A stretch of DNA of 64,000 nucleotides from an uncultured delta proteobacterium (lineage in GTDB: Bacteria > Desulfobacterota > BSN033 > UBA1163), in contig CAVOIK010000022.1 of NCBI GenBank assembly GCA_963695895.1, forward strand, positions 70,485-134,484. Reading direction: 5' to 3'. The number at the start of each line of letters is the position of its first letter. Position 1 is the stretch's first letter. The notes beneath the pieces are model-generated. The model had not been told where the DNA came from. It was given only the letters and a program-made list of their open reading frames with translations, and ran no database searches. Positions 1 to 64,000 of this stretch are shown here, in pieces. The position numbers and the translations under genes were made by a program.

Positions 1-1
1 G

Positions 2-1364
2 ACCGTGGTTGTGGAGAGGATGGAGGGGCTTTCAGAGTCTCACCGGGCGACGTTCGTCCGGGTCGACAACAGCCGTCAAGCGCTGGCACAGATGGCGACA
101 AACTTCTATAGCCACCCTTCGTCGAAAATGACACTGATCGGTGTGACTGGAACGAATGGAAAAACAACGACCACGTTTCTTCTGGAGTCAATCTTGAAGA
201 AGGCTGGGTTTCGCGTCGGGGTCGTTGGCACGATCAACACCCGTTATGGAGAAACGGTGATTCAAGCCGTGAACACCACTCCCGAGTCCCTGGACCTTCA
301 AAGGATGTTCTCGGAGATGGCAGAGAACGGTGTCTCACACGTGATCATGGAAGTCTCCTCCCATGGCCTCGATTTGGATCGAGTGCTCGGGTGTCAATTT
401 GATCTTGCCGTGTTCACGAATTTTGCTTCGGATCATCTCGACTACCATCAGACCCTTGAACATTACTTTCAGAGCAAGCGAAAACTCTTTTGCCCATTAT
501 CTGGCGACGAGCCCGAAGCCTAAGCGGTTTGCCATAACGAATGGTGACGATCCTAAGGGAGAAATCATCGCGAGAGGATGTAACGTTCCTGTCGTCCGCT
601 ATGGTTTGAAATCCCCCGGGGAAGTGAGCGCACACCTGATAGAATCGACCTTCGAGGGTCTCCGGTGCCGCATTCGAACACCTCAGGGCGAATTTGATGT
701 TCATTCCGAGCTGATCGGCGGATACAATCTGTACAACATCCTCGCTGCAGTTTCTGGCGGGGTGGCCATGAACCTCCCCAACCCGGTGCTGAAAGAGGGC
801 ATCGAAGCGGTAAAGCGGGTTGCAGGAAGGTTCGATAAGGTCGAAAATCAAAAAGGGATCAACGTCATTGTCGATTATGCCCACAAGAAGGATGCCCTGG
901 AGCAGGTTCTCTTGGGGTTACGAAGTGTGCTTTCGGATGCCTTTCGAGGTTCCTCCGCGATCGGGAAGGTCATCACCGTCTTCGGATGCGGTGGTGATCG
1001 CGATCGAACTAAACGACCGTTGATGGGCGAGGTGGCAGGCAAGTACAGTGACCTCTGCATTCTGACGTCGGACAATCCGCGCACAGAGGATCCCGTGGCC
1101 ATCATGGAGGAGGTTGAAAAAGGCCTTCGCACACTGAATCTGAAAAAATGGCGGCCTGACGAGATCAGCCTCTGGCGGTCAGCCAAGGGATATCTCTCCA
1201 TCGCCGATCGGAGAGAGGCCATTCGGACGGCGATACGATTGGCTCAGCCCTCGGATACGGTTCTGATCGCAGGGAAAGGCCATGAGAATTACCAGATTCT
1301 CGGTAAAAAGAAGTTTCCTTTCGATGACCGGGTTGAAGCGAGAAAGGCGCTGGAGGAAGCGTGA
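2..1364 (+). CDS. murE: MurE (UDP-MurNAc-L-Ala-D-Glu:diamino acid ligase); 5' end truncated by the window edge; one frameshift
   Basis: ORFs 5..523 and 363..1364 read as a single Mur ligase, with P-loop 'GVTGTNGKTTT' plus 'GCGGDRDRTKRPLMG', 'LTSDNPRTEDP' and 'AGKGHENYQ'. The two frames join ('KRKLF|AHYLATSPKPKRFAITNGDDP') if the T4 run at 488-491 is read as T3. The P-loop lies only ~47 aa into the ORF, so about 60 aa are missing upstream of the window. Confidence 0.9.
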
Positions 1365-2758
1365 GTCTCTCTGTTGAGGAGATTTTGAAAGCAACCGAAG
1401 GCAGGCTCGTTCAAGGACAGAAAGGAGCCTTCTTTGAGGGAGTCTCGACGGATTCGAGGACGATCAGGGAGAAAGAACTTTTCATTGCCCTGAGAGGCAT
1501 CCGCTTCGATGGCCATGCCTATGCCTTGGAGGCTCTCGACAAAAGGGCCGCGGGTGTTCTGATCGAGGAAACCCGGGTTGGCGATTTTCGTTGGAACGGT
1601 TATCGCAGCCAAACGGTCGTTGCCGTGAAGGATAGCCTTCAGGCTCTAGGCGATCTGGCTCGCGCGAGGAGACGGAGATATGGGACACCTCTCGTGGCCA
1701 TCACTGGGAGCAATGGGAAAACAACCACCAAGGAAATGATTGCCGGGTGTCTCGGAACTCGCTTGCCCATTCTCAAGACGAAAGGAAACTTCAACAACCT
1801 GATCGGTCTCCCACTGACCCTATTGAATCTGACTGAAAGAGAAAAGGTCGTCGTCCTTGAGTTGGGAATGAATGTGGTGGGTGAGATTCGACGGCTCACG
1901 GAGATCGCCGAACCTGACATCGGGCTGATCACCAACATTCAGAGGGTTCATCTGGAGGGGATGGGAAGCCTGGAGAGATTGACGGAAGAGAAGGGAGAGC
2001 TCTTCAGGGGGGTGAAGAGAGAGGGGACGATCGTCGTGAATAGAGATGATCCGAGGGTCGTGGGGCTGGCGAAGGAATTTCCTGGTCGACAGATCACCTT
2101 TGGAGTGGAAGGCCGAGCCGATGTGGGGGCCAAGAAGATAGAACTCACACGGACGGGAACCTCTTTCAGATTGGTCGCAGGGAATGAAGAAACCGAGGTC
2201 GTCCTTCCAGCCTTTGGCAGACACTTCGTCATGAATGCCTTGTCGGCGGTGGCCGTGGCCTCCCTTTTCGAAATCGATTTGAAAGACGTAAAAGCGGCCC
2301 TGGAGCAGTTTAGGCCTTATGCGATGAGAATGGAGATCATCCCTCTGCCTGGAGCGAAAACACTGATTAACGACACTTACAATGCCAATCCCGTTTCGAT
2401 GGGCCTGGCCTTAGAGGTGCTGGTGGGGATGAAAGGGAAGGGCAGAGCCATTGCGCTGCTGGGAGATATGCTTGAACTTGGGTGTTTTTCGGAAGAGGCC
2501 CATCGACAACTTGGGAAAAAGATCAGTGAACTGCCGATCGATTTTCTCATGATGTTGGGAGAAAAAGGGGCGCTCGTCGTTGAGTCGGCAGTTCATCACG
2601 GATTTCCTGCCGGTAGAGTGAGACGTGTGAAAGATCACTCAGAGGCCCTTCTTGCATTGAGTGAGGTAGCCCAGGAAGGGGATTGGATTCTGATCAAAGG
2701 GTCAAGAGGCATGGCCATGGAAAAGATCGCAGAGCGGTTGCAAGAGGGGAGGGCCTAA
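1361..2758 (+). CDS. murF: MurF (UDP-MurNAc-tripeptide:D-Ala-D-Ala ligase)
   Basis: 465-aa ORF with Mur ligase P-loop 'ITGSNGKTTTKEM'. Its GTG start overlaps the murE stop (GTGA). It sits in the expected position between murE and mraY. Confidence 0.9.
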   Translation: MSLSVEEILKATEGRLVQGQKGAFFEGVSTDSRTIREKELFIALRGIRFDGHAYALEALDKRAAGVLIEETRVGDFRWNGYRSQTVVAVKDSLQALGDLARARRRRYGTPLVAITGSNGKTTTKEMIAGCLGTRLPILKTKGNFNNLIGLPLTLLNLTEREKVVVLELGMNVVGEIRRLTEIAEPDIGLITNIQRVHLEGMGSLERLTEEKGELFRGVKREGTIVVNRDDPRVVGLAKEFPGRQITFGVEGRADVGAKKIELTRTGTSFRLVAGNEETEVVLPAFGRHFVMNALSAVAVASLFEIDLKDVKAALEQFRPYAMRMEIIPLPGAKTLINDTYNANPVSMGLALEVLVGMKGKGRAIALLGDMLELGCFSEEAHRQLGKKISELPIDFLMMLGEKGALVVESAVHHGFPAGRVRRVKDHSEALLALSEVAQEGDWILIKGSRGMAMEKIAERLQEGRA

Positions 2759-2761
2759 CGC

Positions 2762-3838
2762 TTGTTTTACCATCTTCTTTATCCTCTCCACACCCTCTAT
2801 TCCGTCTTTAACGTCTTTCGATACATCACGTTCAGGACCATCTACGCGATTCTGACCGCACTGTTGATCAGTTTTGTCATTGGGCCATGGCTGATTGAGA
2901 AATTGAGGACCTTTCAGATCCAGCAGGTCATTCGAAAGGACGTTCCGGCGAGACATCTGGTGAAAAACGGAACCCCCACCATGGGGGGAAGTCTCATCCT
3001 GATGGCCGTTCTCATTCCGACTCTCTTCTGGTCCGACTTAACGAGCGGGTACATCTGGATCGTTTTGCTGACCACCTTAGGGTTTGGGGTCTTGGGTTTT
3101 CTGGACGACTACAAGAAGATCAGAGACAAGAACGGTATCGGCATCAGAGCCCGATACAAGTTTCCTATTCAGATGGCCATGGGCTTGGTGGCCAGCCTGA
3201 TTCTGTTCAGCACAATTGACCATGACTCGCGGTTGATCTTTCCCTTCTTCAAGAAGATCACGCCGGATCTGGGAAACTGGTACATTCTTTTCTCTGCCCT
3301 GGTCATCGTGGGGTCGGCAAACGCAGTCAATCTCACGGACGGGCTGGATGGATTGGCCATTGGACCTTATCTGATTGCCAGCGCCACGTTCATGCTCTTC
3401 TGTTATCTTGCTGGAAATTTCCGTTTTGCCGCCTACCTGCAGATTCCCTTTGTGAGAGGGAGTGCGGAGCTCACCATCCTGTGTGGAGCGTTGGTCGGTT
3501 CGAGCCTCGGGTTTCTCTGGTATAACACCTATCCGGCTCAGGTCTTTATGGGGGATATGGGTTCCTTGTCGCTCGGTGCTGCGCTCGGGACCATTGCCGT
3601 GGTGACGAAGCAGGAATTTCTCCTCGTCATCGTGGGCGGCATCTTTGTCATGGAGGTTCTCTCGGTAATGATCCAGGTGATTTCTTACCGGTTGAGAAGG
3701 AAGAGGGTGTTTCGGATGGCACCCATCCATCACCATTTTGAATTGAAGGGGTGGGCCGAGCCGAAGATCATCGTCCGATTCTGGATCATTGGCATTATCT
3801 TGGGGCTCGTGGCGATCAGCACACTGAAGTTGAGATGA
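2762..3838 (+). CDS. mraY: MraY (phospho-MurNAc-pentapeptide translocase)
   Basis: 358-aa polytopic membrane ORF with '[13 protein letters not shown]', '[11 protein letters not shown]' and 'APIHHHFE'. The start codon is TTG. Confidence 0.92.
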
Positions 3839-3845
3839 AACGCCA

Positions 3846-3878
3846 AGCGCTTAGCCTGCCTGCCGCAGGCAGGCGCTT
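3846..3878. repeat. GC-rich palindromic hairpin in the mraY-murD spacer, possibly related to the REP-like family
   Basis: 'agcgc..gcctgcc tgccgca ggcaggc gct'. The inner motif CCTGCC-N-GGCAGG recurs inside the REP-like copies at 40531-40546 and 49997-50010. Confidence 0.5.
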
Positions 3879-3896
3879 TGCGCATAGCGAAAAAGC

Positions 3897-5261
3897 ATGG
3901 CGCACATGGATTTGAACGGAAGAAGGGTTTTGGTTGTCGGCTTGGCTCAGACCGGATTGGCGACGGCGAGGTTCTTAAAGCAAAAGGGCTCCATCGTGAG
4001 TGCTACAGAGATCAGGCCAAAAGGTGAGATGACGGAAGCGGCTCGGGCCATGGAGGAACTCGCGATTCCAGTGGAATGGGGCGGCCACCGAGAAGAGACC
4101 TTTCTCAGGCAAGATCTGATCGTGATGAGTCCAGGAGTGGATTTGGCCACTGAACCGATTCAAAGGGCACTGAAGAAGGGGGCGCGAATCATCAGCGAGA
4201 TTGAACTGGCTTCCCATTTCATTCACGCTCCGATGATTGCGGTGACAGGGACCAATGGCAAGACCACCACGACGCTCCTGATTGGCGAGATGTTAAAAGA
4301 AGACGGTAAGAGAGCAGGTGTGGGGGGAAACGTGGGAGAACCTCTCATCCTTTTTGCCGAAGAGGAGACGACCTGGGACGTACTCGTGGTTGAAATCTCA
4401 AGCTTTCAACTCGAGGCGATCGAAGAGTTTCGACCCAGGATATCCGTGCTCCTGAACGTGACAGAGGATCATCTGGACCGTTACGCGAAGGTCCAAGACT
4501 ACGTGGACGCAAAGAGGAGAATCTTTGCCAATCAAATCAGCGAAGACACCGCTGTTCTTAACCGAGACGATCCGACGGTGATGATGTTGTCAAAACAGAT
4601 TTTGCCGAAAAAGATCTTTTTCAGTCTGAACGAAAGGCTGGCCGAGGGGGCCTTCTCAGACGGGAAGCAGATGACACTCCGGCTCCACGGGGCGGAGGAG
4701 GACTACCCTCTGGCCCAGGCGCGTCTTAAGGGAATGCACAACGTAGAAAATATGATGGCCGCCATTACGGCTGCGCGAGTTTTCGGTTGTTCCCGGAGAG
4801 CGGTCGAAGCGGTGCTCGGTCGGTTTGAAGGTTTGGAGCATCGTCTTGAGTTCGTACAGGAGATCGAGGGGGTTCGCTACTACAACGACTCGAAAGGGAC
4901 GAACGTTGGGTCCGTAGTGAAATCACTCCAGAGTTTCTCCGAGCCTGTGGTGTTGATTGCGGGAGGAAAGGACAAACAGGGAGACCTCAGCCCTCTGAAA
5001 GATCTGGTTCGAAACCGTGTCAAACAATTGATCCTGATCGGTGAGGCCAAGGAGCGAATGGCGCGAGAACTTGGGACGTTGACGGATACGGTCATGGCGC
5101 CGACCCTCGAAGAGGCTGTCCTCATGGCCCATCAAACAGCTAAGAAAGGGGACGTGGTTCTTCTGTCCCCTGCCTGTTCCAGTTATGACATGTTCAGGGA
5201 CTACAAAGAGAGGGGCAAGATCTTCAAGGAAACGATTAGACGGATCGGAGACTCTTCATGA
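3897..5261 (+). CDS. murD: MurD (UDP-MurNAc-L-Ala:D-Glu ligase)
   Basis: 454-aa ORF with N-terminal Rossmann-like 'VLVVGLAQTGLATARFL' and P-loop 'VTGTNGKTTTT'. Gene order supports the call. Confidence 0.9.
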   Translation: MAHMDLNGRRVLVVGLAQTGLATARFLKQKGSIVSATEIRPKGEMTEAARAMEELAIPVEWGGHREETFLRQDLIVMSPGVDLATEPIQRALKKGARIISEIELASHFIHAPMIAVTGTNGKTTTTLLIGEMLKEDGKRAGVGGNVGEPLILFAEEETTWDVLVVEISSFQLEAIEEFRPRISVLLNVTEDHLDRYAKVQDYVDAKRRIFANQISEDTAVLNRDDPTVMMLSKQILPKKIFFSLNERLAEGAFSDGKQMTLRLHGAEEDYPLAQARLKGMHNVENMMAAITAARVFGCSRRAVEAVLGRFEGLEHRLEFVQEIEGVRYYNDSKGTNVGSVVKSLQSFSEPVVLIAGGKDKQGDLSPLKDLVRNRVKQLILIGEAKERMARELGTLTDTVMAPTLEEAVLMAHQTAKKGDVVLLSPACSSYDMFRDYKERGKIFKETIRRIGDSS

Positions 5262-6358
5262 GAAGGAAAGGGAAATACGACTACATTCTATTGACCCTGG
5301 TCCTTGCCCTGGTGGGTTTTGGGATTGTCATGGTTTACAGCACGACAGCGATTATCGCAGGTGACCGTTTTCAGGATCCGTACTACTTCTTGATCAGACA
5401 GGCCGTTTATGCGGGCGTCGGGTTTCTTCTGATGGTTTTCATGATGTTTTTCCCTTATGGGAGATTGAAGCGGTGGGCCTATCCCATTTTCGGAGTCTGT
5501 ATCCTGCTGCTGATCGCCGTCCTCATCCCCGGTATTGGCCATCGCGCAGGAGGATCGATGCGATGGCTCAAGGTCCAGGGGTTCTCCTTTCAGCCCTCGG
5601 AGTTCGCCAAGCTGGGCCTCGTCATCTTCTTGGCCTATTTTCTGACCAAGAAGGAGGAAAAGATTCGGAGCTTCTCGTTCGGATTTCTTCCGACGATCGT
5701 ACTATCCGGTGGGGTCATTGCTCTGGTGCTGAAAGAACCCGATTTTGGCGCAGCGACCTTCTTGACGGTTATGGTATTTCTCCTCCTCTTTGTCAGCGGG
5801 GCCAGGGTCATTTATCTGGCGGGCTCGTGTCTGCTCGCCGTTCCGATCGTCTACTATTTTCTGACCAGTGCCGCCTATCGTTATCGGAGACTGCTCAGTT
5901 TCATTCGACCCTGGGAGGACCCCAGCGGAAGCAGTTTCCAGATTGTTCAATCTTTCCTCTCCTTTGGTTCCGGGGGTCTTTTTGGAGTGGGACTGGGCGA
6001 AGGAAAACAGAAGCTCTTCTTCCTTCCTGCGCCCCATACGGACTTTATTTTTTCTCTGGTTGGGGAAGAACTCGGGCTCGTGGGTGCGATGGTGGTCCTT
6101 CTGCTCTTCTTCATTATCATGATGAGAGGGATTCATATCGCTTACTCCCTGGAAGACCGCTTCGGAGCTTATTTGGCCATGGGGATTACCCTCATGATCT
6201 CCCTTCAGGTCGTGATCAACATGGGAGTGGTTTTAGGGCTGCTCCCCACGAAGGGGCTCACCCTTCCCTTCATCAGCTATGGAGGAACGTCGCTGGTGAC
6301 GAACCTCGTCGCGGTTGGAATCCTTCTTCAGCTTTCCTCCCATGTGGAGCGGAGGTAA
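5258..6358 (+). CDS. ftsW: FtsW (SEDS-family peptidoglycan polymerase / division protein)
   Basis: 366-aa ORF with about 10 TM segments and the FtsW/RodA/SpoVE-type motif 'FQPSEFAKL'. Its start overlaps the murD stop (ATGA). It lies between murD and murG. Confidence 0.85.
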   Translation: MRRKGKYDYILLTLVLALVGFGIVMVYSTTAIIAGDRFQDPYYFLIRQAVYAGVGFLLMVFMMFFPYGRLKRWAYPIFGVCILLLIAVLIPGIGHRAGGSMRWLKVQGFSFQPSEFAKLGLVIFLAYFLTKKEEKIRSFSFGFLPTIVLSGGVIALVLKEPDFGAATFLTVMVFLLLFVSGARVIYLAGSCLLAVPIVYYFLTSAAYRYRRLLSFIRPWEDPSGSSFQIVQSFLSFGSGGLFGVGLGEGKQKLFFLPAPHTDFIFSLVGEELGLVGAMVVLLLFFIIMMRGIHIAYSLEDRFGAYLAMGITLMISLQVVINMGVVLGLLPTKGLTLPFISYGGTSLVTNLVAVGILLQLSSHVERR

Positions 6359-6472
6359 ACAAGGATTCATGCAAATAGAAAAATGTAAAATGAGAGGTTT
6401 TGGAAATAAAGCAGAAACGGAGCTGTTAGGAATTTTGAGGCTTCACTTTTGGATTTTGGATTGGGTCATTCC

Positions 6473-7663
6473 ATGCGGTGTGTGATCGCTGGGGGCGGGA
6501 CAGGAGGGCACCTTTTCCCTGGCATCGCCATAGCGGAAGCGTTCATGGATAAGGAGCAAGGGAACGAAGTCCTGTTCATCGGTACAGAGAGAGGGATCGA
6601 GGCCAGGGTGTTACCTGAAGGGAAATTCCCGTTGAAGACCATAGAGGCCAAGCCACTCAAGGGGATGTCTCTGGTGGCGACGATGCGAGGGGTGTGCGCG
6701 ATTCCCAAAGCCATAGGGCAAGCCTTTCGGATCTTGAAAGAATCCAAACCTCAAATGGTCATCGGTGTTGGAGGATACGCCTCGGGCCCCACGGTGGTGG
6801 CTGCGTTTCTGCTCAGAATCAATAGGGCGATCCATGAGCAGAATATGGTGCCTGGCATGACCAACCGATGGTTAAAGTGGATCAGTCAAAGGATCTTTGT
6901 CTCTTTCGAAGAAACCCGGCGTTTCTTTCCAAAGAGAAAGACGTTTGTGACAGGAATGCCCATTCGAAGAAATCTACTGTCCTGTGTGTCTGAGCAGAAG
7001 ACAGACAGGGCGGCTGGCACAGAGGGAGAACGATTCACGGTTCTCATCTTTGGAGGAAGTGCAGGAGCACACCGGATCAACCGGGCCATGATAGAGGCCC
7101 TGGATGCTCTCGCAGGGATAAAGTCTTCCCTCAGGGTGATTCACCAGACCGGAAAGATCGATCTCGATTTCGTCTCTCGAGGGTATCAGGAAAAGGGGTT
7201 CGATGCCTTGGTAAGACCTTTCTTTGAGAATATGGGTTCTTGTTATGCAACCTCGGATGTGGTGATCTGCCGGGCCGGGGCAAGCACGATCGCAGAATTG
7301 GCTGTCTGTGGCAAAGCAGCGATTCTTGTCCCCTATCCCCATGCGGCTCATCAGCACCAACTCCTAAACGCTCAGAAGTTGGTTGCCATGGGGGCGGCAA
7401 GGATGATCCGGGATGAGGAGTTGGGCGGAGCGTCATTGTCTCACGCGATTCTCCAGATGGTCAACCATCCAGAGGAACGCAGGACGATGGAGGACACGAT
7501 CCAGAAGATGGCCCGGCCGAGAGCGGCCCAGGAGATCGTGGACCATTGCTATGCGTTAGCGTGTGGAAAAATGTGGACACGATTTGAGGTTCAGAGAGTT
7601 CTGAGGCAACTGATTCGCCTCCAATCTCACGGACCTTTAGCCTCTCGCGAGATGAGTCTTTAG
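6473..7663 (+). CDS. murG: MurG (lipid I GlcNAc transferase)
   Basis: '[19 protein letters not shown]' lies at the N-terminus. The ORF track begins at TTG 6449, but ATG 6473 ('MRCVIAGGG') fits the family N-terminus better. Confidence 0.85.
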
Positions 7664-7664
7664 G

Positions 7665-9041
7665 TTGAGCATGTATCGTCGAGGGAGAATTCAACATATC
7701 CATTTTGTGGGCATCGGCGGGATTGGCATGAGCGGAATCGCTGAAGTCCTGCTCAATCTGGGCTATCACATCAGTGGCTCTGACGTCAAGGAGACGGAGG
7801 TGACCCGACGACTGGCTTCTCTCGGGTGCGACATCTCTTATGGCCACCGCAAGGAAAATGTGAAGGAAACCGATGTCGTGGTCGTGTCCTCCGCCATTCG
7901 CAAAGGGAACCCGGAAGTGGAGGCCGCTGAGCAAAGACTCATCCCGGTGATCCCAAGAGCTGAAATGCTGGCCGAGTTGATGCGGATGAAGATTGGGATT
8001 GCGGTTGCCGGAACTCATGGAAAGACGACAACGACCTCCCTGATTGCAACAGTCCTTGCCGCCGGAGGACTCGATCCGACGGTCGTGATTGGTGGAAGGC
8101 TGAACAGCCTTGGAAGCAACGCAAGGCTGGGGCAGGGTGAGTTTCTGGTGGCTGAGGCGGATGAGAGTGATGGCTCTTTTCTCAAGCTCATGCCCACCAT
8201 TGCCGTCGTTACGAATATTGATGAAGATCATCTCGATTACTACTCCGGGATCGAAGAGATCAAGGAGGCCTTTCTCAATTTCCTGAACAAGATTCCCTTT
8301 TTCGGCCTGGCCGTGCTCTGCCTGGATCATGCCCAGATTCAGAGCTTGATCCCAAAATTAAAGAAGCGATTTGCCACCTACGGGCTTACGACCCAGGCTG
8401 ACTTTCAGGCCAAAGAAATTGTCTTTGAGGGGCTGACGACCACGTTTGACATTCTCCACCATCGGCAGGAGATCGGCCGGCTGTCCATTCGTATGCCAGG
8501 TCTCCATAATGTTTATAACGCTCTGGCTACGGTGGCTACGGCCTTTGAGCTCGACATTCCCTTCCAGGTGGTACAGGAGGCACTACGGGACTTCGGCGGC
8601 ATCCAGAGGCGGTTTCAGATCAAAAGCGAGAAAAGAGGGATTGCCGTGGTCGATGATTACGGCCACCATCCTACAGAGATCATGGCTACACTGAAGGCTG
8701 CAAGGACAGGTTGGCAGAGGAGGATTGTGGTGGTTTTCCAGCCTCACCGGTACAGCCGAACGAAGGCCCTCTTCAAAGAATTTCTATCCGCTTTTAATGA
8801 CGCGGACGTTCTCATCCTTACCGAGATCTATGCAGCGGGTGAGGATCGGATCGAAGGGGTGGAGACCAGGTCCCTTTACGAGGGGATCCGAGAGCATGGG
8901 CACAAGGATGTCACCTTCTTGGAGAGTAAGAGGACAATTGTGGACCATTTGCTCAAGACGCTTCAACCGGGGGACATGGTCATCACTCTGGGGGCCGGTG
9001 ACATCTGGCAGGTGTCGGATGAGTTGGTAAAGCGGTTATGA
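7665..9041 (+). CDS. murC: MurC (UDP-MurNAc:L-Ala ligase)
   Basis: '[17 protein letters not shown]' and P-loop '[11 protein letters not shown]'. The start could be TTG 7665 or ATG 7671. Confidence 0.9.
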
Positions 9042-9172
9042 AAAACAGGGGTCCAAGGGATCTAGGGTTCAAGGGTCCAAAGGAATAGACAAGATGGAGG
9101 GAAATCGGCACTTTCGTTCTTCACCCGAATCCTTGAACATAGGTCGTGTCATAGAAGCGCCATGTTAGGCCA

Positions 9173-10093
9173 ATGAAATGGGTCAAGGGGATGACCATCG
9201 ATTATCGGGAAGAGATCCGAAGATTAATCAAGGGAAAAGTCCTTTTCAACGCGCCCATGAAGCGATTCACCTCGATGAAGGTAGGAGGACCCGTCGATGC
9301 TCTTCTCTTTCCGAGGAATGTCGGCGAACTGAAGAAGGTGGTCCGTTACGCGAGAAAGAAATCTATCCCCGTCATGATTCTGGGAAAAGGAACAAATGTG
9401 ATCGTTCGGGACAAGGGGATTCGGGGGTGGATGATCAATCTGATGCAGGGATTGAAGAAGATTCGTGTCGAGGGAGAGGTTGTGGAGGCAGAGGCAGGAG
9501 TTCCTCTTCAACGTTTGGTTCAATTCTCCGTTCAGAAAGGGCTGACAGGATTCGAGCCCTTTTACGGAATTCCAGGGACCGTCGGAGGTGGCCTGGCGAT
9601 GAACGCAGGTGCCTGGGGATCCGAATTCAAGGATATTCTCCTCTCCATAACGCTGATGAAAGAGAATGGAGACATCGTCGAAAGGCCCCGCTCGAAACTT
9701 CGGTTCTCTTACCGGGGATTGGTCCTGCCCTCGAAATGGATCATCCTCAAAGGAGAGTTCCAGTTGAAGAAGGGGAAAAAGAAGGAGATGGTCGAACGGA
9801 TAAAATCCTATTCGGAGCAGCGAAGGAAAAAACAACCCTTGGACTATCCGAGTGCGGGCTCCGTTTTCAAAAATCCAGCCGGAGGGCGTGCAGGCCGGTG
9901 GATCGAGGAAGCGGGCTTGAAAGGATATCAGGTTGGCCAGGCGATGGTTTCGGAGCGCCATGCCAATTTCATCATCAACCTTGGAAACGCCACTGCCACG
10001 GATGTCATCCATCTGATGGAATGGGTGGAAAAAAAGGTCTCTGAAGAAAAGGGAGTTTCTCTCGAGAGAGAAGTAAAGGTGGTTGGAGAGTGA
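9173..10093 (+). CDS. murB: MurB (UDP-N-acetylenolpyruvoylglucosamine reductase)
   Basis: 306-aa ORF with an FAD-binding-type N-terminus ('MKVGGPVDALLFP', 'ILGKGTNVIV') and 'SAGSVFKNP'. The overlapping ORFs 9178..10044 and 9224..10012 are shadow frames. Confidence 0.88.
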   Translation: MKWVKGMTIDYREEIRRLIKGKVLFNAPMKRFTSMKVGGPVDALLFPRNVGELKKVVRYARKKSIPVMILGKGTNVIVRDKGIRGWMINLMQGLKKIRVEGEVVEAEAGVPLQRLVQFSVQKGLTGFEPFYGIPGTVGGGLAMNAGAWGSEFKDILLSITLMKENGDIVERPRSKLRFSYRGLVLPSKWIILKGEFQLKKGKKKEMVERIKSYSEQRRKKQPLDYPSAGSVFKNPAGGRAGRWIEEAGLKGYQVGQAMVSERHANFIINLGNATATDVIHLMEWVEKKVSEEKGVSLEREVKVVGE

Positions 10094-11031
10094 AAAATCA
10101 CTCTAAGGAAAAGAGAATCGGCGTGCTGATGGGAGGGATGTCAAAAGAAAGGGACATTTCTCTTAAGACCGGGAAGGCCATCGCTAAAGCACTCACGACC
10201 AAAGGGTATCAAGCCCAACCGATCGATGTCACCCATCGCATTGCCGAAACATTGTCTAAAGAGAAGATCGACTGTGCCTTCTTGGCACTGCACGGGAAAT
10301 TTGGAGAGGACGGAACGATTCAGGGCATGCTTGAACTCATGAGGATTCCGTACACGGGGTCAGGCGTTCTGGCAAGTGCGTTGGCCCTTCATAAGGTGAT
10401 GGCCAAGAGGATATTTCATTACGAGAAGATTCCGACCCCGATGTTTGATGTCTTGCACGTGCAGGAGGTCAAAAAAGGACTTCAGAGAGAGATTTCTCTC
10501 CCCTTACCCGTTGTGGTTAAACCCGCAAGGGAGGGATCAACGATTGGGGTTTCCATTGTCACGAAGGAAAAACAGTTGATCCCGGCCCTGAAGAAAGCGG
10601 GCCAATACGACGAGGAGATCTTGGTGGAGGAATTCATTAAAGGCAGAGAAATTACCGTCGGGATTCTCGAAGGTCTCCCTCTGCCCATCATTGAAATTGC
10701 TCCCAAGAGCGGCTTCTATGATTTCCACTCCAAGTACACCAAGGGGGAAACAGAATACATCATCCCTGCCCGAATCCCAAGAGAGAAATACCTCACCGCT
10801 CAGGATCTGAGCCTGAGGGCTTTTCGAGCGTTGGGGTGCTCTGGTGTTGCCCGAATCGACCTGATGCTCGATGAGAGAGAGAACCCTTTCGTGTTAGAGG
10901 TCAACACCATGCCGGGAATGACGGAGACCAGTCTTCTGCCGAAAGCAGCGAATTATGCGGGGATTGCCTTTGAAGAGCTGGCGGAACGGATCCTGTTGGG
11001 GGCTTCTTTGAAGATGGAGAGTGCGACGTAG
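10090..11031 (+). CDS. ddl: D-alanine--D-alanine ligase
   Basis: 313-aa ATP-grasp ORF with 'GVLMGGMSKERDISLKTG', 'HGKFGEDGTIQG' and 'EVNTMPGMTETS'. Its GTG start overlaps the murB stop. Confidence 0.9.
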   Translation: MKNHSKEKRIGVLMGGMSKERDISLKTGKAIAKALTTKGYQAQPIDVTHRIAETLSKEKIDCAFLALHGKFGEDGTIQGMLELMRIPYTGSGVLASALALHKVMAKRIFHYEKIPTPMFDVLHVQEVKKGLQREISLPLPVVVKPAREGSTIGVSIVTKEKQLIPALKKAGQYDEEILVEEFIKGREITVGILEGLPLPIIEIAPKSGFYDFHSKYTKGETEYIIPARIPREKYLTAQDLSLRAFRALGCSGVARIDLMLDERENPFVLEVNTMPGMTETSLLPKAANYAGIAFEELAERILLGASLKMESAT

Positions 11032-11040
11032 AGGAACAGG

Positions 11041-11889
11041 ATGGACGAGTCAGAGACCATCGAACGAGAAAGGTTCTTTCGACCCGAAAGGAAGACCGAG
11101 GGTCAGGGCGGAGAAAAATTCCGAAAGGTGTTGAAAAAGGCCATCCAGGTCTCTTCCGCTCTCTTGATTCTTTCTTTTCTCGTCTTCTTCGGTCATCAAG
11201 CGTATACCCAACTACTCGCAAACCCCTCGTTTCGAGTCAGGGATATACAAGTTCAGGGATGTGGCAAGATTACGAAGGAAAGCCTTCTCTCGTTGGCTTC
11301 GATCGAGGGGATGCCCAATCTGTTCACCGTGCGAGTGAAGGACATTGGCAAACGGTTAGAGTCTCATCCCTGGATTGAAGCCGTGGGTGTCAGAAAAGTT
11401 TTTCCCAACCGAATCATGATCGAAGTTCAGGAACGAAAGCCGATCGCCATCATCCAACTGGAGGATCTCTACTACATTGACGCCAAAGGCGTGATTTTTG
11501 CCCGGGTTGGAGATCGAGATCGATACAACTATCCTATCGTGACGGGGCTGAATCGGGAAGCGTTGGACCGCGAGCCTGAGGAGACGAAGCAGTCCATCAC
11601 GAAGGCGATGGAGCTGTTATGGATGGCAGAGAAGGAGAGGGTCGATCCTTTAGAAGACATTTCAGAGATCCATCTCGAAAAGATCTTCGGCATTCAATGT
11701 TTCACCAAGGCAGGGGGAGTGAGAGTCGACATGGGATGGGACGATTTTGGAGAGAAGCTGAAGCGTGTGTCCATGGTGTGGGCCGATCTTCAGAAGAGAA
11801 AGATCTCTGCGGTCTCCATCGATTGCAGTGATCCCAACCGGGTCGTCGTTAAAAAGGCCCCGGACAAAAACGGGTCCAAAAGGAGGTGA
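11041..11889 (+). CDS. ftsQ: FtsQ (POTRA-domain division protein)
   Basis: 282-aa ORF with one N-terminal TM ('SSALLILSFLVFFG') followed by a POTRA-like segment ('FRVRDIQVQG...'). It lies between ddl and ftsA. Confidence 0.8.
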   Translation: MDESETIERERFFRPERKTEGQGGEKFRKVLKKAIQVSSALLILSFLVFFGHQAYTQLLANPSFRVRDIQVQGCGKITKESLLSLASIEGMPNLFTVRVKDIGKRLESHPWIEAVGVRKVFPNRIMIEVQERKPIAIIQLEDLYYIDAKGVIFARVGDRDRYNYPIVTGLNREALDREPEETKQSITKAMELLWMAEKERVDPLEDISEIHLEKIFGIQCFTKAGGVRVDMGWDDFGEKLKRVSMVWADLQKRKISAVSIDCSDPNRVVVKKAPDKNGSKRR

Positions 11890-11896
11890 GGCCGAA

Positions 11897-13123
11897 GTGG
11901 GTAAGAAAGAAGCGGTGGTGGTGGGGCTCGATATTGGAACCACAAAGATCTGTGCGGTGGTTGGGCAGATCAACGAGGGTCAGGTGGACATCATTGGACT
12001 TGGGACCTACCCATCGAAAGGCCTGAGAAAAGGGGTCGTGGTCAATATCGACAGCACGGTTCAGTCGATCAAGAAGGCCATCGAAGAAGCCGAGCTCATG
12101 GCTGGGTGTCAGATTACCTCGGTCTATGCGGGCATCGCAGGGGGACACATCAAGGGGATCAACAGCCACGGAGTGATTGCGGTTAAGAATCGAGAGATTA
12201 CCTCGAACGATGTGAAGCGTGTGATCGATGCTGCGAGTGCCGTGGCCATTCCCATGGACCGGGAAGTGATTCACATCATTCCCCAGGAGTTCATTGTGGA
12301 CGAGCAGGATGGCATTCGGGATCCGGTCGGGATCACAGGGATCCGACTCGAAGGAAGGGTTCATATCGTTACGGGAGCTATCACCTCTGCCCAGAACATC
12401 ATCAAATGCGCCAATCGGGCGGGGCTGGACGTCAATGACATCGTCCTAGAGCAACTGGGGTCCAGTGAAGCGGTGCTCATGCCTGAGGAGAAGGAATTGG
12501 GCGTTGCCATCATCGACCTGGGTGGAGGAACGACCGATCTCGTGATCTTTTCCAATGGCGCCATTAAGCATACGGCAGTCGTCGCGCTGGCGGGAAATCA
12601 CATCACCAATGACATTTCCATGGGGCTTCGGACGCCGCTGGAAGAGGCGGAGAAGATCAAGAAGCGTTACGGATGCGCCCTGGCGAGCATGGTCCAAAAG
12701 GATGAGACGATCGAAGTTCCGAGCGTAGGGGGTCGAAACCCTCGAGTCCTGTCCAGACAGACTCTCGCAGAGATCGTTGAACCGCGAGTTGAAGAGATTC
12801 TTACTTTGGTCCACCACGAAGTGATGAAGACAGGATATGCAAACCTCATCGCTTCAGGCATCATCCTTACGGGTGGCACCGCTGTGCTGGAAGGACTGCC
12901 CGAGCTCGCCGAGCAGATTTTCAACCTACCCGTTCGGCGCGGATTACCGATCGGCATCGGCGGATTGGTGGACCTGGTGCATAGCCCGATGTATGCGACG
13001 GGAGTGGGTCTTGTCCTCTACGGGAGCAAGCACGAGACCCAAAGCAGGTTCAAGATCGGGGAAGCGAATATTTTCAGTAAGGTGACCCATCGCATGAAGG
13101 AGTGGATTGGTGAGTTCTTTTGA
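11897..13123 (+). CDS. ftsA: FtsA (actin-like division protein)
   Basis: 'VVGLDIGTTKICAVVG' and 'IIDLGGGTTDL'. GTG 11897 is preceded by RBS aggagg (11881-11886). The ORF-track start at 11765 would overlap ftsQ by 125 nt. Confidence 0.9.
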   Translation: MGKKEAVVVGLDIGTTKICAVVGQINEGQVDIIGLGTYPSKGLRKGVVVNIDSTVQSIKKAIEEAELMAGCQITSVYAGIAGGHIKGINSHGVIAVKNREITSNDVKRVIDAASAVAIPMDREVIHIIPQEFIVDEQDGIRDPVGITGIRLEGRVHIVTGAITSAQNIIKCANRAGLDVNDIVLEQLGSSEAVLMPEEKELGVAIIDLGGGTTDLVIFSNGAIKHTAVVALAGNHITNDISMGLRTPLEEAEKIKKRYGCALASMVQKDETIEVPSVGGRNPRVLSRQTLAEIVEPRVEEILTLVHHEVMKTGYANLIASGIILTGGTAVLEGLPELAEQIFNLPVRRGLPIGIGGLVDLVHSPMYATGVGLVLYGSKHETQSRFKIGEANIFSKVTHRMKEWIGEFF

Positions 13124-13237
13124 GAGAATGATGGGGGATTGGAATATGGGAAGTCTGGGAGAAATCAAGAAATCTTTGAGACCCAACATTCCATTATTCC
13201 ATCGCTCCAGTATTCCATCTCCACAGAGGAGGGAGAA

Positions 13238-14446
13238 ATGATCGAATTCGACGAGAACAAGAGTTTAGCCGCCAAGGTCAGAATCGTCGGTATTGGGGGA
13301 GGTGGCAACAATGCCATCAATACGATGATTTCATATCAACTCTCCGGTGTCGATTTTGTTGCAGCCAACACCGATGCTCAAGCCCTTGCTGCAAGCAAAG
13401 CCCCCTTCAAACTCCAATTGGGAACAACCCTCACAAAGGGTCTTGGGGCCGGAGCGAATCCGGAGATCGGGAGAAAGGCTGCTTTGGAAGACATCGAGAT
13501 GATTCGAGAGGCCCTCAAGGGTTCGGACATGGTCTTCATTACAGCCGGGCTGGGCGGGGGTACAGGCACAGGAGGCGCCCCGGTGATCGCGGAGGTCGCT
13601 CGGGAGTTGGGAGCCCTGACCGTGGCCGTCGTCACGAAGCCTTTCCATTTTGAAGGAAAGAAAAGGATGAGACAGGCTGAAGAGGGACTCGCCAACCTTC
13701 GGATGAGCGCCGATGCCTTGATTACGATTCCAAATCAGCGGCTCCTGAGCATCAGCGGGAAAAGTATGACCCTCCTGGAGGCCTTCAAGAAGGCGGACGA
13801 AATACTCTACCATGCGGCCAAGGGGATTTCTGACATTATCGTGGGTCACGGAATTATCAACGTAGACTTTGCGGATGTCCGGACCATCATGTTGGAGACC
13901 GGAGTGGCCCTCATGGGGACAGGAATGGCCACAGGTGAGAGTCGAGCTGTAGAAGCGGCACAGAAGGCGATCTCGAGTCCTCTTTTAGAGGATGTTTCTA
14001 TCGAAGGAGCCCGAGGCCTCCTCATTAACATTACGGGAGGACCCAACATGACCCTCAACGAGATCAACGAGGCCACCACGCTGATTCACAAAGAGGCTCA
14101 CGAAGATGCGAACATCATCTGGGGTATGGTGATTGACTCCACCATGCAGGACGAACTACGGGTCACGGTGATTGCGACCGGCTTTGGGAAGGCGGAGGAG
14201 AAAGCAGTCCCAGCGACCTCGGCTGCAACCACCACAGCGACCACTGCCGCGACCATCGCCCGATTGAAGAAGATTGCCCCTGTGTCTCTCAACACAAAAG
14301 AGAACAGAGACATCCCGGCCTTCCTCCGACGGGTGAAGACGAATGAGCGATACGATGAGGTGAAACTCGATGAATCGACCGAAGTCTCCGTAGAGGACGA
14401 AGATCGGTTTGACATCCCGACGTTTTTGAGAAAACAGGCCGATTAG
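13238..14446 (+). CDS. ftsZ: FtsZ (tubulin-like division GTPase)
   Basis: '[12 protein letters not shown]', tubulin signature '[13 protein letters not shown]', and C-terminal peptide '[11 protein letters not shown]'. ATG 13238 follows 'gaggagggagaa'. Confidence 0.95.
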
Positions 14447-14567
14447 TTTCGTAAGGCGTGAGGGGTTAGGGGTAAAAGGTCTATGACAGGCAAGACTTCC
14501 GTGACCTGAGAAAAATCTGTTATAGTTAGTCTGCCACTTACCACTGACGACTTGCGACTTACGAAAA

Positions 14568-16283
14568 ATGATTTCCTGGAAGCTCGTTCAAAGAGCAAAA
14601 CAGATTCTTGAGAACGAAAGGGGAACGGTTCACAAGCCATGGGGTGGAAGAATTGCGATCTGTCTCATCTATCCCAACCACTATGCGGTGGGCATGTCCA
14701 GCCTGGGGTTTCAGACCGTTTACCGATGTCTGAACGCCGAAGACGATGTCGTCTGCGAAAGGGCCTTCCTTCCTGACCCGGACGACCTCCGGGAGTACCG
14801 CGAAACTCAGACTCCTCTTCTCTCCCTCGAATCTCAGAAACCGCTCTCTGATTTCGATATCCTGGCCTTCTCACTCTCTTTTGAGAACGATTTCATCAAT
14901 ATCCTGACGCTCCTGGACCTTGCGCGCATTCCCAAAGAGAGACAGTTGCGCGGCAAAGGTTCCCCATTGGTCACGGGGGGAGGTGTCGCCGTTTTTTTAA
15001 ACCCGGAGCCTCTCAGTGATTTCTTCGACTTCTTCGTACTCGGTGAGGCAGAGGAGGTCATTAAGGAATTTCTCCAGGTGATTCGAGCGGCTCTCTCGGC
15101 AAGGGGCGAGACGAGCAGAGAGACCCTCTTAAGACGACTCGGAGCCGTTGAAGGAATTTATGTTCCTGCCTTCTATCATGTGACTTACGGGGCGGATGGA
15201 AAGATAGAGGCCATGGTTCCGGAGGCAGGATTCCCGCGGCAGATCAAGAGGCGATGGGTAAAAGATCTTGACCCCATTCCTGCTCAATCGGTTCTCTTCA
15301 CGGCGGATACTGAATTTAAAGATATGGCGTTGGTGGAGGTGAATCGTGGTTGTCCCCGCGGTTGCCGTTTCTGTGGCGCCTGTTTTGTCTATCATCCTTT
15401 TCGGAATCGAAGCCTCCCAGTCCTCGAATCCCTTTCGGTAGAAGCTCTAACCAAGGAGCCACGGATCGGCCTCGCAGGCACGGCAGTCTCTGATTACGGA
15501 CAACTTCTTCCATTGTGTCAGGCGATCCTGACCCAGCGAGGAAGATTTTCGTTGAGTTCCTTGCGGGTGGATGCGATCACTCCTTCCCTTGCTCAGTGTC
15601 TGAATCAGAGCGATGTCCATACGGTGGCGATTGCACCCGAGGCTGGATCCGAGAGGCTTCGAAGGGTGTTGAAGAAAGGCTACAAGGAAGAGGAAATCTT
15701 GGAGGCCGTGAACACATTGGTCGAGAACGGCCTTTTTCAAATCAAGAGCTATTTCATGATCGGCCTTCCCTCAGAGACGGATGAAGACGTGAGAGCCATT
15801 GTGCACCTGGCCAAGCGGATTCGCCATCAGGTGGTTTCGAACCCCAAAACGCAAAAACGCAAATGGAAGTTGGTTCTGAGTGTCAATCCTTTTATCCCAA
15901 AGCCCGCCACACCCTTTCAGTGGACCGCCTTGGATAGCGTAGAGGAGCTCAAGAGAAAACTGAGGACGATCCAAAGAGAACTCAAGGGAGAAAAACAGAT
16001 CAATATGATCCACGACCTTCCGAAGTGGGCCTATGTCCAAGCACTGCTCTCAAGGGGAGATCGGAGAGTGGGGAAGATGTTGCTGGAAGCTCATCGGTGG
16101 CAGGGAAATTGGCCGCGGGCCTTTCGGGAATCGAGCCTCAACCCAGACTTCTTCGTCCATCGGACGAGAGATCTGGATGAGGTCTTCCCGTGGGACTTCA
16201 TTGACCACGGCATCCCAAAGGAGAAGCTAAAAGAAGAGTATCTCAAGGCGATGAAAGAAGCAGATATAAAGATCACAAGTTGA
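14568..16283 (+). CDS. radical SAM protein with an N-terminal B12-binding-like domain (resembles the uncharacterised TIGR03960-type family, from memory)
   Basis: 571-aa ORF with the CxxxCxxC cluster 'CPRGCRFCGAC' and N-terminus 'IYPNHYAVGMSSLGFQ'. Confidence 0.75.
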   Translation: MISWKLVQRAKQILENERGTVHKPWGGRIAICLIYPNHYAVGMSSLGFQTVYRCLNAEDDVVCERAFLPDPDDLREYRETQTPLLSLESQKPLSDFDILAFSLSFENDFINILTLLDLARIPKERQLRGKGSPLVTGGGVAVFLNPEPLSDFFDFFVLGEAEEVIKEFLQVIRAALSARGETSRETLLRRLGAVEGIYVPAFYHVTYGADGKIEAMVPEAGFPRQIKRRWVKDLDPIPAQSVLFTADTEFKDMALVEVNRGCPRGCRFCGACFVYHPFRNRSLPVLESLSVEALTKEPRIGLAGTAVSDYGQLLPLCQAILTQRGRFSLSSLRVDAITPSLAQCLNQSDVHTVAIAPEAGSERLRRVLKKGYKEEEILEAVNTLVENGLFQIKSYFMIGLPSETDEDVRAIVHLAKRIRHQVVSNPKTQKRKWKLVLSVNPFIPKPATPFQWTALDSVEELKRKLRTIQRELKGEKQINMIHDLPKWAYVQALLSRGDRRVGKMLLEAHRWQGNWPRAFRESSLNPDFFVHRTRDLDEVFPWDFIDHGIPKEKLKEEYLKAMKEADIKITS

Positions 16284-16396
16284 GTGGGTTGAGTAAGTAG
16301 AGTAAGTTAAGTCAGTGAGTAAGTTGAATGGGTAGTATCTTGAATAACCCAATAACTTAATCACCAATGACTTAATAACTTAATGACGAATGACCA

Positions 16397-17152
16397 GTGA
16401 GTAATGACTCAATGAACTCTGTAGTTCAACGACTGGAGGTTGTGATGAAGACTGAAAACGTTTCTTTTGAAAGCGAAGGACAGAAGATTGCTGGAGTTCT
16501 CCATCTTCCTGATAAATCCAAGCCTCCCTGTGTCATCGCATCTCACGGTCTTCTCGCGAGCAAGGACAGCGACAAGTATGTGCTTCTTGGAGAAAAATTG
16601 ACTCAGGAAGGCATTGCTTTCCTGCGTTTCGACTTCAGGGGATGCGGTGAGAGTGAAGGGAAAATTGAAGAGAACACGATCACCGGAAGGATCGCGGACT
16701 TGGATTCCGCAATTAACTTCATTCGATCCTATCGGGGCTTGAAAAAGCGGATCGGGCTCCTGGGGTCAAGCCTTGGAGGCTACGTTTCGTTAATCAAGGC
16801 TTCGAGAGATCCGGAGATTCGGACATCGGTGGTCTGGGCGACCCCTTTTCATCTCGATGATCTCGAAGCAAAAAAGGGGACAGAGGACATTCCTCTCCTG
16901 GGAGAGACCTTTTTCACCGACCTCTTAAACTACCGCCTCCAGCCTCTCTTGCAGCAGGTGACCCACTGTTTGGTGATTCACGGTGAGAAGGATGAAATCG
17001 TTCCCATGGATCAGGGATGGGAGATCTTCCATCTTCTTGGGTCTCCCAAAGAGATACGCATCATCGAAGGAGCTGACCACCGGCTAACCCATCCAGACCA
17101 TCGCCAGCGGGCAACGGATCTCAGTGTGGCGTGGTTTAAGAAGTTCCTTTGA
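16397..17152 (+). CDS. alpha/beta-fold hydrolase
   Basis: 251-aa ORF with nucleophile elbow 'GSSLG' and a C-terminal 'GADHRL' histidine. The true start may be the internal Met at 16445. Confidence 0.65.
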   Translation: MSNDSMNSVVQRLEVVMKTENVSFESEGQKIAGVLHLPDKSKPPCVIASHGLLASKDSDKYVLLGEKLTQEGIAFLRFDFRGCGESEGKIEENTITGRIADLDSAINFIRSYRGLKKRIGLLGSSLGGYVSLIKASRDPEIRTSVVWATPFHLDDLEAKKGTEDIPLLGETFFTDLLNYRLQPLLQQVTHCLVIHGEKDEIVPMDQGWEIFHLLGSPKEIRIIEGADHRLTHPDHRQRATDLSVAWFKKFL

Positions 17153-17502
17153 ACTGGCTTTTCAGGCCGATTGCTCGATTGTCTTTGGCCTACCTACAGA
17201 TGCAGAGCAGCCAGCGACCCTCCTGTACAATTTTTCGCTCTTGGTTTTGTTAGCAACTCAATCCTATTTTACCCATCCATTGACGATTTGCCTACCCATG
17301 TGCGTATTTTAACCATTTGGATTCTTCACGCCACTGTAACCCTTCATAGAGGTTGACCTTTCTCAGAGTGTGGAAAACAGCGTGGGCGGTAAATTTCTAT
17401 ACATGGAATTTTCAGATTTTGTAACCTCGCTGATGGCCTGATCTGCTCTTCTAGTCATAAAAATATCAATAACTTCAAACGCTTATAGACATCACATGCG
17501 GC

Positions 17503-17518
17503 TGGCACAATACTTGCT
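17503..17518 (+). promoter_or_regulatory. sigma-54 (RpoN) -24/-12 promoter
   Basis: 'TGGCACaatacTTGCT' matches TGGCAC-N5-TTGCW exactly, with the canonical GG-to-GC spacing. It lies in a 590-nt ORF-free AT-rich spacer, 224 nt upstream of ATG 17742. Confidence 0.6.
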
Positions 17519-17741
17519 ATATAGCAGACTGTAATCATTAAGCAATAACCAGAAAGGGGGGGCCATGAGGCTTTGAAGGAGCGCACTATGGATTTGCGCG
17601 TGTAGGACAGTTAATTTGTCAGAGTTAGTCTATCAGGCTGAATGTCGGGGAAAGAGTGAAAAAATGAATGTGAGTATGAGTAAAACTGAGATAAAGAAAA
17701 GACCTATTAGAGGAGGGTCTAGCGTGAAAGGAGGGTTTGAA

Positions 17742-19782
17742 ATGAAGAAGAATTACTTGGCATTGGTGATGGGGTTATTCCTGCTGTCAGTAGGAGTGTC
17801 GGCATGGGGTGCTGATGTGACGCAGGAGCTGTATTTCACAAAGAAGACAACTCTTACGGCTGGCGCAACCTATACTTTTAGGTTCAGTCTATGGGATGCC
17901 GAGACAGGGGGGAACTGAGGTATGGTCTGAAGAGAAACAGGTCACATTGATCAGGAACGACCATAAAGACTTATCTTGGAGACTCGGAATTGACACCATT
18001 CGTTGGAGTTGATTTTTCCCAGCAGTATGTGGGTTCAGGTGGAACGAGTAGAAAAAAAATGACGACCTTGTCGTGATAGGAAACAAGAGGAGCAAGCTTG
18101 GAGTCGTTCCTTACGCCATGTGGGCGGTAGTATCTGCAGAATGGTCCTGTAGGAGCGACTGGACCGACAGGACCCACGGGTGACACAGGGCCGACTGGAC
18201 CTACGGGGCCTACAGGAGCGACTGGAGCCGATGGGTCCGATTGGAGCTACAGGGTCCTACGGGAGCGACAGGAGCCGACTGGAGCCAGGTCCGACTGGAG
18301 CTTACAGGTCCTACGGGAGCCAGGTCCACGGGAGCACAGGGCCGACTGGAGCCACAGGGAGCCACGGGTGTCGGCAACTTTCGCGGTGCGTGGGATGATT
18401 GCAACACCGTATGCTACTCGATGACATTGTAACGGACCTGGGTCAGACCTGGCTGGCACTCAGCCCGACTACAGGCGTCCAGCCCGTCGAGGGCGCCGAT
18501 TGGACGCTCATGGCTGCAAAGGGCGACACGGGAGCGACAGGGGCGACAGGAGCCGATGGATCGATTGGACCTACAGGGCCTACGGGGCGACTGGGCCAGG
18601 GAACTGGAGCGACTGGGCCACAGGATCCACAGGAAATACGGGAGCGCCGGGTGCTACAGGAGCCACGGGAGCCACAGGAGATCCGGACTGCGGGCCACAG
18701 GGCTCGACTGGAACAGGTATAACAGTGTCGCCCGGGAGACACTAGATAATACTGGGACGACCACTTCGACCAGGTCTATACGGGTACTCTTAGCGGCACC
18801 GACCGGCACCAGGACCCATCGGGTGACGGTTACTGACCGGATCCAGTGTTATGTGATCCTCACGAGCTCTGTTCTCGCTGCAGGTAGCCAGACTGCGTAC
18901 GTGAGCTTCGCTGTTTAGGCAACGACAATGACCTACTGCTGACAGTACGACCCTTGTGCGTCAACATGGGACTAGCAGTGGCACCGGTCTGATCCAGGCC
19001 AGCGCAGTTAGGGTGTCACCGGACTCACCGCCGGGTCAACTGGACCCACAGGGCCGACTGGAGCCACAGGTGCTACGGGAGCCACAGGGGCAACCGGAAC
19101 CACGGGTTAACTGGAGCCACAGGTCCGACTGGAGCCGCACGGGTGATCAGGGTATTCAGGGTGTAGCAGGTCCGATTGGGCCGCAAGGGCCGATTGGGCC
19201 GACTAGGACCACAGGAGTCCAATAGGTCTTACGGGAGCCACAGGGGCTACGGGAGCCACAGGGCCGACGGGAGCCACAGGTGCGACGGAGCCAGGTCGCT
19301 ACGGGAGACACAGGGGCAACCGGAGCCACAGGTCCTACGGGAGACACAGGTCCGACTGGAGCCACAGGGCTTTCAGGAATCGCTGCCCAGGCTTTTTCAG
19401 CTGAGTCGGTGCTGCTAGTATCCCGACTAGCTCGGAATTTCTCGCACCGCCGGCGAGTGTGACCATTTCTGCTTCAGGGCAGAAAATTTATGTCAATTCG
19501 GTCAAGGGCTCTTGGCAGTTCGGCAGCGGGTGGAGCGAGCAATCTCGTTCTCGATATATGCTATAAAGAGTCAGCTGGTTCGATCACAGCCGTGGGACAC
19601 TCCTGAGTATGCAGGTCCCGCAGAATACCAAGGTGCCTATGGGCTTGAATGCGATCATTAGCGGCCTTGCCACAGGAACCTACGACGTGGGGCTATGCGG
19701 GTACGCTTCGGACTGCTGATCATCAGACTGGGATTTAATCGATTATGGATACACCTCTGCTTTCGTGTTTGTCACTCCATAA
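17742..19782 (+). pseudogene. collagen-like (Gly-X-Thr triplet repeat) secreted protein locus, heavily frame-disrupted; possibly two tandem genes
   Basis: RBS aaaggaggg precedes ATG 17742, followed by signal peptide 'MKKNYLALVMGLFLLSVGVSAWG'. The N-terminal domain ('TYTFRFSLWDAETGG'...'VVPYAMWA') can be read only by hopping frames. GXY tracts appear in all three + frames: '[22 protein letters not shown]' (ORF 18399), '[19 protein letters not shown]' (ORF 18500), 'GDQGIQGVAGPIGPQGPIGPT' (ORF 18956) and '[26 protein letters not shown]' (ORF 19280). The last stop is TAA 19780-19782. Confidence 0.7.
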
Positions 19783-19840
19783 TCGCAGGGGAGGGCGGGG
19801 CATGATCCCGCCCTTTACGATCCCACTGTAATTGTCAGAC

Positions 19841-19880
19841 GAACAAGAGCAGGGCCGATTCGGCTCTGCTCTTGTTCTTT
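19841..19880 (+). terminator. rho-independent terminator after the collagen-like locus
   Basis: 17-bp stem 'gaacaagagcagggccg / cggctctgctcttgttc' with one mismatch, followed by 'ttt'. A smaller GGGCGGGG/CCCGCCC hairpin precedes it at 19793-19813. Confidence 0.7.
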
Positions 19881-19887
19881 CCAGTGC

Positions 19888-19917
19888 TTGACAAACATCT
19901 TGATATCATGCAATAAA
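19888..19917 (+). promoter_or_regulatory. candidate sigma-70 promoter for the GT-C/TPR gene
   Basis: A perfect -35 TTGACA (19888-19893) is followed 17-18 nt later by a weak -10 ('caataaa'), about 95 nt upstream of ATG 20012. Confidence 0.3.
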
Positions 19918-20011
19918 CCGACTAAGATTCGTACGCTTCGTCACTCAAAGATTATTTTACAAATGACTCTTCGATATATTTATCTCGGACCCTCAGTGGC
20001 GAGGCTCGGTA

Positions 20012-22153
20012 ATGCGCACTCTTATCCAACATAAAAAAAGTCCCGGAGGCGTGCATCGAGGGACAAGATACTTCATCTAAGACAAGCCAACCGAGTTTTC
20101 CTCATTCTTGCCTTCGTTCTGTTGATTGGGACCCTCATTACCTATTCCAATCATTTCAGGAACGGCTTCCATTTTGACGATTCCCATGTCATCGTCGAAA
20201 ACGTCCACATTCGAAATGTCCGCAATATTCCCCTTTTTTTTAAAGATGGCACGACGTTCAGCTCCCTGCCGAGCAACCAGTCCTATCGGCCCGTCGTGTC
20301 GGCAACCCTTGCCATCGATTACTGGCTGGGCAAAAGCCTTAATCCTTTCTATTTTCATCTCACCACATTCATCCTCTTCCTGTTTCAGGGGGTGCTCATA
20401 TTTCTTCTCTATTTCAAGATAGTAAATCTATCGTTGGAACATCCCTGGAATAAGTTTTTGGCGCTCTTTGCAACCGCCTGGTACATGCTTCACCCTGCCA
20501 ACGCAGAGACGATCAACTACGTCTCTGCCCGCTCGGATACCCTCTCGACCCAGTTTCTTCTCTTTGCCCTCGTGCTCTTCATCTATTCGTCACGGTGCAG
20601 GAAATGGCACCTCTATCTGATCCCCGCGGGAATCGGCATCCTCGCCAAACCGATTGGCAGGAGTCTTTCCCATATTGCTATTGGCCTATGTCATCCTTTT
20701 TGAGAAGAGAATATCCCTGGCAGAGATCTTCCACAGAAAAAACTTTCCGGCCCTCGCTTCCTCCTTCAAGAAGGTTCTGCCTTCGCTTCTCTTCTGCGGG
20801 ATCCTGGTGGTCTTTATGGGAAGGATGGGGCCAGCCACATGGGTTGCGGGCGGATCGTCTTTCTATCACTATGTCATCACACAACCTTTTGTCATTCTCC
20901 GTTACTTCACGACCTTCTTCTTGCCCATCGATCTGAGCGCAGACACAGACTGGACACCATTCAAGACCCTTCTGGATGGGCGGTTTTTCATCGGAATATT
21001 GTTTCTGCTGGGACTGTTGTGGGCGGCTGTGGCTTCATCAAGAAAAGAGAGAGGACGACCAATTTCCTTTGGTATCCTTTGGTTTCTCATTGCGCTGCTC
21101 CCAACCAGCCTCACCCCGCTTGCCGAGGTCATGAACGACCACCGGATCTTTTTCCCCTACGTGGGCCTGACGATGAGTGTCTCCTGGGCCATTGCACTGG
21201 GGCTATCTCATCTGAAAAAGTCGGTGCAGCCGGCGCAGACATTTAACCGTGCACTGGTCGTGGCAATATTGATCGTCCTCGCGGCTTATGCATACGGAAC
21301 GTATCAGAGGAACAAGGTATGGCTCACGGATGAGACGCTCTGGCGTGACGTCACGGAAAAAAGTCCAAACAACGGCAGGGGACTTATGAATTACGGCTTG
21401 GCCCTGATGGCAAAGGCCGATTACGCGGGGGCGGAGCGGTATTTCAACAAAGCCCTTGCCTTGACGCCCAACTATTCCTTTCTTCTCGTCAACCTGGGAA
21501 TACTGAAGGAGGCCACCGGCCACCCGGTCGAGGCGGAGTCTTTCTTTAGAAGGTCCGTCGTCTCCAACACCGGATACCCCGGATCCTATTTCTATTACGG
21601 GCGCTTCCTAAAAAGGCAGGGACGGATCGATGAGGCGATCCAGAACCTGAACAAGACGCTTGCTTTGGTCCCTGCGCATCTGGATGCAAGACATCTCTTA
21701 ATGGATATCTATTTCGAGCGCAGGGAATTCACTGAACTGGCAACCCTGGCTCAGAGCACACTTGATCTTGCACCTGAGGACGAGAAGGCGACGGCTTACC
21801 TTCGTGCGACCCAAAAAGGGAACCCTCTGCTTCAGGTCGCCTTGGAAAGGGTGAAGACTCATCGAACTCCTGAGAACCTTCTTGAATTGAGTTTCAGGTA
21901 TTATGAGGCAGGCCAATTCACAAAGTGCATTGATGCGGCCGAAGAGGCGCTGAAATTGAAGTCTGACTATGGTCCGGCTTACATTAATATCTGTGCCGCC
22001 TACAATGCGCTGAAGCAATGGGACAGGGCGATCGAGGCAGGGGAGAAGGCCGTCCGACTCAACCCGAATAATCCACTGGCAAAGAATAACCTGGCCTGGG
22101 CAAAAAGGGAAAAGATGAAATCAGAAAAGGTCAAAGCTCCGACCGCGGAGTAA
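20012..22153 (+). pseudogene. GT-C-fold, TMTC/PMT-like membrane glycosyltransferase with a C-terminal TPR domain; two apparent frameshifts (may be sequencing errors)
   Basis: ATG 20012 ('MRTLIQHKK') joins the ORF 20122 frame if the A7 run at 20033-20039 is A8. ORFs 20122..20703 and 20654..22153 join at about 20653-20656 ('AKP|MAGVFPILL'). The first loop carries 'HFDDSHVIVEN', and 'HPANAETINYVSARSD' resembles DUF1736/TMTC. There are about 10 TM segments and then at least 6 TPR-like repeats ('YAGAERYFNKALALTPN', 'WDRAIEAGEKAVRLNPNN'). Confidence 0.7.
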
Positions 22154-22182
22154 GCTCTTGCAGGAGGTGTCAACGATCGGCC

Positions 22183-23253
22183 ATGGAACTCACCGCAATC
22201 ATCCCGGCGTATAATCCCCCTCAGGAATTGGTCGGATTTGTCCGTCAGTTGGCTGCTTCCGAGTTTGCCAAAATCATTGTCGTGAACGACGGCAGTACCC
22301 GGCAATGTGACTCGGTATTTCAAGCGATTGAAGGGATTCAAAAGGTTACACTTCTCAGGCACGCAATCAACCTTGGAAAGGGCGCTGCCCTGAAGACAGC
22401 GTTTAATCACGCCTGTTGTTATTTTGGCGATCACATCGGGGTCGTGACGATCGATGCGGACGGCCAGCACCTGCTCGAGGATGCCCTCAAGGTGGCTGAG
22501 GTTTTGAAAAACCATCCGGAAAACTTCGTGATGGGCGTAAGGACATTCGGTAAAAATGTTCCCTTGCGAAGCAAGATCGGAAATATTTTGACGAGCTTCC
22601 TATTCCGGCTGTTGGTAGGCCAAAAGCTGACCGACACACAATCCGGACTTCGGGGCATCCCCAAATCGTTTCTTCCGGGGCTGTTGAAAATCGGTTCGAA
22701 CGGGTTCGAATTTGACCTTGATACGCTTCTCACATGGAAGTACACCAGGCGCCAGATCATTGAGCAGCCGATTCAAACCGTTTACATCAAAGGGAATGAG
22801 TCATCGCACTTTAACCCCATTATGGACTCCATGAGGATATATTTTGTCCTCTTTCGCTTTACCCTTGCATCCTTGTCTTCCGCTCTCATTGATTATGCGG
22901 TATTTATACTGATTTACGGCCTCACCTCAAACCTTCTCGCGGGGCAGGCCTGCGCTCGCCTGGTATCGATGCTCTATAACTATTCCGTAGTGAAAAAAAT
23001 GGTATTTTTTTCCGGGGAACAGGTTACCAGAACCTTTCCCAAATATCTCGCTCTCGTCATTTGTTCCGGCTCAATTTCGTATTTCCTGATCAAAGTCCTG
23101 ACTCAGTTCTCCCTATTGCCCGTGATCGCTGCCAAAGCCGTTGTGGAGTCTCTGGTCTTTCTTGCCAATTTTGCTATCCAGCGCGATTTTATTTTTGTTA
23201 AGAATACCGATCTCAAAACGCAAGCGCCCAACTTGAAACAAAGGGTTAAATGA
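22183..23253 (+). CDS. GT2 polyprenyl-phosphate sugar synthase (GtrB/DPM1-like) fused to a GtrA-like 4-TM domain
   Basis: 356-aa ORF with 'IIPAYNPP', 'VVNDGS', 'TIDADGQH' (DxD) and 'TDTQSGLRG'. The C-terminal ~130 aa forms four hydrophobic helices ending 'ANFAIQRDFIF', which is GtrA-like. Confidence 0.75.
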   Translation: MELTAIIPAYNPPQELVGFVRQLAASEFAKIIVVNDGSTRQCDSVFQAIEGIQKVTLLRHAINLGKGAALKTAFNHACCYFGDHIGVVTIDADGQHLLEDALKVAEVLKNHPENFVMGVRTFGKNVPLRSKIGNILTSFLFRLLVGQKLTDTQSGLRGIPKSFLPGLLKIGSNGFEFDLDTLLTWKYTRRQIIEQPIQTVYIKGNESSHFNPIMDSMRIYFVLFRFTLASLSSALIDYAVFILIYGLTSNLLAGQACARLVSMLYNYSVVKKMVFFSGEQVTRTFPKYLALVICSGSISYFLIKVLTQFSLLPVIAAKAVVESLVFLANFAIQRDFIFVKNTDLKTQAPNLKQRVK

Positions 23254-23429
23254 AAGCAAGAAAGCGTCGCAGAGAAACCTGAAAGAGAAGAGAAAGGCCA
23301 ACACGAGAAGAAGAACAAGTAGGCCTGGAAGAGACTGTCTCATCAAAGGAAAGAAGTCTCTGAGGACTGGGATGTCGGGTTTAGAGTTTGTTTGAGCGCT
23401 GATCAGCTGATCCAAGGGAAGAAGCCCTT

Positions 23430-24554
23430 ATGAGCATGGCGTCTCTGCCACAAGATATGCAACCACAGGAGATAGACAGAACGATTGACTCCGTGTCTGG
23501 AAACGAAGGCAAAACGCCTATGGAGTTTAGATCGATAGCACTCAAAGGGCTTTTTATAATCGTCCTTTTCTATACGCTTTATTTTGCACGTGCCTTGGTC
23601 CTGCCGCTCACATTGGCATTGCTTTTCACCTTTCTTCTCAGACCGGTAGTTCGCGCTCTCAAAAGGGCCAGAATACCGGAGTCCGTAGGAGCCGCTCTGG
23701 TGCTCATCGTGTTGCTCGGGAGTGTGGGTTATGGTGCCGTCAAACTCTCTATACCTGCGGCCCAGTGGATTGACAGAGCACCGGAGAGTTTACGCCAAAT
23801 CGAGCTAAAAGTGAGCTTTTTACGTAAACCCATCGAGGGAGCAAACAAGGCGGTTGAAGAGTTGAAAAGGGTCACAAGAATGGGAGCTGAAAAGAAACCG
23901 GAAGTCGAAATAAAAACCCCGGGCATCACGGAGGCTGTTTTAACCGGCACAAGGGAAGTGATTGTAAAAAGTTCTGTGATGTTTATTCTCCTCTACTTCC
24001 TTCTAGCTTCTGGTGATCTGTTTTTAGGAAAGTTCATTAAGCTCTACCCGAAGCTCCACACGAAGAAAGAGATCCTGAAAATCATACGAGCCGTGGAACA
24101 CGAGATCTCACGATACCTTTACACAGTGACAGTGATCAATATCTGCACGGGGATTTCCCTGGGAATTGGCTTATACCTGATCGGTATGCCTAACGCTGCA
24201 CTCTGGGGAGTGATGGGAGGATGTCTTATCTTCCTTCCTTATCTTGGTCCTCTGATGGGCATTTCGATTGTTACTATTGTAGCCTTCTTGACCTTTGACA
24301 GTATCGGACGGGTATTGCTGGCGCCCGTAATCTATGTGGCTCTGGAAACCCTGCAGGGCCAAATCATCACACCGATGATACTCGGTTCACGTTTTGCACT
24401 CAATCCTATCGCCATCATTATCTGGCTAATCTTCTGGGGATGGATGTGGGGTATCATTGGTGCTTTGCTCGCCTTTCCTATGCTGACCGTTTTCAAGATC
24501 CTGTGCGATCATACCGAGTCCCTCTCTCCTGTTGGCAAGTTCCTCGCAAGATAA
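23430..24554 (+). CDS. AI-2E family transporter (PerM/UPF0118-type permease)
   Basis: 374-aa polytopic ORF. The C-terminal half ('LIFLPYLGPLMG', 'PIAIIIWLIFWGWMWGIIGALLAFP') is typical of the family. Confidence 0.7.
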   Translation: MSMASLPQDMQPQEIDRTIDSVSGNEGKTPMEFRSIALKGLFIIVLFYTLYFARALVLPLTLALLFTFLLRPVVRALKRARIPESVGAALVLIVLLGSVGYGAVKLSIPAAQWIDRAPESLRQIELKVSFLRKPIEGANKAVEELKRVTRMGAEKKPEVEIKTPGITEAVLTGTREVIVKSSVMFILLYFLLASGDLFLGKFIKLYPKLHTKKEILKIIRAVEHEISRYLYTVTVINICTGISLGIGLYLIGMPNAALWGVMGGCLIFLPYLGPLMGISIVTIVAFLTFDSIGRVLLAPVIYVALETLQGQIITPMILGSRFALNPIAIIIWLIFWGWMWGIIGALLAFPMLTVFKILCDHTESLSPVGKFLAR

Positions 24555-24734
24555 CTCCGGTAAACCATAGACATTCGGTGTCAGGCATTACTAATAGAGT
24601 ATTGGGTGGGTCAGAGCTTTTGAGGACAATTCTTGACTCTTGACAAAGAAAGACGTTATTGAGCAAAGCAAGGATATCGAGATCATTGCCCAAGGCGCCT
24701 TCGGAGACAGATATCCGCAGAAAGAGGAAGAGAT

Positions 24735-25801
24735 ATGAAAATGGGACTGAGGGAAAAAGCATCAAGTTTGCGTGTCGGAGCTTTCTTGATCTACGCATTG
24801 AGCTCTCTGCTTCTGCTGGGGACGGTGTCGGTGCAGGCGGCGGACCTGTCCCAGAACATGGCTGAATGTGCAGCGATCGAAAACGATGGAGAGAGACTGA
24901 AGTGTTATGACCAACTGGCCGGCCGCAACTCCAGGAAGATGGAGGAGGTCACCGAATCAAAGGAGAGCGAGTCAACAGAGAAAACTCCGAAAGGAATGGA
25001 GGAGGAATCCTACTTTTCGCGGCTCTGGGATTTGGACCGCGAGACCCGCGGAGGAAAATTCGCGATAAGGCCCCATCGATCCAATTACATCCTTCCCTTC
25101 ACATACAACTTCTCGCCGAATGCCGCTGCGGTACAAGAAGGCGACCCTGATAAGGATGTGATGCGATCCGAGGTCAAATTCCAGCTGAGTGTGAAGGTGA
25201 AACTCCTGGAGGATGTTCTCAATAAGGATATGGATCTGTGGTTCGCTTACACACAACAATCCTTCTGGCAATTGTACAACTTCGATGATTCCTCCCCATT
25301 CCGGGAGACAAACTACGAGCCTGAGTTGCTTCTCAACTTCAGAACCCGGTTTGATATCCTGGGGCTGACAGGACGCTTCTTCAATGTGGGTATGAACCAC
25401 CAGTCCAACGGCCAATCGGAACCCTTGTCGAGAAGCTGGAACCGTATCGTGGGGAGCGTAGGTCTCGAGAGAGAGACCGTTTTTCTCTTCTCGTGAAAGG
25501 ATGGTACCGCATTCCGGAAAGCAGCAAAGATGACGACAATCCCGATATCGAAAAATACCTGGGCTACGGGGAGATCTGGGGGTACTATTTCCTGAAGGAG
25601 CACAGGTTCGGAGCGATGCTCAGGAACAATTTCAGTGTTCACCATAACCGCGGCGCTTTGCAGGTTGAATGGAGTTTCCCACTCCTTGAATGGGTCAGTG
25701 GGTATGTGCAGTATTTTCTTGGATATGGCGAAAGCCTTCTGGACTACGACCACTCTGTGAACCGGATCGGCGTCGGCTTTATATTCAAGGAGTGGAATTG
25801 A
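24735..25801 (+). CDS. pldA: outer-membrane phospholipase A; one frameshift
   Basis: ORFs 24735..25496 and 25493..25801 together give a signal peptide, 'YILPFTYN', catalytic 'HQSNG', 'SRSWNR', 'DDNPDIEKYLGYGE' and 'YFLGYGESLLDY'. The frames join if the T5 run at 25480-25484 is T6 ('ETVF|SLLVKGWYRIP'). Confidence 0.88.
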
Positions 25802-25959
25802 AGCTCCACCCTGTGGGCGGGGAGCTTCGCTTTGGTTTTGTTTGGGTCGATGACAATGTAGTCGTTCCCTAATGCGTGGTATTTGTGAAAGTCATGTCGT
25901 ATAACGTCTCCGTCCAACGGAATCTTGTCTTTCTTGTGCCTTGTCTTCATATCAATCAT
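25744..25959 (-). pseudogene. 5' fragment of a diaminopimelate-epimerase-like gene
   Basis: The 71-aa ORF contains 'FHKYHALGNDYIVIDP', which resembles the DapF N-terminal 'F.K.HG.GNDF.v.D' motif. Similarity ends after ~40 aa, where the ORF runs into the REP hairpin and the pldA 3' end. Confidence 0.35.
25800..25830. repeat. REP-like hairpin element (short copy)
   Basis: 'GAAGCTCCaccctgtgggcGGGGAGCTTCgc'. The outer 8-bp arms are perfect, and the first bases overlap the pldA stop codon (tGAagctcc). Confidence 0.75.
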
Positions 25960-26383
25960 TAACGAGTTTAGATTGCTTAATCCCTCACATAACTTTGAGA
26001 CTTTGTCAACGAGGGAGGCGACGGTGGTTCACACGTAACCATACTGGAGGTGCGAGAAGACTGGTCTTCACTGTCCTTGGCCCTTTCAGGATGGCTCTCT
26101 TTCCGAAACTTTGGAACGCCGGGCGTCATAGGTTGGATAACCTTTCATGGAGGTAAGCGCACGAATTTACTGCCATTGGATCGCCCGAGTTTGACTGTAA
26201 GAGGTTCGGCTCCAAAGTTCTCCAAGAGAACCATCCTTGCGGGCCTGGACTTATTTTTGTCGGGATTTTATATTTTTTAACACCTTCTCAGCCGCCGGTG
26301 ACTGATTGCTTATCCCTCAAAAGTTTTAGTTGATTTTAGAATTTTTCCTGATAGAATAGAAACGCTCATATTGAAGGGAGGAT

Positions 26384-27559
26384 ATGTCCATGAAGATTCT
26401 GGTTTTAGGGGGATGCGGAATTCAGGGCAAGGCGATTCTTTATGATTTGTCGCGGAACCGTGACGTGAGTGAAGTGGTTTGCGCCGATGCTTTTCCGGAA
26501 AGCCTTTCGCCGTTTCGAAAGCATCTCGATATGAACAAAATCAAACTTGTCCACGTGGATGCCAAGGACAAGAAAATGCTTGTCTCTCTGATGAGGGAAA
26601 ACGTCCAGGTGGTCGTTGATGTTCTGCCAGCACAGTATTTGAAGCCAATCACGGAAGCAGCCATCGAGTCCGGGGTGGGTTTAGTGAATACGAATTACGG
26701 CTACGAGGTTCGCCCTCTCCAAAAGCAGGCAGTGGAAAAGGGGATAGCCATCATGCCTGAATGTGGACTCGACCCGGGGATCGACCTCGTCATCTACGGT
26801 CACGCAGTGAAGCAGTTTGACGAAGTTCATGTCCTTAACTCCTATTGTGGCGGACTTCCTGAGAAGAAAGCCTGCACGAATCCCATGAATTACAAGATCA
26901 GTTGGAACTGGGATATGGTTTTGAAATCCTCGAAGAGAGAAGCCGTGTTCATTAAGAACGGGAAAAAAGTGACCATTTCTGGGGATGATCAACAGGACAA
27001 TGACTTCATTCATGAGATCGACTTTCCAGGTCTTGGCCGGTTAGAGGCCCTTCCCAATGGTAACGCGGTTTTTTTTACGGATCTGCTGGGGGTTACGAAG
27101 ACCATCAAGGAAACCGGCCGTTACAGCCTCCGTTGGCCTGGGTGGTGTGCCTTCTGGCGGCCTTTGAAGAAATTCCACTTCCTGAGCGATCAGCCAGTGG
27201 CGGGGCTGCCCGGCGAGATTACGCCTCACCAGTTCATGGTGAAGTTCTTAGAACCTCAACTCCAATACAAGGAGGATGAGAAGGATTTGGCAGTGATGCA
27301 GAACGTCTTTGCCGGGCTGAAGGATGGGAAAAAGAAGAAGATAGTGGTTAACCTCCTAATCGAGCGGGATCTAAAGACCGGACTCATGGCCATGAGCTTG
27401 GGAGTCGGTTACACGGCCAGCATCGTGGCCTGCATGATTGCGAGCGGAGAGATCAAGGGCAAGGGGGTTTTGTCTCCGGCCACTGACATCCCCTATGATT
27501 CTTTCATGAAGCAGTTGAGTCAGAGAGGCATTGCCTTGGACGAGAAGATAGAGTTCTAG
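26384..27559 (+). CDS. saccharopine-dehydrogenase-family NAD(P) oxidoreductase
   Basis: 391-aa ORF with N-terminal Rossmann 'KILVLGGCGIQGKAILYDL'. The length and the mid-region 'MPECGLDPGIDLV' are typical of the Sacchrp_dh family. Confidence 0.65.
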   Translation: MSMKILVLGGCGIQGKAILYDLSRNRDVSEVVCADAFPESLSPFRKHLDMNKIKLVHVDAKDKKMLVSLMRENVQVVVDVLPAQYLKPITEAAIESGVGLVNTNYGYEVRPLQKQAVEKGIAIMPECGLDPGIDLVIYGHAVKQFDEVHVLNSYCGGLPEKKACTNPMNYKISWNWDMVLKSSKREAVFIKNGKKVTISGDDQQDNDFIHEIDFPGLGRLEALPNGNAVFFTDLLGVTKTIKETGRYSLRWPGWCAFWRPLKKFHFLSDQPVAGLPGEITPHQFMVKFLEPQLQYKEDEKDLAVMQNVFAGLKDGKKKKIVVNLLIERDLKTGLMAMSLGVGYTASIVACMIASGEIKGKGVLSPATDIPYDSFMKQLSQRGIALDEKIEF

Positions 27560-27747
27560 GGGCAAAGATGACCGGGACAGATTCCCATGGACAGGAGACC
27601 GTTTAGAGGAGCCATCGCGGTCGTTGAAAGGAGGTGAAGTCTTAAGGGGATCATGACGTTGGAAGGGTTTCGGATGGGTGAGGCAGTGTAATCCCACTGT
27701 CCTTCCATGGCACCCACATAGGATAAAAACAGAAAGGAGAAAGGAAC

Positions 27748-28542
27748 ATGAAGAAAACGTGGTGGATTTGGATGTTGGCAGTTGTTTTAGGATTGGGTTT
27801 CTACGGCGTGGCAACCGCAGATACCCTGGATGACATCGTCAAGAATGGCGAACTCAGGATTGTTTGCCAGACACAGGGAACCCCATTCAGTTTCATCGAT
27901 AAGAATGGCAAACGGACCGGATACGCTGTGGAAGTTGCCAACCTGATGGGAAAAGAAATGGGTGTCAAGGTGACGTTTCTTGATTATGACTGGGATGGTC
28001 TACTTCCTGCGCTTCTCTCAAAGAAGGGAGATGTTCTGGCAGCAGATATGACGCCCACGCTGGCACGTGCCTTGAAAGTCTCCTTTACCCAACCCTACTA
28101 TTACACGGGAAGTATCATTTTTACCAAGAAGGGGAGCAAGTTCAAGACGATCGAGCAGTGCAATAAGGAGAATGTGAATGTGGCTGTCCTGCTGGGTAGC
28201 ACAGGCGAAGCAGACGCCAAGAGGGTGCTGCCTAAGGCCCAACAAAAAGCGTACAAGGGAGGAGGCCCCCTTCTCATTAATGCCGTGATCGCAGGCCATG
28301 CAGACATTGGTGTCAATGATGATACCGCCGTGGTCGGCCAGATGGCAGAATTTCCTCCGGGAAGCATCGAGCTCCTTCCGGGTCAACTGTCCAAATTGCC
28401 TCTGGCCTTTGCCGTTCGCCCAGATGATGCACGGCTGGTCCAGTGGATCAATCTCTTCTTTGACTGGATCCAGACCGATGGGAGGCAGGAGCAATTGCTG
28501 AAATACTGGGTGAAGACCCTGGATTGGAAGAAAGATCATTAA
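27748..28542 (+). CDS. polar amino-acid ABC transporter, periplasmic binding protein (family 3)
   Basis: 264-aa ORF with a signal peptide, 'LRIVCQTQGTPFSFID', 'DWDGLLPALLSKKGDVLAADMT' and 'PLAFAVRPDD'. Confidence 0.8.
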   Translation: MKKTWWIWMLAVVLGLGFYGVATADTLDDIVKNGELRIVCQTQGTPFSFIDKNGKRTGYAVEVANLMGKEMGVKVTFLDYDWDGLLPALLSKKGDVLAADMTPTLARALKVSFTQPYYYTGSIIFTKKGSKFKTIEQCNKENVNVAVLLGSTGEADAKRVLPKAQQKAYKGGGPLLINAVIAGHADIGVNDDTAVVGQMAEFPPGSIELLPGQLSKLPLAFAVRPDDARLVQWINLFFDWIQTDGRQEQLLKYWVKTLDWKKDH

Positions 28543-28565
28543 ACCTCTGTGGAGTGGTAGGCGGC

Positions 28566-29234
28566 ATGCTGGAGTATTTTAACTTCCGGGTAATGTTTGA
28601 GTATTACCCCTTGTTCTTGAAGGGGTTTCTGTCAACGGGGTGGATTTCTTTCGTTTCCCTTTTCTTGAGCCTTCTTGTGGGAATCCTTTCCTGTGCAGGA
28701 CGTTTGTCCAAATCTCGTTTGTTTTCAACTCCGGCAGCCGCCTACATCGAAACAATCCGCTCCACTCCCCTTTTAGCGCAGATTTATTTCTTTTACTTTG
28801 GGCTTCCCAGCCTGGGATTCCGAGTTCCTGAGCTTCAGACAGGGATCCTGGCCTTGACGCTCAACAGCGGGGCCTACATGGCTGAGATCGTACGAGCTGG
28901 GATGCAGTCCGTCAGCACCGGACAGATCGAAGCAGGCACCTCGTCGGGTCTCAATTATTTTCAGCGCCTTCGTTTCATTATCTTGCCCCAAGCCATCGGG
29001 GTGACGATCCCACCTCTCCTTGGCCAGGCCATTGTTTTGGTGAAAGACAGTTCGCTCCTCTCGCTGATTTCCGTCATGGAGCTTACCCGAGCAGGCCAGA
29101 TTTTGACCAACGAGCGTTTTATGCCTGCAGAAGGTTTTTTTGCCGTGGCAGCTTTATACCTGGTTTTATACTTCTTACTTAAATCGCTTTCGACCTGGTG
29201 GCAGAAGAGATTGATTTTCCGACAGGCCGTGTAA
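28566..29234 (+). CDS. amino-acid ABC transporter permease (His/Glu/Gln/Arg/opine family)
   Basis: EAA-loop 'GQIEAGTSSGLNYFQRLRFIILPQA', with ATG at 28566. Confidence 0.8.
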   Translation: MLEYFNFRVMFEYYPLFLKGFLSTGWISFVSLFLSLLVGILSCAGRLSKSRLFSTPAAAYIETIRSTPLLAQIYFFYFGLPSLGFRVPELQTGILALTLNSGAYMAEIVRAGMQSVSTGQIEAGTSSGLNYFQRLRFIILPQAIGVTIPPLLGQAIVLVKDSSLLSLISVMELTRAGQILTNERFMPAEGFFAVAALYLVLYFLLKSLSTWWQKRLIFRQAV

Positions 29235-29256
29235 ATAGCAGTGTGGGAATGAGACG

Positions 29257-29925
29257 ATGTGGGGTTACTACACCCAGCAGTTAATCCATAGCATCCCTTT
29301 CTTCCTGAAAGGGCTCTGGATGACTATTGCAGTCTCCCTGTTGAGCCTGATTGGTGGCACCGTTATTGGGTTCTTTGCAGGGGTTGGCCGAGCCAGCCGA
29401 GCAAAGTGGCTTCGACGTCTTCTCTCCGTCTACGTGGATGCCATCCGCGGGACCCCCTTTCTGGTTCAGTTGTTCATCCTGTTTTTCATTCTGCCCGAGT
29501 GTGGAGTTCAAATCGAGGCATTTCCTGCTGCGGTGTTAGGCTTGACGATTTGTTCAGGGGCCTATATCTGTGAAATTTTTGCGAGCGGGATCGAGGCGGT
29601 TCAATGGGGGCAACGAGAAGCTGCTATTTCCACCGGCCTCAATCGTTATCAACAACTCCGTTTCATCATTTTACCTCAAGCCATGCGCACAATCCTTCCA
29701 CCGCTGGTGGGTCAGTACGTACTCTTGATCAAAGATTCGTCGGTGGTCTCCGTCATTGGAGTCCTCGATGTGACCCGAGTAGGCTGGCTGACAGTCCAAC
29801 GAATCCCGGAAGGCATCCTGGTCTTTGGGCTTGTGGGAATCCTCTATTTCATCATCTGTTATCCCCTCATCCATCTGGTCAATTATCTCGAAGCTCGAAT
29901 GACCGTTCAGAAATTCCGACTTTAG
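29257..29925 (+). CDS. amino-acid ABC transporter permease, second subunit
   Basis: 'GQREAAISTGLNRYQQLRFIILPQA'; paralogous to the preceding permease. Confidence 0.8.
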   Translation: MWGYYTQQLIHSIPFFLKGLWMTIAVSLLSLIGGTVIGFFAGVGRASRAKWLRRLLSVYVDAIRGTPFLVQLFILFFILPECGVQIEAFPAAVLGLTICSGAYICEIFASGIEAVQWGQREAAISTGLNRYQQLRFIILPQAMRTILPPLVGQYVLLIKDSSVVSVIGVLDVTRVGWLTVQRIPEGILVFGLVGILYFIICYPLIHLVNYLEARMTVQKFRL

Positions 29926-30022
29926 TCCTCTCCTCCGAGTCAAACGGACAGTCTCAACCAGGTTCAGATTGTTAGCTGGGAGTTTTGAGTGGTATCAAAG
30001 TCCTGAGAACCTTGGGGAGAGA

Positions 30023-31064
30023 TCAGGGCCTTTCCTTTTGCTGAAATTCGAGGCGGACGTAGGGGGAGGCCATGAGACGCATGAGCGAGTAGTAACCGAG
30101 CTGAAAGGCAAGGGTGTCGCCGACACGCGGTTTTGGGTCCATGTTCGTCACATCGACAAGGGTGTGATCACTTGAGGCCCGAACAATTGTGACCCCAGGG
30201 GATACAGGAAAGAGGAACTCCTGAGCCGTATCAAGCTGACCGAGGGAGAGCATGCCGAGCAGCCTGTCCCGCTTCTTAAGCTCGATCAGCTCAGCCTTAA
30301 GAACGAACGTGTCGTGGTGGAATCCTTGGATACGGCGCGGTCCGATCGATGAGGAAATACCCAGAAGAATCGCCGTGCCGATTCTAAGCTGATTCACACC
30401 TTGAATAGACTTATTTTCAAGGGTGAAATTACCAAAGACGTTGGTGGATCCTCCGGAAATGACCGGAAGGCGAAGGCCACATTCTTCCTCTATTTTTTTG
30501 ACCAAAGCGACAAGGCGTTGGAGAGATGTGAGCCTGAAATTCTCTTTCGCTATTGTACGCGAAATACGCACCGAGCCCCTGTAACGTCAACTCCTTCATT
30601 CCTGAAACTTCGCGGCACACCCCTGGCACATCCTCCGGTTGGAACCCTTCGCGCCCCGTATCGAGATCGACCATCAGGATGACAGAATGATGTTTGCGGG
30701 TCCTCGAGGCTTCGGTTGACAGAGCCCGAAGAACATCGAGATCTACATTCAAGCTCGTGTCTGCTCGGGCAATACACTCGCCCACTTCACTTAAGGCAGG
30801 CGACCGAAGAAGGACCATAGGCACTTCAATGCCTGCCTTCTGCATTCGGGCAATGTTCTCGAGCCTGGAGTCCCCAAGCATCTTGATACCCCCTGCGATC
30901 ATCGCCCGTGCCACTTCTGGTGTACCGCACACCCCCTTGGTCACACCGACAACCTCGATACCCAGGGGACGGCAGACGGAAAGAGTCCTACGGGCATTGT
31001 CTGTAATCTTCGCAAGGTCTATGGTGAGGTGGAGTGTGGCCATAAGAGATATTCCTCGCTTCAA
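30023..31064 (-). CDS. alanine-racemase-fold PLP enzyme (ornithine/amino-acid racemase-like, YhfX-type); one frameshift
   Basis: ORFs 30429..31064 and 30023..30571 are parts of one gene. 'GIEVVGVTKGVCG' carries the candidate PLP lysine, and 'ISGGSTN' is also present. The frame changes within about 30545-30570. Confidence 0.6.
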
Positions 31065-31100
31065 GAGGAGCTGTCATATTTGCTCAGTCGAGCCGTGACC

Positions 31101-31206
31101 GGCAGGTGCCCCGCAAGCCCCACCCTTCAGGGTGGGGTCAAGGGGCGCCCTACCAAATAAAAATACCTTTCCGGGAAGCCCAGCCCTTTAGGGCGGGGAG
31201 CTTCAC
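31101..31206 (+). repeat. composite REP/MITE-like element (~105 nt, two hairpins)
   Basis: 'ggcaGGTGCCCCgcaagCCCCACCCttcaGGGTGGGGtcaAGGGGCgcc..A-rich..acctttCCGGGAAGCccaGCCCtttaGGGCGGGGAGCTTCAC'. It has the same layout as 35991-36113. Confidence 0.8.
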
Positions 31207-31287
31207 AAATAGGATATGCGTTCTGTAGACAGGTCCCATGAGCAGATGGTGAGCGAGGTAGGTCGCAGAGTTCAAATCCCTGTAAGG

Positions 31288-32016
31288 CTAATGCGTCAAG
31301 ATTTTGCTCAAAAAGTATTTGGTTCGTTCGTTCTTCGGGTTCCTGAAAAACTCAGCGGGGGACGCGCTCTCGATCAGCCGGCCTTCATCCATGAAGATGA
31401 TGCGATGCGCCACTTCCTTTGCGAACCCCATCTCATGCGTGACGACGATCATGGTCATCCCCTCATGGGCCAGGTTGCGCATGACATCCAGAACCTCATT
31501 AATCATTTCGGGGTCGAGGGCGGAGGTGGGCTCGTCGAAGAGCATGATCTTCGGCCGCATGGCCAACCCTCGGGCAATGGCAACGCGCTGCTGCTGCCCG
31601 CCAGAGAGCTGGGCCGGGTAGGAATCGGCTTTCTCAGGGATGCCAACCTTTTTCAGGATCTCTCGTCCCAAATCTTCCGCTTCCCCCCGCTTCATTTTCC
31701 TCACCTGGATCGGAGCAAGCGTCACATTCTCTAAGGCGGTCATATGGGGATAAAGATTGAATTGTTGGAAGACAAAACCGATTTCTGCCCGAAGGCGGGT
31801 GAGGTTGGTCCGACTATCCTTCAGGGACATATTATCGACAACAATTTCTCCTTCCTGAATAGGTTCAAGCCTGTTGATACACCGTATCAAGGTGCTTTTC
31901 CCCGAGCCGCTGGGACCACAGATCACCACCACCTCGCCAGATTCTATATGGAGATCAATATCCTTGAGAACATGGAGCTTGTCGAACCATTTGTTTACTT
32001 TCTTGAAAGTGATCAT
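31288..32016 (-). CDS. amino-acid ABC transporter ATP-binding protein (GlnQ-like)
   Basis: Walker A 'GPSGSGKST', signature '[15 protein letters not shown]' and Walker B '[12 protein letters not shown]'. Confidence 0.9.
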
Positions 32017-32162
32017 TGCCTCGCTCTCCTTTGGAGACCGTCCTATCTTAACAAGTTAGGAAAATATGTCAAGAAATCTTCCGAAATCCCTGATCCTCAA
32101 TCCCCGGTGCCCGTATCTCAATACATTTGCCTTAGGGACTGACGGCGGGTTACCATGAACAT

Positions 32163-33221
32163 GTGGATAGTCTCACCCATACGCTCACAGGGGCAGTCAT
32201 TGGCAAGGCGATAGAGGACGAGGAGGTTAAGCCCTGGGGAACGGTAGCGGGCCTGGTGGCGGGGTTCTTTCCCGACATGGACTTTGTCCTCGGTCTAATT
32301 AACCGTCAATTCTATCTCCAGTACCATCGGGACTTCACCCATTCTTTCCTCCTTCTCCCATTTTATGCGCTCCTTCTCAGTTGGCTTTTTACTAAAATCA
32401 CAAGGCGGCCTCATCTCTGGAGTTATTACAAAATCTGTCTTCTGGTCCTCATCAGCCATGTGCTTCTCGACCTCTTCACCTCTTATGGAACGATGGTCTT
32501 TGCCCCATTCTCCGATCATCGATACGCCTGGGACCTTACCTTTATTGTTGATCTGATCTTCTCGGGAATCCTCTTCATCCCTTGGATTGTTAGCCTGTTG
32601 TGGAGAAAGAGGGCTGCTTGGATTTGCCGAGGATCTTTGATGCTCCTGACCGTCTATATTCTCTTCTGTGCGGTTCAACACCACCGAGCCATGAGCACGA
32701 CCAGACAGTTCGCTGCGAATCTGAACGAGGAGGTTATAAAAATAGCGTCCCTGCCTCAACCCCTCTCTCCGTTTCGGTGGTCCAACTACGTCGAGACTCA
32801 AGAAAACGTCTATCAGGGATTCGTCGATCTCCTCGCCAAAGGATCCTCTGCGCAGAAAAATCCGGGCACAGAGGCTGACTTTGATGGTTCAGGCTTTTTT
32901 GGAAGATTCAGGAGATGGAAACTGATGGAGGGACGCTACCATTCGGCCTCGAGTATTCGTTACTCCTCGTATCAAAAGAATGACGGCTCTCCCTGGGTGA
33001 AGAAAGCTATGGCCACGGAGGGAGCTAAGTTTTACTACTGGTTTGCGCGATTTCCTGTAGCCAAATTGGTGAACTCGAGCAATGGAACCCACCGCATTGA
33101 ATTCACGGATGTGAGATTCTTCCTTCCCGGAATTCGGATGCCTTTCTCGTATTACATCGAGCTGGATGATGCTGGCAATGTCAGCTCAGAAGGGTTTGTG
33201 CAGAATGGGAAAAGGAGCTGA
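32163..33221 (+). CDS. membrane-bound metal-dependent hydrolase (YdjM/YbcI, DUF457-like) with a C-terminal extension
   Basis: GTG start, N-terminus 'MDSLTHTLTGAVIGKA', about 5 TM segments with conserved His residues ('FTHSFLL', 'SHVLLDLFTSYG'), then a ~170-aa soluble tail. Confidence 0.6.
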   Translation: MDSLTHTLTGAVIGKAIEDEEVKPWGTVAGLVAGFFPDMDFVLGLINRQFYLQYHRDFTHSFLLLPFYALLLSWLFTKITRRPHLWSYYKICLLVLISHVLLDLFTSYGTMVFAPFSDHRYAWDLTFIVDLIFSGILFIPWIVSLLWRKRAAWICRGSLMLLTVYILFCAVQHHRAMSTTRQFAANLNEEVIKIASLPQPLSPFRWSNYVETQENVYQGFVDLLAKGSSAQKNPGTEADFDGSGFFGRFRRWKLMEGRYHSASSIRYSSYQKNDGSPWVKKAMATEGAKFYYWFARFPVAKLVNSSNGTHRIEFTDVRFFLPGIRMPFSYYIELDDAGNVSSEGFVQNGKRS

Positions 33222-33252
33222 GATGACCTCCAGCCCCTCTGACACAGTTTGA

Positions 33253-35961
33253 TTACGGTGATGGCTGGATCGTAAAGGGTAAGTCGCTCGCATCATTGCC
33301 GATAGCATTCCCCCGATCGTCCAATAGGGTGACTTTCACCTTACATTTTTTCTGCTCTTTTGAAGCCGACGGAACAGTCCAATCGCGTGTTCCCGGGTTT
33401 GTGTCAAGGGTCTCAATGGAAATCCAGGTCGTTCCATCTTTTGTATAAGATAACTTCACTTTGCTCACAGACCTGATAGTATCATAGGTAACCCAGGTGA
33501 TGGTCTCCGTCGCTCCCGGAGTAAGGGTTTCTCCTCCGTTGGGATAGGTCAACTTCACCACCTCAATCCTAAAGGGATCATCCGACGTATCAGCGCCAAC
33601 CTGCCCTCCTGATAAATCGTAGAGGATCACCTTGACCAAGCACGACTTCTTGTTTCCGTTGGGCGCAGGGACGGTCCAGTCATGCGTCCCGGGATTGCCA
33701 TCCATGGGTTCAATGAGAGTCCAGGAAGACCCTCCATCCTTGCTATAGAACAATTTTACCTCTCGCTACATCCCTGACAGTCGCTTGGGTTGTCCAGGTA
33801 ATGGTTTGGGTTGTGCCCGCCTCCCAGACCTCGCCCCCGTTGGGCGACGTCAACCGGGTGACCTCTATCGTAAAGGCACTGTCTGATTTATCCATTCCCC
33901 TCCTTTTCCCTTCACTGTCAACCCCTTTTACCCGAATGAGGCAGTTTCTCAGGTTCTTCGTCGGCTTGGGCACGGTCCAGTTATGGGTGGTCTCGGTCAA
34001 CTCTTTCGCGATCAACTTCCATGTACTTCCTCCATCAGTAGAATACTCGACCGTATACGTAAGGTCAGAGGCCAGATCTCCGATCGCCTCCCATTCGATC
34101 GTATGGGTCGATCCAGAAGGAATGATCTCGTCCTCCATTGGGTGACAGAACATTCAAGTCGACCGTGTAAGACATCACCTCGTTTGAAAACGCTGAACCG
34201 CCCGCACCATTATAAGCCCAAACGGCATAATAGTAGATCGTATTTGCCGTAACCTCCGTATCAAGATAACTCGTCACGTCGGTCCCCACCGTGGCGATCG
34301 TTTCATACGTGCCCCGGACACCCGCCTTCCTCTTTATCTTGAATCCCGTCTCGTTATCGGATCGGTCCTGCCAAGAGAGGGAAATCTTACTCTCGTTCTT
34401 GACGGTCGCTGCAAGACCGGTGGGCCCATCAGGGAACAACCGCTTTGTTCGGAACTTTTGGATCCGATTGTTATTTGTATCGGTGACAAAGGCGTTTCCA
34501 GATGCATTCACGGCGACGCCCGAAGGAGAATCAAATTGGCCATCTCCCGTCCCGGCAGCTCCCCAATGTGTGATATACTTGCCTCCTCCGTCAAACACCT
34601 GAACGCGCTCATTTCCCTGATCCACCACATAGACGTACCCGGAGGAATCCGTGCTAACCCCAACGGGAAAACTGAACTGTCCTGTCTCCGTGCCCGAGGA
34701 ACCCCACGTGAGGAGGAAATTGCCGTCTTCGTCGAATTTCTGGATCCGATGATTGTCTCTGTCCGCCACATACACATGGCCCCCACCAATCAAGAGCGAT
34801 GCCTGATGGGGAGTTAAACTCTCCGTCGTGGGAACCGGAAGAGCCCCAGGCGGACACAAAGGTAACCGAGGTTTTTGTGACACGAAATGTTTGGATCCTT
34901 TGATTCCCTTGATCCACCACGTAAACATGGCCTGACGAGTTTACGGCGACAGCGACAGGTAAGTTAAACTGTCCTTCGGCAATACCATAGTAACCCCAAG
35001 CAATCACAAAATTGCCAAGGCTATCGAATTTCTGGATCCGATGATTTCTTTGGTCTGCAACGTAGATGTTTCCAGAGGAGTCAATGGCGACCCCGGCAGG
35101 TCTGTTGAATTGCCCGCTCAATTCCCCCAAATACCCAAGCTTACCAAGATACTCACCCCGACCGCTGAATTCCTGGATTCGATGGTTTTCCTCGTCAGCA
35201 ACAAACACGTTACCAGAACTATCCACAGCAATCCCCGTGGGGAAATTGAACTGCCCGTTTCCAAACCCACCAGTACCCCACTTGTCCTTAAAACGGTAGT
35301 TGTAATCACTCACCCTGTTTCTTCGGATGGGTGTGTAGGTTTCTAATTGTGCCCAAGTCCACTCACGGTATCTTGCCTTAGGGGATGTTTGTTCCATCGC
35401 CAGAATCCCACTCCCATCGGAAAGGTAGCTGTGGAATAGTAGGATATGATCCGTCCTGACAAAGGCATCACCCGGCAAGAGGCCGCTCGCGTCGCTTCCC
35501 GCCTCACCGAGGCTATGGACATAATCATCGGAGGACGGAACATAATGCGTCCCGCAACTGACGTTCGTGCTATTGCGGGCATCGCAGAGGAAATCCTCGG
35601 CTGTAAATCGCTTGGGTAATTTCCAGCTGATGCTGACGAACCCTCCGCTGTCATTCCCATATTCTGTGGTTCCGCCTGAGGTTTCATTCATGGCCTCATA
35701 GAACTCACCCCAATTCCTCTGCGGAGTTCCTTCACAGTAAGCGATCCCGTGATAGACCTCATCGGAGGAAAAACTATGCCCACAGTTCGTGATGCTGTTC
35801 ATAGGGCTCCACGAGAAATCGATCATCTCATCTGCAATTCTCACGATCGTTTCCCCGCTCATCGCATCCCACGTATCTCCAGTCCACGACCAACCAGCGG
35901 AAGGTGCCAAAAAGATCCCGATGCAGTGCAGAACAATCACGAAGGCTACAATCTTCTTCAT
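33253..35961 (-). pseudogene. large secreted NHL-repeat / FN3 / triple beta-sandwich-repeat protein; three apparent frameshifts (may be sequencing errors)
   Basis: ORFs 34654..36048, 34065..34928, 33743..34153 and 33253..33753 are colinear pieces of one gene. ATG 35961 ('MKKIVAFVIVLHCIGIFLAPSAGW') follows RBS aaggag. There are at least 8 NHL blades ('GQFNxPxGIAVDSSGNVYVAD..NHRIQKF'), an FN3-like segment ('PTGLAATVKNESKISLSWQD...YYYAVWAYN') and three ~85-aa modules ('SPNGGE.W..G....I.W...DGG..W..I...W.VP'). The frame breaks lie near 34781-34792, 34120-34130 and 33757-33765. Confidence 0.75.
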
Positions 35962-35990
35962 GGGGTGCTCCTTTTCTTTATCTCCTGGCC

Positions 35991-36113
35991 GGCAAGTGCC
36001 CCGAAAGATCCACCCTTTAGGGTGGGGTTGAGGGGCACAATATAACACAATATAAAAGATAAAAGGAAATTACCTTCCCGGGAAGCGCCGCCCTTCAGGG
36101 CGGGGAGCTTTAC
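35991..36113 (+). repeat. composite REP/MITE-like element (~120 nt, two hairpins)
   Basis: 'ggcaAGTGCCCCgaaagatCCACCCtttaGGGTGGggttgaGGGGCAC..AT-rich..accttCCCGGGAAGCgccGCCCttcaGGGCGGGGAGCTTTAC'. It lies upstream of the NHL gene start. Confidence 0.8.
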
Positions 36114-36447
36114 TCAGACATTCGATATCGCCTTTATCTTCAAACCGAGAATTCTCATTCTATTCAACACGCAGTTCCCTGAGATGTCAAGCGTTTTTTG
36201 CAGGGTCAACCCGTGTCAATTGCGGATTGATGCGATGAAAATGTGACAAAGAGTAATCAAGCTTTGCGAAAATTTCAAAGGCTGTCGCTGTCGACCTTCT
36301 GTGAAGAGGGAAACGCCGAGAGAACGGCAGACCGGGTGCCGGTAGTCAATTTATACTTGAAGGAAGGACAAAAAGCCAACAAAGCTTCCTTTTCAGAAGC
36401 ATGAAAGCACGTCGATACCTGGGTTGGAAAAATCGAAGCATATCATC

Positions 36448-37311
36448 CTAACCTTTTTTCACTTTTTCCAGAATTTTGGCCATCGTGGGGCCTGCCGAGC
36501 CGTGGATGACCACATCGGCCATGTCATCGTAGGGGGTAGGATCACGGTTGATGATGACGAGTTTGGCTCCGCTTCGTTTGGCAATGCGGGGCATCGAGGC
36601 TGCAGGTTCAACGACAAGGGATGAACCGATGACGATGAAGAGGTCGGAGCGTGATGAGCGATTATAGGCTTCCTCGGTTTCCCTCACGGGCATGGCTTGG
36701 CCAAAGGAGATCGTGGCAGGTTTCAGAAGTCCCCTGCAAGCATCACAACGGGGAGCCTTCCGGGTTTTCCGGAGCTGTTCCTGGATCTCGTCACGATCAT
36801 ACCGTTTTCCACAACTCAGACAGGTCACATACGTTGCATTCCCGTGAAGCTCGATCACCCTCTCTTCGGAATTGCCAGCCTTGAAATGGAGGGCATCGAC
36901 GTTTTGCGTAATGACGCAATCGAGTTTGCCCAACTTTTCCATCTCGACAATGGCCAGATGGGCGGGATTAGGCTGAGCCTTTCTGATAGGCTCATACATC
37001 TCGGTTGACATCTGCCAGTATTTGATGCGGGACGTCTCACTGGAGATAAAATTTTGGTAATAGAAGTCTTCAGGATCGTAACGATCCCACACACCCCCTG
37101 GACTGCGGAAGTCGGGAATCCCTGATTCTGTGCTTAGGCCTGCTCCTGCGAAAACCACGGTTCTTTGGGAATCGATAATCCATTGAGCTACCTTTTCAGT
37201 TTCGTCTGTTTCATTGAACCCCCATAGCAAAGAAGAGCATAGCGCTCCTGCTCGTCCCGATGCGGGACTACGGACAACACTGAGCGTATAGCGTAAAAGG
37301 CATAGGATCAT
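36448..37311 (-). CDS. cobB: NAD-dependent protein deacylase (Sir2/CobB family)
   Basis: 'VVFAGAGLSTESGIPDFRS', 'ITQNVDALH', Zn-ribbon 'CLSCGKRY...PRCDAC' and 'VIGSSLVVEPAA'. The N-terminal ~45 aa of the ORF may be upstream of the true start. Confidence 0.8.
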   Translation of the reverse strand: MILCLLRYTLSVVRSPASGRAGALCSSLLWGFNETDETEKVAQWIIDSQRTVVFAGAGLSTESGIPDFRSPGGVWDRYDPEDFYYQNFISSETSRIKYWQMSTEMYEPIRKAQPNPAHLAIVEMEKLGKLDCVITQNVDALHFKAGNSEERVIELHGNATYVTCLSCGKRYDRDEIQEQLRKTRKAPRCDACRGLLKPATISFGQAMPVRETEEAYNRSSRSDLFIVIGSSLVVEPAASMPRIAKRSGAKLVIINRDPTPYDDMADVVIHGSAGPTMAKILEKVKKG

Positions 37312-37465
37312 ACACCATCAGCAGCATAGGGTTGAAACACACTCCTTCTGGGTGAGAATCAGCACCTCGTGAAGCAATACTGCCCTCCCATATTGACTCT
37401 TTGCCTGTATACCACAGGGCTTATTCTCTTGCAAGGGAGAGAGAGCCTGTGATAAAATGTTTTAA

Positions 37466-38494
37466 ATGAAGTGCAATTTGATTCAGCAGGGTTATCCGCA
37501 GGGGAGTTGCCTCGTCCAGGTCGATCAGGGGAAAGCCCTGGCATGCGAAGCAACCATCAAACAGACCGACAACGGGGTTCTGCGACGCATCTCTGCGGTT
37601 CACCTCTCCCGTCCAGAAAATTATCTCTCCATTTACCAGTCGGGCTGTAACTTCTCGTGTCGAAAATGTCATTCTTGGAATTTTTCCAAAGTCGCAACGG
37701 GAAATTGGTGGTCGCCGCCGATGTGCTTGAAGGCCTGCAAAGAATACGAGAGGGAGGTGACTTTGCGTGAGCCACGACAGACGGGCCACAGCGTTTCATG
37801 CCCACGAATGCCTGCCGATGCTGCGGGGCTTGCGTGATGCATGGGAAGCGCTCTCCCCTCTGCCCCAAGGTGATCCGGAAAAAAGAGATTCTCCTCAGCC
37901 CTCAGGGATGGGGTCCGGCCCGCAATATCGTGGCTTTCACGGGAGGAGATCTCACCTGTTGCCCGGAGTTTTACGTTGAATGCGCCCGTCTCATTAAGGC
38001 GGAGACGAACCTCTGGGTGCTGATCGAAACGAATGGCTACGGTCTCACACCTCAGAACCTCGACGCGTTGAAGGAAGCAGGGGTGGATTCCTTCTGGCTC
38101 GACATCAAGGCCTTCGATGAAGGAGACCACAAGTGGTTGACGGGATGCTTCAATCGAAACATCCTCAGACTTCCTGAAATCATCCTGAAGAAGGGGTTCG
38201 TTCTCGAGGTTCTTTCTCTTTATATCCCAGGGCTGGTGGAGATTCCCCAGCTCAAGAAGATTGCTCAGCTCCTTTTTGACGTGAATCCCGATCCCTTTCA
38301 CGATTCTGGGCTTCTTCCCTGAATACCAGATGAAGCGATACAAGAGTCCGAAAGTCTCACAGATGGTGGATGCCTTCATGGAAGTCAAGGCCGTCGGGCT
38401 AAGAAATGTGAGGCTTGGCAATACAGGTATCTTTGTTTCGACCGAGCAAGATCATCATCTGCTGAAGGAGAAAGTGGGAGCAGGAAATTATTAG
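37466..38494 (+). pseudogene. radical SAM protein (PflA/PflX-like activase family) with a Cys-rich insert; at least 3 apparent frameshifts
   Basis: The cluster 'SGCNFSCRKCHSW' lies in ORF 37466. The reading continues through frames 37767 ('DRRATAFHAHEC') and 37798 ('CRCCGACVMHG...AFTGGDLTCCPEFY...ETNGYG'). After about 38290-38300 it moves to a third frame ('PFTILGFFPEYQMKRYKSP...GNTGIF') ending at TAG 38492-38494. Confidence 0.6.
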
Positions 38495-38520
38495 TCGTGA
38501 TGGGGTCCTTCACAAGGGGA

Positions 38521-38555
38521 CCCGCCACTGGATCACTGCGGGCGGGGAGCTTCGC
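38521..38555 (+). repeat. REP-like hairpin element
   Basis: 'CCCGCCactggatcactgcGGGCGGGGAGCTTCGC'. It ends 41 nt before ATG 38597. Confidence 0.75.
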
Positions 38556-38596
38556 TTTCTGGTCTGAAATCTATCTTGGTCAAGAGGGGGGTCTTC

Positions 38597-39925
38597 ATGG
38601 AAAAGAAAATCCTCATTGTGGATGATGAGGAGAGGGTGGTTGAATCGATCGCAGGGGTCCTGGAGGATGAAGGATTCCGGGTTGCCAGGGCGAGGAGCGG
38701 AGAAGAGGCTGTTGACGTCTTCGATCGGGAAAAACCGGATGTCACGCTCCTGGATATCTGGATGCCAGGCATGGATGGCATGGAGGTATTGAAGCGCTTA
38801 AAACGGATGGCCCCCGAATCCCAAGTGATTATGGTTTCGGGCCATGCGACCATTTCAACCGCCATGACCGCTGTGAAACTGGGGGCCTTCGATTTTCTCG
38901 AGAAGCCTCTCTCCATCGATGTGCTGCTCATGACCATCCATCGAGCCCTTGAACATCAGAAGGAATGGCTTACATCGAGACCCTCGGAAGAGGTGACTTC
39001 GCAAAGCGCGTTGCCTCTCAGCTTTCCGTCATCCACTTCCCAGGAGAGTGCTCGCCCTGCTCCGAAGGTTTCACCGAGACGGGGAAGTTCCCTCTTGCCT
39101 CAGCGAACTGTCAAGCGGAGCGTCGTTGTATACGGAACGGGACTCCATTCCGGGATGAAAACAGGGCTCCTTCTCCAGCCCCTTCCCCCCAATAGTGGCG
39201 TCCTTTTTGGAAATATCTCGTCCGATGAAGTGGTCCCTGCCCATCTCGACTATGTTCAGACGACCGAGTATGCCACGGCACTCAAGAAGGGTCAAGCCGT
39301 AGCCAAGACCGTGGAGCACTTCATGGCGGTCCTTCATGCCTATCGCATTACGAACCTGATGATTAAGATGATCGAAGAGATTCCGATCATGGACGGTTCG
39401 GCGTTGGAATTCTGTAAGATGATTGAGGAAGCAGGCATCGAAGAGCAGGAAGAGCGAGTCGATGAACTGGTGATCAAACGGAGATTCGAAATTGTTCGGC
39501 GGGATAAGACGTTGACCATCGAACCTTCGGATGGGTTTTCTGTCCACTATGAACTGGATTACCCCTCTCCCATTGGACGACAATCCTTCGATTTTGTCCT
39601 GGACAATGAAGAGACCTTTAAGAATCAGATTGCCCCCGCACGGACCTTCGGTTTTTTGAAAGATATAGAAATGCTGGAACGAATGGGGTTAGGCAGCGGA
39701 GGAAGGATTCACAATTTCATCCTGGTCGATGACGAGCGAGTCGTCAACACGGAACTGCGATTTCCAGACGAGTTTGCCCGCCACAAGGTTCTCGATCTCA
39801 TCGGAGATCTCTACCTTCTCAATCGTCCGATCCGGGGGAAGGTGACCGCTCACCTGACTGGGCACACGGAAAATATTGATCTTCTCAAAAAGATTCAGGA
39901 AGAGATACGGGATGGAGATCGCTGA
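38597..39925 (+). CDS. response-regulator receiver domain fused to a full-length LpxC (UDP-3-O-acyl-GlcNAc deacetylase) domain
   Basis: REC domain: 'KILIVDDE', 'DVTLLDIWMPGMDG', 'IMVSGH', 'DFLEKP', so the acid pocket, phospho-Asp, Ser/Thr and Lys are all present. A ~55-aa Ser/Pro-rich linker follows. LpxC domain: 'QRTVKRSVVVYGTGLHSG', 'TVEHFMAVL' (the E78/H79 equivalents), 'IPIMDGSA', 'ARTFGF', 'DEFARHKVLDLIGDL' (H238/D242) and 'LTGHTEN' (H265). Confidence 0.85.
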   Translation: MEKKILIVDDEERVVESIAGVLEDEGFRVARARSGEEAVDVFDREKPDVTLLDIWMPGMDGMEVLKRLKRMAPESQVIMVSGHATISTAMTAVKLGAFDFLEKPLSIDVLLMTIHRALEHQKEWLTSRPSEEVTSQSALPLSFPSSTSQESARPAPKVSPRRGSSLLPQRTVKRSVVVYGTGLHSGMKTGLLLQPLPPNSGVLFGNISSDEVVPAHLDYVQTTEYATALKKGQAVAKTVEHFMAVLHAYRITNLMIKMIEEIPIMDGSALEFCKMIEEAGIEEQEERVDELVIKRRFEIVRRDKTLTIEPSDGFSVHYELDYPSPIGRQSFDFVLDNEETFKNQIAPARTFGFLKDIEMLERMGLGSGGRIHNFILVDDERVVNTELRFPDEFARHKVLDLIGDLYLLNRPIRGKVTAHLTGHTENIDLLKKIQEEIRDGDR

Positions 39926-39955
39926 GAATCTCGGGCTCACTCCAGGGAGGGACCT

Positions 39956-40354
39956 ATGGCTGAAGAGGAATATCGACCCCCGATGAAGGAATTTTTGGAC
40001 ATGCTCGCGGATCTTTTGTCGGAAAAATATTTTGAACGAATGGACGACCGGATGAAGAAGATTCCTGAGCTGCGACGGTTGATTACCGCCAAAGAAGCGA
40101 GTCAGTATCTGAGTCTTGCGACGGATACGGTCTACCGGATGGCCGCGATGAAGAAACTTCCCTACCTTAAAATCGGAGACCGAGTCCTTTTCGATCTAAA
40201 GGCCCTCGATCACTGGATTGAGAGACACTTGGTGAGGGAGAAAGAGATCAAGAGGCAGGAGTTGAAAATTGAGATCGAAAAGGGGAAGGCGAGCACCAAA
40301 TCTCCCAAGGAATCTGACCTGCTCGATCTTCTCAAGAGGAAGGGAAAAGAGTAA
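39956..40354 (+). CDS. small helix-turn-helix DNA-binding protein (excisionase/MerR-like HTH_17 type)
   Basis: 'ITAKEASQYLSLATDTVYRMAAMKKLPYLKIGDRVLFDLKALDHWI' followed by a Lys/Glu-rich tail. It begins 30 nt after the REC-LpxC stop. Confidence 0.6.
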   Translation: MAEEEYRPPMKEFLDMLADLLSEKYFERMDDRMKKIPELRRLITAKEASQYLSLATDTVYRMAAMKKLPYLKIGDRVLFDLKALDHWIERHLVREKEIKRQELKIEIEKGKASTKSPKESDLLDLLKRKGKE

Positions 40355-40503
40355 GCACTCGAAGCGATCTTCGGCCCTTTCTGAAAGACCGGCCTAAAAC
40401 CACGGTCTTCGGCATGATGGTTGTGCCTCGACGGAAGGGAGTCTCACCGAAGGCCACCTAATATCTTTTAATTGAATTACCTGAATGGATCGTTTATCTT
40501 TAT

Positions 40504-40561
40504 GGGCAAGTCGGCTGGATACCCCGCCTTCCTGCCGGTAGGCAGGGGCGGGGAGCTTCAC
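40504..40561 (+). repeat. REP-like nested-hairpin element
   Basis: 'GGGCAAGTCGGCTGGATaCCCCGCCttCCTGCCggtaGGCAGGGGCGGGGAGCTTCAC'. It ends 53 nt before ATG 40615. Confidence 0.8.
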
Positions 40562-40614
40562 TTCTGTTCAGCTGATCTGAGGATCGGAAGTCCTATCGAA
40601 AAGGAGGAACAGGT

Positions 40615-42513
40615 ATGGCATTGGGATATCGAGGCAAGATTCTTCATGTGGATCTGACGCACCGTAAGGTCGAAGTGGAAGACAAAGACGACACCTTCTA
40701 TCGGACTTATCTCGGTGGACGGGGAATCGGGTATCAATACTTGCTCAAAGAGGTGCCTCCACGCATTGACCCTTTTTCTCCCGAGAATATCCTTGTTCTG
40801 GCTACAGGGGTGATGACGGGAAGCCCTCTACCGGCAGCCTGCCGCTTTGCCGCTGTGGGGAAGTCGCCGCTCACAGGAACCGCAGGGGAATCGGAGGCGG
40901 CGGGGTTTTTCGGTCCTGAGCTGAAAATGGCAGGATTTGATGCCATTGTTTTTCGGGGAAAAGCGGACCGCCCTGTCTACTTGTGGGTGACAGAAGGGAA
41001 GGCGGAGATCAAGGACGCTTCGCATTTCGCCAAAGAGGGATCCAGAGAGGTGGAAGATAAGATTCGCGAAGAGATGGGCAGTAACAAGATACGCGTTGCC
41101 CAGACGGGTTTGGCAGGCATGAATCTCGTTCGGTTCGCAAATATTACAAACAATCTGGGTCACTTCAATGGCCGTGACGGGTTGGGAGCGGTGATGGGCT
41201 CTAAGAACGTCCGGGCTGTGGCTGCCCTGGGTACAGAAAAGATTCCCTTCCAGGACGTGGAGTTCTTGCGTCAGACCGCCAAGGAATATGCGGCGACGTT
41301 CAAGGATGTGGATCTGGGGAAGGGTCTATATGTTTATGGAACGACGGCGTTCTGCCAAATCCTATCCGTAGGCGGAGCCCTGCCAGTCAACAATTTTCGC
41401 CGGAGCGCACTCGAAGATCCAACCCCTGTCAGCGGAGATACCTACAATGAAGTCCTTCTTAAGGAGAGGAGGGGCTGCTATGCCTGCCCGATTCGCTGCA
41501 AACGAGGAATAGCCCTTGATGATCCCAAATACGGTGTTGATTCGCGGTATGGGGGACCGGAGTACGAAACCATGGCGGCCCTGGGAACCAATCTCAATAT
41601 CGTAAACCTCAAAGCGATCGCCAAAGGAAATGAGATCTGCAACCGTTACTGTCTCGATACGATCTCGATGGGAATGACGATCGCCTTTGCGTGTGAGTGT
41701 TATGAGAACGGGGTGATCAAGAAATCGGATACGGGGGGGCTAGAGCTTCGCTTTGGCGATGCAGACCTCATGATTAAATTGCTTGAGATGACTGCGCGAC
41801 GCGAGGGATTTGGCGACCTTCTGGCTGAAGGGACGGGGCGGCTGGCCGAAAAATGGGGAGTGAAAGACAACCCTTGCTATCTTGCCGTCAAAGGGCAAGA
41901 GCTCCCCATGCACGATCCCCGGGTGAAGGTTGGAGTGGGCATGGGATACGCCCTTAGCTCGTATGGAGCGGATCACATGTATGCGGCGCACGATACGGTA
42001 TTCACGGATGAGAAGTTTCTCTCCTTTCAGTCCATCAAGCCTCTGGGGATTCACAAAGCGCTCCATGCGACTCAGATTACGAGCGAAAAGGTGAGGATGT
42101 ATGCCCTGTTGGATACCCTCTGGAAGGTGCAGGATGCCCTGGGACTCTGCGTGTTTGGATACGCCCCCCGGGGAGTGATGCCTCTCGAAAAAATGGTCCA
42201 ATGTCTGAATGCGATTACAGGTTGGAATGCGAGTCTCTTCGAGCTGATGAAAGCCGCTGAGAGAGGAACCATGATGGCAAGGGCCTTTAACAGCCGCGAA
42301 GGGTTCACGATCAAGGATGACAAACTTCCCAAGCGCCTCTTCGACCCCAAACCCGACGGACCGAATGCCGGAAAGAAGATTTTTGAGGAAAGAGATTTTG
42401 ACAATGCCATCCGGCTCTTCCACGAGATGACGGGCGTCGATCCTGAGACAGGCCGTCCCCGGAAAGCAAAATTGGTGGAACTCGGATTGGAATGGGTAGA
42501 AGAGTTGTATTGA
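40615..42513 (+). CDS. aor: aldehyde:ferredoxin oxidoreductase (tungsten/molybdopterin AOR family)
   Basis: 632-aa ORF with N-terminus 'GKILHVDLT...YLGGRGIGYQYL', 'FAAVGKSPLTG', 'CYACPIRC' (4Fe-4S ligands) and 'GPEYETMAALG'. Confidence 0.88.
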   Translation: MALGYRGKILHVDLTHRKVEVEDKDDTFYRTYLGGRGIGYQYLLKEVPPRIDPFSPENILVLATGVMTGSPLPAACRFAAVGKSPLTGTAGESEAAGFFGPELKMAGFDAIVFRGKADRPVYLWVTEGKAEIKDASHFAKEGSREVEDKIREEMGSNKIRVAQTGLAGMNLVRFANITNNLGHFNGRDGLGAVMGSKNVRAVAALGTEKIPFQDVEFLRQTAKEYAATFKDVDLGKGLYVYGTTAFCQILSVGGALPVNNFRRSALEDPTPVSGDTYNEVLLKERRGCYACPIRCKRGIALDDPKYGVDSRYGGPEYETMAALGTNLNIVNLKAIAKGNEICNRYCLDTISMGMTIAFACECYENGVIKKSDTGGLELRFGDADLMIKLLEMTARREGFGDLLAEGTGRLAEKWGVKDNPCYLAVKGQELPMHDPRVKVGVGMGYALSSYGADHMYAAHDTVFTDEKFLSFQSIKPLGIHKALHATQITSEKVRMYALLDTLWKVQDALGLCVFGYAPRGVMPLEKMVQCLNAITGWNASLFELMKAAERGTMMARAFNSREGFTIKDDKLPKRLFDPKPDGPNAGKKIFEERDFDNAIRLFHEMTGVDPETGRPRKAKLVELGLEWVEELY

Positions 42514-42599
42514 TTTAGACTTATCTCAAGGATCTTCTCGACATAACGCGTGAGAAACGCTAGTATAGTATTAATATTGTTCAAAAGGAGGTGAGGTCG

Positions 42600-42662
42600 A
42601 TGAGATGGATGTTTCCCCATGCAACCCACTGTTCGACCTGCGGATCCATACGTCGGTCCTGA
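42600..42662 (+). CDS. hypothetical 20-aa peptide (MRWMFPHATHCSTCGSIRRS)
   Basis: A strong RBS aaggagg (42585-42591) lies 8 nt before the ATG. A possible promoter tcGACA-N17-TAgtAT sits at 42536-42564, and a terminator lies 60 nt downstream. I recognise no homology. Confidence 0.25.
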   Translation: MRWMFPHATHCSTCGSIRRS

Positions 42663-42723
42663 GCACGACGTGAAACTGCTCAGCGAAACGGCAAGAAAGA
42701 GTTACAGAAAGAAGGAACGATAC

Positions 42724-42755
42724 AGGCCGGTGAACCCAACACCGGCCTTTTTGTT
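42724..42755 (+). terminator. rho-independent terminator
   Basis: Stem 'aggccggtg' / 'caccggcct' with loop 'aacccaa', followed by 'tttttg'. Confidence 0.75.
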
Positions 42756-42783
42756 GCTGTCAAGAGATAAACGTGCAGCCCTT

Positions 42784-43587
42784 TTACCTTGCGAGCCATC
42801 CACCATCAACGGCAATCGTGTAACCGTTAATGTAGTTCGAGGCTTCCGAAGCAAGGAAAACAGCAATGCCTTTCAGATCATCCGGTATACCCCATCTTCC
42901 AGCGGGTATCCTTTCCAAGATCTCCTTGCTTCTTACCGGGTCTGCGCGCAATGGGGCCGTATTATCGGTCGCCATATACCCGGGGGCTATCGCATTCACA
43001 TTGATATTGTGTTTCGCCCACTCATTGGCCATGTTCGGTTCTAACACCGTCAGGCCCATCACCAACTGGCAGGTCTTCAACACCTTGGGATGGATAAACT
43101 GATTGATCGTTCTGACATTGCTCTTCTCAGGAGCACCCAGATGGAGGTGTTGAACATCTTTCATCGAAAGCTTCATTAGAGGATAAGCTGCGTGGGCAGG
43201 GGCACTGTTGAAATAGAATTTTGCCGGACTCTTTCCGTCAGGACTCTTAAAGGTCACCTCCTTGGAACCCATACCGATATAGAGGCACTCCCTACTCTCC
43301 AACACGTGCTCTTTTCCATCCACGGAGATCATTCCTTTCGATCCAATGTTGATGATCCCCATCTCCCTTCTCTGGAGAAAAAAATCGACGCCCAACTCCT
43401 TCGTCACCTTGAGCTCCACCTCCTGGTCTGCCGGGCAGGCTCCTCCAACGATGATGCGGTCCACATGGCTATAAACCATGTTCACTTTGTTCCTCTCGAA
43501 AAGTCCTTCTACTAAGAAGTGTTTCCTTAATGCCTCGGTATCTAACAGCTTCATCTGGTCAGGGTGAACCGCATATCGAATATCCAT
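42784..43587 (-). pseudogene. in-frame deletion chimera: KduI N-terminal ~185 aa fused to KduD C-terminal ~82 aa
   Basis: aa 1-185 match KduI ('MVYSHVDRIIVGG', 'FFLQRREMGIINIG', 'FYFNSAPAH', 'LKTCQLVMGLTVLEPN'). From aa 186, 'MANEWAKHNINVNAIAPGYMATDNT...IPAGRWG...NGYTIAVDGGWLAR' is the KduD/SDR C-terminus. The junction is at 43032/43033. Confidence 0.8.
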
Positions 43588-43756
43588 AACATTCCTCCTT
43601 CCTCTCTGGATTTATCCAACCCCTCTGATATTGCAATAAAACTCCTACCATTCAACCACGTTTTTATGACAACTGGAATTCATTGTCAATCAAGTTCTTG
43701 GAGCTGGTTCGAATCCTGCGATGGGGAGTCATATCCCTGGTATTCCCTTGCTTTGC

Positions 43757-43928
43757 GGACAGGTCGGCTGGATGCCCCGCCCTGGTTCTGTCCCGTCTTA
43801 ACGGAAGACAGGGAACTTCACCCGTACAACCGTGCAAAGCCCCGACTTTCAAAGTGGGGTAAAAAGCACGGCTCAGGGTGAACCTCGAGCAAGCCCCGAC
43901 CTTTGGGCCGGAAAGTCGAGAGGTTCAC
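43757..43928 (+). repeat. three-module REP-like element
   Basis: Module 1 is 'GGACAGGTCGGCTGGATGCCCCGCC...GGGAACTTCAC'. Module 2 is the 'CCGTGC..GCACGG' hairpin. Module 3 is the 'GTGAACCTCGAG...TCGAGAGGTTCAC' hairpin. The stretch 43829-43890 recurs at 48328-48389, including an identical 26-mer. Confidence 0.75.
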
Positions 43929-44053
43929 TATTACAACAGGTTGTGCAAGAAATAAACAGTCCCCTTGGTCCAGGGCCATTTCTCTATTGACAAGAGGTGG
44001 AGGATTGTATAACATGCGCTTTAATATGATATGAGCAGGGAAAGGAGGAAAAC

Positions 44054-45040
44054 ATGAAGAAGATTCTAGTCGTCGTATTGTCAGTGTCTTTGGTATCTTT
44101 TCTTTTTGCAGGAACCGCTTCCGTTGTTTTTGCGCAAAAGGTGATGAGGCTGGCGGAGACACATCCCCAGGATTATCCGACCACAAAGGGAGACTATGAG
44201 TTCGCCCGGCTCGTTAAGGAACGGACCAATGGACGGATTGTCGTCGAGGTTTTTCACAGCAAACAGCTGGGTGAGGAGGCCGCGGTCATTGAGCAGGTTC
44301 AATTGGGGGCCATCGATATGACCCGCGTCAGCATCTCGGCCGTCTCCTCCTTTGTCAGAGACCTCGATGCCTTTCAGCTGCCCTATCTGTATCGAGATGC
44401 AGCTCACATGTGGAAGGTATTGGACGGACCCATTGGGGATGAGATCCTAAAGAAACATGAGGCTTCTAATTTTGTGGGGGTTGGGTGGTTTGAAAGCGGA
44501 TCCAGAAACTTCTATACGAAAAAACCGGTTAAGACCGTGGGTGATCTGAAGGGGATGAAGATTCGTGTCCAGCAGGCACCTCTGATGGTAGGGATGGTGG
44601 AGGCCCTCGGCGCTGTGGCAACACCGTTGCCCTATGGCGAGGTCTATTCAGCTCTCCAGACCGGGGTGGTTGACGGTGCCGAGAACAACTGGCCAAGCTA
44701 TCTCACAACAAGCCATTTCGAGGTGGCGAAGTACTGGATTAGCGATGAACACACAAGGGTCCCGGAGATTACGGTGGGAAGCAAGAAGATTTTTGACAAG
44801 CTCTCCCCGGAGGACCGGGCCATCATCCTGAAAGCCATGAAGGATGCCCAGCCCTTCCAATATAAGCTATGGGTTGATTTTGAGAAGGTCGCTGAGAAAA
44901 CGGTTCGAGACAAGGGATGCACTATCACCGATGTAAGTCCTCAGGAGAAGCAGAAATTCATGGATGCCATGAAGCCAGTCTATGATAAGCAGCCTCCTGA
45001 GATCATGGCCGTGGTGAACAAGATCAGAGCGGTCAAGTAA
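44054..45040 (+). CDS. dctP: TRAP transporter substrate-binding protein (DctP family)
   Basis: 328-aa ORF with a signal peptide, 'MRLAETHPQDYPTTKG', 'QVQLGAIDM' and 'FESGSRNFYT'. Confidence 0.8.
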   Translation: MKKILVVVLSVSLVSFLFAGTASVVFAQKVMRLAETHPQDYPTTKGDYEFARLVKERTNGRIVVEVFHSKQLGEEAAVIEQVQLGAIDMTRVSISAVSSFVRDLDAFQLPYLYRDAAHMWKVLDGPIGDEILKKHEASNFVGVGWFESGSRNFYTKKPVKTVGDLKGMKIRVQQAPLMVGMVEALGAVATPLPYGEVYSALQTGVVDGAENNWPSYLTTSHFEVAKYWISDEHTRVPEITVGSKKIFDKLSPEDRAIILKAMKDAQPFQYKLWVDFEKVAEKTVRDKGCTITDVSPQEKQKFMDAMKPVYDKQPPEIMAVVNKIRAVK

Positions 45041-45063
45041 AGGTTTCTGCGACGGGATGAAAA

Positions 45064-45097
45064 GGGCAAGCGCTTTTTTATGTGCTTGCCCTTTTTT
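45064..45097 (+). terminator. rho-independent terminator after dctP
   Basis: Stem 'gggcaagc' / 'gcttgccc' followed by a T6 run (45092-45097). Confidence 0.7.
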
Positions 45098-45238
45098 ATA
45101 GACTTATTGTGCTGCAGTTCGTTTGGAAGCTCATTCTCTGTTATTCTGTCACATCTCCCCGAGTCAGCTCACGGGAAAGCTATAGCTCCATCCGACACAC
45201 TCCACTTACTCAACCCACTCAACCTGATCTTGGTAACT

Positions 45239-46571
45239 TCAGGGCATGAGAAGGTTCGGCAGAAACATGGTGATGGCCGGAATGTAGGTGACCATCATGA
45301 GCGTGATGAACATAGAGATATAGAAGGGAATGCAACCTCTTGATGCTCTTTCAATGGAGATTTTGCCTACGGCAGCTCCGACAAACAGGGCAGAGCCCAC
45401 CGGAGGAGTACACAGTCCGATGCAGAGGTTCATGAGAAGCATGATGCCAAAATGGACTGGATCCATTCCCATCTTTAGAACCAAAACGGGGAAGAGGATG
45501 GGCGTGCAAACAAGGATCAGGGGCGCCATATCCATGATGCATCCGAGGCCGATGAGCATCATATTGATCATAAAGAGAAGGACGTAGTAATTATCGGTGA
45601 TGGAAAGCAGCCATTGGGTGGCGAGCATGGGGATCCTCAAACGAGAAAGAAGATACCCGTACGCGCTTGCAGCAGCGATCAAGCTCATGACAATGGCCAG
45701 AGTCTTCAGGGAAGAGTAAAGGATCTTGACGAACCGGGTCAGTGGCGCTTCTCTGTAGACAAAGAAAGTGATAACGAAGGCATAAAGAACGGCAAAGGCG
45801 GCTGCCTCGGTCGCGGTGAAGACACCCACAATCACACCTCCGACAACAATGAAGGCCGTGCAGAGAGCGAGGAATCCATCGAGAAAGACGGCCACGCCCT
45901 CCTTGAAAGAATAGCCCTTACCTCTGGGGTATTTTCTCTTGATCGCAATGATGAGGGAGATGATCAACATCGTCACCCCCATCAATATTCCTGGAGCATA
46001 TCCCCCCAAAAAGAGTTTTCCAATGGAGACGACTAATAACTTTCCGTCTGTGAGCTGAGAGGCGCTCCCGACGGCGAAAGCATAAATGATCATATTGTGG
46101 CTGGGTGGAATGATGACCCCCTGACAAGCAGAGCAAACGGTCAGTCCAACAGAGAATTCGTCATCGTAGCCTTGTTTCTTCATCATGGGAATCACAATGG
46201 ATCCCAGGGAGGAGACATCAGCCACTGCAGAGCCGGAGATGCCCTCCGAAGAACATGCTGTCCATCACATTGACTAGCGCAAGGCCGCCCGGAAGTCTTC
46301 CCACAAAGAGATTCGCCAAATTGACAATCCTCTGAGAGACGCCCCCTTCATTCATGATCTCTCCCATGATAATGAAAAAGGGGATCGCCAGGAGCGAAAA
46401 ATTCATGACCCCGTCCGCCATGACTTTCACGATGGCCTCCAGGGGGACATTCAAATAGGTGCCGGTGATGATGGCTGAGATCGCCAGACAGAAGGTGATC
46501 GGCACTCGCAAGATAACCAGGATGCCGAAGATGCTCAGTAAGAGAGTAATTCCTATGGAGTCAACGATCAT
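45239..46571 (-). CDS. dctM: TRAP transporter large permease (DctM); one frameshift
   Basis: ORFs 46218..46571 and 45239..46225 are colinear. Removing one C from the CCC at 46242-46244 restores 'SMFFGGISGSAVADVSSLGSIVIPMM', the conserved DctM motif. Confidence 0.85.
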
Positions 46572-47113
46572 CTCTTCTCTCCGACGCTCATAAATTTTCG
46601 GTCAAGGTACTGGTCATCTTTATCCATACCGAAAAGGCCCATGACGGAATCGCAAAGGATCAACAAGCCGGCCAGGGGGATCAGGATAAATTTAAGGGAA
46701 GCGGGCAGGCTGGGTACGGAGGCAATGCTCCCTTTGATCCCCATGATGAGCAGAATCCCGTAATAGCAGAAGACAAAACCGATGACGGCGAGAATCAAAT
46801 GTTTAAGCTTCAGCAGGACAGTGGTGACCCATTGCGGTGTCCCTTTGGGAAAGAGGTTGACATTGATGTGGAGATCAAGCTTGACCCCGATGGCCATGCT
46901 CAAAAAGGTAAAAGCCGTCATGAGCACACAACTCGAGATCTCTTCCATCCAGGAGATCCCCGAAGCGAAGAAATATCTCATGATGACATTTGTGGAGATA
47001 ATCACCAACTGAAATGCCAGACAAAAAGACGCCAGAATGGCACTCAGGAAGTGGATTCTGTTTAGAATATATTTTACACTCACAGCGGCCTCGCTCCAAT
47101 CATGACGTTTCAC
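46568..47113 (-). CDS. dctQ: TRAP transporter small permease (DctQ)
   Basis: 181-aa ORF with 4 TM segments. Its stop overlaps the dctM start by 4 nt. Confidence 0.75.
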   Translation of the reverse strand: MKRHDWSEAAVSVKYILNRIHFLSAILASFCLAFQLVIISTNVIMRYFFASGISWMEEISSCVLMTAFTFLSMAIGVKLDLHINVNLFPKGTPQWVTTVLLKLKHLILAVIGFVFCYYGILLIMGIKGSIASVPSLPASLKFILIPLAGLLILCDSVMGLFGMDKDDQYLDRKFMSVGEKR

Positions 47114-47244
47114 CTTCGAACTATCAATCCCCGTGGACTGTCAGTCCACGGTCCCAAGCCCAGGCACAATGCCCATTAAATACAAAATAGAATTGCTCAT
47201 GTCAAGCTTTTTGTCCAATGGTTGGTCTAGGGTGAAGCCATTGA

Positions 47245-47291
47245 CTGGCAAGTGCCTTGCAAGCCCCGCCCTTTAGGGCGTGGGGCTTCAC
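47245..47291 (+). repeat. REP-like hairpin element
   Basis: 'CTGGCAAGTGCCttgcaagCCCCGCCCtttaGGGCGtGGGGCTTCAC'. It ends 15 nt before ATG 47307, and the RBS aaggagg lies in between. Confidence 0.75.
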
Positions 47292-47306
47292 ACCAAGGAG
47301 GATTCC

Positions 47307-47645
47307 ATGGCAGATCGGCTAATCAAATCAAAAGGCATACCTTTTCAAGAACTCAAGCCAGGGGTGAGCAGAAGGATTCTGGGGTACATTGATCAGCTCA
47401 TGCTTGTGGAAATGCGGTTCAAAAAGGGAACGATTGGAGAACCCCACGGTCATCCCCATGCACAGACAGGGTATGTTCTCCAGGGAAGTTTTGAGGTTCA
47501 GATGGGGGAGAAGAAGGAAATCCTGAGAGAGGGGGATTGTTACCTTGTAGAACCTCATGTCATTCACGGCGTGGTCTGTCTTGAAGACGATTCAAGGTTA
47601 CTCGATGTCTTTACGCCCAAGCGAGAGGATTTCTTGAAGTACTGA
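47307..47645 (+). CDS. cupin-domain protein
   Basis: 'GEPHGHPHAQTGYVLQGSFEV...GDCYLVEPHVIHG' shows the two-His cupin motifs. ATG 47307 with its RBS is preferred over the ORF-track GTG 47280, which lies inside the repeat. Confidence 0.7.
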   Translation: MADRLIKSKGIPFQELKPGVSRRILGYIDQLMLVEMRFKKGTIGEPHGHPHAQTGYVLQGSFEVQMGEKKEILREGDCYLVEPHVIHGVVCLEDDSRLLDVFTPKREDFLKY

Positions 47646-47733
47646 ACGAGAGTCCGTCCCTATGATGGCGGGAGCGCTTTGGCGCCCAGGGGCATAGGAA
47701 GGTATTCTTATTGTGAGATGATGTGGTAACAAA

Positions 47734-47763
47734 ACGGGGGGACAGTGGATACTGTCCCCCCGT
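47734..47763. terminator. bidirectional rho-independent terminator (cupin gene / HU gene)
   Basis: Perfect 13-bp stem 'acggggggacagt / actgtccccccgt' with loop 'ggat' and T-rich runs on both sides. Confidence 0.8.
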
Positions 47764-47866
47764 TCTTGTTTTTAAAACTGCGCCCGTCCAACTTGCGCGT
47801 AAACCTATCCATCTCCCGCTTAAGGGCTTAATTGAAATCTAAGATTTTTGCTTACGCCAAGACTTT

Positions 47867-48169
47867 CTACTTCTTTGGAAGGATTGAGTCTTTACATGCC
47901 TTGGCAATCCGCATCTTGACCACTTTCTTAGCCGGGATCTTGATTGGCTCGCCAGTGGCGGGGTTTCGGCCCATGCGGGCTTTGCGCTGAACAAGAACTA
48001 GTTTGCCGATGCCCGGAAGGACGAAGACACCCACTTTCTTCGTCTCTGAAACGGCCAGGGCCACTAGTCCTTCGAGGGCAGCGGCGGCACTCTTCTTGGG
48101 GATGTCACACTTCTCAGCAATGTGACTCACAACTTGGGCCTTGGTCAAAGGTTTCTTTCCTGCTACCAT
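47867..48169 (-). CDS. hup: HU/IHF-family nucleoid-associated DNA-binding protein
   Basis: 100-aa ORF with 'LPGIGKLVLVQRKARMGRNPATGEPIKIPAKKVVKMR', the beta-arm signature R-N-P-x-T-G. Confidence 0.85.
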   Translation of the reverse strand: MVAGKKPLTKAQVVSHIAEKCDIPKKSAAAALEGLVALAVSETKKVGVFVLPGIGKLVLVQRKARMGRNPATGEPIKIPAKKVVKMRIAKACKDSILPKK

Positions 48170-48321
48170 ATTGTTCCCTCCTCCTTGTTATAAGTTCTTG
48201 GTGCTGTACAAAAAGTCCCTTAGAAGAACAACTATATTTGAAAGATGACCGGCTGTCAAGAAAAAAAGCAAAAAAATTTATGCTTTTCGAACTATGATAT
48301 CCGTTAACAAAAATTGTCACC

Positions 48322-48729
48322 TGTTCGACCGTGCGAGCCCCGCCTTTCAAGGCGAGATAGGGAAGCACGGCTCAGGGTGAACCTCGAGCCCCTCGGCCTG
48401 AGCCGTTCGACAGGTTCAAGGCCCTGAGCTCAATCGAAGGGCTCGGGTCGAGGGCAAGCCCGTGCTTTTGGCCGGGGAGTTGACAGGTCACGGGCAAATC
48501 GGCTGGATGCCTAGCCTTGCAGGCGGGGAGGGCGGAAACGGACTCCCGCAGTGGAGTGAAGCTCCACGCCCTGAAGGGCGCGACTTCCCGGTAAGGTGCT
48601 TTCCTTTTATATTGTTCCCCTTGACCCCGCCATTGAGAGCGGGGTCAAGGGGAACTTGCCGGCCAAAGCCGACCCTATAATCCTGTCTACGTTACCCGGA
48701 AGCCCCACCCTGTGGGCAGAAAGCTTCAC
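48322..48729. repeat. ~400-bp cluster of REP-like modules in both orientations
   Basis: It contains the 'CCGTGC..GCACGG...GTGAACCTCGAGC' module (48328-48389), 'GGGCAAATCGGCTGGATGCC' (48492-48511), and an inverted copy 'GTGAAGCTCCacGCCCtgaaGGGCgcgaCTTCCCGGTAAGGT' (48556-48596). It also has a perfect 16-bp hairpin 'TTCCCCTTGACCCCGC cattgaga GCGGGGTCAAGGGGAA' (48615-48654) and a terminal 'CCCGGAAGCCCCACCCtgtGGGCagaAAGCTTCAC' (48695-48729). Confidence 0.8.
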
Positions 48730-48774
48730 TCCCCCATTTCAATTTGCCAAGAACTGTGGCATAAGATAAGGCCA

Positions 48775-49980
48775 ATGACTGAGTCTCAGGTTTCACACGT
48801 GTCGAAAACGGAGACGACCCAAAATCCTTTTTCTTCGTCTTTAAGTCCGATCTTAAGCCTCGCCGGGATTTTCTTTTTGAACTTCCTTTCTCGAATTGCA
48901 CTCTCTCCTCTCCTTCCCACGATTGAGAAAGACCTGGGTGTGGGCCATGGAGAGGCAGGTTCTTTCTTCTTGCTGATCTCTCTTGGGTATTTCGCCATGT
49001 TGTTGGCTTCAAGTGTTGTTTCCTCTCAACTCGATCATAGAAAGACGATCCTTCTTTCCTCGGTGCTTGTGGGGTGTGCTCTTCTGTTCGTCTCGATGAG
49101 TCAGGATCTGTGGGGAATACGTTTGGGATTCGTCCTTTTGGGGATGGCCGCTGGGCTTTACCTTCCCTCTGGAATTGTCACCTTAACTGCGCTCGTCAGA
49201 TCCCAAGACCTGGGAAAAGCCATTGCCGTCCATGAACTCGCGCCTAATCTTGCCTATGTCGTAGCGCCTCTTCTCGTTGAAACGCTTCTACGATGGGGAT
49301 CCTGGCGAGACGTGTTAATGGTTCTTGGTTTTGCCTCCATGCTCTCCGGGTTCGCTTTTGGTTTTTGGGGGAAGGGAGGAGCCTTTCGAGGGGAGATCCC
49401 AAATACAAAAACTCTCTCGAGCTTCTTATTCACCCCCTCCTTCTGGCTCATGGTCATCATCTTTACGTTAGGCATTGGAGCAGCCCTGGGTATTTACTCT
49501 ATGATACCTCTTTATCTGGTTGCGGAACGGGGAATGGAGAAGTCTTCAGCCAATGCACTGGTCGCACTCTCACGGATCCCCACTCTGGGAATTTCATTCC
49601 TTTCAGGATGGATTACTGACCGTATCGGACCGAAACGGACTCTGAAAGTGACTTTTGTGGGTGTGGGGGTAATGACCTCTCTCCTTGGGCTAACCTCAGG
49701 ATCGTGGTTGTCGTTGATCGTGTTCTTGCAGCCTGTGGTTGCGACGGCGTTCTTCCCTCCTGGTTTCACAATGCTATCAAAAATGAGCTCCGTGGGAACC
49801 CGGAACCTGGTGACTTCTCTCACGGTCGCGGTGGGGTTTCTGCTCGGGGGAGGCGTGATTCCAGCTGGACTCGGGGTGATGGGAGAGGTGAGTTCCTTTC
49901 AACTCGGTTTTGTCATGGCAGGAGTCTTATTTGCAAGTGGCGCTCTGCTGATACCCCGTCTTAGGCTTGTCGAGGATTGA
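48775..49980 (+). CDS. MFS transporter
   Basis: About 400 aa with 12 predicted TM segments. ATG 48775 is preferred because the ORF-track start at 48712 lies in the repeat. Confidence 0.75.
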   Translation: MTESQVSHVSKTETTQNPFSSSLSPILSLAGIFFLNFLSRIALSPLLPTIEKDLGVGHGEAGSFFLLISLGYFAMLLASSVVSSQLDHRKTILLSSVLVGCALLFVSMSQDLWGIRLGFVLLGMAAGLYLPSGIVTLTALVRSQDLGKAIAVHELAPNLAYVVAPLLVETLLRWGSWRDVLMVLGFASMLSGFAFGFWGKGGAFRGEIPNTKTLSSFLFTPSFWLMVIIFTLGIGAALGIYSMIPLYLVAERGMEKSSANALVALSRIPTLGISFLSGWITDRIGPKRTLKVTFVGVGVMTSLLGLTSGSWLSLIVFLQPVVATAFFPPGFTMLSKMSSVGTRNLVTSLTVAVGFLLGGGVIPAGLGVMGEVSSFQLGFVMAGVLFASGALLIPRLRLVED

Positions 49981-50102
49981 AGCTCCCTGCCCCTACCTGC
50001 CGCAGGCAGGCACAGGGCGGGGCTTCCGGGTAATGTACATATGATTACAGGGTCGACTTTCTTCCCCGCCTAAAAGGCGGGTCATCCAGCCGACTTGCCC
50101 GT
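49979..50102 (-). repeat. REP-like two-module element, inverted orientation
   Basis: The reverse complement reads 'ACGGGCAAGTCGGCTGGATGACCCGCCttttaGGCGGGGaag...ttaCCCGGAAGCCCCGCCCtgtgCCTGCCtgcgGCAGGtaGGGGCAGGGAGCTTC'. Its end overlaps the MFS stop codon (tGAagctcc). Confidence 0.8.
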
Positions 50103-50169
50103 AACGGACAACTGGCCATCCAACGATTCTTGTCTGCGCCGCAAAAAGTTTAAACGCTGTCTTCTCTTA

Positions 50170-50514
50170 CTAGTGCGGTTCCCCGACTCCGTGGGTTTTC
50201 GCCAAATACCGGCAAATCTCGATGTCGTCAGAGATAAACCGATGTCCTTTGGCCTGGTTAACCGTCACGTTCGAAGGAACAGGGCGCGTGGGGTCTCCAA
50301 GGATAAGCTTTGGACAGCCCTGGTGTTCTTCCCCAAGCTCAGAAACGAGGGCAGGACGGGGTCTCTGGAAATCAATATACTGAATCTCGATCTTATCCCG
50401 AAGGGCTGGGTAGTAGGATAGCATTCCCTCTACTCGAGCACATCCAGGGCAGAAAAACGGTCCGCTTCCTTTGTCTGTGAAGTTTGGTTTTAGAAGATAC
50501 AATCGATCCTTCAT
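50170..50514 (-). CDS. DUF3088-family protein
   Basis: 'MKDRLYLLKPNFTD...FFCPGCARVEGMLSYYP...QRPRPALVSELGEEHQGCPKLIL' matches my recollection of DUF3088. ATG 50514 is preceded by ggaggg. Confidence 0.6.
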   Translation of the reverse strand: MKDRLYLLKPNFTDKGSGPFFCPGCARVEGMLSYYPALRDKIEIQYIDFQRPRPALVSELGEEHQGCPKLILGDPTRPVPSNVTVNQAKGHRFISDDIEICRYLAKTHGVGEPH

Positions 50515-50816
50515 GACGTTCCCTCCATTTCGCCTTTTTGTGATGACTAGAATGTTTACCCGCCTACTCAAAAGAGCGCGGCGTAATCTATGTCCCCTTC
50601 GTACGAATTATATCCCTTGATATTCTGATGGTCAATTTGGAGGGGATGCTATTGGATCCTCACGGGCTGTTGCCCAAAGCCCGTCAAGACCTGCCACACT
50701 ATTCGCTGCTGGAGATCCTATTGCGATACATTGTAGAAAAGGTTAAAGTTCAAACTCTTCCTTGACTTTCCACCGAGAAAAAGTCTTAACCTCAAAACGT
50801 CCGAAAGGGGCTTTGC

Positions 50817-51815
50817 ATGTATCATGTTGGAATTATTGGGACAGGGTCCTATGTTCCAGAAAGGGTTCTTACAAACTACGATCTGGAAAAGATGGTGGCG
50901 ACCAGTGACAAATGGATTGTGGAAAGGACAGGCATTCGTGAGCGAAGGATTGCAGCGGAAGAAGAAACGAACGTTACCATGGGCAAACTTGCTCTTGAAC
51001 GGGCCATAGAAAATGCACGTATCGATCCTAAAGAAATTGACATGCTCGTGATGGGGACCAATACGACTGAACCGGTTTGGCCCTCTGCTGCGGGCCACGT
51101 CGCGCGTCTCCTCAACCTCCGCAAGAACATCCCTTTCTTTGATCTGCAGGCGGGGTGTACCGGTTTCAACTATTCTCTGGCCGTGGCAGAGCAATTTGCA
51201 AAATCAGGACAATACCATACAATCGCTGTGGTCGGATCGGACAAGCTTTCAACCATCACCGATTATGAGGACAGAAACACGTGCGTTCTCTTTGGAGACG
51301 GGGCAGGAGCCGTGATCATACAGCGAAGGGTTCAAGAAGGTATCATCCGGTCCCATCTCGGTGGTCATTACAAATTGCGTGATACCCTGGTACTTCGCAA
51401 GAATGGAGACAACGGCCAGCGATTCATGTGGATGGAGGGGAAGAAAGTCTACGCTTTCGCCAAAACTGCGATGGCGAACAGCTGCCTGCGGGTCCTTGAC
51501 CCTGGTCAAATGGCTAGCAAGGAAGAACTCTGTTTATTGCTTAATCAGGTTGACAGAATCATTCCCCATCAGGCCAACGCAAGGATTATCAAGAGCGCTG
51601 CAGAGGATCTCGAATCCAGGCTCGAACTTCCCGATGGGACCGTTAAAAATAAGATGATCGTTACCATCGAAAAATATGGGAATAACTCCACGGCTTCTAT
51701 CCCTCTCGCCCTTGATGAATCCGTTCGGGAAGGCAGCCTCAAAGCGGGAGATCTTGTGATTCTTGTCGGTTTCGGAGCTGGCCTTACTTATGGTGCCAAT
51801 CTTGTGAGACTGTAG
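50817..51815 (+). CDS. fabH: 3-oxoacyl-ACP synthase III (KAS III)
   Basis: 332-aa ORF with 'SDKWIVERTGIRERR', active-site Cys in 'QAGCTGFNYSL', 'IPHQANARII' and 'YGNNSTASIPLAL'. Confidence 0.85.
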   Translation: MYHVGIIGTGSYVPERVLTNYDLEKMVATSDKWIVERTGIRERRIAAEEETNVTMGKLALERAIENARIDPKEIDMLVMGTNTTEPVWPSAAGHVARLLNLRKNIPFFDLQAGCTGFNYSLAVAEQFAKSGQYHTIAVVGSDKLSTITDYEDRNTCVLFGDGAGAVIIQRRVQEGIIRSHLGGHYKLRDTLVLRKNGDNGQRFMWMEGKKVYAFAKTAMANSCLRVLDPGQMASKEELCLLLNQVDRIIPHQANARIIKSAAEDLESRLELPDGTVKNKMIVTIEKYGNNSTASIPLALDESVREGSLKAGDLVILVGFGAGLTYGANLVRL

Positions 51816-51969
51816 AGTTGCGATCACACGATCCCTGATCACGCCTCCAAATGTCCTCGCCTGAATTTTCCGCCGAAATGTTTAAATGAAATGTCAGAAG
51901 AGTAAACATGTTGACCAACCTAAACAAGGGCGTTAGCATAGGCCTAACCTGTTTGTTAAGGAGGAAGCT

Positions 51970-52762
51970 TGAATCACCAGAGAAAGGACCAAAGGATTTT
52001 TAAAGAACTGATCAGGTTTCTGGATAGGAAGAAAACCTCCAGCAACATCCCCTGATCAGCTCGTGCTCGAGATTGGCAAATTCTTTCTGGGAACGCCTTA
52101 TGTGGTCGGTACACTCGAAACGAAGAGGGGCGAGCACCTTGTCGTCAATCTGAGAGAGTTCGACTGTGTCACGTTCGTCGAAAACGTGGTCGCTCTGGCA
52201 TGGCTGTGTGAAATCCCGGCAAAAATCTTTTGAAGGGTTTCGGAGGTTACTCCGGAAGATCCGTTACAGAAAGGGGCGGTTGCAGGGCTACTCCTCGAGG
52301 CTTCATTATTTTTCAGACTGGATTCATGACAACCAGAAGAAGGGTATCGTCAGGGATGTCACAGCAGAAATCGGAGGCAGGCCTTTCAGGAAGACCATCA
52401 ATTTCATGACGACACATCCGGACCTCTATCCTCCGCTAAAAGATGCGGCGAACCTTCGGAGAATGAAGTCTGTTGAAAGGACGATCAGCAGAAGATCGCT
52501 CTATTTCATCCCAAAGAAAATCGTGAGGACTCTGGAAGATCGGATTCATGATGGCGATCTTATCGCCATCACGACGAACACAGAAGGCCTTGATGTTCAG
52601 CATGTGGGGCTTGCCGTAAGAGTGAAGAATCGAATTCACCTGCTTCATGCCTCCAGCGCCGAGAGGAAGGTTGTTCTCTCCAAACAGACACTCTATCGGT
52701 ATCTAATGCAGAGCAGGGCCCGCTCCGGGATCATGGTGGCGCGGGTGTGTGCAGAAGGCTGA
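51970..52762 (+). pseudogene. DUF1460-family (amidase-like) protein; about two frameshifts
   Basis: TTG 51970 follows aaggagg. 'LVLEIGKFFLGTPYVVGTLE...HLVVNLREFDCVTFVENVVALA' is readable in one frame (52060-52200). ORF 52166..52762 then carries 'RLHYFSDWIHDN...GDLIAITTNTEGLDVQHVGL'. The breaks lie near 52030-52050 and 52210-52225. Confidence 0.55.
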
Positions 52763-52775
52763 AATGAATTTCCGC

Positions 52776-54038
52776 TTAGGGTGATGTGGCGGAGCTTTGA
52801 GAAAAATGAAGGTCTTTATTCTGGATCGGTTTTACCATCAGGAGTGCGATTAAGGATGTCGTGCTGACCAGCAAGCAGAGGACAAACCCAAGCTGATAAC
52901 TCCCGGTCACATCATAGAGGTACCCTACCAACATGGGACCGAAGGCTCCGCCAGCCGATCCCCCGATCGCGATCGATCCGTAGATGGTTCCGATAGTCCT
53001 TAAACCGTATAGTTCGGCGGCAATAGCTGGAACCAATCCGCCAGTTGCCCAAAGGCCGAAGCTAAAAATAACCCCAAAGACGTAGAGCATCCAGAGCCCT
53101 TTAGCGAGAAGAAGATAGGCAAATGCAATCTCCGACAGAATCAAACAAGTTACCAATGTCTTCTTGCATCCGATCTGATCGGCCACATTCCCAATCGCGA
53201 CCCTCGCAACGAGACTGATTCCAGCCGAAACAGATAGAACGCTGGCGGCGTTTGAAGCAGAGATCCCTTGGTCGATTGCGTGAATCACAATATGGACGGA
53301 GACCACATGCATGAGAAACATGTCGCATGAGAACACCAGGCTGAGAAGCCAGTACTGCCTGGTGCCCACGGCCCACCGAAGGGACGCCCCCTTTTCTCTC
53401 TCCTGTGAGTTTAGAGAATTCCCGTTCTTATCTCCAAAAGGTCGAAGTCCCATGTCAGCCGGATCCCGTTTGACCAGGAGTGCTCCTGTGATCATCAATG
53501 CCAGTGTCATCACACCAAGGATGAGATAGGCAACTCTCCACCCACGGGTATGAATGACGAGGGTGAAAAGAAACGGGAAGACCATGATCCCCAGGGCCCC
53601 CCCTGCAGTGAGCACTCCTGTCATTAATGCCCTTCGCCGGGTAAACCATCGAGTCCCTAGAGATAACATGGGAGAGCTGACGCCCATCCCGATTCCAACC
53701 ATGAGGCCATAATAAACATAAAGCTGCCACAGGGTCTGAATCGTAGACATTAGGAGATAGCTGCATCCAAGTGAGATACCGCAGCCGATGACCACGACCT
53801 TTGGCCCCAATCGGTCGGTGATTCGACCCCCGACAGCCCCGAAAATTCCCATCCCGACCATGGCGAGCGTAAACGCTCCAGAGACGACCGCCCTGGTCCA
53901 ACCGAATTCGCGGAGCATTGGCTCGAGAAAGACTCCGAAGGTCCGAGTTGTTCCCCAGGCCGTGATCATGACCAGGGTCGCTCCTCCGATCACGATATAA
54001 CCGTAGTAGATTCTACCTCCGGGTAGCTTAAGAGACAC
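52776..54038 (-). CDS. MFS transporter (oxalate/formate-antiporter-like)
   Basis: 420-aa ORF with 12 TM segments and 'GGRITDRLGPK' in loop 2-3. Confidence 0.75.
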   Translation of the reverse strand: MSLKLPGGRIYYGYIVIGGATLVMITAWGTTRTFGVFLEPMLREFGWTRAVVSGAFTLAMVGMGIFGAVGGRITDRLGPKVVVIGCGISLGCSYLLMSTIQTLWQLYVYYGLMVGIGMGVSSPMLSLGTRWFTRRRALMTGVLTAGGALGIMVFPFLFTLVIHTRGWRVAYLILGVMTLALMITGALLVKRDPADMGLRPFGDKNGNSLNSQEREKGASLRWAVGTRQYWLLSLVFSCDMFLMHVVSVHIVIHAIDQGISASNAASVLSVSAGISLVARVAIGNVADQIGCKKTLVTCLILSEIAFAYLLLAKGLWMLYVFGVIFSFGLWATGGLVPAIAAELYGLRTIGTIYGSIAIGGSAGGAFGPMLVGYLYDVTGSYQLGFVLCLLVSTTSLIALLMVKPIQNKDLHFSQSSATSP

Positions 54039-54186
54039 GCGGCAGACCCTTTCTTGATGAGGCGCTCTTTACGACGCTCATCTCCAAATAAAGGTGCTCC
54101 AGAAAATCCATCCTAGGAAACCCTGTAACTTGGATGAAATTCTCCCGTTTTCTTTCTTTGAGCTATCTGTGAAATCCAAATCCTTG

Positions 54187-55164
54187 TCAGGAGTGCCACA
54201 GCATTGCGGACATGACGCCTTCGATGGTCTTGCGGTCCAAGGACACTTCCCTGTAGATGCTCTCCACAGCCGCTGCATCCAGTCGTTCGAAATCCTTTTC
54301 CACGGGAGTGATCACGAGGCCGCCCATATCGATCGCCCCAGGGCTGACCACAACACGGTCATTCCCTTCCTTGAAAAACGCATCAGGACGATGTTTCCGG
54401 CGCGGAAAGACAATAAGACGCCATTTCCTTTCTTCATAGAGACCAACGATATTGATCATGGGTTCTTCGTTGAGAAGGAGGACGTTTTGCAGACCGTTCA
54501 GAAAACCCTTGAAAACACGCTCCACGGCCATCGGGTCACTCCCTTCCAGGAGGATGGCTTCGCGTCCTAGATTGTTCACCCGATAGAGCAGAACATCATC
54601 CATCTCTTTGACTAGAGTGAGTCTCTTCCCTTCCCGAATTTCTTTCTCAATCGGCATCTGTCCTGATCGGGCTGCCTGAAAATGAAGATGCTCTGGCGCA
54701 GACGCACCACATTTCGGCCCATTGTAAAGGACTGTCCAGCCGGACCCCAGATCCACCATGAGTTCGAGGAAGGTCCCAATGTGTTCGTCAATGGCTTGGA
54801 GGCGGTGATCTAAATGGGAAACGGTGAAGTGAGAAGAGAGAATAGGCATGGGATTGCAGAGAATCAGGTATTCACCTCGGTATAAGATGCCTTTCTGCCC
54901 TTGGGGAAGATGATCCAGGCAGAGGAAACATCGCCGCCCGTTTTGATTGTTTAGGCCCGCATCAGCCGTGGAACTTTTGATTCTTCGAGGGTTGTGCTGG
55001 AGACGAACAGAAAAACCCCTGCAGTCAACACTCCGTTCCGTGATCTCTTTGAACGATTCGCAGCCCTCGCGAAGGTCGTCCCAGCGTCTCTTGCTGTTCC
55101 GACAGAAGATCGAGGCAAAGTCCTGGAAGATCCCTCGAACTTTCTCCTCCCTCGAAGGTTGCAA
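54187..55164 (-). CDS. DUF4922 / GDP-hexose-phosphorylase-like HIT-superfamily protein
   Basis: 325-aa ORF with 'VRLQHNPRRIKSSTA', 'CFLC' and the His-x-His-x-Gln motif 'APEHLHFQA', as in GalT-branch HIT nucleotidyl-transferases/phosphorylases. Confidence 0.6.
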   Translation of the reverse strand: MQPSREEKVRGIFQDFASIFCRNSKRRWDDLREGCESFKEITERSVDCRGFSVRLQHNPRRIKSSTADAGLNNQNGRRCFLCLDHLPQGQKGILYRGEYLILCNPMPILSSHFTVSHLDHRLQAIDEHIGTFLELMVDLGSGWTVLYNGPKCGASAPEHLHFQAARSGQMPIEKEIREGKRLTLVKEMDDVLLYRVNNLGREAILLEGSDPMAVERVFKGFLNGLQNVLLLNEEPMINIVGLYEERKWRLIVFPRRKHRPDAFFKEGNDRVVVSPGAIDMGGLVITPVEKDFERLDAAAVESIYREVSLDRKTIEGVMSAMLWHS

Positions 55165-55690
55165 GAAGCTTCCTGTTAAGGAGCGGGGGTCGCCCTAATT
55201 TCTTGAAGCCAATGATGTGGCCAACCGTGGTGTGGGTTACCGCAAAAGATTCTTCCTTGACAAATAGGAAACCGATCTTTCTGTAAAGGGCGAGGGCCCT
55301 TTTGTTTTTGACCATCGCGCCGATCCAAAGTTCATCGAGTCCCCTTCCGGCAGCTTGTCCCTCCGCCACGTCAAGAAGCTGGGTGCCGATCCCCTGGCTC
55401 TGAAACTTCGGAACAACGTGGAGCGAAGGGACATAGAGACGATTTTCATCCCGATTAAAGACCAACCTTGCGTAGCCAACGATGTGACCGCCCGTTTCTG
55501 CAACAAAGCCGAATACGAAGGGGTCGTCGAACATGGTGAGGAGGTGCGTTTCCGTGTAGTGATTGTTGACATAGGACTTGAGGTCACTCCCGGGGATGAA
55601 ACTCGAATAGGTGGAGATCCAGGACTGCAAGGTGATTTTGCTGATGGTGGCAAAGTCCTCTTTCTGCCAGGGCCGGATCAGAATTCCCAT
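55025..55690 (-). CDS. GNAT-family N-acetyltransferase (3' end uncertain)
   Basis: 'HVVPKFQSQGIGTQLL' (acetyl-CoA Q/R-x-x-G-x-G/A motif) and 'NKRALALYRKIGF'. The GNAT fold ends near 55190. The last ~140 nt of the ORF overlaps the next gene and may be read-through caused by an indel. Confidence 0.7.
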   Translation of the reverse strand: MGILIRPWQKEDFATISKITLQSWISTYSSFIPGSDLKSYVNNHYTETHLLTMFDDPFVFGFVAETGGHIVGYARLVFNRDENRLYVPSLHVVPKFQSQGIGTQLLDVAEGQAAGRGLDELWIGAMVKNKRALALYRKIGFLFVKEESFAVTHTTVGHIIGFKKLGRPPLLNRKLLATFEGGESSRDLPGLCLDLLSEQQETLGRPSRGLRIVQRDHGTEC

Positions 55691-55832
55691 GGGTGACGTC
55701 TATCCTCCGCAGGGAAAAAGGTAAAACGCATAGGGCATGGCGCATAGCGTAACTTCTAAAATCATATTCTCCAATCTTAAAGCCTAACCGAAGCATCCCA
55801 CCTGAAATGTGCTGCCCCTTTGGGTAGTGACT

Positions 55833-57319
55833 CTATGCCCTATGTTCTATGCGCTCTGCGATTCGTTGCCGGGCGAGAATTTCCTCAGTGCGAATCTTGT
55901 CCTTGAAGGCATCGTTTCTGTTGGTCTCTTCAAGGGTGAGCGTCTGCATCCGTGTTGCCCGACCAGCGTCTACACAGGTAAAGACTTTCGTAAATCCTTC
56001 CGATCCGGTAATTCCCGGCAGATTCTCAGGGCGGCCGCGTAATCCTCACCGTAACTTACATTGAGAAATCCGATCTTGCGCATCAGGCGGGTGTTGAAAG
56101 CCCGCGGAGCACCTAATCCATTGATGCGTAACGCATTGTTGTGACCGTTCTCATCGGTCCATTCACGGTGGTCGATGAGACCCGGTGGAATCTCCCGCAA
56201 CTCGAAATCGACGAGAGTATAGGAACCGATCACCATGGGGTACCTGCCCTGGCGGAGCATGATGACCATCTTCTGCAACGTTTGAGGACTGCTGTAAAGA
56301 TCGTCGGAATCGAGTTGGACAGCATATCGTCCGCAAGCTTCGGAGTGGATGGCTTCATTCCAGCAGCCACCGATGCCAAGATCGGTCCTTTTCGGGACAA
56401 TGTGTTTGAGATTAGAATACTGCCTGGCGAGATCGGAAAGAACCACTGTTGTCCCATCCGTCGAGTGATTATCCACCACGATGACGTTGAATGAGAAGTC
56501 TGTCTGCTGTGACAGTGCGCTTTTCACCGCTTCAGAAATCGTTTCTTTCCGGTTCCGTACGGGGATGACGACAGAGGCCTCTACAGGGAAGGATTCTGTC
56601 GTTGGGTTGACTTCCCTCAGCTGATGGGGTGGCAGATAAGCTCCGATCTTCTTCAGGTATTCCGTGAAGACGGTCTCCATCTCCTTCTGTACGGCTTGAT
56701 GACGAGGATCAACGTACGCAAAAAGTTTCTCATTGCAGGAGGACTCATCCGTCTTTATCACCGTATAGAGCGGTTCCCCAACATGCAATACAGAGTGGTC
56801 AATGGAAACCTTCAGACGAAGATCATAGAGGCCAGCAAATGTCACTTCCGGTATGGCACCATATGTTTTCAGGGCCTTCCGAATAGCAGGGACCGAAAAG
56901 AGCATCATGGCGCCAAAGTCAAAATCATCGCGCACGCTCCCTGGTTGATAATCATTCAATGGATGAAGGGTCTTTGTCTGTGTGCTTTCATCATAGAAAT
57001 CCGAATAGACAAGACCTGCTTTGGTAGACTCGGCCACTTCGAGATATTTCTCCAGAGCTTTGGGTTCAAGGGATATCTGTTGAGGCCACGAAAAGGCAAG
57101 CAGGTACTTTGTCTGAATCCCGTCCAGAATCAAGTTGAGCGTCTCTTGTGATGGAAGAGGGTCGGAGGCAAGAACATGACACCTATCCATTTTGAAATGA
57201 ATAGGTTCCTGACTGACGATCACAATACGTTCGACCAAGTCTGACTTCGTCAGGGAAAGCAGAGTCTTCTCAAATAAAATCCCTGGGCTGTAAGGGCTGA
57301 CCACCGTGAGAGGCTTCAT
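55833..57319 (-). pseudogene. two-domain family-2 glycosyltransferase; two frameshifts near the 3' end
   Basis: ORF 55970..57319 has 'ASVVIPVRNRKETISEAV', 'VVDNHSTDGT' and 'QLDSDD' (DxD). After 'YAAALRICRE' the family-typical C-terminus is readable only in the other frames ('YRIGRIYESLYLCRRWSGNTDAD', then 'LTLEETNRNDAFKDKIRTEEILARQ') and ends at TAG 55833-55835. The breaks lie near 56008-56017 and 55935-55950. Confidence 0.7.
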
Positions 57320-57387
57320 TGCCCTTCATTATGCTTAAAGATGTCGTCCGAATCAACGTTGCCCACCCCACGATCTGACAAGATGGG

Positions 57388-58644
57388 TCATCGCCCGTTT
57401 TTCATGAAGTCCGTGACCTTTTTCCCCCGCTTGGTCATGATGGCGTTGTGAGCTCTGAGCCGGATGGCGTTGACGACGATGAACCCATACGAATCCTGTT
57501 GATCGAAGCCGCCCTCAATGTCCATGCTCGAGAGGTCCTTGTCATAGAGTGAACTCGGTGACTCCCGACCCGTGATGAGGACGTTGCCTTTGTAAAGTGT
57601 CAAGTGGACGACTCCGTCAATCACCTCTTGGCTTTTGTTGATGGCGGCCATGAGAAAGTCCATTTCCGGTGAGAACCAGAAACCATAGTAGACGATCTCA
57701 GCGAACTTGGGGGCTAACATGTCCCGTAGCCGCATGACCTCGCGGTCCATAGCGATTCCCTCGATGTCCATGTGGGCGGCGCGGAGGATCGTCAGTCCGG
57801 GTGTTTCGTAGACTCCTCGGCTCTTGATCCCGACGAATCGGTTTTCGACCATGTCCACCCGACCGATGCCGTTCTCAGCGCCAACGGCGTTAAGATAGGT
57901 AAACAGGTCGTAAGGTGAACTTTTTGTCATGTTGTGGGTTCGGTCGACGACCTTGACGGGGATGCCGTCCTTGAAATGGATGGAAAGACGCGTCTCCTCG
58001 TTCGGCGCATCCTTAGGGTTTTTTGTCCAAGAGAAGACGTTTTCTCCAGGTTCGGCCTCAGGGTCCTCCAGGATTCCCGACTCATGGCTGATGTGGATGA
58101 GGTTAGCGTCTTCGCTGAACGGTTTGGCCTTCGACACCTTCACATCAATGCCGTGGGCTGCTGCGTAGGAGAGGAGGTCGCTCCGGCCTTTGAATGTCGC
58201 AAGGAATTCCTTGTCCTTCCAGGGCGAGATGACCTTGATCCCCGGATCGAGGGCGTAATAGCTCAACTCGAAGCGGACTTGGTCGTTGCCTTTGCCCGTC
58301 GCACCGTGGGCGATGAAGGGGGCCTTCTCGATATGGGCGATTTCAATTTGCCGCTTGGCGATGAGTGGTCGGGCGAGCGATGTGCCCAGAAGATAGCGGC
58401 CTTCGTAGATGGCATTTGCCTTAATAGCGGCAAACACGTAATCGGTGATGAGCTCGTTTTTTAGGTCTTCAATATAAACCTTGGAAGCCCCGGTCGCACG
58501 GGCCTTGGCTGCGACAGCCTCGAAATCCTCTTTCTGGCCGACGTCGGCCACGTAGGCAATGACCTCGTAGCCTTTCTCGACCAACCACTTTAGGATAACC
58601 GATGTGTCTAACCCACCGGAATAAGCAAGCACAATTTTGTCCAT
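57388..58644 (-). CDS. argG: argininosuccinate synthase
   Basis: 418-aa ORF with '[11 protein letters not shown]', '[15 protein letters not shown]' and '[17 protein letters not shown]'. Confidence 0.93.
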
Positions 58645-58954
58645 AAAGGTCTCCTTTCATTATCTTGCGTTTTCTCTCTCTGTGAATGACGAGTGTGTCC
58701 GGCGGCTAGGCCGGAGGAAAAGGGGGGATTTAGCGGCGCCTGGCGCGCCTGCGGAAAAGGCGGACACGATTCCATGGTCGCTCAGAGGGGCTGTTTGAAG
58801 TTTTGTTCGGCATCGAGTTCTTATCCCTAAGTGTCCAAGACGATCAAGTTCCCTTGAAAGCCAATTAAATATAAGAAAAGAGGACTTCCGTGTCAAGGGA
58901 CAACAAGGCCATAAAACATGGGAGTATTTTCTAACCTGTCAAGGAAAAGACACT

Positions 58955-59986
58955 CTATCCTCTCTGATCGATCACTCTCTGACACTCTCCGGTGAGCTCG
59001 CGGAGCCGGCGTAGAGAAACCACCTGTGTGGCTGCAAGGTGAAGGCTGCGAAGACCGGCAGGGATGTGGTTGAGATAGGTTTTCAGCTCTTTTTTGAGGC
59101 CCAAAAATCCATAGGCTCCAAGGGCCTGCATGAGGCGCTGTGCCGAGGCTTCCCAAAATGTGTTCTGGAAGGCAGCCAGGTCAATTTCCAATTTGGAGAG
59201 TTCATAGTAAAAGGATAGAAGTTCATAGCGCTCGCTGTCGGAAAAAATCACATAGGGATCGCAAAGAAGCGAACCAAGATCGTAGAAAAAACTCCCAAAG
59301 CGCATTCCCTGGAAGTCAATGAAGAAGGGTTCGCCGTTTCGGACCATCACGTTCTGGGATTGCAGATCCCGGTGAACGAGAGAGCGCTTTGTTGCCATAA
59401 GTCGCTCTGCTAGTTTGGAGAGTTCGGCTTCAAGTTCACGCTCAAAGGAAGGCTCGAGTTTGATGCCGCAAGCATCCCTGACAAAATGATGCCTGAAGTA
59501 GTCTCGCTCCCAGCGGTAGAGATCAGGGCCAAATCCTTCCATGAGCCTCACGCGGCTCGAAGGAAAGTCTCTTTCGGGAAAAGCATGAAGTCTGTGCGCG
59601 ACGGTAAGCGTCTTTTGGTAAAGAGATCTTCGAACCTCCCAGGGGTTTTCCCTGAGGGACCAGAGGTCCGTATCCCCGAGGTCTTCCATGACGATGAGAC
59701 AGCGGGTTGAATCGTGGCGGATTAACTTCGGTACCGGGACATCGATGTCAACGAGAAATGCGGCAATGTCGGCATAGTACGTGTTCTCCACACGCTTCGG
59801 ATCGTAACGCACGAGGATGACCGAATCGTTACGGCTCCATCTCAACCGGAAGAACGCCCGATCTGATCCTCTCCCCTCCAAGGGAGAGAGTTCAATGACG
59901 GCGGACTCCGAAAGCCCCAAGGCCTCTCGAACAAAGCCGATCATGTCTTGATATTTCGGATTTCGAAATTCGGATTGCGGACTCAT
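58955..59986 (-). CDS. APH/choline-kinase-fold sugar kinase, AmgK-like (anomeric MurNAc/GlcNAc kinase candidate)
   Basis: 343-aa ORF with '[11 protein letters not shown]', 'VMEDLGD', the catalytic loop '[13 protein letters not shown]' and '[23 protein letters not shown]'. Its start overlaps the upstream nucleotidyltransferase stop (ATGA). Confidence 0.6.
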
Positions 59987-60774
59987 TTATCTAAGATTCT
60001 CGATCCTGCGCGCCATTTTCTTTGATGGTTTTGCCGCTCCATGCGCTTTGCCGTTTCTTGGTAGGCTTCGAGGGAGCCGATGTCGTGCCACTCCCCTTCG
60101 TCAACAATCATCCCACGGATGGACCCCGGTCTTTGTACAATGCTTCTGATGAACACATCAACAATGGATTCGATCTTCCCAGCCTCCAGAAACTGGAGGA
60201 ACGATGTATCCACAGTGTAAATGCCGGCAAAGAGGCAACTTTTGACTCCCGGATTTTTCAGGGTGTGCCGAAGGTCGCAGATCTCACCAGCCTCATTGAT
60301 GTTTACATTCAATAAAGGGCCGCTGCTTCTCAGAGCAAGCGTCACATCGGGTCGTTTCTGTTCATGGGCCTCAAGAAGTTTCTGTAAAGGAAGGTTGGTC
60401 AACACATCGCCGTTGTAACAGAGGATAGCTTCGTCCTCTTTGAGGAGATCTTCGATGTTTTTCAGTCCTCCTGCTGTCTCCAGCAGAATGGGTTCATGGC
60501 GAAAAGTAATGGGCACGCCGCGCCATTGCCTGTCAGGGAATTTCTCCGAGTAAACCTTTGGACAGTGATGGGTATTTACGATGAAGCGATCCACGCCGAC
60601 GTTCAGGAGGTGATCCATGACGTAAGTGATGATTGGACGTCCCCCGATCTCGAGAAGTGGCTTCGGGATGCGCTCTGTTAATGGACGAAGCCGAGTCCCC
60701 AGTCCAGCCCCCAGGATAAAAGCTGTCTTGAATCGTCGTCGTTTCAAAGCGTTCTCACTCGCTGGAAGCAGCAT
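59983..60774 (-). CDS. sugar-1-phosphate nucleotidyltransferase, MurU-like
   Basis: 263-aa ORF with '[32 protein letters not shown]', the signature G-x-G-x-R-x(n)-K motif. Confidence 0.65.
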
Positions 60775-60955
60775 CTGTCACCACAGAGCACAGAGTACAC
60801 GGAGGAAGATTTTTTGTGGAGAATCGGGAGATACCGATTCCCCAAAAACTCTCGTAGACTTTTGTCAAGCCCCGCGAGCACATCTTCAATTGGCGGGATC
60901 TCCGCGCATTGAGGAACCTCTGCGTTCTCTGTGTCTCCGCGGTGAACCCACTTCC

Positions 60956-62248
60956 TTACGTCTTCTTTCCGAACTCCGGATCGATCTTCACCAGGGCGGT
61001 CACGATGAATCCCGGAATGGTCGCGGCCATGACCCAGAGGAAATAGTTCTGATAGCCTAGCTGCTCCTGAAGCCAACCGCTGAACATGGCTGGTAGCATC
61101 ATGCCCAAAGCCATAATTCCTGTGGCGATGGCATAGTGGACCGTCTTATACTCCCCCTCCGACACCATGATCATAAACATCGTGTAAGCGGTAAAGCCGA
61201 AACCGTAACCGAACTGCTCTACAGCAACGCAGAGGTTAATGACATGGATATTATTAGGCATGGCTTGTGACAGATAGACATAGACGAGATCAGGCAGATG
61301 CATGGCACAGGCCATGACCCAAATCCAGAACTTGAGCCCCTTTCTGTAAATGGCATACCCGCCGAGAAGTCCTCCCAGTAATAGCGCAATGACTCCCACG
61401 GTGCCGTAGACGATCCCTACCTCGGATGTCGTAAGCCCCAGTCCACCTTTTGAGCCAGGGTCAAGCAGAAAGGGTGCCAGGATCTTGACAATCTGGGTTT
61501 CGGCGAACCGGTAAAAGAAGAAGAAAGCAAGAATGCTCACGATGTGTTTCTTCCTGAAGAAGAGGCCAAAGATGTGGGAGAAATCGGCGGAGAGAGACGT
61601 CGAAAGGCTGCGGCTAGCCGGACGGTCCACAGCAGGGTAGGGAAGAATAAAGAAATGATAAAGGAGAAGTGCGCCAAAGACGGCAGCCCCCACAAAGAAG
61701 CTGATGGACCAGGCGGCAGGGATAGTATGACCGCTCCCTTCAAGGGTACCTGCAAATATGACGAGCCCACCCTTGGTGGCGATTGTGGCGATGCGGTAGA
61801 AAGTTGTTCGGACGCCGACAAAGGCAGCCTGGAGATCCTGCGAAAGGCCGATCATGTAAAAACCGTCGGCAGCGATGTCGTGGGTTGCCGAGCTGAAGGC
61901 CATGAGCCAGAAGAAGGCGAGGGTATACTGGAAGAACCGAACAGTCGGGACGGTGAATGCAATGCAGGCAAGAGATGTCCCGATAAGGAGCTGCATCAGA
62001 ACAATCCAGTAACGCTTCGTCCTGAAGAGGTCAACCAACGGACTCCAGAATGGTTTAATGACCCAAGGAAGATAGAGCCAGCTTGTGTAAAGGGCGATAT
62101 CCGTGTTCGAGATGCCGAGGCGCTTGTAGAGAACCACTGAGACCGTCATCGCCATGGTGTAAGGGATTCCCTCGGCCATGTAGAGAGACGGAACCCAGGA
62201 CCAGGGGGTTCGTGAGGTCGGTTTCTGTTTGGCCATGCTCTTTGACAA
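60956..62248 (-). CDS. ampG: AmpG-family MFS permease (muropeptide/anhydro-disaccharide importer candidate)
   Basis: 430-aa ORF with 'LYMAEGIPYTMA', 'LYLPWVIKPFWSPLVD' and 'SSATHDIAADGFY', which parallel AmpG's 'F.WsPl.D' and 'aSqDi..Da' motifs. Confidence 0.6.
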   Translation of the reverse strand: MSKSMAKQKPTSRTPWSWVPSLYMAEGIPYTMAMTVSVVLYKRLGISNTDIALYTSWLYLPWVIKPFWSPLVDLFRTKRYWIVLMQLLIGTSLACIAFTVPTVRFFQYTLAFFWLMAFSSATHDIAADGFYMIGLSQDLQAAFVGVRTTFYRIATIATKGGLVIFAGTLEGSGHTIPAAWSISFFVGAAVFGALLLYHFFILPYPAVDRPASRSLSTSLSADFSHIFGLFFRKKHIVSILAFFFFYRFAETQIVKILAPFLLDPGSKGGLGLTTSEVGIVYGTVGVIALLLGGLLGGYAIYRKGLKFWIWVMACAMHLPDLVYVYLSQAMPNNIHVINLCVAVEQFGYGFGFTAYTMFMIMVSEGEYKTVHYAIATGIMALGMMLPAMFSGWLQEQLGYQNYFLWVMAATIPGFIVTALVKIDPEFGKKT

Positions 62249-62386
62249 CCGGAATGTTGGGAAAATGGAATGTTGGAAGATTGCGTCTAACTGAAAACGA
62301 CCGAAAAATCAACAATCGCTCTTACTTCTCACCTATTCCGATCTTTTCCCATTATTCCACCATTCCATTACTCCATTTCTCCTTCT

Positions 62387-63807
62387 TTAGTAAACCTTCT
62401 CAATCTCTATGTTCCTGAAATAATGCTTCAGGATTGCCTCGGCTGAAAATCCCCGAGTGGCCATCACAGCGGCGCCGATCTGGCAGAGCCCCACGCCGTG
62501 TCCCCAACCAGCACCATGGAAGATAACTCGGCCGCCTTCAAATGTCACAACGAATGCGCTGCTGTAAAGATGACTCCTGGAAAGCCAGCGCCGTATTTCG
62601 AGCTCCTTCCCTACAACCATGCTTTTCTTCGACCCGACAATTCTAAGCCGAAAGATCCTTCCTGAAGGGCCACGGCGAAGGGGTACGATGTCGTCAAGAG
62701 TGCCAAAATCAAATCCAGATTTTTCTCGCAGGATCTTTTCCAGCTCTTCTCGACGATATTCAACCGTCCAGCGGAAGAAAGTCTCCGTCTTGCGGTCGAA
62801 ATCGGGAAGGACTTTGTCGAGAAGGGCCTTGTCTTTTGTGTTGCAGTAGGTTTGAGGGTCCGAAAGTATCCAGCGCCGAGCTTCTTCCTCCGTCCTGATT
62901 CGCTGATGGGAGATAGTTGCGTCGGAGATGCTATCAAGATAGGGGACTTCTCTATTATCCCAGGCCGTGCCAAAATCCTCTGTGAGCCCTCCACAGCACT
63001 TGGAGTATCGAGCGTCACAGATTTCACCTTGATAGGTGATGACCCTCCCGTGGGTTTCTTGGGTAGCTTCTTCAACTTGTGTGGATACTATCTTCGTGAT
63101 GCCCTGATAACGCTGGCAGTGGTCATCGGCACACACATCGAAGAGATCGTGATCCTCCCGGTCATACCAGCGTATCACCTCCTCCTCCCGGCAACGGGAA
63201 GTTACGTCCTCGGAACTGGAGCAATGCGCTATCTTTTGGCCGGGATGTCGCCCCACAGGGGCGGCTAATGAGACCGCACGCTTGTTCGTGGGGCTCCATC
63301 GGTAATCTTTTCTGTCGTTGAGGGCCTTTTCCCCAATTTGTTCTTTTGATTGAGCGCGGCCAGAAGCCAACTTCTGGAGAGCATCGCGTGGGCCTTCAGA
63401 AATTCCATCGGGGCGTGGGCATTCATCTCCGAGGAGATCACACTTGTCAGATAATCCTCTAGGGAGATTTCATTGATGACAGCGATTGTCCCGTCCTCTC
63501 GAAGCCGAAACATTAGGTCTCCCTGGAAGGTTTGGTCCTCTGTCCTCTCCCAGTGAAACTGGTTTCCGATGGTAACGTTGGAGAGCGAAAAGGTTGACGC
63601 CTCCTCTGGCGTGAGTCTGATCGATAGAGAACGGTGGATCTCACGACGGGCCGCGTCAAGAAGCACGATCATTCCCGCCTCTGACCTTGCCGAAAAGCGG
63701 CCTGAGAGAGAACCGAACGGCTCCCCGCGGAAAGATCCATTTAGACAGCCGTTAATTTCGGTCCTGCCTTCCATGATGCCGACTGTGATTTTGGGTTGCT
63801 GTTTCAT
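62387..63807 (-). CDS. SpoIID/LytB-domain protein; one frameshift
   Basis: ORFs 63265..63807 and 62387..63370 are colinear, with 'ISLEDYLTSVISSEMNAHAPMEFLKAHAMLSRSW', 'FDVCADDHCQRYQG', 'CDARYSKCCGG' and 'GAGWGHGVGLCQIGA'. The frame break lies somewhere in 63300-63370. Confidence 0.75.
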
Positions 63808-63882
63808 GCTAAAAGAAGGATTCTAGGTTCCAAGGGTTCTAGGGTTCAAGGGTTCATTCTAGACTTCCTATCTTTGCGGTTC

Positions 63883-63999
63883 TTAACTTTCGCACTGGCA
63901 GGTAAGGATTTCACCAAAATAGAGACGGTGAAAATCACCCTTTGGATACAATTCGGGAACGATGGATTTTCTCAATTCCGATGGGATCAGATCATTTTT
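63883..63999 (-). CDS. 3' end of an unidentified ORF running off the window
   Basis: An open frame from the window edge reads '...NDLIPSELRKSIVPELYPKGDFHRLYFGEILTCQCES' and ends at TAA 63883-63885. I recognise no family. Confidence 0.25.
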   Translation of the reverse strand, partial: KNDLIPSELRKSIVPELYPKGDFHRLYFGEILTCQCES

Positions 64000-64000
64000 A

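Follow-up and report, generated by a model that had tools for sequence, protein, structure and literature searches.

Organisation of the locus

The window, i.e. the whole 64-kb stretch of DNA analysed here, carries three consecutive plus-strand genes at 17742-19782, 20012-22153 and 22183-23253, which encode a collagen-like protein (CLP), a GT-C glycosyltransferase with a TPR array (GT-C+TPR), and a GT2 enzyme fused to a GtrA-like domain (GT2-GtrA). The initial annotation had described three same-strand units, and all of them are found close to where it had placed them. The individual features are the following.

17730-17735, + strand: ribosome binding site GGAGGG, 5' of the ATG at 17742
17742-19782, + strand: CLP gene, ATG at 17742 and TAA at 19780-19782, legible only across about 20-26 frame switches (three-frame translation, frame-path reconstruction)
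17742-17810, + strand: Sec-type signal peptide of the CLP, MKKNYLALVMGLFLLSVGVSAWG/AD
up to about 18140, + strand: N-terminal globular domain of the CLP (tblastn with the N-domain of the intact orthologue in L001)
18143-18370, 18522-18700 and 19033-19384, + strand: GXT collagen blocks (three-frame translation, GXY scan)
about 18375-18520, + strand: CBM5/12-like module (sub-threshold Pfam CBM_5_12 match on L001)
18724-19038, + strand: internal segment resembling the C-terminal domain of another allele (tblastn with the L001 domains and the L104 CLP)
about 19385-19779, + strand: C-terminal globular domain of the CLP (tblastn with the C-domain of L001)
19793-19813, + strand: hairpin 1, GGGCGGG/CCCGCCC, 3' of the CLP stop codon
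19842-19876, + strand: hairpin 2, GC-rich with a 15-bp stem, 3' of the CLP stop codon
20012-21330, + strand: GT-C (TMTC-like) membrane domain, about 11 hydrophobic segments by hydropathy (alignments, AlphaFold, Foldseek, hhalign)
21331-22153, + strand: C-terminal TPR array of about eight repeats (Pfam, orthologue model, Foldseek)
22183-22830, + strand: GT2 catalytic domain with VVNDGS and DADGQH, polyprenyl-phosphate sugar synthase type (Pfam, profile against PDB)
22855-23253, + strand: GtrA/DPMS-type 4-TM domain and short C-terminal tail (Pfam GtrA_DPMS_TM)

A scan of the whole window finds GXY runs solely in the zone 18143-19384, where seven runs of 7-11 triplets each are spread over three frames. 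Of the triplets that can be read, 64-71% have Thr at Y, i.e. most of them, while the "nearly every third position" noted earlier for Thr goes too far. The intact orthologue (L001:7185-9758, 857 aa) has Thr at 43% of its Y positions, and Thr at Y is generic among bacterial CLPs, with 31.6% overall (PMC8968730). This orthologue matches Pfam Collagen in eight stretches (E 1e-63) and CBM_5_12 slightly below threshold (25.9 bits vs a cutoff of 26.2). With GXY repeats, flanking non-collagen domains and an export signal, the protein belongs to the collagen-like class (PF01391), whose copy in the window is not a single open reading frame.

The two hairpins, recognised by reading the sequence and positioned by pattern, may be transcription terminators which would part the CLP gene from the GT-C/GT2 pair; a simple terminator scan does not report them because the T-run is short. 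No pilin gene adjoins the trio in the window.

A bacterial relative of the TMTC proteins

The repaired GT-C+TPR protein has about 712 aa and is, as annotated, a polytopic GT-C protein with an acidic motif in its first loop and a C-terminal TPR array. Along the membrane domain we observe the motifs FHFDDSH (EL1), NQSYRP, NPFYFH, HPANAETINY..ARSD, LAKP, DTDW and NDHR. FHFDDSH directly follows TM1; its Asp pair is invariant in sets of 10, 20, 54 and 58 sequences and aligns with the DD motif of the TMTCs. The key residues of FHFDDSH and HPANAETINY..ARSD are invariant among 20-58 homologues, and the latter motif aligns with HPIHTEAV..GRAD of the TMTCs (TM3/EL2, motif M3). The motif that had been called TMTC/DUF1736-like is therefore TMTC-like, but it is not the DUF1736 segment, which corresponds to ...ITQP..LSADTDW in our protein (hhalign; sequences from PMC7801869).

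Standard models leave the membrane domain unplaced. The window protein has no match to Pfam TMTC_DUF1736 (PF08409) at E<=0.1, and only one of 10 family members matches this model (E 0.016). PMT or PMT_2 matches are absent even at E<=10, and the GT-C profile finds nothing among the PDB sequences at E<=10. Of the HMMER models proposed beforehand, those for TPR, Glycos_transf_2 and GtrA match here, whereas PMT_2 and DUF1736 do not detect the GT-C.

Structure and profile comparison are more informative. The AlphaFold model of the N-domain (pLDDT 90.8, pTM 0.91) retrieves GT-C enzymes as its top eight PDB matches in Foldseek (ArnT, STT3, AglB, PglB; probability 1.0, E 9e-4 to 1.4e-2, TM-score by query 0.38-0.53), so that the domain is predicted to have the GT-C fold; the single best match is ArnT (5ezm, E 9e-4). 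When our GT-C profile A2 was compared by hhalign with seven TMTC sequences (supplementary file 2 of PMC7801869), it aligned to metazoan TMTC1-4 with 99.1% (E 1.2e-18) over 385 columns, including M1, M2, M3, M5 and M7. As controls, single human TMTC1-4 sequences scored 94-97%, while fragments of ArnT (5EZM) and Pmt1 (6P25) scored 0.2%. In terms of residues, M1 (DD), M2 (NQSYRP), M3 (RSD), M5 (DW) and the M7 Arg (as DHR) are present, M4 keeps its Lys alone (LAKP), and M6 is not clearly kept (LLPTS). Profile comparison thus identifies the GT-C as a bacterial protein truly related to the human TMTC protein O-mannosyltransferases, which bears out its designation as specifically TMTC-like. Membership in the PMT (GT39) or ArnT (GT83) families was rejected, given the missing PMT/PMT_2 matches and the hhalign score of 0.2%. 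By homology, the enzyme would use a polyprenyl-phosphate sugar as donor and transfer it to Ser/Thr; for such a donor, the conserved DPMS/ArnC/GtrB-like GT2 next to it gives indirect support. The JGI label "protein O-mannosyl-transferase" is an automatic annotation.

The TPR array is recognised by Pfam TPR_2 (E 2.6e-23) and other TPR families. The model of the orthologue P0004 shows 16 helices after residue 424, i.e. about eight helix pairs, and the region matches consensus TPR proteins and the TPR domain of OGT in Foldseek. Since the number of TM segments is odd (about 11), and in view of the topology of the TMTCs and TfpW, the array should face the periplasm.

The GT2-GtrA fusion

The GT2-GtrA gene is intact, and the protein combines Glycos_transf_2 (E 3.9e-16) with GtrA_DPMS_TM (E 5e-11, residues 225-338), in good agreement with the fusion of a GT2 to a GtrA-like 4-TM domain described before. 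The best NCBIfam match of the GT2 is PpgS, below its cutoff. Against the PDB, profile A5 retrieves the P. furiosus DPM synthase (5mlz, E 4e-12), then ArnC, then GtrB (5ekp); these closest solved relatives support a polyprenyl-phosphate sugar synthase type, as had been proposed for the donor synthase. The fusion is conserved in L001, L011, L014, L034, L046, L085, L089, L092, L094, L097 and L100 (L numbers designate loci of relatives). A GT2 with four TM segments is the ordinary architecture of DPM-synthase-type enzymes. For this reason the GtrA-like part, whose presence is confirmed as a 4-TM GtrA/DPMS domain, need not be the flippase that was suggested at first.

Gene neighbourhood in related genomes

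The same trio of CLP, GT-C+TPR and GT2-GtrA genes occurs in L001-L004, L087 and L092, and because of this recurrence the arrangement is not due to chance. The short-read locus L001 has 87% DNA identity to the window across GT-C and GT2, and only 17725-23225 is common to both, the flanks of L001 being unrelated; as far as the DNA comparison goes, the trio moves as one block and L001 shares nothing else with the window. In 61 of 101 relatives' loci (de-duplicated), the GT-C gene has a GT2 gene no more than 6 kb away. The GT2 is its most conserved neighbour, fused to GtrA outside the Bacteroidota and paired with a DUF2304-like membrane protein within them. A GtrB-like polyprenyl-phosphate GT2, a GtrA-like membrane module and a GT-C are encoded together, and their pairing is conserved. 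Judged from sequence, we regard them as a real three-component periplasmic glycosylation module in a TMTC-like variant.

CLP genes lie at most 5 kb from the GT-C gene in the window and in L001, L087, L092, L104, L088, L010, L034, L038, L046, L047, L060, L082, L096, L100, L103 and L108. Among 20 loci that carry a CLP, examined over 10 kb per side, the distance is no more than 5 kb in 16. At least four CLP architectures (the CBM5/12, CBM96, L100/L108 and Pedobacter types) are found beside the GT-C in varying orientations, and the GT-Cs concerned come from about nine separate lineages dispersed across the GT-C tree. A CLP adjoins the GT-C in 15 of 32 loci outside the Bacteroidota crown vs 3 of 68 inside (Poisson P ~1e-13 by loci and 8e-7 by nine lineages, the control being the internal crown rate and not a genome-wide CLP frequency). 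Adjacency to the CLP, which the initial annotation had proposed to check, is therefore kept among close relatives and reappears in distant ones. The reverse direction provided a weak test, with two contigs that have the CLP N-domain: one ends inside the CLP, and the other, L114, has no GT-C within about 4.5 kb. The N-domain of L114 is found in a mobile-element context.

The GT-C family as a whole is not dedicated to CLPs, because most of its members, and nearly all in the Bacteroidota crown, have no CLP neighbour: a CLP within 10 kb is absent from 65 of the 68 crown loci and, despite long flanks, from L085, L089, L014 and L094. This leads to a different reading, which we consider rather unlikely: GT-C+TPR and GT2 would form a general periplasmic glycosylation system comparable to GtrB/PgtC2, with other or many exported proteins as acceptors and the CLP a minor one at most, its adjacency reflecting variable surface-protein genes that lodge in envelope or glycan loci. 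The size and conservation of the family (1,222 clusters at 50% identity for E<=1e-30, 19,933 for E<=1e-10; 50-60% identity across phyla) agree with such a role, as do the four CLP-free loci and the conserved, housekeeping-like Bacteroidota cluster of SDR, DUF2304-like protein, GT2, TPR protein, RecQ, KpsF and TatC, which comes without a CLP. The acceptors known for TMTCs are not collagen but folded cadherin domains. Against a general system stand the adjacency in about nine lineages with unrelated CLP architectures and gene orders, the short distances in the CLP-positive loci, and the relocation of the trio as a single block. The computational predictions of the initial annotation were all borne out; that the CLP is the acceptor of the TMTC-like module is plausible, and our confidence in it stands about midway.

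Frame breaks

Frame breaks had been noted in the CLP and GT-C genes. Both genes are indeed broken, but the extent was understated: the frame path of the CLP gene implies about 20-26 switches, and alignment and DNA comparison with L001 and L087 locate three one-base insertions in the GT-C gene (A7 at 20033-20039, T4 at 20096-20099, and an extra base at 20656-20658). In the window, pldA, an alanine-racemase-like gene and an NHL gene are broken as well. The seven indels resolved by hand each insert one base (+1); four of them extend a run of at least three identical bases, while three are single bases outside such runs.

Real breaks would mean that the CLP and GT-C genes are decaying pseudogenes or phase-variable by homopolymer slippage at G6 (17907-17912), A8 (18052-18059) and A7 (20033-20039), the module being off as sequenced. 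We consider this unlikely. It would fit the uneven density of breaks, with about 20-26 in the 2-kb CLP gene, three in the 2.1-kb GT-C gene, and none in the 14-kb dcw cluster or the GT2-GtrA gene. In surface-related genes, several breaks also fall within homopolymer runs close to the 5' end, the classical setting of phase variation. However, short-read orthologues are intact, and the syntenic locus L087 has its GT-C and GT2-GtrA genes broken at sites other than those of the window, with pldA and the alanine-racemase-like gene intact. The CLP is equally fragmented in L087 and likewise in L046, which is another MAG, and the uniform +1 sign of the seven indels looks technical rather than mutational. 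Because the orthologues are intact and the syntenic relative is broken elsewhere, the breaks are probably consensus indels of a long-read assembly and not gene decay.

Proposed mechanism

Our overall reading, held with about even confidence, is that a diderm bacterium would encode here an extracytoplasmic glycosylation module of three components, next to the gene for its likely acceptor. Going by homology, the GT2 would move one sugar from a nucleotide sugar to undecaprenyl phosphate at the cytoplasmic face, anchored by the fused 4-TM GtrA/DPMS domain, which may also assist in passing on or flipping the lipid-linked sugar. Since the organism is bacterial, the carrier should be undecaprenyl phosphate. 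The GT-C, whose fold and homology are established while its chemistry is predicted, would bind the flipped polyprenyl-phosphate sugar via the DD loop and the SYRP, RxD, K, DW and R motifs common to the TMTCs, and pass the sugar to Ser/Thr hydroxyls of an exported protein. The periplasmic TPR superhelix may grip the acceptor chain. From the gene neighbourhood, the acceptor would be the Sec-exported CLP encoded just upstream, whose GXT repeats could provide Thr sites by the dozen. Sugars added before the chains trimerise, or while they do so, would make the triple helix more stable or decorate it, and would add to the diversity of a surface fibre that is hypervariable. As the breaks are most likely long-read consensus errors, the module is probably functional in the living organism.

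More tentatively, and with somewhat less than even confidence, we suggest that true orthologues of the TMTCs exist in bacteria, and that collagen-like GXT repeats are among their natural acceptors. These repeats would be O-glycosylated after export at the Y-position Thr by a periplasmic GT-C+TPR enzyme, supplied by a polyprenyl-phosphate sugar synthase from its own operon. If true, this would be a bacterial, post-export counterpart of collagen modification. It would also offer a simple genetic model of target choice by the TMTC TPR domain, in which the substrate is repetitive and defined.

Very improbable, finally, is an ArnT- or GtrV-like enzyme with a lipid or a polysaccharide as acceptor (lipid A, LPS core, O-antigen, EPS) and a TPR array used for protein-protein docking only: three-component GtrA/GtrB/GT-C systems classically act on the O-antigen, the solved structures closest to the GT2 include ArnC, and ArnT is the best Foldseek match of the GT-C, but the profile separates the GT-C from ArnT in favour of the TMTCs, and those GT-Cs with a C-terminal TPR array that have been characterised (TMTC, TfpW) act on proteins. 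The ArnT match does not discriminate, because the TMTCs themselves (PMC7801869) and TfpW (10.1101/2020.04.19.049825) likewise find their best template in ArnT.

Comparison with known systems

The metazoan TMTC1-4 (CAZy GT105), ER O-mannosyltransferases for cadherins, share with our protein a GT-C of about 11 TM segments with a lumenal or periplasmic TPR array, homology over the full membrane domain, and the collinear motifs DD, (S)YRP, NPFYFH, HPxxxE...(G/A)R(A/S)D, K, DW, (E/H)R and RN. Their donor is likewise a polyprenyl-type phosphate monosaccharide made by a DPM-synthase-like GT2, which for the window is predicted from the homology of the GT2. In contrast, the window GT-C is only about 20% identical and stays below threshold with Pfam TMTC_DUF1736, its M4 reads KP instead of KE and M6 is not clearly kept, its candidate acceptor is a collagen-like GXT repeat and not a cadherin domain, and its gene is in an operon with that of the donor synthase.

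Bacterial precedents for GT-C+TPR enzymes or protein O-glycosylation by GT-Cs, which the initial annotation did not mention, exist in TfpW, Pgf and GtrB/PgtC2. TfpW of P. aeruginosa is a GT-C+TPR pilin O-glycosyltransferase (arabinosyltransferase / O-oligosaccharyltransferase) encoded next to pilA, and it needs both a polyprenyl-phosphate sugar and a GtrA-like component (10.1101/2020.04.19.049825). Compared by description, this bacterial GT-C resembles the window protein in its predicted TM segments (11), in the DD-type motif of its first periplasmic loop, in its periplasmic C-terminal TPR array, in having ArnT as best structural template, and in the position of its gene beside that of its protein substrate (in the window, the candidate substrate). 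It differs in its acceptor, a group IV pilin, in its sugar, D-arabinofuranose, which is polymerised, and in having no collagen-like partner.

In the Pgf cluster of S. mutans, a GT-A enzyme, GT-C enzymes and adhesin substrates are encoded together (PMC12041528). In streptococcal Pgf and GtrB/PgtC2, a GT-A/GT2 makes the Und-P-sugar and a GT-C glycosylates Ser/Thr-rich exported stretches outside the membrane, as we propose here; their GT-Cs, however, are of the YfhO family without a TPR array, the hosts are monoderm, and the acceptors are disordered Ser/Thr tracts, not collagen repeats. The GtrA/GtrB/GtrV systems of phage-encoded O-antigen glucosylation and teichoic acid glycosylation also combine a GtrB-like GT2, a small GtrA-like membrane domain and a GT-C, but they have a polysaccharide acceptor, GtrA as a separate protein, and a GT-C without TPR.

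Glycosylation of BclA, found in the exosporium of Bacillus and C. difficile, is attributed to soluble nucleotide-sugar-dependent transferases inside the mother cell, in contrast to a membrane GT-C acting after export. The likeness to our locus lies in the acceptor: the collagen-like regions of BclA are glycosylated and consist of GXT repeats whose Thr bears O-glycans (PMC8968730).

A three-gene unit headed by a collagen-like protein

The three consecutive plus-strand units claimed by the initial annotation are present at 17.7-23.3 kb. They encode a collagen-like protein (CLP), a TMTC-like GT-C membrane protein with tetratricopeptide repeats (TPR), and a GT2-GtrA fusion:

17742 to 19780-82, + strand: CLP gene, ATG to TAA, with a GGAGGG ribosome-binding site ahead of the ATG
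20012-22153, + strand: GT-C+TPR gene, with three one-base insertions relative to intact homologues and related DNA
22183-23253, + strand: GT2-GtrA fusion gene, intact, with Glycos_transf_2 and a GtrA/DPMS four-transmembrane (4-TM) domain according to Pfam

The CLP begins with a Sec-type signal peptide (MKKNYLALVMGLFLLSVGVSAWG, followed by AD), and continues with a globular N-domain, Gly-X-Y blocks and a globular C-domain at its end. Runs of at least seven Gly-X-Y triplets are confined to this gene in a scan of the whole 64-kb window. Of the triplets readable in the window, 64-71% have Thr at Y, which is a generic feature of bacterial collagens (PMC8968730). The gene is without a single readable frame, and frame-path reconstruction needs about 20-26 switches. 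A segment in its middle (18724-19038) resembles the C-terminal globular domain of another CLP allele (37% identity over 107 aa), found at L104, one of the relatives' loci with a GT-C homologue. It stops at '...TGLTAGS' and is followed by more collagen repeats and a second C-domain, of the type found at locus L001. This interruption suggests a mosaic or a pair of tandem CLP cassettes fused to each other, or else an assembly error. A scan for promoters and terminators gave counts no better than shuffled sequence.

The membrane enzyme resembles eukaryotic TMTCs

After repair of the insertions, the GT-C+TPR protein comprises about 712 aa. Hydropathy indicates an N-terminal polytopic domain of about 430 residues with some 11 hydrophobic segments, and Pfam identifies the C-terminal part as a TPR array. 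For the membrane domain, matches in Pfam and NCBIfam were limited to TPR families, and a profile of it found nothing at E<=10 among PDB sequences. TMTC_DUF1736, one of the Pfam models for which the initial annotation had proposed an HMMER search, matches just one of ten family members (E 0.016).

Structure and profile comparisons settled its identity. With a full-length model, TPR proteins swamped the Foldseek output, so the N-domain of a naturally truncated homologue, P0054, was used (AlphaFold pLDDT 90.8). Its top matches in the PDB are all GT-C enzymes, namely ArnT, yeast and human STT3, AglB and PglB. We then used hhalign to compare the bacterial GT-C profile with the TMTC alignment published with PMC7801869. 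The two match over nearly the whole domain (probability 99.1%, E 1.2e-18, 385 aligned columns), with shared motifs (bacterial/TMTC) DD/DD, NQSYRP/SHKSYRP, NPFYFH, HPANAETINY..ARSD/HPIHTEAV..GRAD, LAKP/LVKE, DTDW/(C)YDW and DHR/AER. As controls, single human TMTC1-4 sequences reach 94-97%, and ArnT and Pmt1 fragments in the same alignment 0.2%. From the Foldseek and hhalign results with these controls, the membrane enzyme is specifically TMTC-like, and neither ArnT-like nor PMT-like. The motif first read as 'DUF1736-like' is actually the TMTC TM3/EL2 motif containing M3 (RxD), and the bacterial proteins have their DUF1736 counterpart in the segment ITQP...LSADTDW.

The family has many members: a search with the N-domain alone gave 1,222 representatives (clusters at 50% identity) at E<=1e-30, rising to 19,933 with the cutoff relaxed to E<=1e-10. 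In search output, family members are mostly annotated as 'tetratricopeptide repeat protein' and otherwise unnamed. Members from Nitrospirota, Desulfobacterota and Bacteroidota share 50-60% identity. The nearest named relatives come from Nitrospirota, Thermodesulfovibrionales and Desulfobacterota MAGs (about 57-61% identity).

The partner GT2 favours a donor synthase

An exact-sequence look-up of the window's GT2-GtrA protein found no record of it, and a phmmer search of the PDB with this single protein gave zero matches. A profile of ten such sequences found the Pyrococcus DPM synthase (5mlz, E 4e-12), followed by ArnC and GtrB. Each of these enzymes loads a monosaccharide onto polyprenyl phosphate, and such synthases are ordinarily built with a 4-TM GtrA/DPMS domain after the catalytic domain. 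The fusion was initially taken as donor synthase and flippase in one. It favours the synthase part, while a flippase function is not proven by it, because synthases of this type ordinarily carry the 4-TM domain. In some relatives (L011:4241-5908, L097:2946-4718, L100:4167-5939) the fusion is extended at its C-terminus by a domain of about 200 aa with the look of a SAM-dependent methyltransferase, the motif being judged by eye, which hints at possible methylation of the transferred sugar.

Conservation of the gene neighbourhood

We examined 80 GT-C loci from species-representative genomes, 22 metagenome loci (found by a scan with the homologue P0004 and mostly short), and several contigs from exact protein look-up. 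The commonest neighbour of the GT-C gene within 6 kb is a GT2, at 61 of 101 de-duplicated loci, and the pairing of GT-C and donor synthase is therefore the conserved core. The GT2 is fused to GtrA in nearly all relatives outside the Bacteroidota; the Bacteroidota have it as an enzyme of its own (about 240 aa), beside a DUF2304-like membrane protein (about 121 aa).

The three genes move together. Between L001 and the window, the common stretch is only 17725-23225, exactly the trio, and the flanks are unrelated. DNA identity to relatives is 90-96% in syntenic flanks, 87-89% in the GT-C and GT2 genes and about 68-80% in the CLP gene. CLP length ranges from 857 aa (L001) to about 1,800 aa (L087, if read through). 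Such variation in length and identity is typical of a surface protein that is diversifying.

Collagen-like ORFs were called when they held at least eight Gly-X-Y triplets, mostly GXT. By this definition a CLP lies less than 5 kb from the GT-C gene in the window and 16 fetched loci (L001, L010, L034, L038, L046, L047, L060, L082, L087, L088, L092, L096, L100, L103, L104, L108), and at 5-10 kb in four more (L016, L073, L080, L083). In the Pedobacter species of L047 and L060 the distance between CLP and GT-C is 1.8 kb. The non-collagen domains vary (CBM5/12-bearing, CBM96-headed, L100/L108 type, Pedobacter type), as do orientation and gene order. In a neighbour-joining tree built from the GT-C domain, loci with a CLP are spread over about nine lineages. 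A CLP is present at 15 of the 32 loci that lie outside the Bacteroidota crown, against 3 of 68 inside. The excess over the crown rate, an internal rather than a genome-wide background, gives Poisson P values of about 1e-13 when counted by loci and 8e-7 when counted by the nine lineages. Thus the adjacency, whose conservation the initial annotation had left to be checked, holds in close relatives and recurs in distant lineages. In a weak reverse test, a search with the CLP N-domain gave four matches, of which one contig stops inside the CLP and one is without a GT-C gene. Many members with long flanks are without a CLP, for example L085 (with a TPR-CHAT protein upstream), L089, L014, L094 and almost every crown Bacteroidota locus; the GT-C family is therefore not collagen-dedicated.

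Several loci show further features. In Bacteroidota the GT-C gene sits in a recurrent cluster (e.g., L090:7408-14651 and L047:9896-13385) that includes a divergent TPR protein (about 265 aa; 28 loci), an SDR (25), the DUF2304-like protein (34) and the GT2, often with RecQ, KpsF-like and TatC genes close by; L090 has a second GT-C, of PMT_2 type, 6 kb off. As of PMC8729774, the general O-oligosaccharyltransferase of Bacteroidota was unknown. We considered the Bacteroidota GT-C proteins for this role and set the idea aside, as the partner GT2 is predicted to supply a monophosphate monosaccharide donor and not a diphosphate-linked glycan. At L034:6338-9815, in a Nitrospiraceae MAG, four extra genes, one with a HAD-like DxDGT motif, separate GT2-GtrA from GT-C, and a divergent 885-aa CLP lies on the opposite side; this cluster may build a larger glycan. 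A Radical_SAM_N2-type gene follows ftsZ in the window (14568-16283), likewise in L087, and a homologue in a Thermodesulfovibrionales MAG (L085:12775-14397) lies two genes from the GT2/GT-C pair, a link that is probably synteny only.

Origin of the frame breaks

Orthologues of all three genes are intact in short-read JGI metagenome contigs (L001-L004 and L092), the GT-C of L001-L004 having 88% identity to the N-domain in the window. L087, in synteny with the window from FtsZ to past the phospholipase gene (flanks 86-96% DNA identity), is fragmented at other places, with GT-C split into 410 and 306 aa and the GT2 and GtrA parts separated. Its pldA and its alanine-racemase-like gene are unbroken, at 352 aa and 336 aa. 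In the window, these two are broken: pldA (outer-membrane phospholipase A1, PF02253; 24735-25801, + strand) forms two ORFs with a break near 25493, and the Ala_racemase_N-family gene (30023-31064, - strand) two overlapping ORFs with a break near 30429-30571. An NHL-repeat/fn3 gene (34065-36048, - strand) is likewise split into two overlapping ORFs near 34654-34928. These splits, too, point to indel errors elsewhere in the window.

All seven indels resolved by hand are +1 insertions. Four extend runs of at least three identical bases (G6 at 17907-12, A8 at 18052-59 and, in the GT-C gene, A7 at 20033-39 and T4 at 20096-99), and the remaining three each insert one base where there is no such run (near 17953 and 18030 and, as the third GT-C insertion, at 20656-58). 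Given the intact short-read orthologues, the different breaks in L087, the other broken genes and the uniform +1 indels, the frame breaks are probably consensus errors of a long-read assembly, worst in the repetitive, strain-variable CLP gene. Real breaks, by gene decay or phase variation, would fit the concentration in that gene, and we consider them unlikely on the same evidence.

The complete, unbroken dcw cluster at 1-14446, ending in ftsQ, ftsA and ftsZ, contrasts with the broken CLP gene 3 kb downstream. In a delta-proteobacterial MAG (L046:1615-7062), some 5.5 kb of collagen-like sequence upstream of GT-C is broken into 15 or more short ORFs spread over all three plus frames, the same picture as in the window and L087. 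The presence of pldA marks the organism as a diderm.

Proposed mechanism and acceptor

In the mechanism we propose, the GT2 would load a sugar onto undecaprenyl phosphate, the lipid-linked sugar would reach the periplasmic leaflet, and the TMTC-like GT-C would pass the sugar on to Ser/Thr in an exported protein that the TPR domain holds. In this lineage, the adjacent Sec-exported CLP fibre would be the best candidate acceptor. We give this mechanism as a whole, with the CLP as acceptor, an even chance. That the acceptor is some other protein, or proteins in general, is possible if doubtful; the members without a CLP are in line with it, and the recurrent adjacency points to the fibre. A lipid or glycan acceptor, in favour of which stands ArnT among the structural matches, is quite improbable: the grouping with lipid- or LPS-modifying enzymes of the ArnT type, named at the outset as an outcome that would speak against protein glycosylation, is removed by the hhalign value for ArnT.

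A widespread bacterial TMTC homologue with its donor synthase in the operon and a repetitive candidate acceptor adjacent would make an easy system for biochemistry and structure. A dedicated route of Thr glycosylation after export, if true, would change the view of triple-helix stability in hydroxyproline-free collagens, and could serve for making glycosylated recombinant collagens. There is also an annotation gap, as Pfam is blind to the catalytic domain of the GT-C family.

Comparison with known systems

Taken together, the trio is predicted to be a three-component periplasmic glycosylation system whose transferase is, judged by sequence, a bacterial TMTC homologue. Neither a characterised bacterial TMTC-like enzyme nor a CLP/GT-C pairing was found in the literature searched. 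The human TMTCs are disease-linked O-mannosyltransferases, whose mechanism and substrate selection are largely modelled, not measured (PMC7801869). Reviews describe modification of the bacterial collagen region as rare, the known exceptions being proteins of the BclA type (PMC8968730). The closest functional analogues include TfpW (10.1101/2020.04.19.049825) as well as the streptococcal Pgf and GtrB/PgtC2 systems (PMC12041528).

Follow-up and report, generated by a model that had tools for sequence, protein, structure and literature searches.

The BclA and BclA-like exosporium glycoproteins of Bacillus and Clostridioides carry Thr-rich Gly-X-Thr tracts of variable length, and in BclA the collagen stalk bears a C-terminal C1q/TNF-type head. 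Streptococcal Scl1 and Scl2 and Legionella Lcl are secreted surface proteins that join a globular domain to a GXY tract whose repeat number is polymorphic among strains, and collagen-like phage tail fibres (PHROG 5073 and 6320; prophage collagens of E. coli O157, PMC3368898) have exchangeable shafts and heads. From genome assembly comes a precedent of another kind: long-read assemblies with collapsed alleles yield indels at allelic repeats and clustered variants (PMC8445201), the frameshifts of Trypanosoma brucei Lister 427 lying where alleles have internal repeats of unequal length or carry variants close by, so that reads misalign and indels enter the consensus.

The locus described here (positions 17742–19782, plus strand) lies in a window of 64,000 nucleotides, the whole stretch of DNA that was analysed, and recalls each of these systems. 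Like the BclA proteins it has Thr-rich Gly-X-Thr tracts, a candidate glycosyltransferase gene nearby and, going by a low-confidence model, a possible C1q/TNF-type head; with Scl and Lcl its predicted product shares secretion and the union of globular domain and GXY tract, and with tail fibres the exchange of shafts and heads among relatives. Its reading frame changes ~30–33 times, very probably through consensus indel errors of the MAG, and the real gene would be ordinary and probably intact.

Layout of the gene and its frame changes

On the plus strand, 17742–19782 opens with the codons of a signal peptide, goes on with those of a beta-sandwich N-domain and three Gly-X-Thr tracts, and closes with a C-terminal head. 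Reading through the interval gives ~680 aa, with the frame changes counted from homologue-guided and GXY-phase alignments, as the ab initio HMM calls nothing past 17918, where frameshifts become too dense. This length is in line with the surface fibre of ~650 aa that the sequence-only reading had expected of an intact version, and with relatives of 441–657 aa that have the same ends. The same reading had also considered two tandem genes with a boundary near 18918–18960, which has to be dropped: the stretch that matches the C-terminal domain in an intact relative crosses this point uninterrupted, and 3′ of it there is neither a start nor a signal peptide nor an N-domain. We infer that the locus is a single gene of ~680 codons, whose product would be a secreted, trimeric, collagen-like surface fibre of an uncultured bacterium of sediment type.

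Upstream lies a putative sigma-54-type −24/−12 promoter motif (TGGCAC-N5-TTGC, 17503–17518, plus strand), followed by a conserved leader of ~220 nt. Three related loci (L007, L008 and L009) have kept the motif, at −211 to −213 relative to the start, and similar sigma-54-type motifs stand 5′ of the collagen-like paralogue in the same genome and of the gene for a relative termed G031. The leader corresponds to no known RNA, Rfam having given nothing meaningful on 17100–20200. A Shine-Dalgarno sequence (GGAGGG, 17730–17735) precedes the start codon (ATG, 17742–17744), and the arrangement GGAGGGTTTGA-ATG is conserved in L008. The gene neighbourhood is of the housekeeping type (dcw cluster, hydrolase, TPR membrane protein), with the site lying between the hydrolase and TPR genes.

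The predicted Sec-type signal peptide (MKKNYLALVMGLFLLSVGVSAWG, 17742–17810) aligns with the N-termini of 22 homologues and contains zero frame changes. It leads into the conserved N-domain (17811–18135, containing 'TYTFRFSLWDAETGG...VVPYAMWA'; delimited by family alignment A1 and frameshift-aware alignment), so that both elements stand, from ATG 17742 onwards, where the sequence-only reading had placed them. Frameshift-aware alignment to the relative P0001 gave 102/131 identical residues without stops, across four single-base insertions near 17907–17916, 17950, 18026–18029 and 18051–18060, the last in an A8 run. Searches with the N-domain returned no match to any Pfam or NCBIfam model; its AlphaFold model (pLDDT 82.5) is all-beta with weak FN3/Ig matches (TM up to 0.46), suggesting an Ig/FN3-like sandwich.

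Collagen-like tract 1 (18136–18372, GPT/GAT/GDT triplets), delimited like the other tracts by GXY-phase Viterbi decoding, holds ~8 indels, the N-domain junction included, and TRF periods of 19, 35 and 54, i.e., repeat units thrown out of register. The middle globular module (18373–18522; GNFRGAWD..., motif W..Y..D.V..G..W.A..P..W), aligned to the relative P0003 with 41/64 identical residues, has two single-base insertions (18397 and 18419); the G031 protein has one copy of the module, P0003 and P0014 have two each, and no Pfam CBM match was obtained at E<=0.01. Tract 2 (18523–18716, also supported by three-frame translation) shows one definite frame change (~18618) and up to three further small register breaks. 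It is followed by an internal globular domain (18717–19035, frameshift-aware alignment) homologous to the C-terminal domain of the 495-aa G031 protein (tblastn, 47% identity, E 3e-10), with ~7 indels and one TAG (18916–18918). Tract 3 (19036–19378) comes directly after, with ~5 indels and TRF periods of 18, 36, 52 and 70.

The C-terminal head (19379–19782; ...ISASGQKIYVNSV...MGLNAIISGLATGTYDVGLCG...YGYTSAFVFVTP) was delimited by alignment to P0001, with which it shares 98/136 residues; three indels (~19403, 19504 and 19595) and one in-frame TGA (19716–19718) fall within it, and it ends, as the non-repetitive C-terminal region had been described to do, at 19782 (stop TAA, 19780–19782). Together, tract 3 and head align to L008 at 78% DNA identity. 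The model of the head is of low confidence (pLDDT 64, pTM 0.59); TNF-family and C1q heads predominate among its top 50 PDB matches, the best being TNF/C1q jelly rolls with TM 0.45–0.54 and E>=0.01. A C-terminal jelly-roll head of the C1q/TNF type would serve as the nucleus of trimerisation, with ligand binding as a probable further role. Directly 3′ of the stop is a GC-rich hairpin (GGGCGGG-N7-CCCGCCC, 19793–19813, plus strand), a possible terminator to which we give low weight, its T-run being short and the terminator scan not having called it.

Altogether, ~16 of the indels sit in the four non-repeat domains. They are changes of one or two bases in non-repetitive context, the A8 run being the sole homopolymer concerned, and after frame correction <=2 in-frame stops are left in ~680 codons. 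The "at least 15" frame changes proposed earlier thus hold as a minimum and fall short as an estimate, and the dense cluster noted at 18242–18385 is there, with 6–7 frame changes instead of the 8–9 claimed. The locus had also been called open in all six frames; over 17742–19782 the frames contain 16, 19, 18, 23, 21 and 28 stops (shuffled sequence has 25.8), no stretch stays open for more than 161 codons, and only the Gly-X-Thr tracts are nearly stop-free. Overlapping ORFs do occur on both strands, numbering 15 at >=60 aa where 13 had been listed.

Of the seven insertions that fall in the non-repeat domains but outside homopolymers, six are open to a reading in which a single codon position shows both of two possible bases (aac/aat; ttg/tta; act/acc; gtc/gta; gtt/att, with V in the relative; ttg/atg, with L in the relative). 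This signature, as if both alleles of a SNP had been kept, is suggestive by inspection, but by a rough reckoning about half of random insertions would fit it, and we set it aside.

The Gly-X-Thr DNA amounts to ~0.8 kb in three tracts split by two non-collagen domains, and not to a continuous stretch of about 1.3 kb as first described. After frame correction the tracts comprise ~26, 21 and 38 Gly-X-Y triplets and keep the Gly register in nearly all of them, which gives uninterrupted runs long enough for a triple helix in the sense of Pfam PF01391; an intact piece of the locus as it stands matches Pfam Collagen weakly (E 0.003), compared with E 1e-15 to 1e-26 for intact homologues. Repeat units are 9 or 18 nt long and hence frame-neutral. 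Two further observations of the sequence-only reading were reproduced: the GXY register shifts among all three plus-strand frames, and the 17-mer CCGACTGGAGCCACAGG recurs at 18342, 19054 and 19352, with a one-mismatch copy at 19264, where chance would give none.

A family of fibres with a constant N-domain

Protein search retrieved 22 proteins that share the N-domain (best identity 75–78%), and an N-domain search of metagenome contigs gave 14 loci (best 68% identical); a same-species copy of the gene was not found in these protein and metagenome collections. Intact relatives carry the same N-domain. P0001 (441 aa; identity 78% in the N-domain and 72% in the head) occupies the same site, shares the upstream flank next to the hydrolase gene, and reaches the same head from the N-domain via one short module. 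G031 and P0003 (657 aa) match middle parts of the locus, and head homologues were found in P0001, P0023 and the upstream gene on L007. The site is polymorphic among relatives: one contig has one gene there and L007 has two tandem fibre genes with different heads. Family members are built like beads on a string: globular modules sit within the chain, which can be as long as 657–1091 aa, and some members end in a Peptidase_S74 intramolecular chaperone domain. They come from MAGs labelled Thermodesulfobacteriota, Nitrospirae/Nitrospira, Geobacteraceae, Chloroflexota, Planctomycetales/Planctomycetaceae and others, and short-read contigs of relatives often stop inside the collagen tract.

As judged from these alignments, the gene is a member of an uncharacterised, widespread family of predicted fibres, in which a constant N-domain is combined with swapped shafts, collagen-like or tail-fibre-like, and swapped heads. 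To our knowledge, this N-domain family has been studied by nobody so far. Within it, the internal domain is peculiar to G031 and the locus, being absent from the other collected relatives; the copy in the locus is without the ~26 last residues of its G031 counterpart, and the succession of a G031-type domain and a collagen tract was seen in no collected relative. Either a rearrangement that is real or a contig that is chimeric could account for this.

Origin of the frame changes

The genome is a 38-contig MAG, 74% complete. An ab initio scan called ~875 robust frameshift events in coding sequence (1 per 2.7 kb), 70% of them insertion-type, counts that include some false calls at gene boundaries and were made without an error-free control genome; the locus, with ~1 frame change per 65 nt, far exceeds this density. 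Events are over-dispersed (variance/mean 1.94). Clusters of 4–9 each occur in ftsH, trpS and atpB, where Pfam domains span the joints, and murE is split within its Mur_ligase_M domain. Density rises 1.6-fold near contig ends (0.46 per kb at <=5 kb from an end vs 0.29 per kb in the interior). The same damage thus affects genes that cannot be dead and depends on assembly geometry, both of which are marks of consensus error. Homopolymer-type long-read errors were considered as a general cause and rejected, since events are not homopolymer-linked (5.0% vs 5.6% background, event positions from the ab initio scan being approximate). Repeats were likewise rejected as a sufficient explanation of the hot spot, because the collagen-like paralogue in the same genome (contig C25), with very regular and cleaner repeats, has only one frameshift.

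Given errors throughout the assembly at ~1 per 3 kb, the consensus would be locally at its worst at the locus. As the gene is repetitive and structurally variable among close relatives, reads of coexisting strains would misalign there, leaving few reads, or misaligned ones, from which to build the consensus; the hot spot is plausibly due to strain heterogeneity or to low effective coverage. The sequence-only reading had listed a collapsed or mis-assembled repeat among its options. An artefact is indeed favoured, albeit a broader one, as non-repeat domains and essential genes are also affected.

Its other two options fare worse. That the organism truly has ~30 indels in a dead collagen-like gene would accord with a sequence that, as given, cannot encode one protein, with the TAG and the TGA left after frame correction, with the apparently truncated internal domain and with the single frameshift in the equally repetitive C25 paralogue. 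Yet ~30 real indels should bring several-fold more substitutions, which disfavours this explanation: amino-acid changes unique to the lineage number 4 at the locus and 3 in intact P0001, and dN/dS between the locus and P0001 (0.49–0.61) equals that of an intact–intact pair (0.57). Neutral decay would also leave nonsense codons beside the indels, whereas here indels outnumber them by ~15 to 1, the damage consists nearly entirely of indels, and the homology is clean once frames are corrected. Moreover, the Gly register is held, promoter motif, ribosome-binding site, start and signal peptide are untouched and conserved, and essential genes of the same genome show like multi-indel clusters. We therefore regard a decayed pseudogene as improbable. 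More remote still is a slippage-prone, phase-variable locus or programmed recoding, by which real frame changes would switch or diversify the fibre. Repeat number does vary among the collagen-like genes of other bacteria, reportedly including Legionella Lcl, and variation is common in surface proteins such as the predicted product; but slippage by 9 or 18 nt keeps the frame, and the frame changes observed, instead of being confined to homopolymers or short tandem repeats, are one- or two-base indels in non-repetitive context, a single one in a homopolymer, that reach into four non-repeat domains. A gene with some 30 switches could never have all of them in phase at once, and like events in ftsH, trpS, atpB and murE argue further against such a mechanism.

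A third alternative concerns the order of the domains and would come on top of base errors: two strain alleles or tandem paralogues, one of the G031 type ending in the internal domain and one of the P0001 type ending in the TNF-like head, may have been threaded into one path, the real genome having a shorter gene or two genes. We hold such a chimera to be possible but rather unlikely. P0001 reaches the same head at the same site in 441 aa, L007 has two tandem fibre genes there, and the G031-type domain, which is C-terminal in the one other protein that has it, breaks off here ~26 residues short exactly where tract 3 begins; the 17-mer common to tracts 1 and 3 could have misled the assembler. 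Against this stand the natural beads-on-string build and length range of the family, the lack of a second N-domain, start or intergenic remnant between the parts, a junction that lies outside shared repeat sequence, and a genome with no leftover contig carrying the alternative allele.

If the frame changes are consensus errors, the extreme density is a property of the assembly and not of the organism, and its value is mainly that of a caution: an annotation pipeline would report a pseudogene at the locus, or else 13–19 spurious ORFs, while beneath the errors lies a real and reasonably interesting gene. A more speculative extension, which we would put forward tentatively, is that the error hot spot marks a cassette locus at which coexisting Syntrophales-like strains have structurally different fibre alleles. 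Just as tentatively, the alleles of this sigma-54-controlled, probably O-glycosylated fibre might differ in the number of tract-plus-module beads and in their heads. Were this so, the fibre would be a hypervariable surface organelle of uncultured anaerobes, following a logic comparable to that of phage receptor-binding proteins, and strain-level variation of the cassettes would make the locus a useful marker of microdiversity; it would also be a candidate for a phage receptor or a structure for adhesion in syntrophic anaerobes.

Comparison with known fibres and assemblies

The kinship with BclA and Scl proposed by the sequence-only reading is apt as an analogy and does not extend to membership. 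In place of an exosporium-targeting N-terminus, the locus protein has a predicted Sec signal peptide and an Ig-like N-domain; several tracts are interrupted by globular modules; and outside the GXY repeats no sequence match to BclA-type proteins was found. BclA proteins belong to spore-forming Firmicutes, whereas the locus comes from a diderm, non-sporulating Thermodesulfobacteriota-type MAG, its relatives being MAGs of Thermodesulfobacteriota, Nitrospirota and others. Homologues score 68–144 bits against the Scl1 and Scl2 models (NF038330, NF038329; cut-offs 325–400), through the repeats only, and 78–138 bits against the Lcl adhesin model (NF046116; cut-off 500). An LPXTG anchor is absent from the locus protein, which ends in ...YGYTSAFVFVTP (...FVFVTP), and its head is C-terminal where that of Scl is N-terminal.

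Homologues match PHROG tail fibres strongly, via the GXY tracts and the W..Y..D.V..G..W module, and the Peptidase_S74 end of some family members is typical of tail fibres. In contrast to these, the locus gene stands among housekeeping genes and not in a prophage, codes for a predicted Sec signal peptide and is preceded by the sigma-54-type promoter motif.

As for the frame changes, the case of Trypanosoma brucei Lister 427 (PMC8445201) concerns a diploid eukaryote whose reads were available, whereas for the MAG a mixed bacterial population is presumed. The likeness between the two cases lies in the errors themselves: those of the MAG, too, are indel-type, clustered and not bound to homopolymers.

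Anatomy of the collagen-like locus

A GGAGGG sequence (17730-17735) precedes the ATG at 17742 on the plus strand, from which translation yields a Sec-type signal peptide (MKKNYLALVMGLFLLSVGVSAWG; 17742-17810) followed by a domain with TYTFRFSLWDAETGGN...VVPYAMWA (N-domain; 17811-18135), as the sequence-only reading had claimed. Continuous reading of the locus needs repeated frame changes: its longest ORF spans at most 120 codons, and 19 ORFs with 40 aa or more, including 15 with 60 aa or more, overlap each other on the two strands. Frameshift-aware alignment to homologues and a Gly-phase Viterbi assigned the remaining parts, all on the plus strand, to Gly-X-Thr (GXT) tract 1 (18136-18372), a middle module with the pattern W..Y..D.V..G..W.A..P..W (18373-18522), tract 2 (18523-18716), an internal domain with homology to the C-terminal domain of a protein from the related genome G031, minus its ~26 last residues (18717-19035), tract 3 (19036-19378) and the C-terminal head (19379-19782). 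Guided by relatives, the locus thus reads as one gene of ~680 codons, in line with the proposed ~650-aa surface fibre. The alternative of two tandem genes with a boundary at 18918-18960 is unsupported, since the G031-domain homology runs uninterrupted across this interval.

The same alignment and Viterbi procedure indicated ~30-33 frame changes in total (~1 per 65 nt); the dense frame changes noted earlier are hence real in the given sequence, their number having been underestimated. Four single-base insertions fall in the N-domain (near 17907-17916, 17950, 18026-18029 and an A8 run at 18051-18060), ~8 changes in tract 1 and its junction with the N-domain, two insertions in the middle module (near 18397 and 18419), one to four changes in tract 2, ~7 in the internal domain, five in tract 3 and three in the head (~19403, 19504 and 19595). 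Roughly half of the indels are outside repeats, and only one is in a homopolymer. Frame correction leaves two in-frame stops, TAG 18916 and TGA 19716; by our own reading of the sequence, the former can be explained by a nearby indel pair restoring 'AVSG' as in a relative.

The 17-mer reported to recur has exact copies at 18342, 19054 and 19352 and a further one with one mismatch at 19264, none being expected by chance. Tandem Repeats Finder returned periods of 19, 35, 52, 54 and 70 beside 9, 18, 27 and 36, so that several repeat units are 1-2 bases out of register. The locus is not open in all six frames, as had been stated: each frame contains 16-28 stops (25.8 in shuffles), their near absence being limited to the GXT tracts.

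A modular family and the order of its domains

Searching 60 related genomes in six frames located the N-domain in three places: intact genes in G031 (495 aa) and in the related genome G012 (391 aa), and a further copy on contig C25 of the genome to which the window belongs. A large protein collection contained 22 proteins carrying it. P0001 (441 aa) is identical to the locus at 102/131 positions of the N-domain and 98/136 of the head; its upstream flank, with an adjoining alpha/beta-hydrolase gene, matches that of the locus at the DNA level, so that P0001 occupies the corresponding chromosomal site of a relative. P0003 (657 aa) has the N-domain and middle module in common with the locus and lies, on its contig, between another fibre gene with the same head as the locus (5′) and the same downstream flank (3′; 89% identity to window 20017-20129). 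P0023 (617 aa) shares the N-domain and the head with the locus and contains two tract-plus-module units. Close relatives thus vary structurally at the site in gene number (one or two), module number and heads, and the family is modular, with internal globular beads in its members.

Elsewhere the G031-type domain occurs only once, at a C-terminus; at the locus it ends short exactly where tract 3 starts, as could result from a chimeric path threaded through a pair of alleles or of tandem genes. We consider such a chimera less likely than not; internal globular beads are normal in this plainly modular family, which makes a genuine 680-aa mosaic plausible.

The N-domain also occurs without any collagen (P0002, P0005-P0011, P0015-P0019 and P0022), on proteins with tail-fibre-like repeats and varied ends, including a Peptidase_S74 chaperone, Kelch repeats and other heads; the N-domain is thus an adaptor that stays constant while the fibres differ greatly. 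MAGs with this family are labelled Thermodesulfobacteriota, Nitrospirae/Nitrospira, Geobacteraceae, Chloroflexota, Ignavibacteria, Planctomycetales/Planctomycetaceae and others. The window's own genome (G000) encodes a second fibre of the family, with N-domain, on contig C25 (8563-9670; L005 1516-2606), with four very regular 54-nt collagen units, a small, P0003-like C-terminal domain unlike the locus head, and one break of frame by a one-base deletion in the repeats (~L005 2095-2125).

Source and density of the frame changes

Two independent lines point to error, not decay, as the source of the frame changes. With indels removed, dN/dS against P0001 was 0.49 (N-domain) and 0.61 (head), like that between intact P0001 and P0003 (0.57), and four amino-acid changes were unique to the lineage of the locus versus three to intact P0001 (polarised with P0003 as outgroup). 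Real decay with four indels in 108 codons would be expected to bring tens of substitutions; the observed mutation spectrum does not fit decay, leaving the decayed-pseudogene option unsupported. The same fault extends across G000, a MAG of 38 contigs (2.8 Mb, 74% complete), in which a hexamer-based frameshift HMM trained on this genome itself identified ~875 robust frame changes away from boundaries across 2.34 Mb of coding DNA (1 per 2.7 kb), 70% being of the extra-base type. These are over-dispersed (variance/mean 1.94; 7-12 events in some 5-kb bins), show no homopolymer linkage (5.0% vs 5.6% background) and are 1.6-fold enriched <5 kb from contig ends (0.46 vs 0.29 per kb elsewhere). Clusters occur in ftsH (9 events), trpS (4) and atpB (4), with Pfam domains continuing across the joints. 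Because essential genes cannot be dead and contig ends mean nothing to biology, the genome-wide damage points to error. Mutation spectrum and genome-wide fault, essential genes included, thus favour the mis-assembly or artefact option, and the striking part of the observation, the frame-change density, is a technical artefact; a slippage-prone contingency locus, also suggested, is unsupported.

Multi-frameshift clusters (4-16 events each) were located at C11:3550-5786, C3:52171-53158, C14:29618-30544, C12:18434-20573, C6:1408-4245 and C25:44838-48511, several <6 kb from a contig end; their genes are ftsH, trpS, atpB, an ArsA/aminotransferase pair, a TRAP transporter and a NuoF-like/formate-dehydrogenase-like gene. 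Within the window, a single-base frameshift at 480-530 splits murE inside its Mur_ligase_M domain (profile positions 1-113 in ORF 5..523, 112-197 in ORF 363..1364), and a large surface-type protein (33253-36048, minus strand) lies in four overlapping ORFs with about three frameshifts, its pieces carrying NHL repeats, FN3, Big_7 and F5/8-type-C-like domains.

As to why errors are so dense here, we infer the special feature of the site to be its structural variability among close relatives. If strains sharing the sample differ at the locus as the relatives do, their reads would be unalignable over 17.9-19.75 kb, and the consensus would then derive from few or misaligned reads. The extent of the hot spot fits this picture: the first 55 codons, which are highly conserved, are spared, and the hot spot then reaches to the stop codon. 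Frameshifts at allelic internal repeats and clustered variants are on record for collapsed-allele long-read assemblies (PMC8445201). Half of the relatives' short-read contigs stop within ~540 nt after the N-domain, indicating the tract to be generally hard to assemble. Several insertions can be interpreted as two alleles of one polymorphism retained next to each other, although the pattern is not statistically convincing. Repeats as the sole cause were rejected, as the C25 paralogue, despite its very regular units, has a single frameshift.

Flanks and likely working of the fibre

Upstream, a sigma-54-type -24/-12 motif (TGGCAC-N5-TTGC, 17503-17518) lies 224 nt from the ATG, and three relatives (loci L007, L008 and L009) have it conserved at -211 to -213; similar motifs precede the G000 paralogue and more distant members (L002/L024, L026 and L020). 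The ensuing ~220-nt leader has conserved blocks and no Rfam match. Immediately downstream, a gene at 20122-22153, split by one frameshift at ~20683 (ORFs 20122..20703 and 20654..22153), has TPR repeats in its C-terminal half and an N-terminal part that lacks a Pfam match and by eye looks hydrophobic and multi-pass; its start is conserved on L007, where it follows the fibre genes at 89% DNA identity. Its product could be a candidate TMTC/PMT-like glycosyltransferase for the Thr-rich tracts.

Neither Pfam nor NCBIfam models match the N-domain, whose predicted fold is an Ig/FN3-like sandwich (pLDDT 82.5) with weak structural neighbours. For the head, modelled with modest quality (pLDDT 64), the structural neighbours are nearly all TNF-family and C1q globular heads; this type of fold tops collagen stalks in C1q and BclA. 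The product is likely a secreted trimer, in which the head would start the triple helix and offer a binding surface, the shaft would consist of the Thr-rich tracts and beads, and the conserved N-domain would tether the fibre to a constant cell component. NCBIfam Lcl, Scl1 and Scl2 scores fall far under the cut-offs and arise from the repeats alone, and PHROG tail-fibre matches arise from the repeats plus the middle module; the gene therefore stands outside these families, although its product probably works like theirs.

Follow-up and report, generated by a model that had tools for sequence, protein, structure and literature searches.

An NtrX-type receiver domain fused to LpxC, and the possible control of lipid A synthesis by a sensor kinase

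A single gene of an uncultured delta proteobacterium encodes, in this order, a complete receiver domain (REC), a disordered linker of about 45 amino acids rich in Ser and Pro, and a full-length LpxC, the UDP-3-O-acyl-GlcNAc deacetylase. LpxC carries out the committed step in the synthesis of outer-membrane lipid A, one that controls flux, is essential, and is a target of drugs. The mechanisms that regulate LpxC have been worked out in only a few proteobacteria: FtsH, LapB, and YejM in E. coli and activation by MurA in P. aeruginosa. Neither an excess nor a shortage of the enzyme is harmless (PMC12444477). The literature searched contains no description of a REC-LpxC fusion, and a 2025 review that calls LpxC regulation beyond E. 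coli and P. aeruginosa an emerging subject mentions no fusion to a receiver (PMC12444477).

I propose that the fusion is a lipid A deacetylase under the post-translational control of an NtrY-type kinase encoded elsewhere in the genome, an idea that I hold with somewhat more than even confidence. An LpxC fused to a phospho-acceptor domain derived from NtrX suggests that this lineage probably controls lipid A synthesis directly, via a membrane sensor kinase. If that is true, then a built-in phospho-switch is a third solution to the problem of LpxC control, mechanistically distinct from the others.

The fusion gene and its two domains

The window (the whole stretch of 64 kb that was analyzed) contains the gene and its parts as follows.

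38597..39925, + strand: REC::LpxC fusion gene, a single ORF of 442 aa plus stop
38609..38938, + strand: REC domain of NtrX type, residues 5-114 (Pfam PF00072, E 6.7e-32)
38753..38755, + strand: codon of the predicted phospho-acceptor Asp53 (GAT)
38957..39100, + strand: flexible linker, residues 121-168, whose 48 residues include 12 Ser and 7 Pro
39101..39898, + strand: LpxC (UDP-3-O-acyl-GlcNAc deacetylase) domain, residues 169-434 (Pfam PF03331)

The ORF runs uninterrupted from an ATG at 38597 to a stop codon at 39923-39925, as the first-pass annotation of this DNA had claimed. The 443 amino acids stated there include the stop codon; the protein itself has 442. An alternative in-frame TTG at 38576 would lengthen it by 7. 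A scan for sigma70 and terminator signals around the gene turned up nothing above shuffled expectation, and Rfam and tRNA scans of the 64-kb window were empty.

Both domains that had been read from the letters alone are recognized by Pfam, Response_reg in residues 5-114 (110.4 bits, cut-off 30.2) and LpxC in residues 169-434. The receiver is the complete CheY-like domain it was said to be, with every motif in place: the acidic pair D9/D10 (VDDE), the phospho-acceptor D53 (LLDIWMPGMDG), S81 (MVSGH), and K103 (EKP). AF2 models it as five strand-helix units at a pLDDT of about 90, which is what the (beta/alpha)5 fold calls for.

The LpxC domain covers model positions 1-267 of the 268 in PF03331 (E 6.4e-86, 288.6 bits, cut-off 27), and the protein passes TIGR00325, the NCBIfam equivalog model of lpxC, with 259.5 bits (cut-off 187.25). 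Alignment to the LpxC proteins of P. aeruginosa and E. coli equates E240/H241 (VEHF) with E. coli E78/H79, H396/D400 (RHKVLD) with H238/D242, and H423 (TGHT) with H265; further equivalences are K397 with K239, D404 with D246, and T350 with T191. E240, H241, H396, K397, D400, D404, and H423 are invariant across 272 of 272 fusions. T191 and F192, in E. coli numbering, are among the residues kept in 271-272 of them, and H19 and K143 (same numbering) persist in about 90-97%. Only one position conserved in stand-alone LpxC proteins differs in the fusion, and it does so conservatively (V217 to L). The first-pass annotation had described a full-length LpxC with its zinc and catalytic residues intact, which is borne out, with those residues kept in all 272 fusions, and had named unconserved zinc ligands as grounds for abandoning the idea; the ligands are conserved. 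Judging from these alignments, the fusion would encode a catalytically competent LpxC. Its activity on UDP-3-O-acyl-GlcNAc is inferred, and with no more assurance than attaches to the proposal as a whole. The protein ends directly after the catalytic core and so lacks the C-terminal FtsH degron of E. coli LpxC.

The linker is present and flexible, as was claimed, but not at the claimed length of 55 amino acids. The composition of residues 121-168 and the AF2 pLDDT, below 50 at residues 128-163, put it at about 45. The gap between the domains ranges from 21 to 66 amino acids in homologues of this short form. In the long forms described below, the position of the linker is occupied by a decayed AAA+ domain and a remnant of HTH_8.

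Descent from NtrX and proximity to NtrY

The fusion is no peculiarity of one genome. Its phyletic spread, which had been left to be checked, extends to 26 species-representative genomes, and 272 homologues were retrieved. One (P0001) is 97% identical across 100% of the fusion's length, and more than 100 other full-length fusions share 73-78% identity with the window protein. All of the best 120 protein clusters have both domains. The best 150 representatives at 50% identity include 19 short forms, 2 intermediate forms, and 15 long forms.

The long relatives, about 730 amino acids in length and annotated by JGI as NtrX, carry REC, Sigma54_activat, AAA_lid, a remnant of HTH_8, and LpxC. The top NCBIfam match to the REC of the window protein is likewise NtrX (NF051870, 126.6 bits; the cut-off is 600, and the REC part alone matches). 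This REC is 50-57% identical to those of NtrX-like regulators that adjoin NtrY-like kinases, and one REC consensus is common to the fusions and to NtrX. On this evidence from sequence, the REC of the fusion is derived from NtrX. A search for REC residues typical of fusions (present in at least 80% of them and in at most 30% of NtrX), such as might point to a new interface, came up empty. The REC part also reaches 72 bits against the CheB model NF001965 (cut-off 293). The window protein has no methylesterase catalytic domain and does not qualify for the CheB family; the resemblance to CheB is in architecture and proposed mechanism only.

What was once a transcriptional activator has come apart in the long forms. 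GAFTGA is found in 0 of 127, the Walker B Glu also in 0 of 127, and the arginine finger is lost as well; Walker A remains in 113 of 127. These losses mean that no fusion could serve as an activator of sigma54. Both marks of the NtrX/NtrC family, the sigma54 AAA+ domain and HTH_8, are missing from the window protein, and as far as its domains can tell, this protein is a descendant of NtrX and not a functional member of that family.

The LpxC domains of the fusions form one clade (157/200 bootstraps), within which short, intermediate, and long forms are intermingled. The intermediate P0128 pairs with the long P0137, and the short P0138 with the long P0125, each in 200/200 bootstraps. Well-supported pairs such as these imply that short forms arose when the AAA+ module disappeared, on at least two independent occasions. 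REC was retained through every independent deletion. A neighbor-joining tree shows the window's clade as sister to the long form P0121, with only 33/200 bootstraps, and I make no claim for it. Within the fusion clade, no stand-alone LpxC proved genuine (P0159 and P0193 lay outside the check). Two apparent cases were artefacts: P0187 is a truncated call on a contig of 925 bp, and P0166 comes from a contig that is frameshifted and has a kinase, itself split, just upstream.

Then there is the evidence of gene order. In L016, L081, L082, and L083, a gene for an NtrY-type kinase (NtrY_N, HAMP, PAS, HisKA, HATPase_c) ends a few nucleotides before the start of the fusion. L087 and L089 have a similar arrangement in loci that are incomplete. 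In unfused relatives, represented by 17 loci including that of the complete genome of Desulfuromonas versatilis (AP024355.1), lpxC, sometimes followed by a gene for DUF4390, precedes ntrY and ntrX. The unfused locus L086 and the fused locus L081 have common flanks, MM_CoA_mutase and YchF, and the former has separate lpxC and ntrX where the latter has the fusion, so the fusion stands in for both genes at that locus. The syntenic loci L081 and L083 contain the fusion and are missing the stand-alone lpxC of L086; L082 has no separate lpxC or ntrX beside ntrY and only DUF4390 in common with L086. The kinase of L086 is 65% identical to that of L081, yet its LpxC is among the canonical proteins that are distant from the fusions. 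The fusion-linked kinases are not monophyletic, so the history was not one of simple vertical descent. I considered and dropped the notion that the DUF4390 gene upstream of ntrY is the equivalent of Caulobacter NtrZ, a periplasmic regulator of NtrY: the paper on NtrZ has nothing on DUF4390 and describes NtrZ as lacking any conserved domain.

In the window, tblastn found no NtrY-like kinase, other families of histidine kinase being outside the screen, and to that extent the earlier statement that the window lacks a kinase can stand. In 23 close-clade loci, too, the fusion has no NtrY-like kinase up to a distance of 10 kb. The partner of the window protein is therefore identified by homology only, and its partnership with NtrY in this genome is an inference. 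An effort to trace the kinase of this clade through homologues of the L081 kinase left the fusion-bearing genomes in the window's clade without an assigned kinase; the best candidates were from the unfused lpxC-DUF4390-ntrY-ntrX locus L086 and a kinase at the end of a contig, L087. No sigma54 promoter (at least 7 of 11 consensus positions with GG-N10-GC) was found upstream of the window gene or upstream of the canonical lpxC of the 17 lpxC-ntrY-ntrX clusters, which leaves the ancestral transcriptional link in the phylum resting on data from D. vulgaris alone.

The first-pass annotation had suggested a direct connection between a two-component relay and lipid A flux. The comparative evidence strengthens this suggestion, by way of the NtrX-type REC, the NtrX::LpxC long forms, the upstream NtrY, and the unfused lpxC beside ntrY-ntrX. 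The biochemical gating and its direction are unproven.

What the receiver might do to LpxC

The proposal supposes that an in-frame NtrX::LpxC fusion (REC, sigma54 AAA+, HTH_8, LpxC) arose directly after the gene for NtrY. Later, the parts that activate transcription would have decayed and been deleted more than once, leaving REC, a flexible linker, and LpxC. A sensor kinase of the NtrY family, encoded outside the window, would phosphorylate or dephosphorylate Asp53, and the phosphorylation state of REC would be conveyed to LpxC by intramolecular contact with the enzyme domain. The analogy is to CheB, whose unphosphorylated REC packs on the enzyme until phosphorylation relieves the inhibition, and the working model has the fusion behave in the same way. 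Lipid A flux might then track an envelope or redox signal with no need for transcription in between. LpxC acts as a monomer, so the kind of REC activation that works through dimerization has no obvious target here. That phosphorylation activates LpxC is a guess in which I have little confidence; in that case, the fusion would still follow the logic of an activator of lpxC. AF2 gives the whole protein a pTM of 0.76 with the linker disordered, which exceeds what I would roughly guess for two domains on a free tether.

An alternative view is that REC governs not catalysis but how much LpxC there is or where it resides, serving as a phospho-dependent signal for degradation or docking. Phosphorylation might hand the protein over to an AAA+ protease, in the manner of FtsH/LapB or of adaptors of the RssB/CpdR type, or the enzyme might be tethered to NtrY at the inner membrane. 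Proteolysis is, after all, the typical means of controlling LpxC in the species that have been characterized; FtsH/LapB is responsible in E. coli, and Lon may be in alphaproteobacteria (PMC12444477). The missing C-terminal degron would accord with this view, as would the AAA+ scaffold of the long forms, which still binds ATP but does not hydrolyze it. Furthermore, some short fusions without a kinase lie by genes for proteases or chaperones: one ClpB-like gene overlaps the fusion's start (L084), a protein with the substrate-binding domain of Lon is encoded upstream (L090), and ClpX is nearby (L091). Such neighbors vary by lineage, however, and are absent from the conserved neighborhood of the window. 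No adaptor-like feature was identified, and the pTM favors a defined contact between REC and LpxC, which fits allostery and does not exclude degradation or docking. I regard this alternative as unlikely, while keeping it in play.

A second possibility is that the fusion is a diverged paralogue that exists beside a canonical lpxC and acts on some other acetylated substrate or serves NtrY signaling as a UDP-sugar sensor or phosphate sink. The long stem branch of the fusion clade could be read this way: identity to canonical LpxC is 37-41% in every case, against 54-64% among the LpxC domains of the clade itself, which bear eight fusion-specific signature positions. The tblastn search supports the earlier claim that the fusion is the only LpxC domain in the window, and no second REC was found there either. 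It covers only the 64 kb, so a canonical lpxC elsewhere in the genome is not excluded, and the idea that the fusion is the cell's only LpxC remains an inference. Against the paralogue are the score above the equivalog cut-off, the near invariance of the zinc, catalytic, and UDP/acyl-contact residues tested, and the single, conservative departure at positions conserved in stand-alone LpxC. L081 and L083 do without the stand-alone lpxC seen in L086 (L082 fits this less directly), and the fusion clade has yielded no genuine stand-alone member, with the two exceptions to the check noted above. Taken together, I find this possibility improbable.

It is too much to expect that REC is merely an evolutionary leftover on a constitutive enzyme. 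The thought arises because the rest of NtrX, AAA+ and HTH, decayed after the fusion and because no NtrY-like kinase lies near the gene in this clade. Yet the phospho-acceptor Asp is kept in 270/272 fusion homologues, and D9, D10, S/T81, and K103 in 269-271/272, some of these fusions with identity as low as 36-45%, while AAA+ motifs were lost in 127/127. W55, P57, G61, G82, H83, and P104 are kept nearly as strictly. Residues that remain nearly invariant in such diverged proteins argue that the domain is not vestigial, and REC survived each deletion of AAA+, so a leftover is very hard to credit. Finally, the window does contain several genes that are probably frameshifted, but the idea that assembly or frameshift joined two genes into one ORF is effectively refuted by the recurrence of the identical, uninterrupted architecture in independent assemblies from NCBI, ENA, JGI, and Logan, including a complete chromosome of 2.68 Mb.

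Known systems and the surroundings of the gene

If the fusion is indeed a lipid A deacetylase governed by an NtrY-type kinase, how does it compare with what is known? It resembles NtrY/NtrX in its REC, in the full NtrX domain order of its long relatives, and in the NtrY-type kinase encoded upstream in several lineages. In R. sphaeroides and C. crescentus, moreover, NtrYX has known ties to the cell envelope and to the level of the lpxC transcript, whose synthesis it represses (PMC7240162, PMC12444477). The window protein differs in having neither AAA+ nor HTH and in that its output is an enzyme, not transcription. The effect on lpxC in alphaproteobacteria is indirect and lies within a large regulon; that of the fusion would be direct and specific.

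Closer to home, Desulfovibrio vulgaris, of the same phylum, possesses a two-component system, DVU2931/DVU2934, dedicated to lpxC, the sole target of its NtrC-type regulator, DVU2934 (PMC3333781), whose orthology to the NtrX-like regulators is not established. In S. fumaroxidans, the orthologous operon is immediately preceded by lpxC (PMC3333781). Similarly, the lpxC-ntrY-ntrX clusters of Desulfuromonadales, Geobacteraceae, and Syntrophobacter place lpxC next to an operon of kinase and regulator. In all these cases the proteins are separate and control is transcriptional, unlike the window protein, whose receiver is fused to the enzyme.

CheB, PleD/WspR, RpfG, and RssB, response regulators with enzymatic outputs, are built like the fusion, as one polypeptide that begins with REC and continues through a flexible linker into an enzyme. 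The fusion departs from them in its output, which is no signaling enzyme: LpxC is a zinc amidase with an essential biosynthetic task in the lipid A pathway. Known post-translational controls of LpxC (FtsH/LapB/YejM, MurA, possibly Lon) also make the committed step the control point; the fusion is unlike them in lacking the FtsH degron and in having a built-in phospho-receiver, presumably driven by a sensor kinase. There is precedent for natural fusions of LpxC in the bifunctional LpxC-FabZ (NF009667), a model whose LpxC part the window protein matches. In LpxC-FabZ, the C-terminal partner is a dehydratase from the same metabolic neighborhood rather than a signaling domain. The window protein has no FabZ.

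NtrY and the receiver::LpxC may form a dedicated circuit from sensor to enzyme. The fusion, considered together with the widespread lpxC-ntrY-ntrX cluster, would then be a 'Rosetta stone', pointing to control of LpxC as an ancestral core function of NtrYX, a generalization that I offer tentatively, since I put it at a little short of even. Both the signal and the core function of NtrY/NtrX are debated, and the fusion ties the system physically and genomically to lipid A synthesis. Such a tie would explain the envelope and lpxC phenotypes of alphaproteobacterial ntrYX mutants. The long forms show the chassis of a sigma54 activator turned into a regulator of an enzyme and then trimmed repeatedly. 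The fusion also offers a system in a single polypeptide for in vitro tests of LpxC regulation.

The surroundings of the gene in the window include the following.

11765-13123: FtsA
13139-14446: FtsZ
14568-16283: radical SAM gene after FtsZ
37466..38494, + strand: radical SAM gene upstream of the fusion, a conserved neighbor with two frame changes (frame 0, +2, 0)
39956..40354, + strand: gene for an HTH_17 (excisionase-type) DNA-binding protein of 132 aa (Pfam PF12728)

The HTH_17 gene begins 30 nucleotides past the stop codon of the fusion and lies directly downstream of it in 22/23 close-clade loci (L001-L015, L019-L022, L025, L026). The two genes are probably co-transcribed. On the other side, an intact radical SAM orthologue of 342 amino acids is found directly upstream of the fusion in 18 loci. 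Other genes in the window that are probably frameshifted are a collagen-like region, NHL-repeat ORFs, and a KduI/SDR ORF. A radical SAM gene does follow ftsZ, as the first-pass annotation had noted. The distance of 24 kb between ftsZ and the fusion, also noted there, is correct for the window but peculiar to it. In the six relatives whose loci reach ftsZ (three of them only its 3' end), the two are 6-10 kb apart, and the window has about 15 kb extra between them.

The fusion and its conservation

The analysis centers on one gene:

38597-39925, plus strand: REC::LpxC fusion gene, a single ORF of 442 codons and a stop

Its product belongs to both the receiver-domain superfamily and the LpxC family. 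Pfam places a receiver at residues 5-114 (6.7e-32) and, at residues 169-434, an LpxC domain that is complete (model positions 1-267 of 268; 6.4e-86), and the protein scores 259.5 bits against TIGR00325, NCBI's lpxC equivalog, whose cut-off is 187.25. The closest solved structures are the NtrC-family receivers NtrC4, NtrC1, and NtrX for the N-terminal part and LpxC of P. aeruginosa, E. coli, and A. aeolicus for the C-terminal part. The linker, residues 121-168, contains 12 Ser and 7 Pro in its 48 residues, and AlphaFold2 predicts disorder over residues 128-163 (pLDDT <50).

The first-pass annotation, which used no database searches, described a single uninterrupted ORF with a receiver followed by LpxC, and the ORF, Pfam, and TIGR00325 all bear it out. 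Every motif it named is present: D9/D10, D53, S81, and K103 in the receiver and E240/H241, H396/D400, and H423 in LpxC. Its length of 443 aa becomes 442 aa, and the Ser/Pro-rich linker it saw is about 45 aa long, not 55. It was also right to call this the only LpxC domain in the window: there is no second LpxC, second REC, or NtrY-like kinase in the 64 kb. The claim that histidine kinases are lacking holds for the NtrY-like type, the one searched for.

Several genes in the window look frameshifted, so an artefactual join had to be weighed, but it is excluded, since both Pfam domains occur in all 120 of the best protein clusters from a collection of 5.8 billion proteins (73-98% identity, full coverage; NCBI, ENA, JGI, and Logan assemblies), the full-length fusion is encoded in 26 species-representative genomes, and one fusion (P0157) comes from AP019861.1, a complete chromosome of 2.68 Mb that bears the label 'Spirochaetota bacterium'. 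The 26 genomes are mostly named as Syntrophaceae, Thermodesulfobacteriota, or Deltaproteobacteria MAGs, and some of their fusions are only 46-52% identical to the window protein. A join of two separate genes would have refuted the original reading; the recurrence of the architecture in independent assemblies rules it out.

Residues were compared across 272 retrieved fusions: 143 short (REC, linker, LpxC), 127 long, and 2 intermediate. Counted by residue, conservation in the receiver is 270 for the phospho-acceptor Asp, 269 and 271 for the two acidic-pair residues, and 271 each for Ser/Thr81 and Lys103. In the LpxC domain, no fusion lacks E78, H79, H238, K239, D242, D246, or H265 (272/272); T191 and F192 are found in 271/272. 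Unconserved zinc ligands, too, would have spoken against the first-pass reading, and the ligands are kept in every fusion. Residue numbers are those of the E. coli sequence as used here, which has the expected residues at the expected numbers, and alignment with the P. aeruginosa enzyme gives the same motif pairings. Eight positions in LpxC are fusion-specific. Only at one position conserved in stand-alone LpxC do the fusions differ (V217 to L).

Descent from NtrX

The top NCBIfam match of the receiver is NtrX. Its closest relatives in species-representative genomes (50-57% identity) all reside in proteins of 450-480 aa with the domain order REC, Sigma54_activat, AAA_lid, HTH_8, each encoded directly after a kinase of about 750 aa (NtrY_N, HAMP, PAS, HisKA, HATPase_c). 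These are NtrY/NtrX pairs. The window protein descends from the NtrC/NtrX activators but is not a functional member of them.

An exhaustive profile search found that many of the nearest LpxC relatives (50-61% identity over the LpxC part) have lengths of 650-740 aa. Pfam reads these long forms as REC, a weak Sigma54_activat, AAA_lid, and LpxC; JGI annotates them as 'NtrX' and NCBI as 'LpxC'. The two intermediate forms read REC, HTH_8, LpxC. One of the 127 long forms serves as an example:

L081 5264-7468, strand not given: P0121, NtrX::LpxC of about 730 aa

Walker A persists in 113/127 long forms, GAFTGA and the Walker B glutamate in 0/127, and the arginine-finger motif is replaced in all common variants. 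An HTH_8 remnant is often recognizable just before LpxC. Judged by these motifs, the activator of the long forms is evidently dead while the receiver is intact, and the AAA+ module is a pseudo-ATPase scaffold between REC and LpxC.

In a neighbor-joining tree of LpxC domains, the fusions form one clade apart from the stand-alone enzymes (157/200 bootstraps), within which short and long forms are intermixed. The intermediate P0128 pairs with the long P0137, and the short P0138 with the long P0125, each in 200/200 bootstraps. Such interleaving implies that the AAA+ module was deleted more than once. On sequence evidence, the window protein is what trimming has left of an NtrX::LpxC fusion. Four candidate stand-alone LpxC proteins inside the fusion clade came to light; the two examined, P0187 and P0166, are truncated or frameshifted gene calls.

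Kinase neighbors and the proposed control of LpxC

In several lineages the gene directly before the fusion encodes an NtrY-type kinase. At L016, whose short form shares 52% identity with the window protein, the two genes overlap by 4 nt at the fusion start. The order is DUF2905, ntrY, fusion at L083 (short form P0123, 55% identical) and DUF4390, ntrY, fusion at L082 (intermediate) and L081 (long form P0121); L087 and L089 are similar, but these loci are incomplete. Unfused relatives in Desulfuromonadales, Geobacteraceae, and other Thermodesulfobacteriota have, on one strand, lpxC, sometimes DUF4390, ntrY, and ntrX. Fifteen such clusters emerged from the REC pattern alone (L027-L037, L039-L041, L046) and two more via their kinases: L086 and L093, the latter from complete, cultured Desulfuromonas versatilis (AP024355.1). 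A search of the 300 nt before the canonical lpxC gave no sigma54-type promoter in any of the 17 clusters.

L086 and L081 share methylmalonyl-CoA mutase and YchF downstream. Of the two, only L086 has a stand-alone lpxC upstream and an ntrX that looks functional; both are missing from L081, where the fusion occupies the position of ntrX. This comparison is the best available evidence, albeit indirect, that the fusion may replace rather than supplement ordinary lpxC.

I propose that the phosphorylation of D53 is set by an NtrY-type kinase whose gene lies elsewhere in this genome, and that LpxC output would change in response. The mechanism is inferred, and I hold it with moderate confidence. Its components are observed: an NtrX-descended receiver with its phospho-acceptor, tethered through a disordered linker to an LpxC whose active site is complete, and relatives co-operonic with NtrY. 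The receiver was kept through every loss of AAA+, so regulation should act through REC, independently of AAA+ ring assembly. The AlphaFold2 model of the window protein (mean pLDDT 83) has a pTM of 0.76. By my rough estimate, a pTM near 0.65 would be expected for two independently placed domains of these sizes and one near 0.8 for a pair docked with confidence, and so the model suggests a defined REC-LpxC contact, its interface undetermined. The nearest mechanistic analogue I can propose is CheB, in which REC occludes the enzyme until phosphorylated. The likeness to CheB-type regulators with enzymatic output lies in architecture and proposed mechanism; LpxC as the output domain of a response regulator is, within the literature searched, previously undescribed. 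Full-text searches found no description of the REC-LpxC architecture. The words 'fusion' and 'receiver' do not occur in a 2025 review of how lipid A is regulated, according to which NtrYX and ChvGI are not specific modulators of LpxC (PMC12444477).

The sign of the effect is undetermined. In D. vulgaris, DVU2934 is an activator acting on lpxC (PMC3333781), and if the fusion retains that logic, phosphorylation would activate. In alphaproteobacteria, NtrYX lowers lpxC mRNA (PMC7240162, PMC12444477), which by analogy may point the opposite way.

The main alternative is that REC controls the stability or localization of LpxC and not its catalysis. Some kinase-less short fusions elsewhere adjoin protease or chaperone genes, which may hint at a link to proteolysis:

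L084 1715-4693, strand not given: ClpB-like AAA+ gene, overlapping the fusion start
L090 9015-9812, strand not given: Lon substrate-binding-domain (Lon-N-domain) protein, beside the fusion
L091 7913-9130, strand not given: ClpX, beside the fusion

These neighbors, however, are inconsistent between lineages and absent at the window locus.

A second alternative, that the fusion LpxC is a diverged paralogue, is kept alive by the long stem branch of its clade. Among themselves, fusion LpxC domains share 54-64% identity, against only 37-41% with every canonical LpxC, that of L086 included. Arguing against a paralogue are the equivalog-model score, the invariance of the active site, and the replacement at a syntenic locus. 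The fusion-adjacent kinases do not fit neatly either: they are not monophyletic, the L081 kinase grouping with that of unfused L086 (65% identity, against 46-48% to kinases beside other fusions). Together with a monophyletic fusion LpxC, this suggests one of two things: the fusion gene was transferred horizontally into existing ntrY loci and took the place of ntrX and lpxC there, or evolutionary rates differ strongly.

The first-pass annotation had suggested phosphorylation-gated control of lipid A synthesis. The fusion it observed is confirmed, and its interpretation is supported and extended by comparison, the gating itself being inferred.

The neighborhood of the window gene

In the window's own clade the fusion gene is an orphan, with no NtrY-like kinase within 10 kb. 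The conserved order is Zn-ribbon protein, lipoprotein, Sir2, radical SAM (342 aa), aldehyde dehydrogenase (in some loci only), fusion, HTH_17. Flanking the fusion in the window are:

37466-38494, plus strand: radical SAM gene directly upstream, reading frame 0, +2, 0
39956-40354, plus strand: HTH_17 (excisionase-type) protein gene, 132 aa, starting 30 nt after the fusion

The HTH_17 gene is kept in 22 of the 23 close-clade loci (which include L001-L015, L019-L022, L025, and L026) and is absent from more distant fusion loci. Two frame changes separate the radical SAM gene from its orthologue, which is intact (342 aa) and stands before the fusion in 18 related loci; the window copy would seem to be either a pseudogene or a victim of assembly indels.

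FtsA, FtsZ, and a radical SAM gene do follow one another at 11765-16283, as first noted. The 24 kb from ftsZ to the fusion is correct for the window, but in the six relatives that reach ftsZ (three of them only its 3' end) the block lies 6-10 kb downstream, so the distance reflects some 15 kb of extra DNA (17152-32163), between alpha/beta hydrolase and YdjM, without counterpart in related genomes. Its envelope-related genes encode a TPR membrane protein, GT2 with GtrA, an AI-2E transporter, an outer-membrane phospholipase A1 (24735-25496), a saccharopine dehydrogenase, and an amino-acid ABC transporter. No tRNA genes or Rfam families (gathering threshold) were found in 1-64000.

At 17616-19470, a signal-peptide ORF is followed by collagen-like G-x-T / G-P-T repeats readable in several frames (tandem-repeat periods 9, 18, 27, 36, and 54; local GC 0.58), probably a single gene for a collagen-like surface protein that frameshifts have interrupted. 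In the ORF at 42784-43587 (minus strand), the N-terminal part is KduI and the C-terminal part a short-chain dehydrogenase, and two NHL-repeat ORFs overlap at 34065-36048 (minus strand); these look like further frameshifts or chimeras of assembly.
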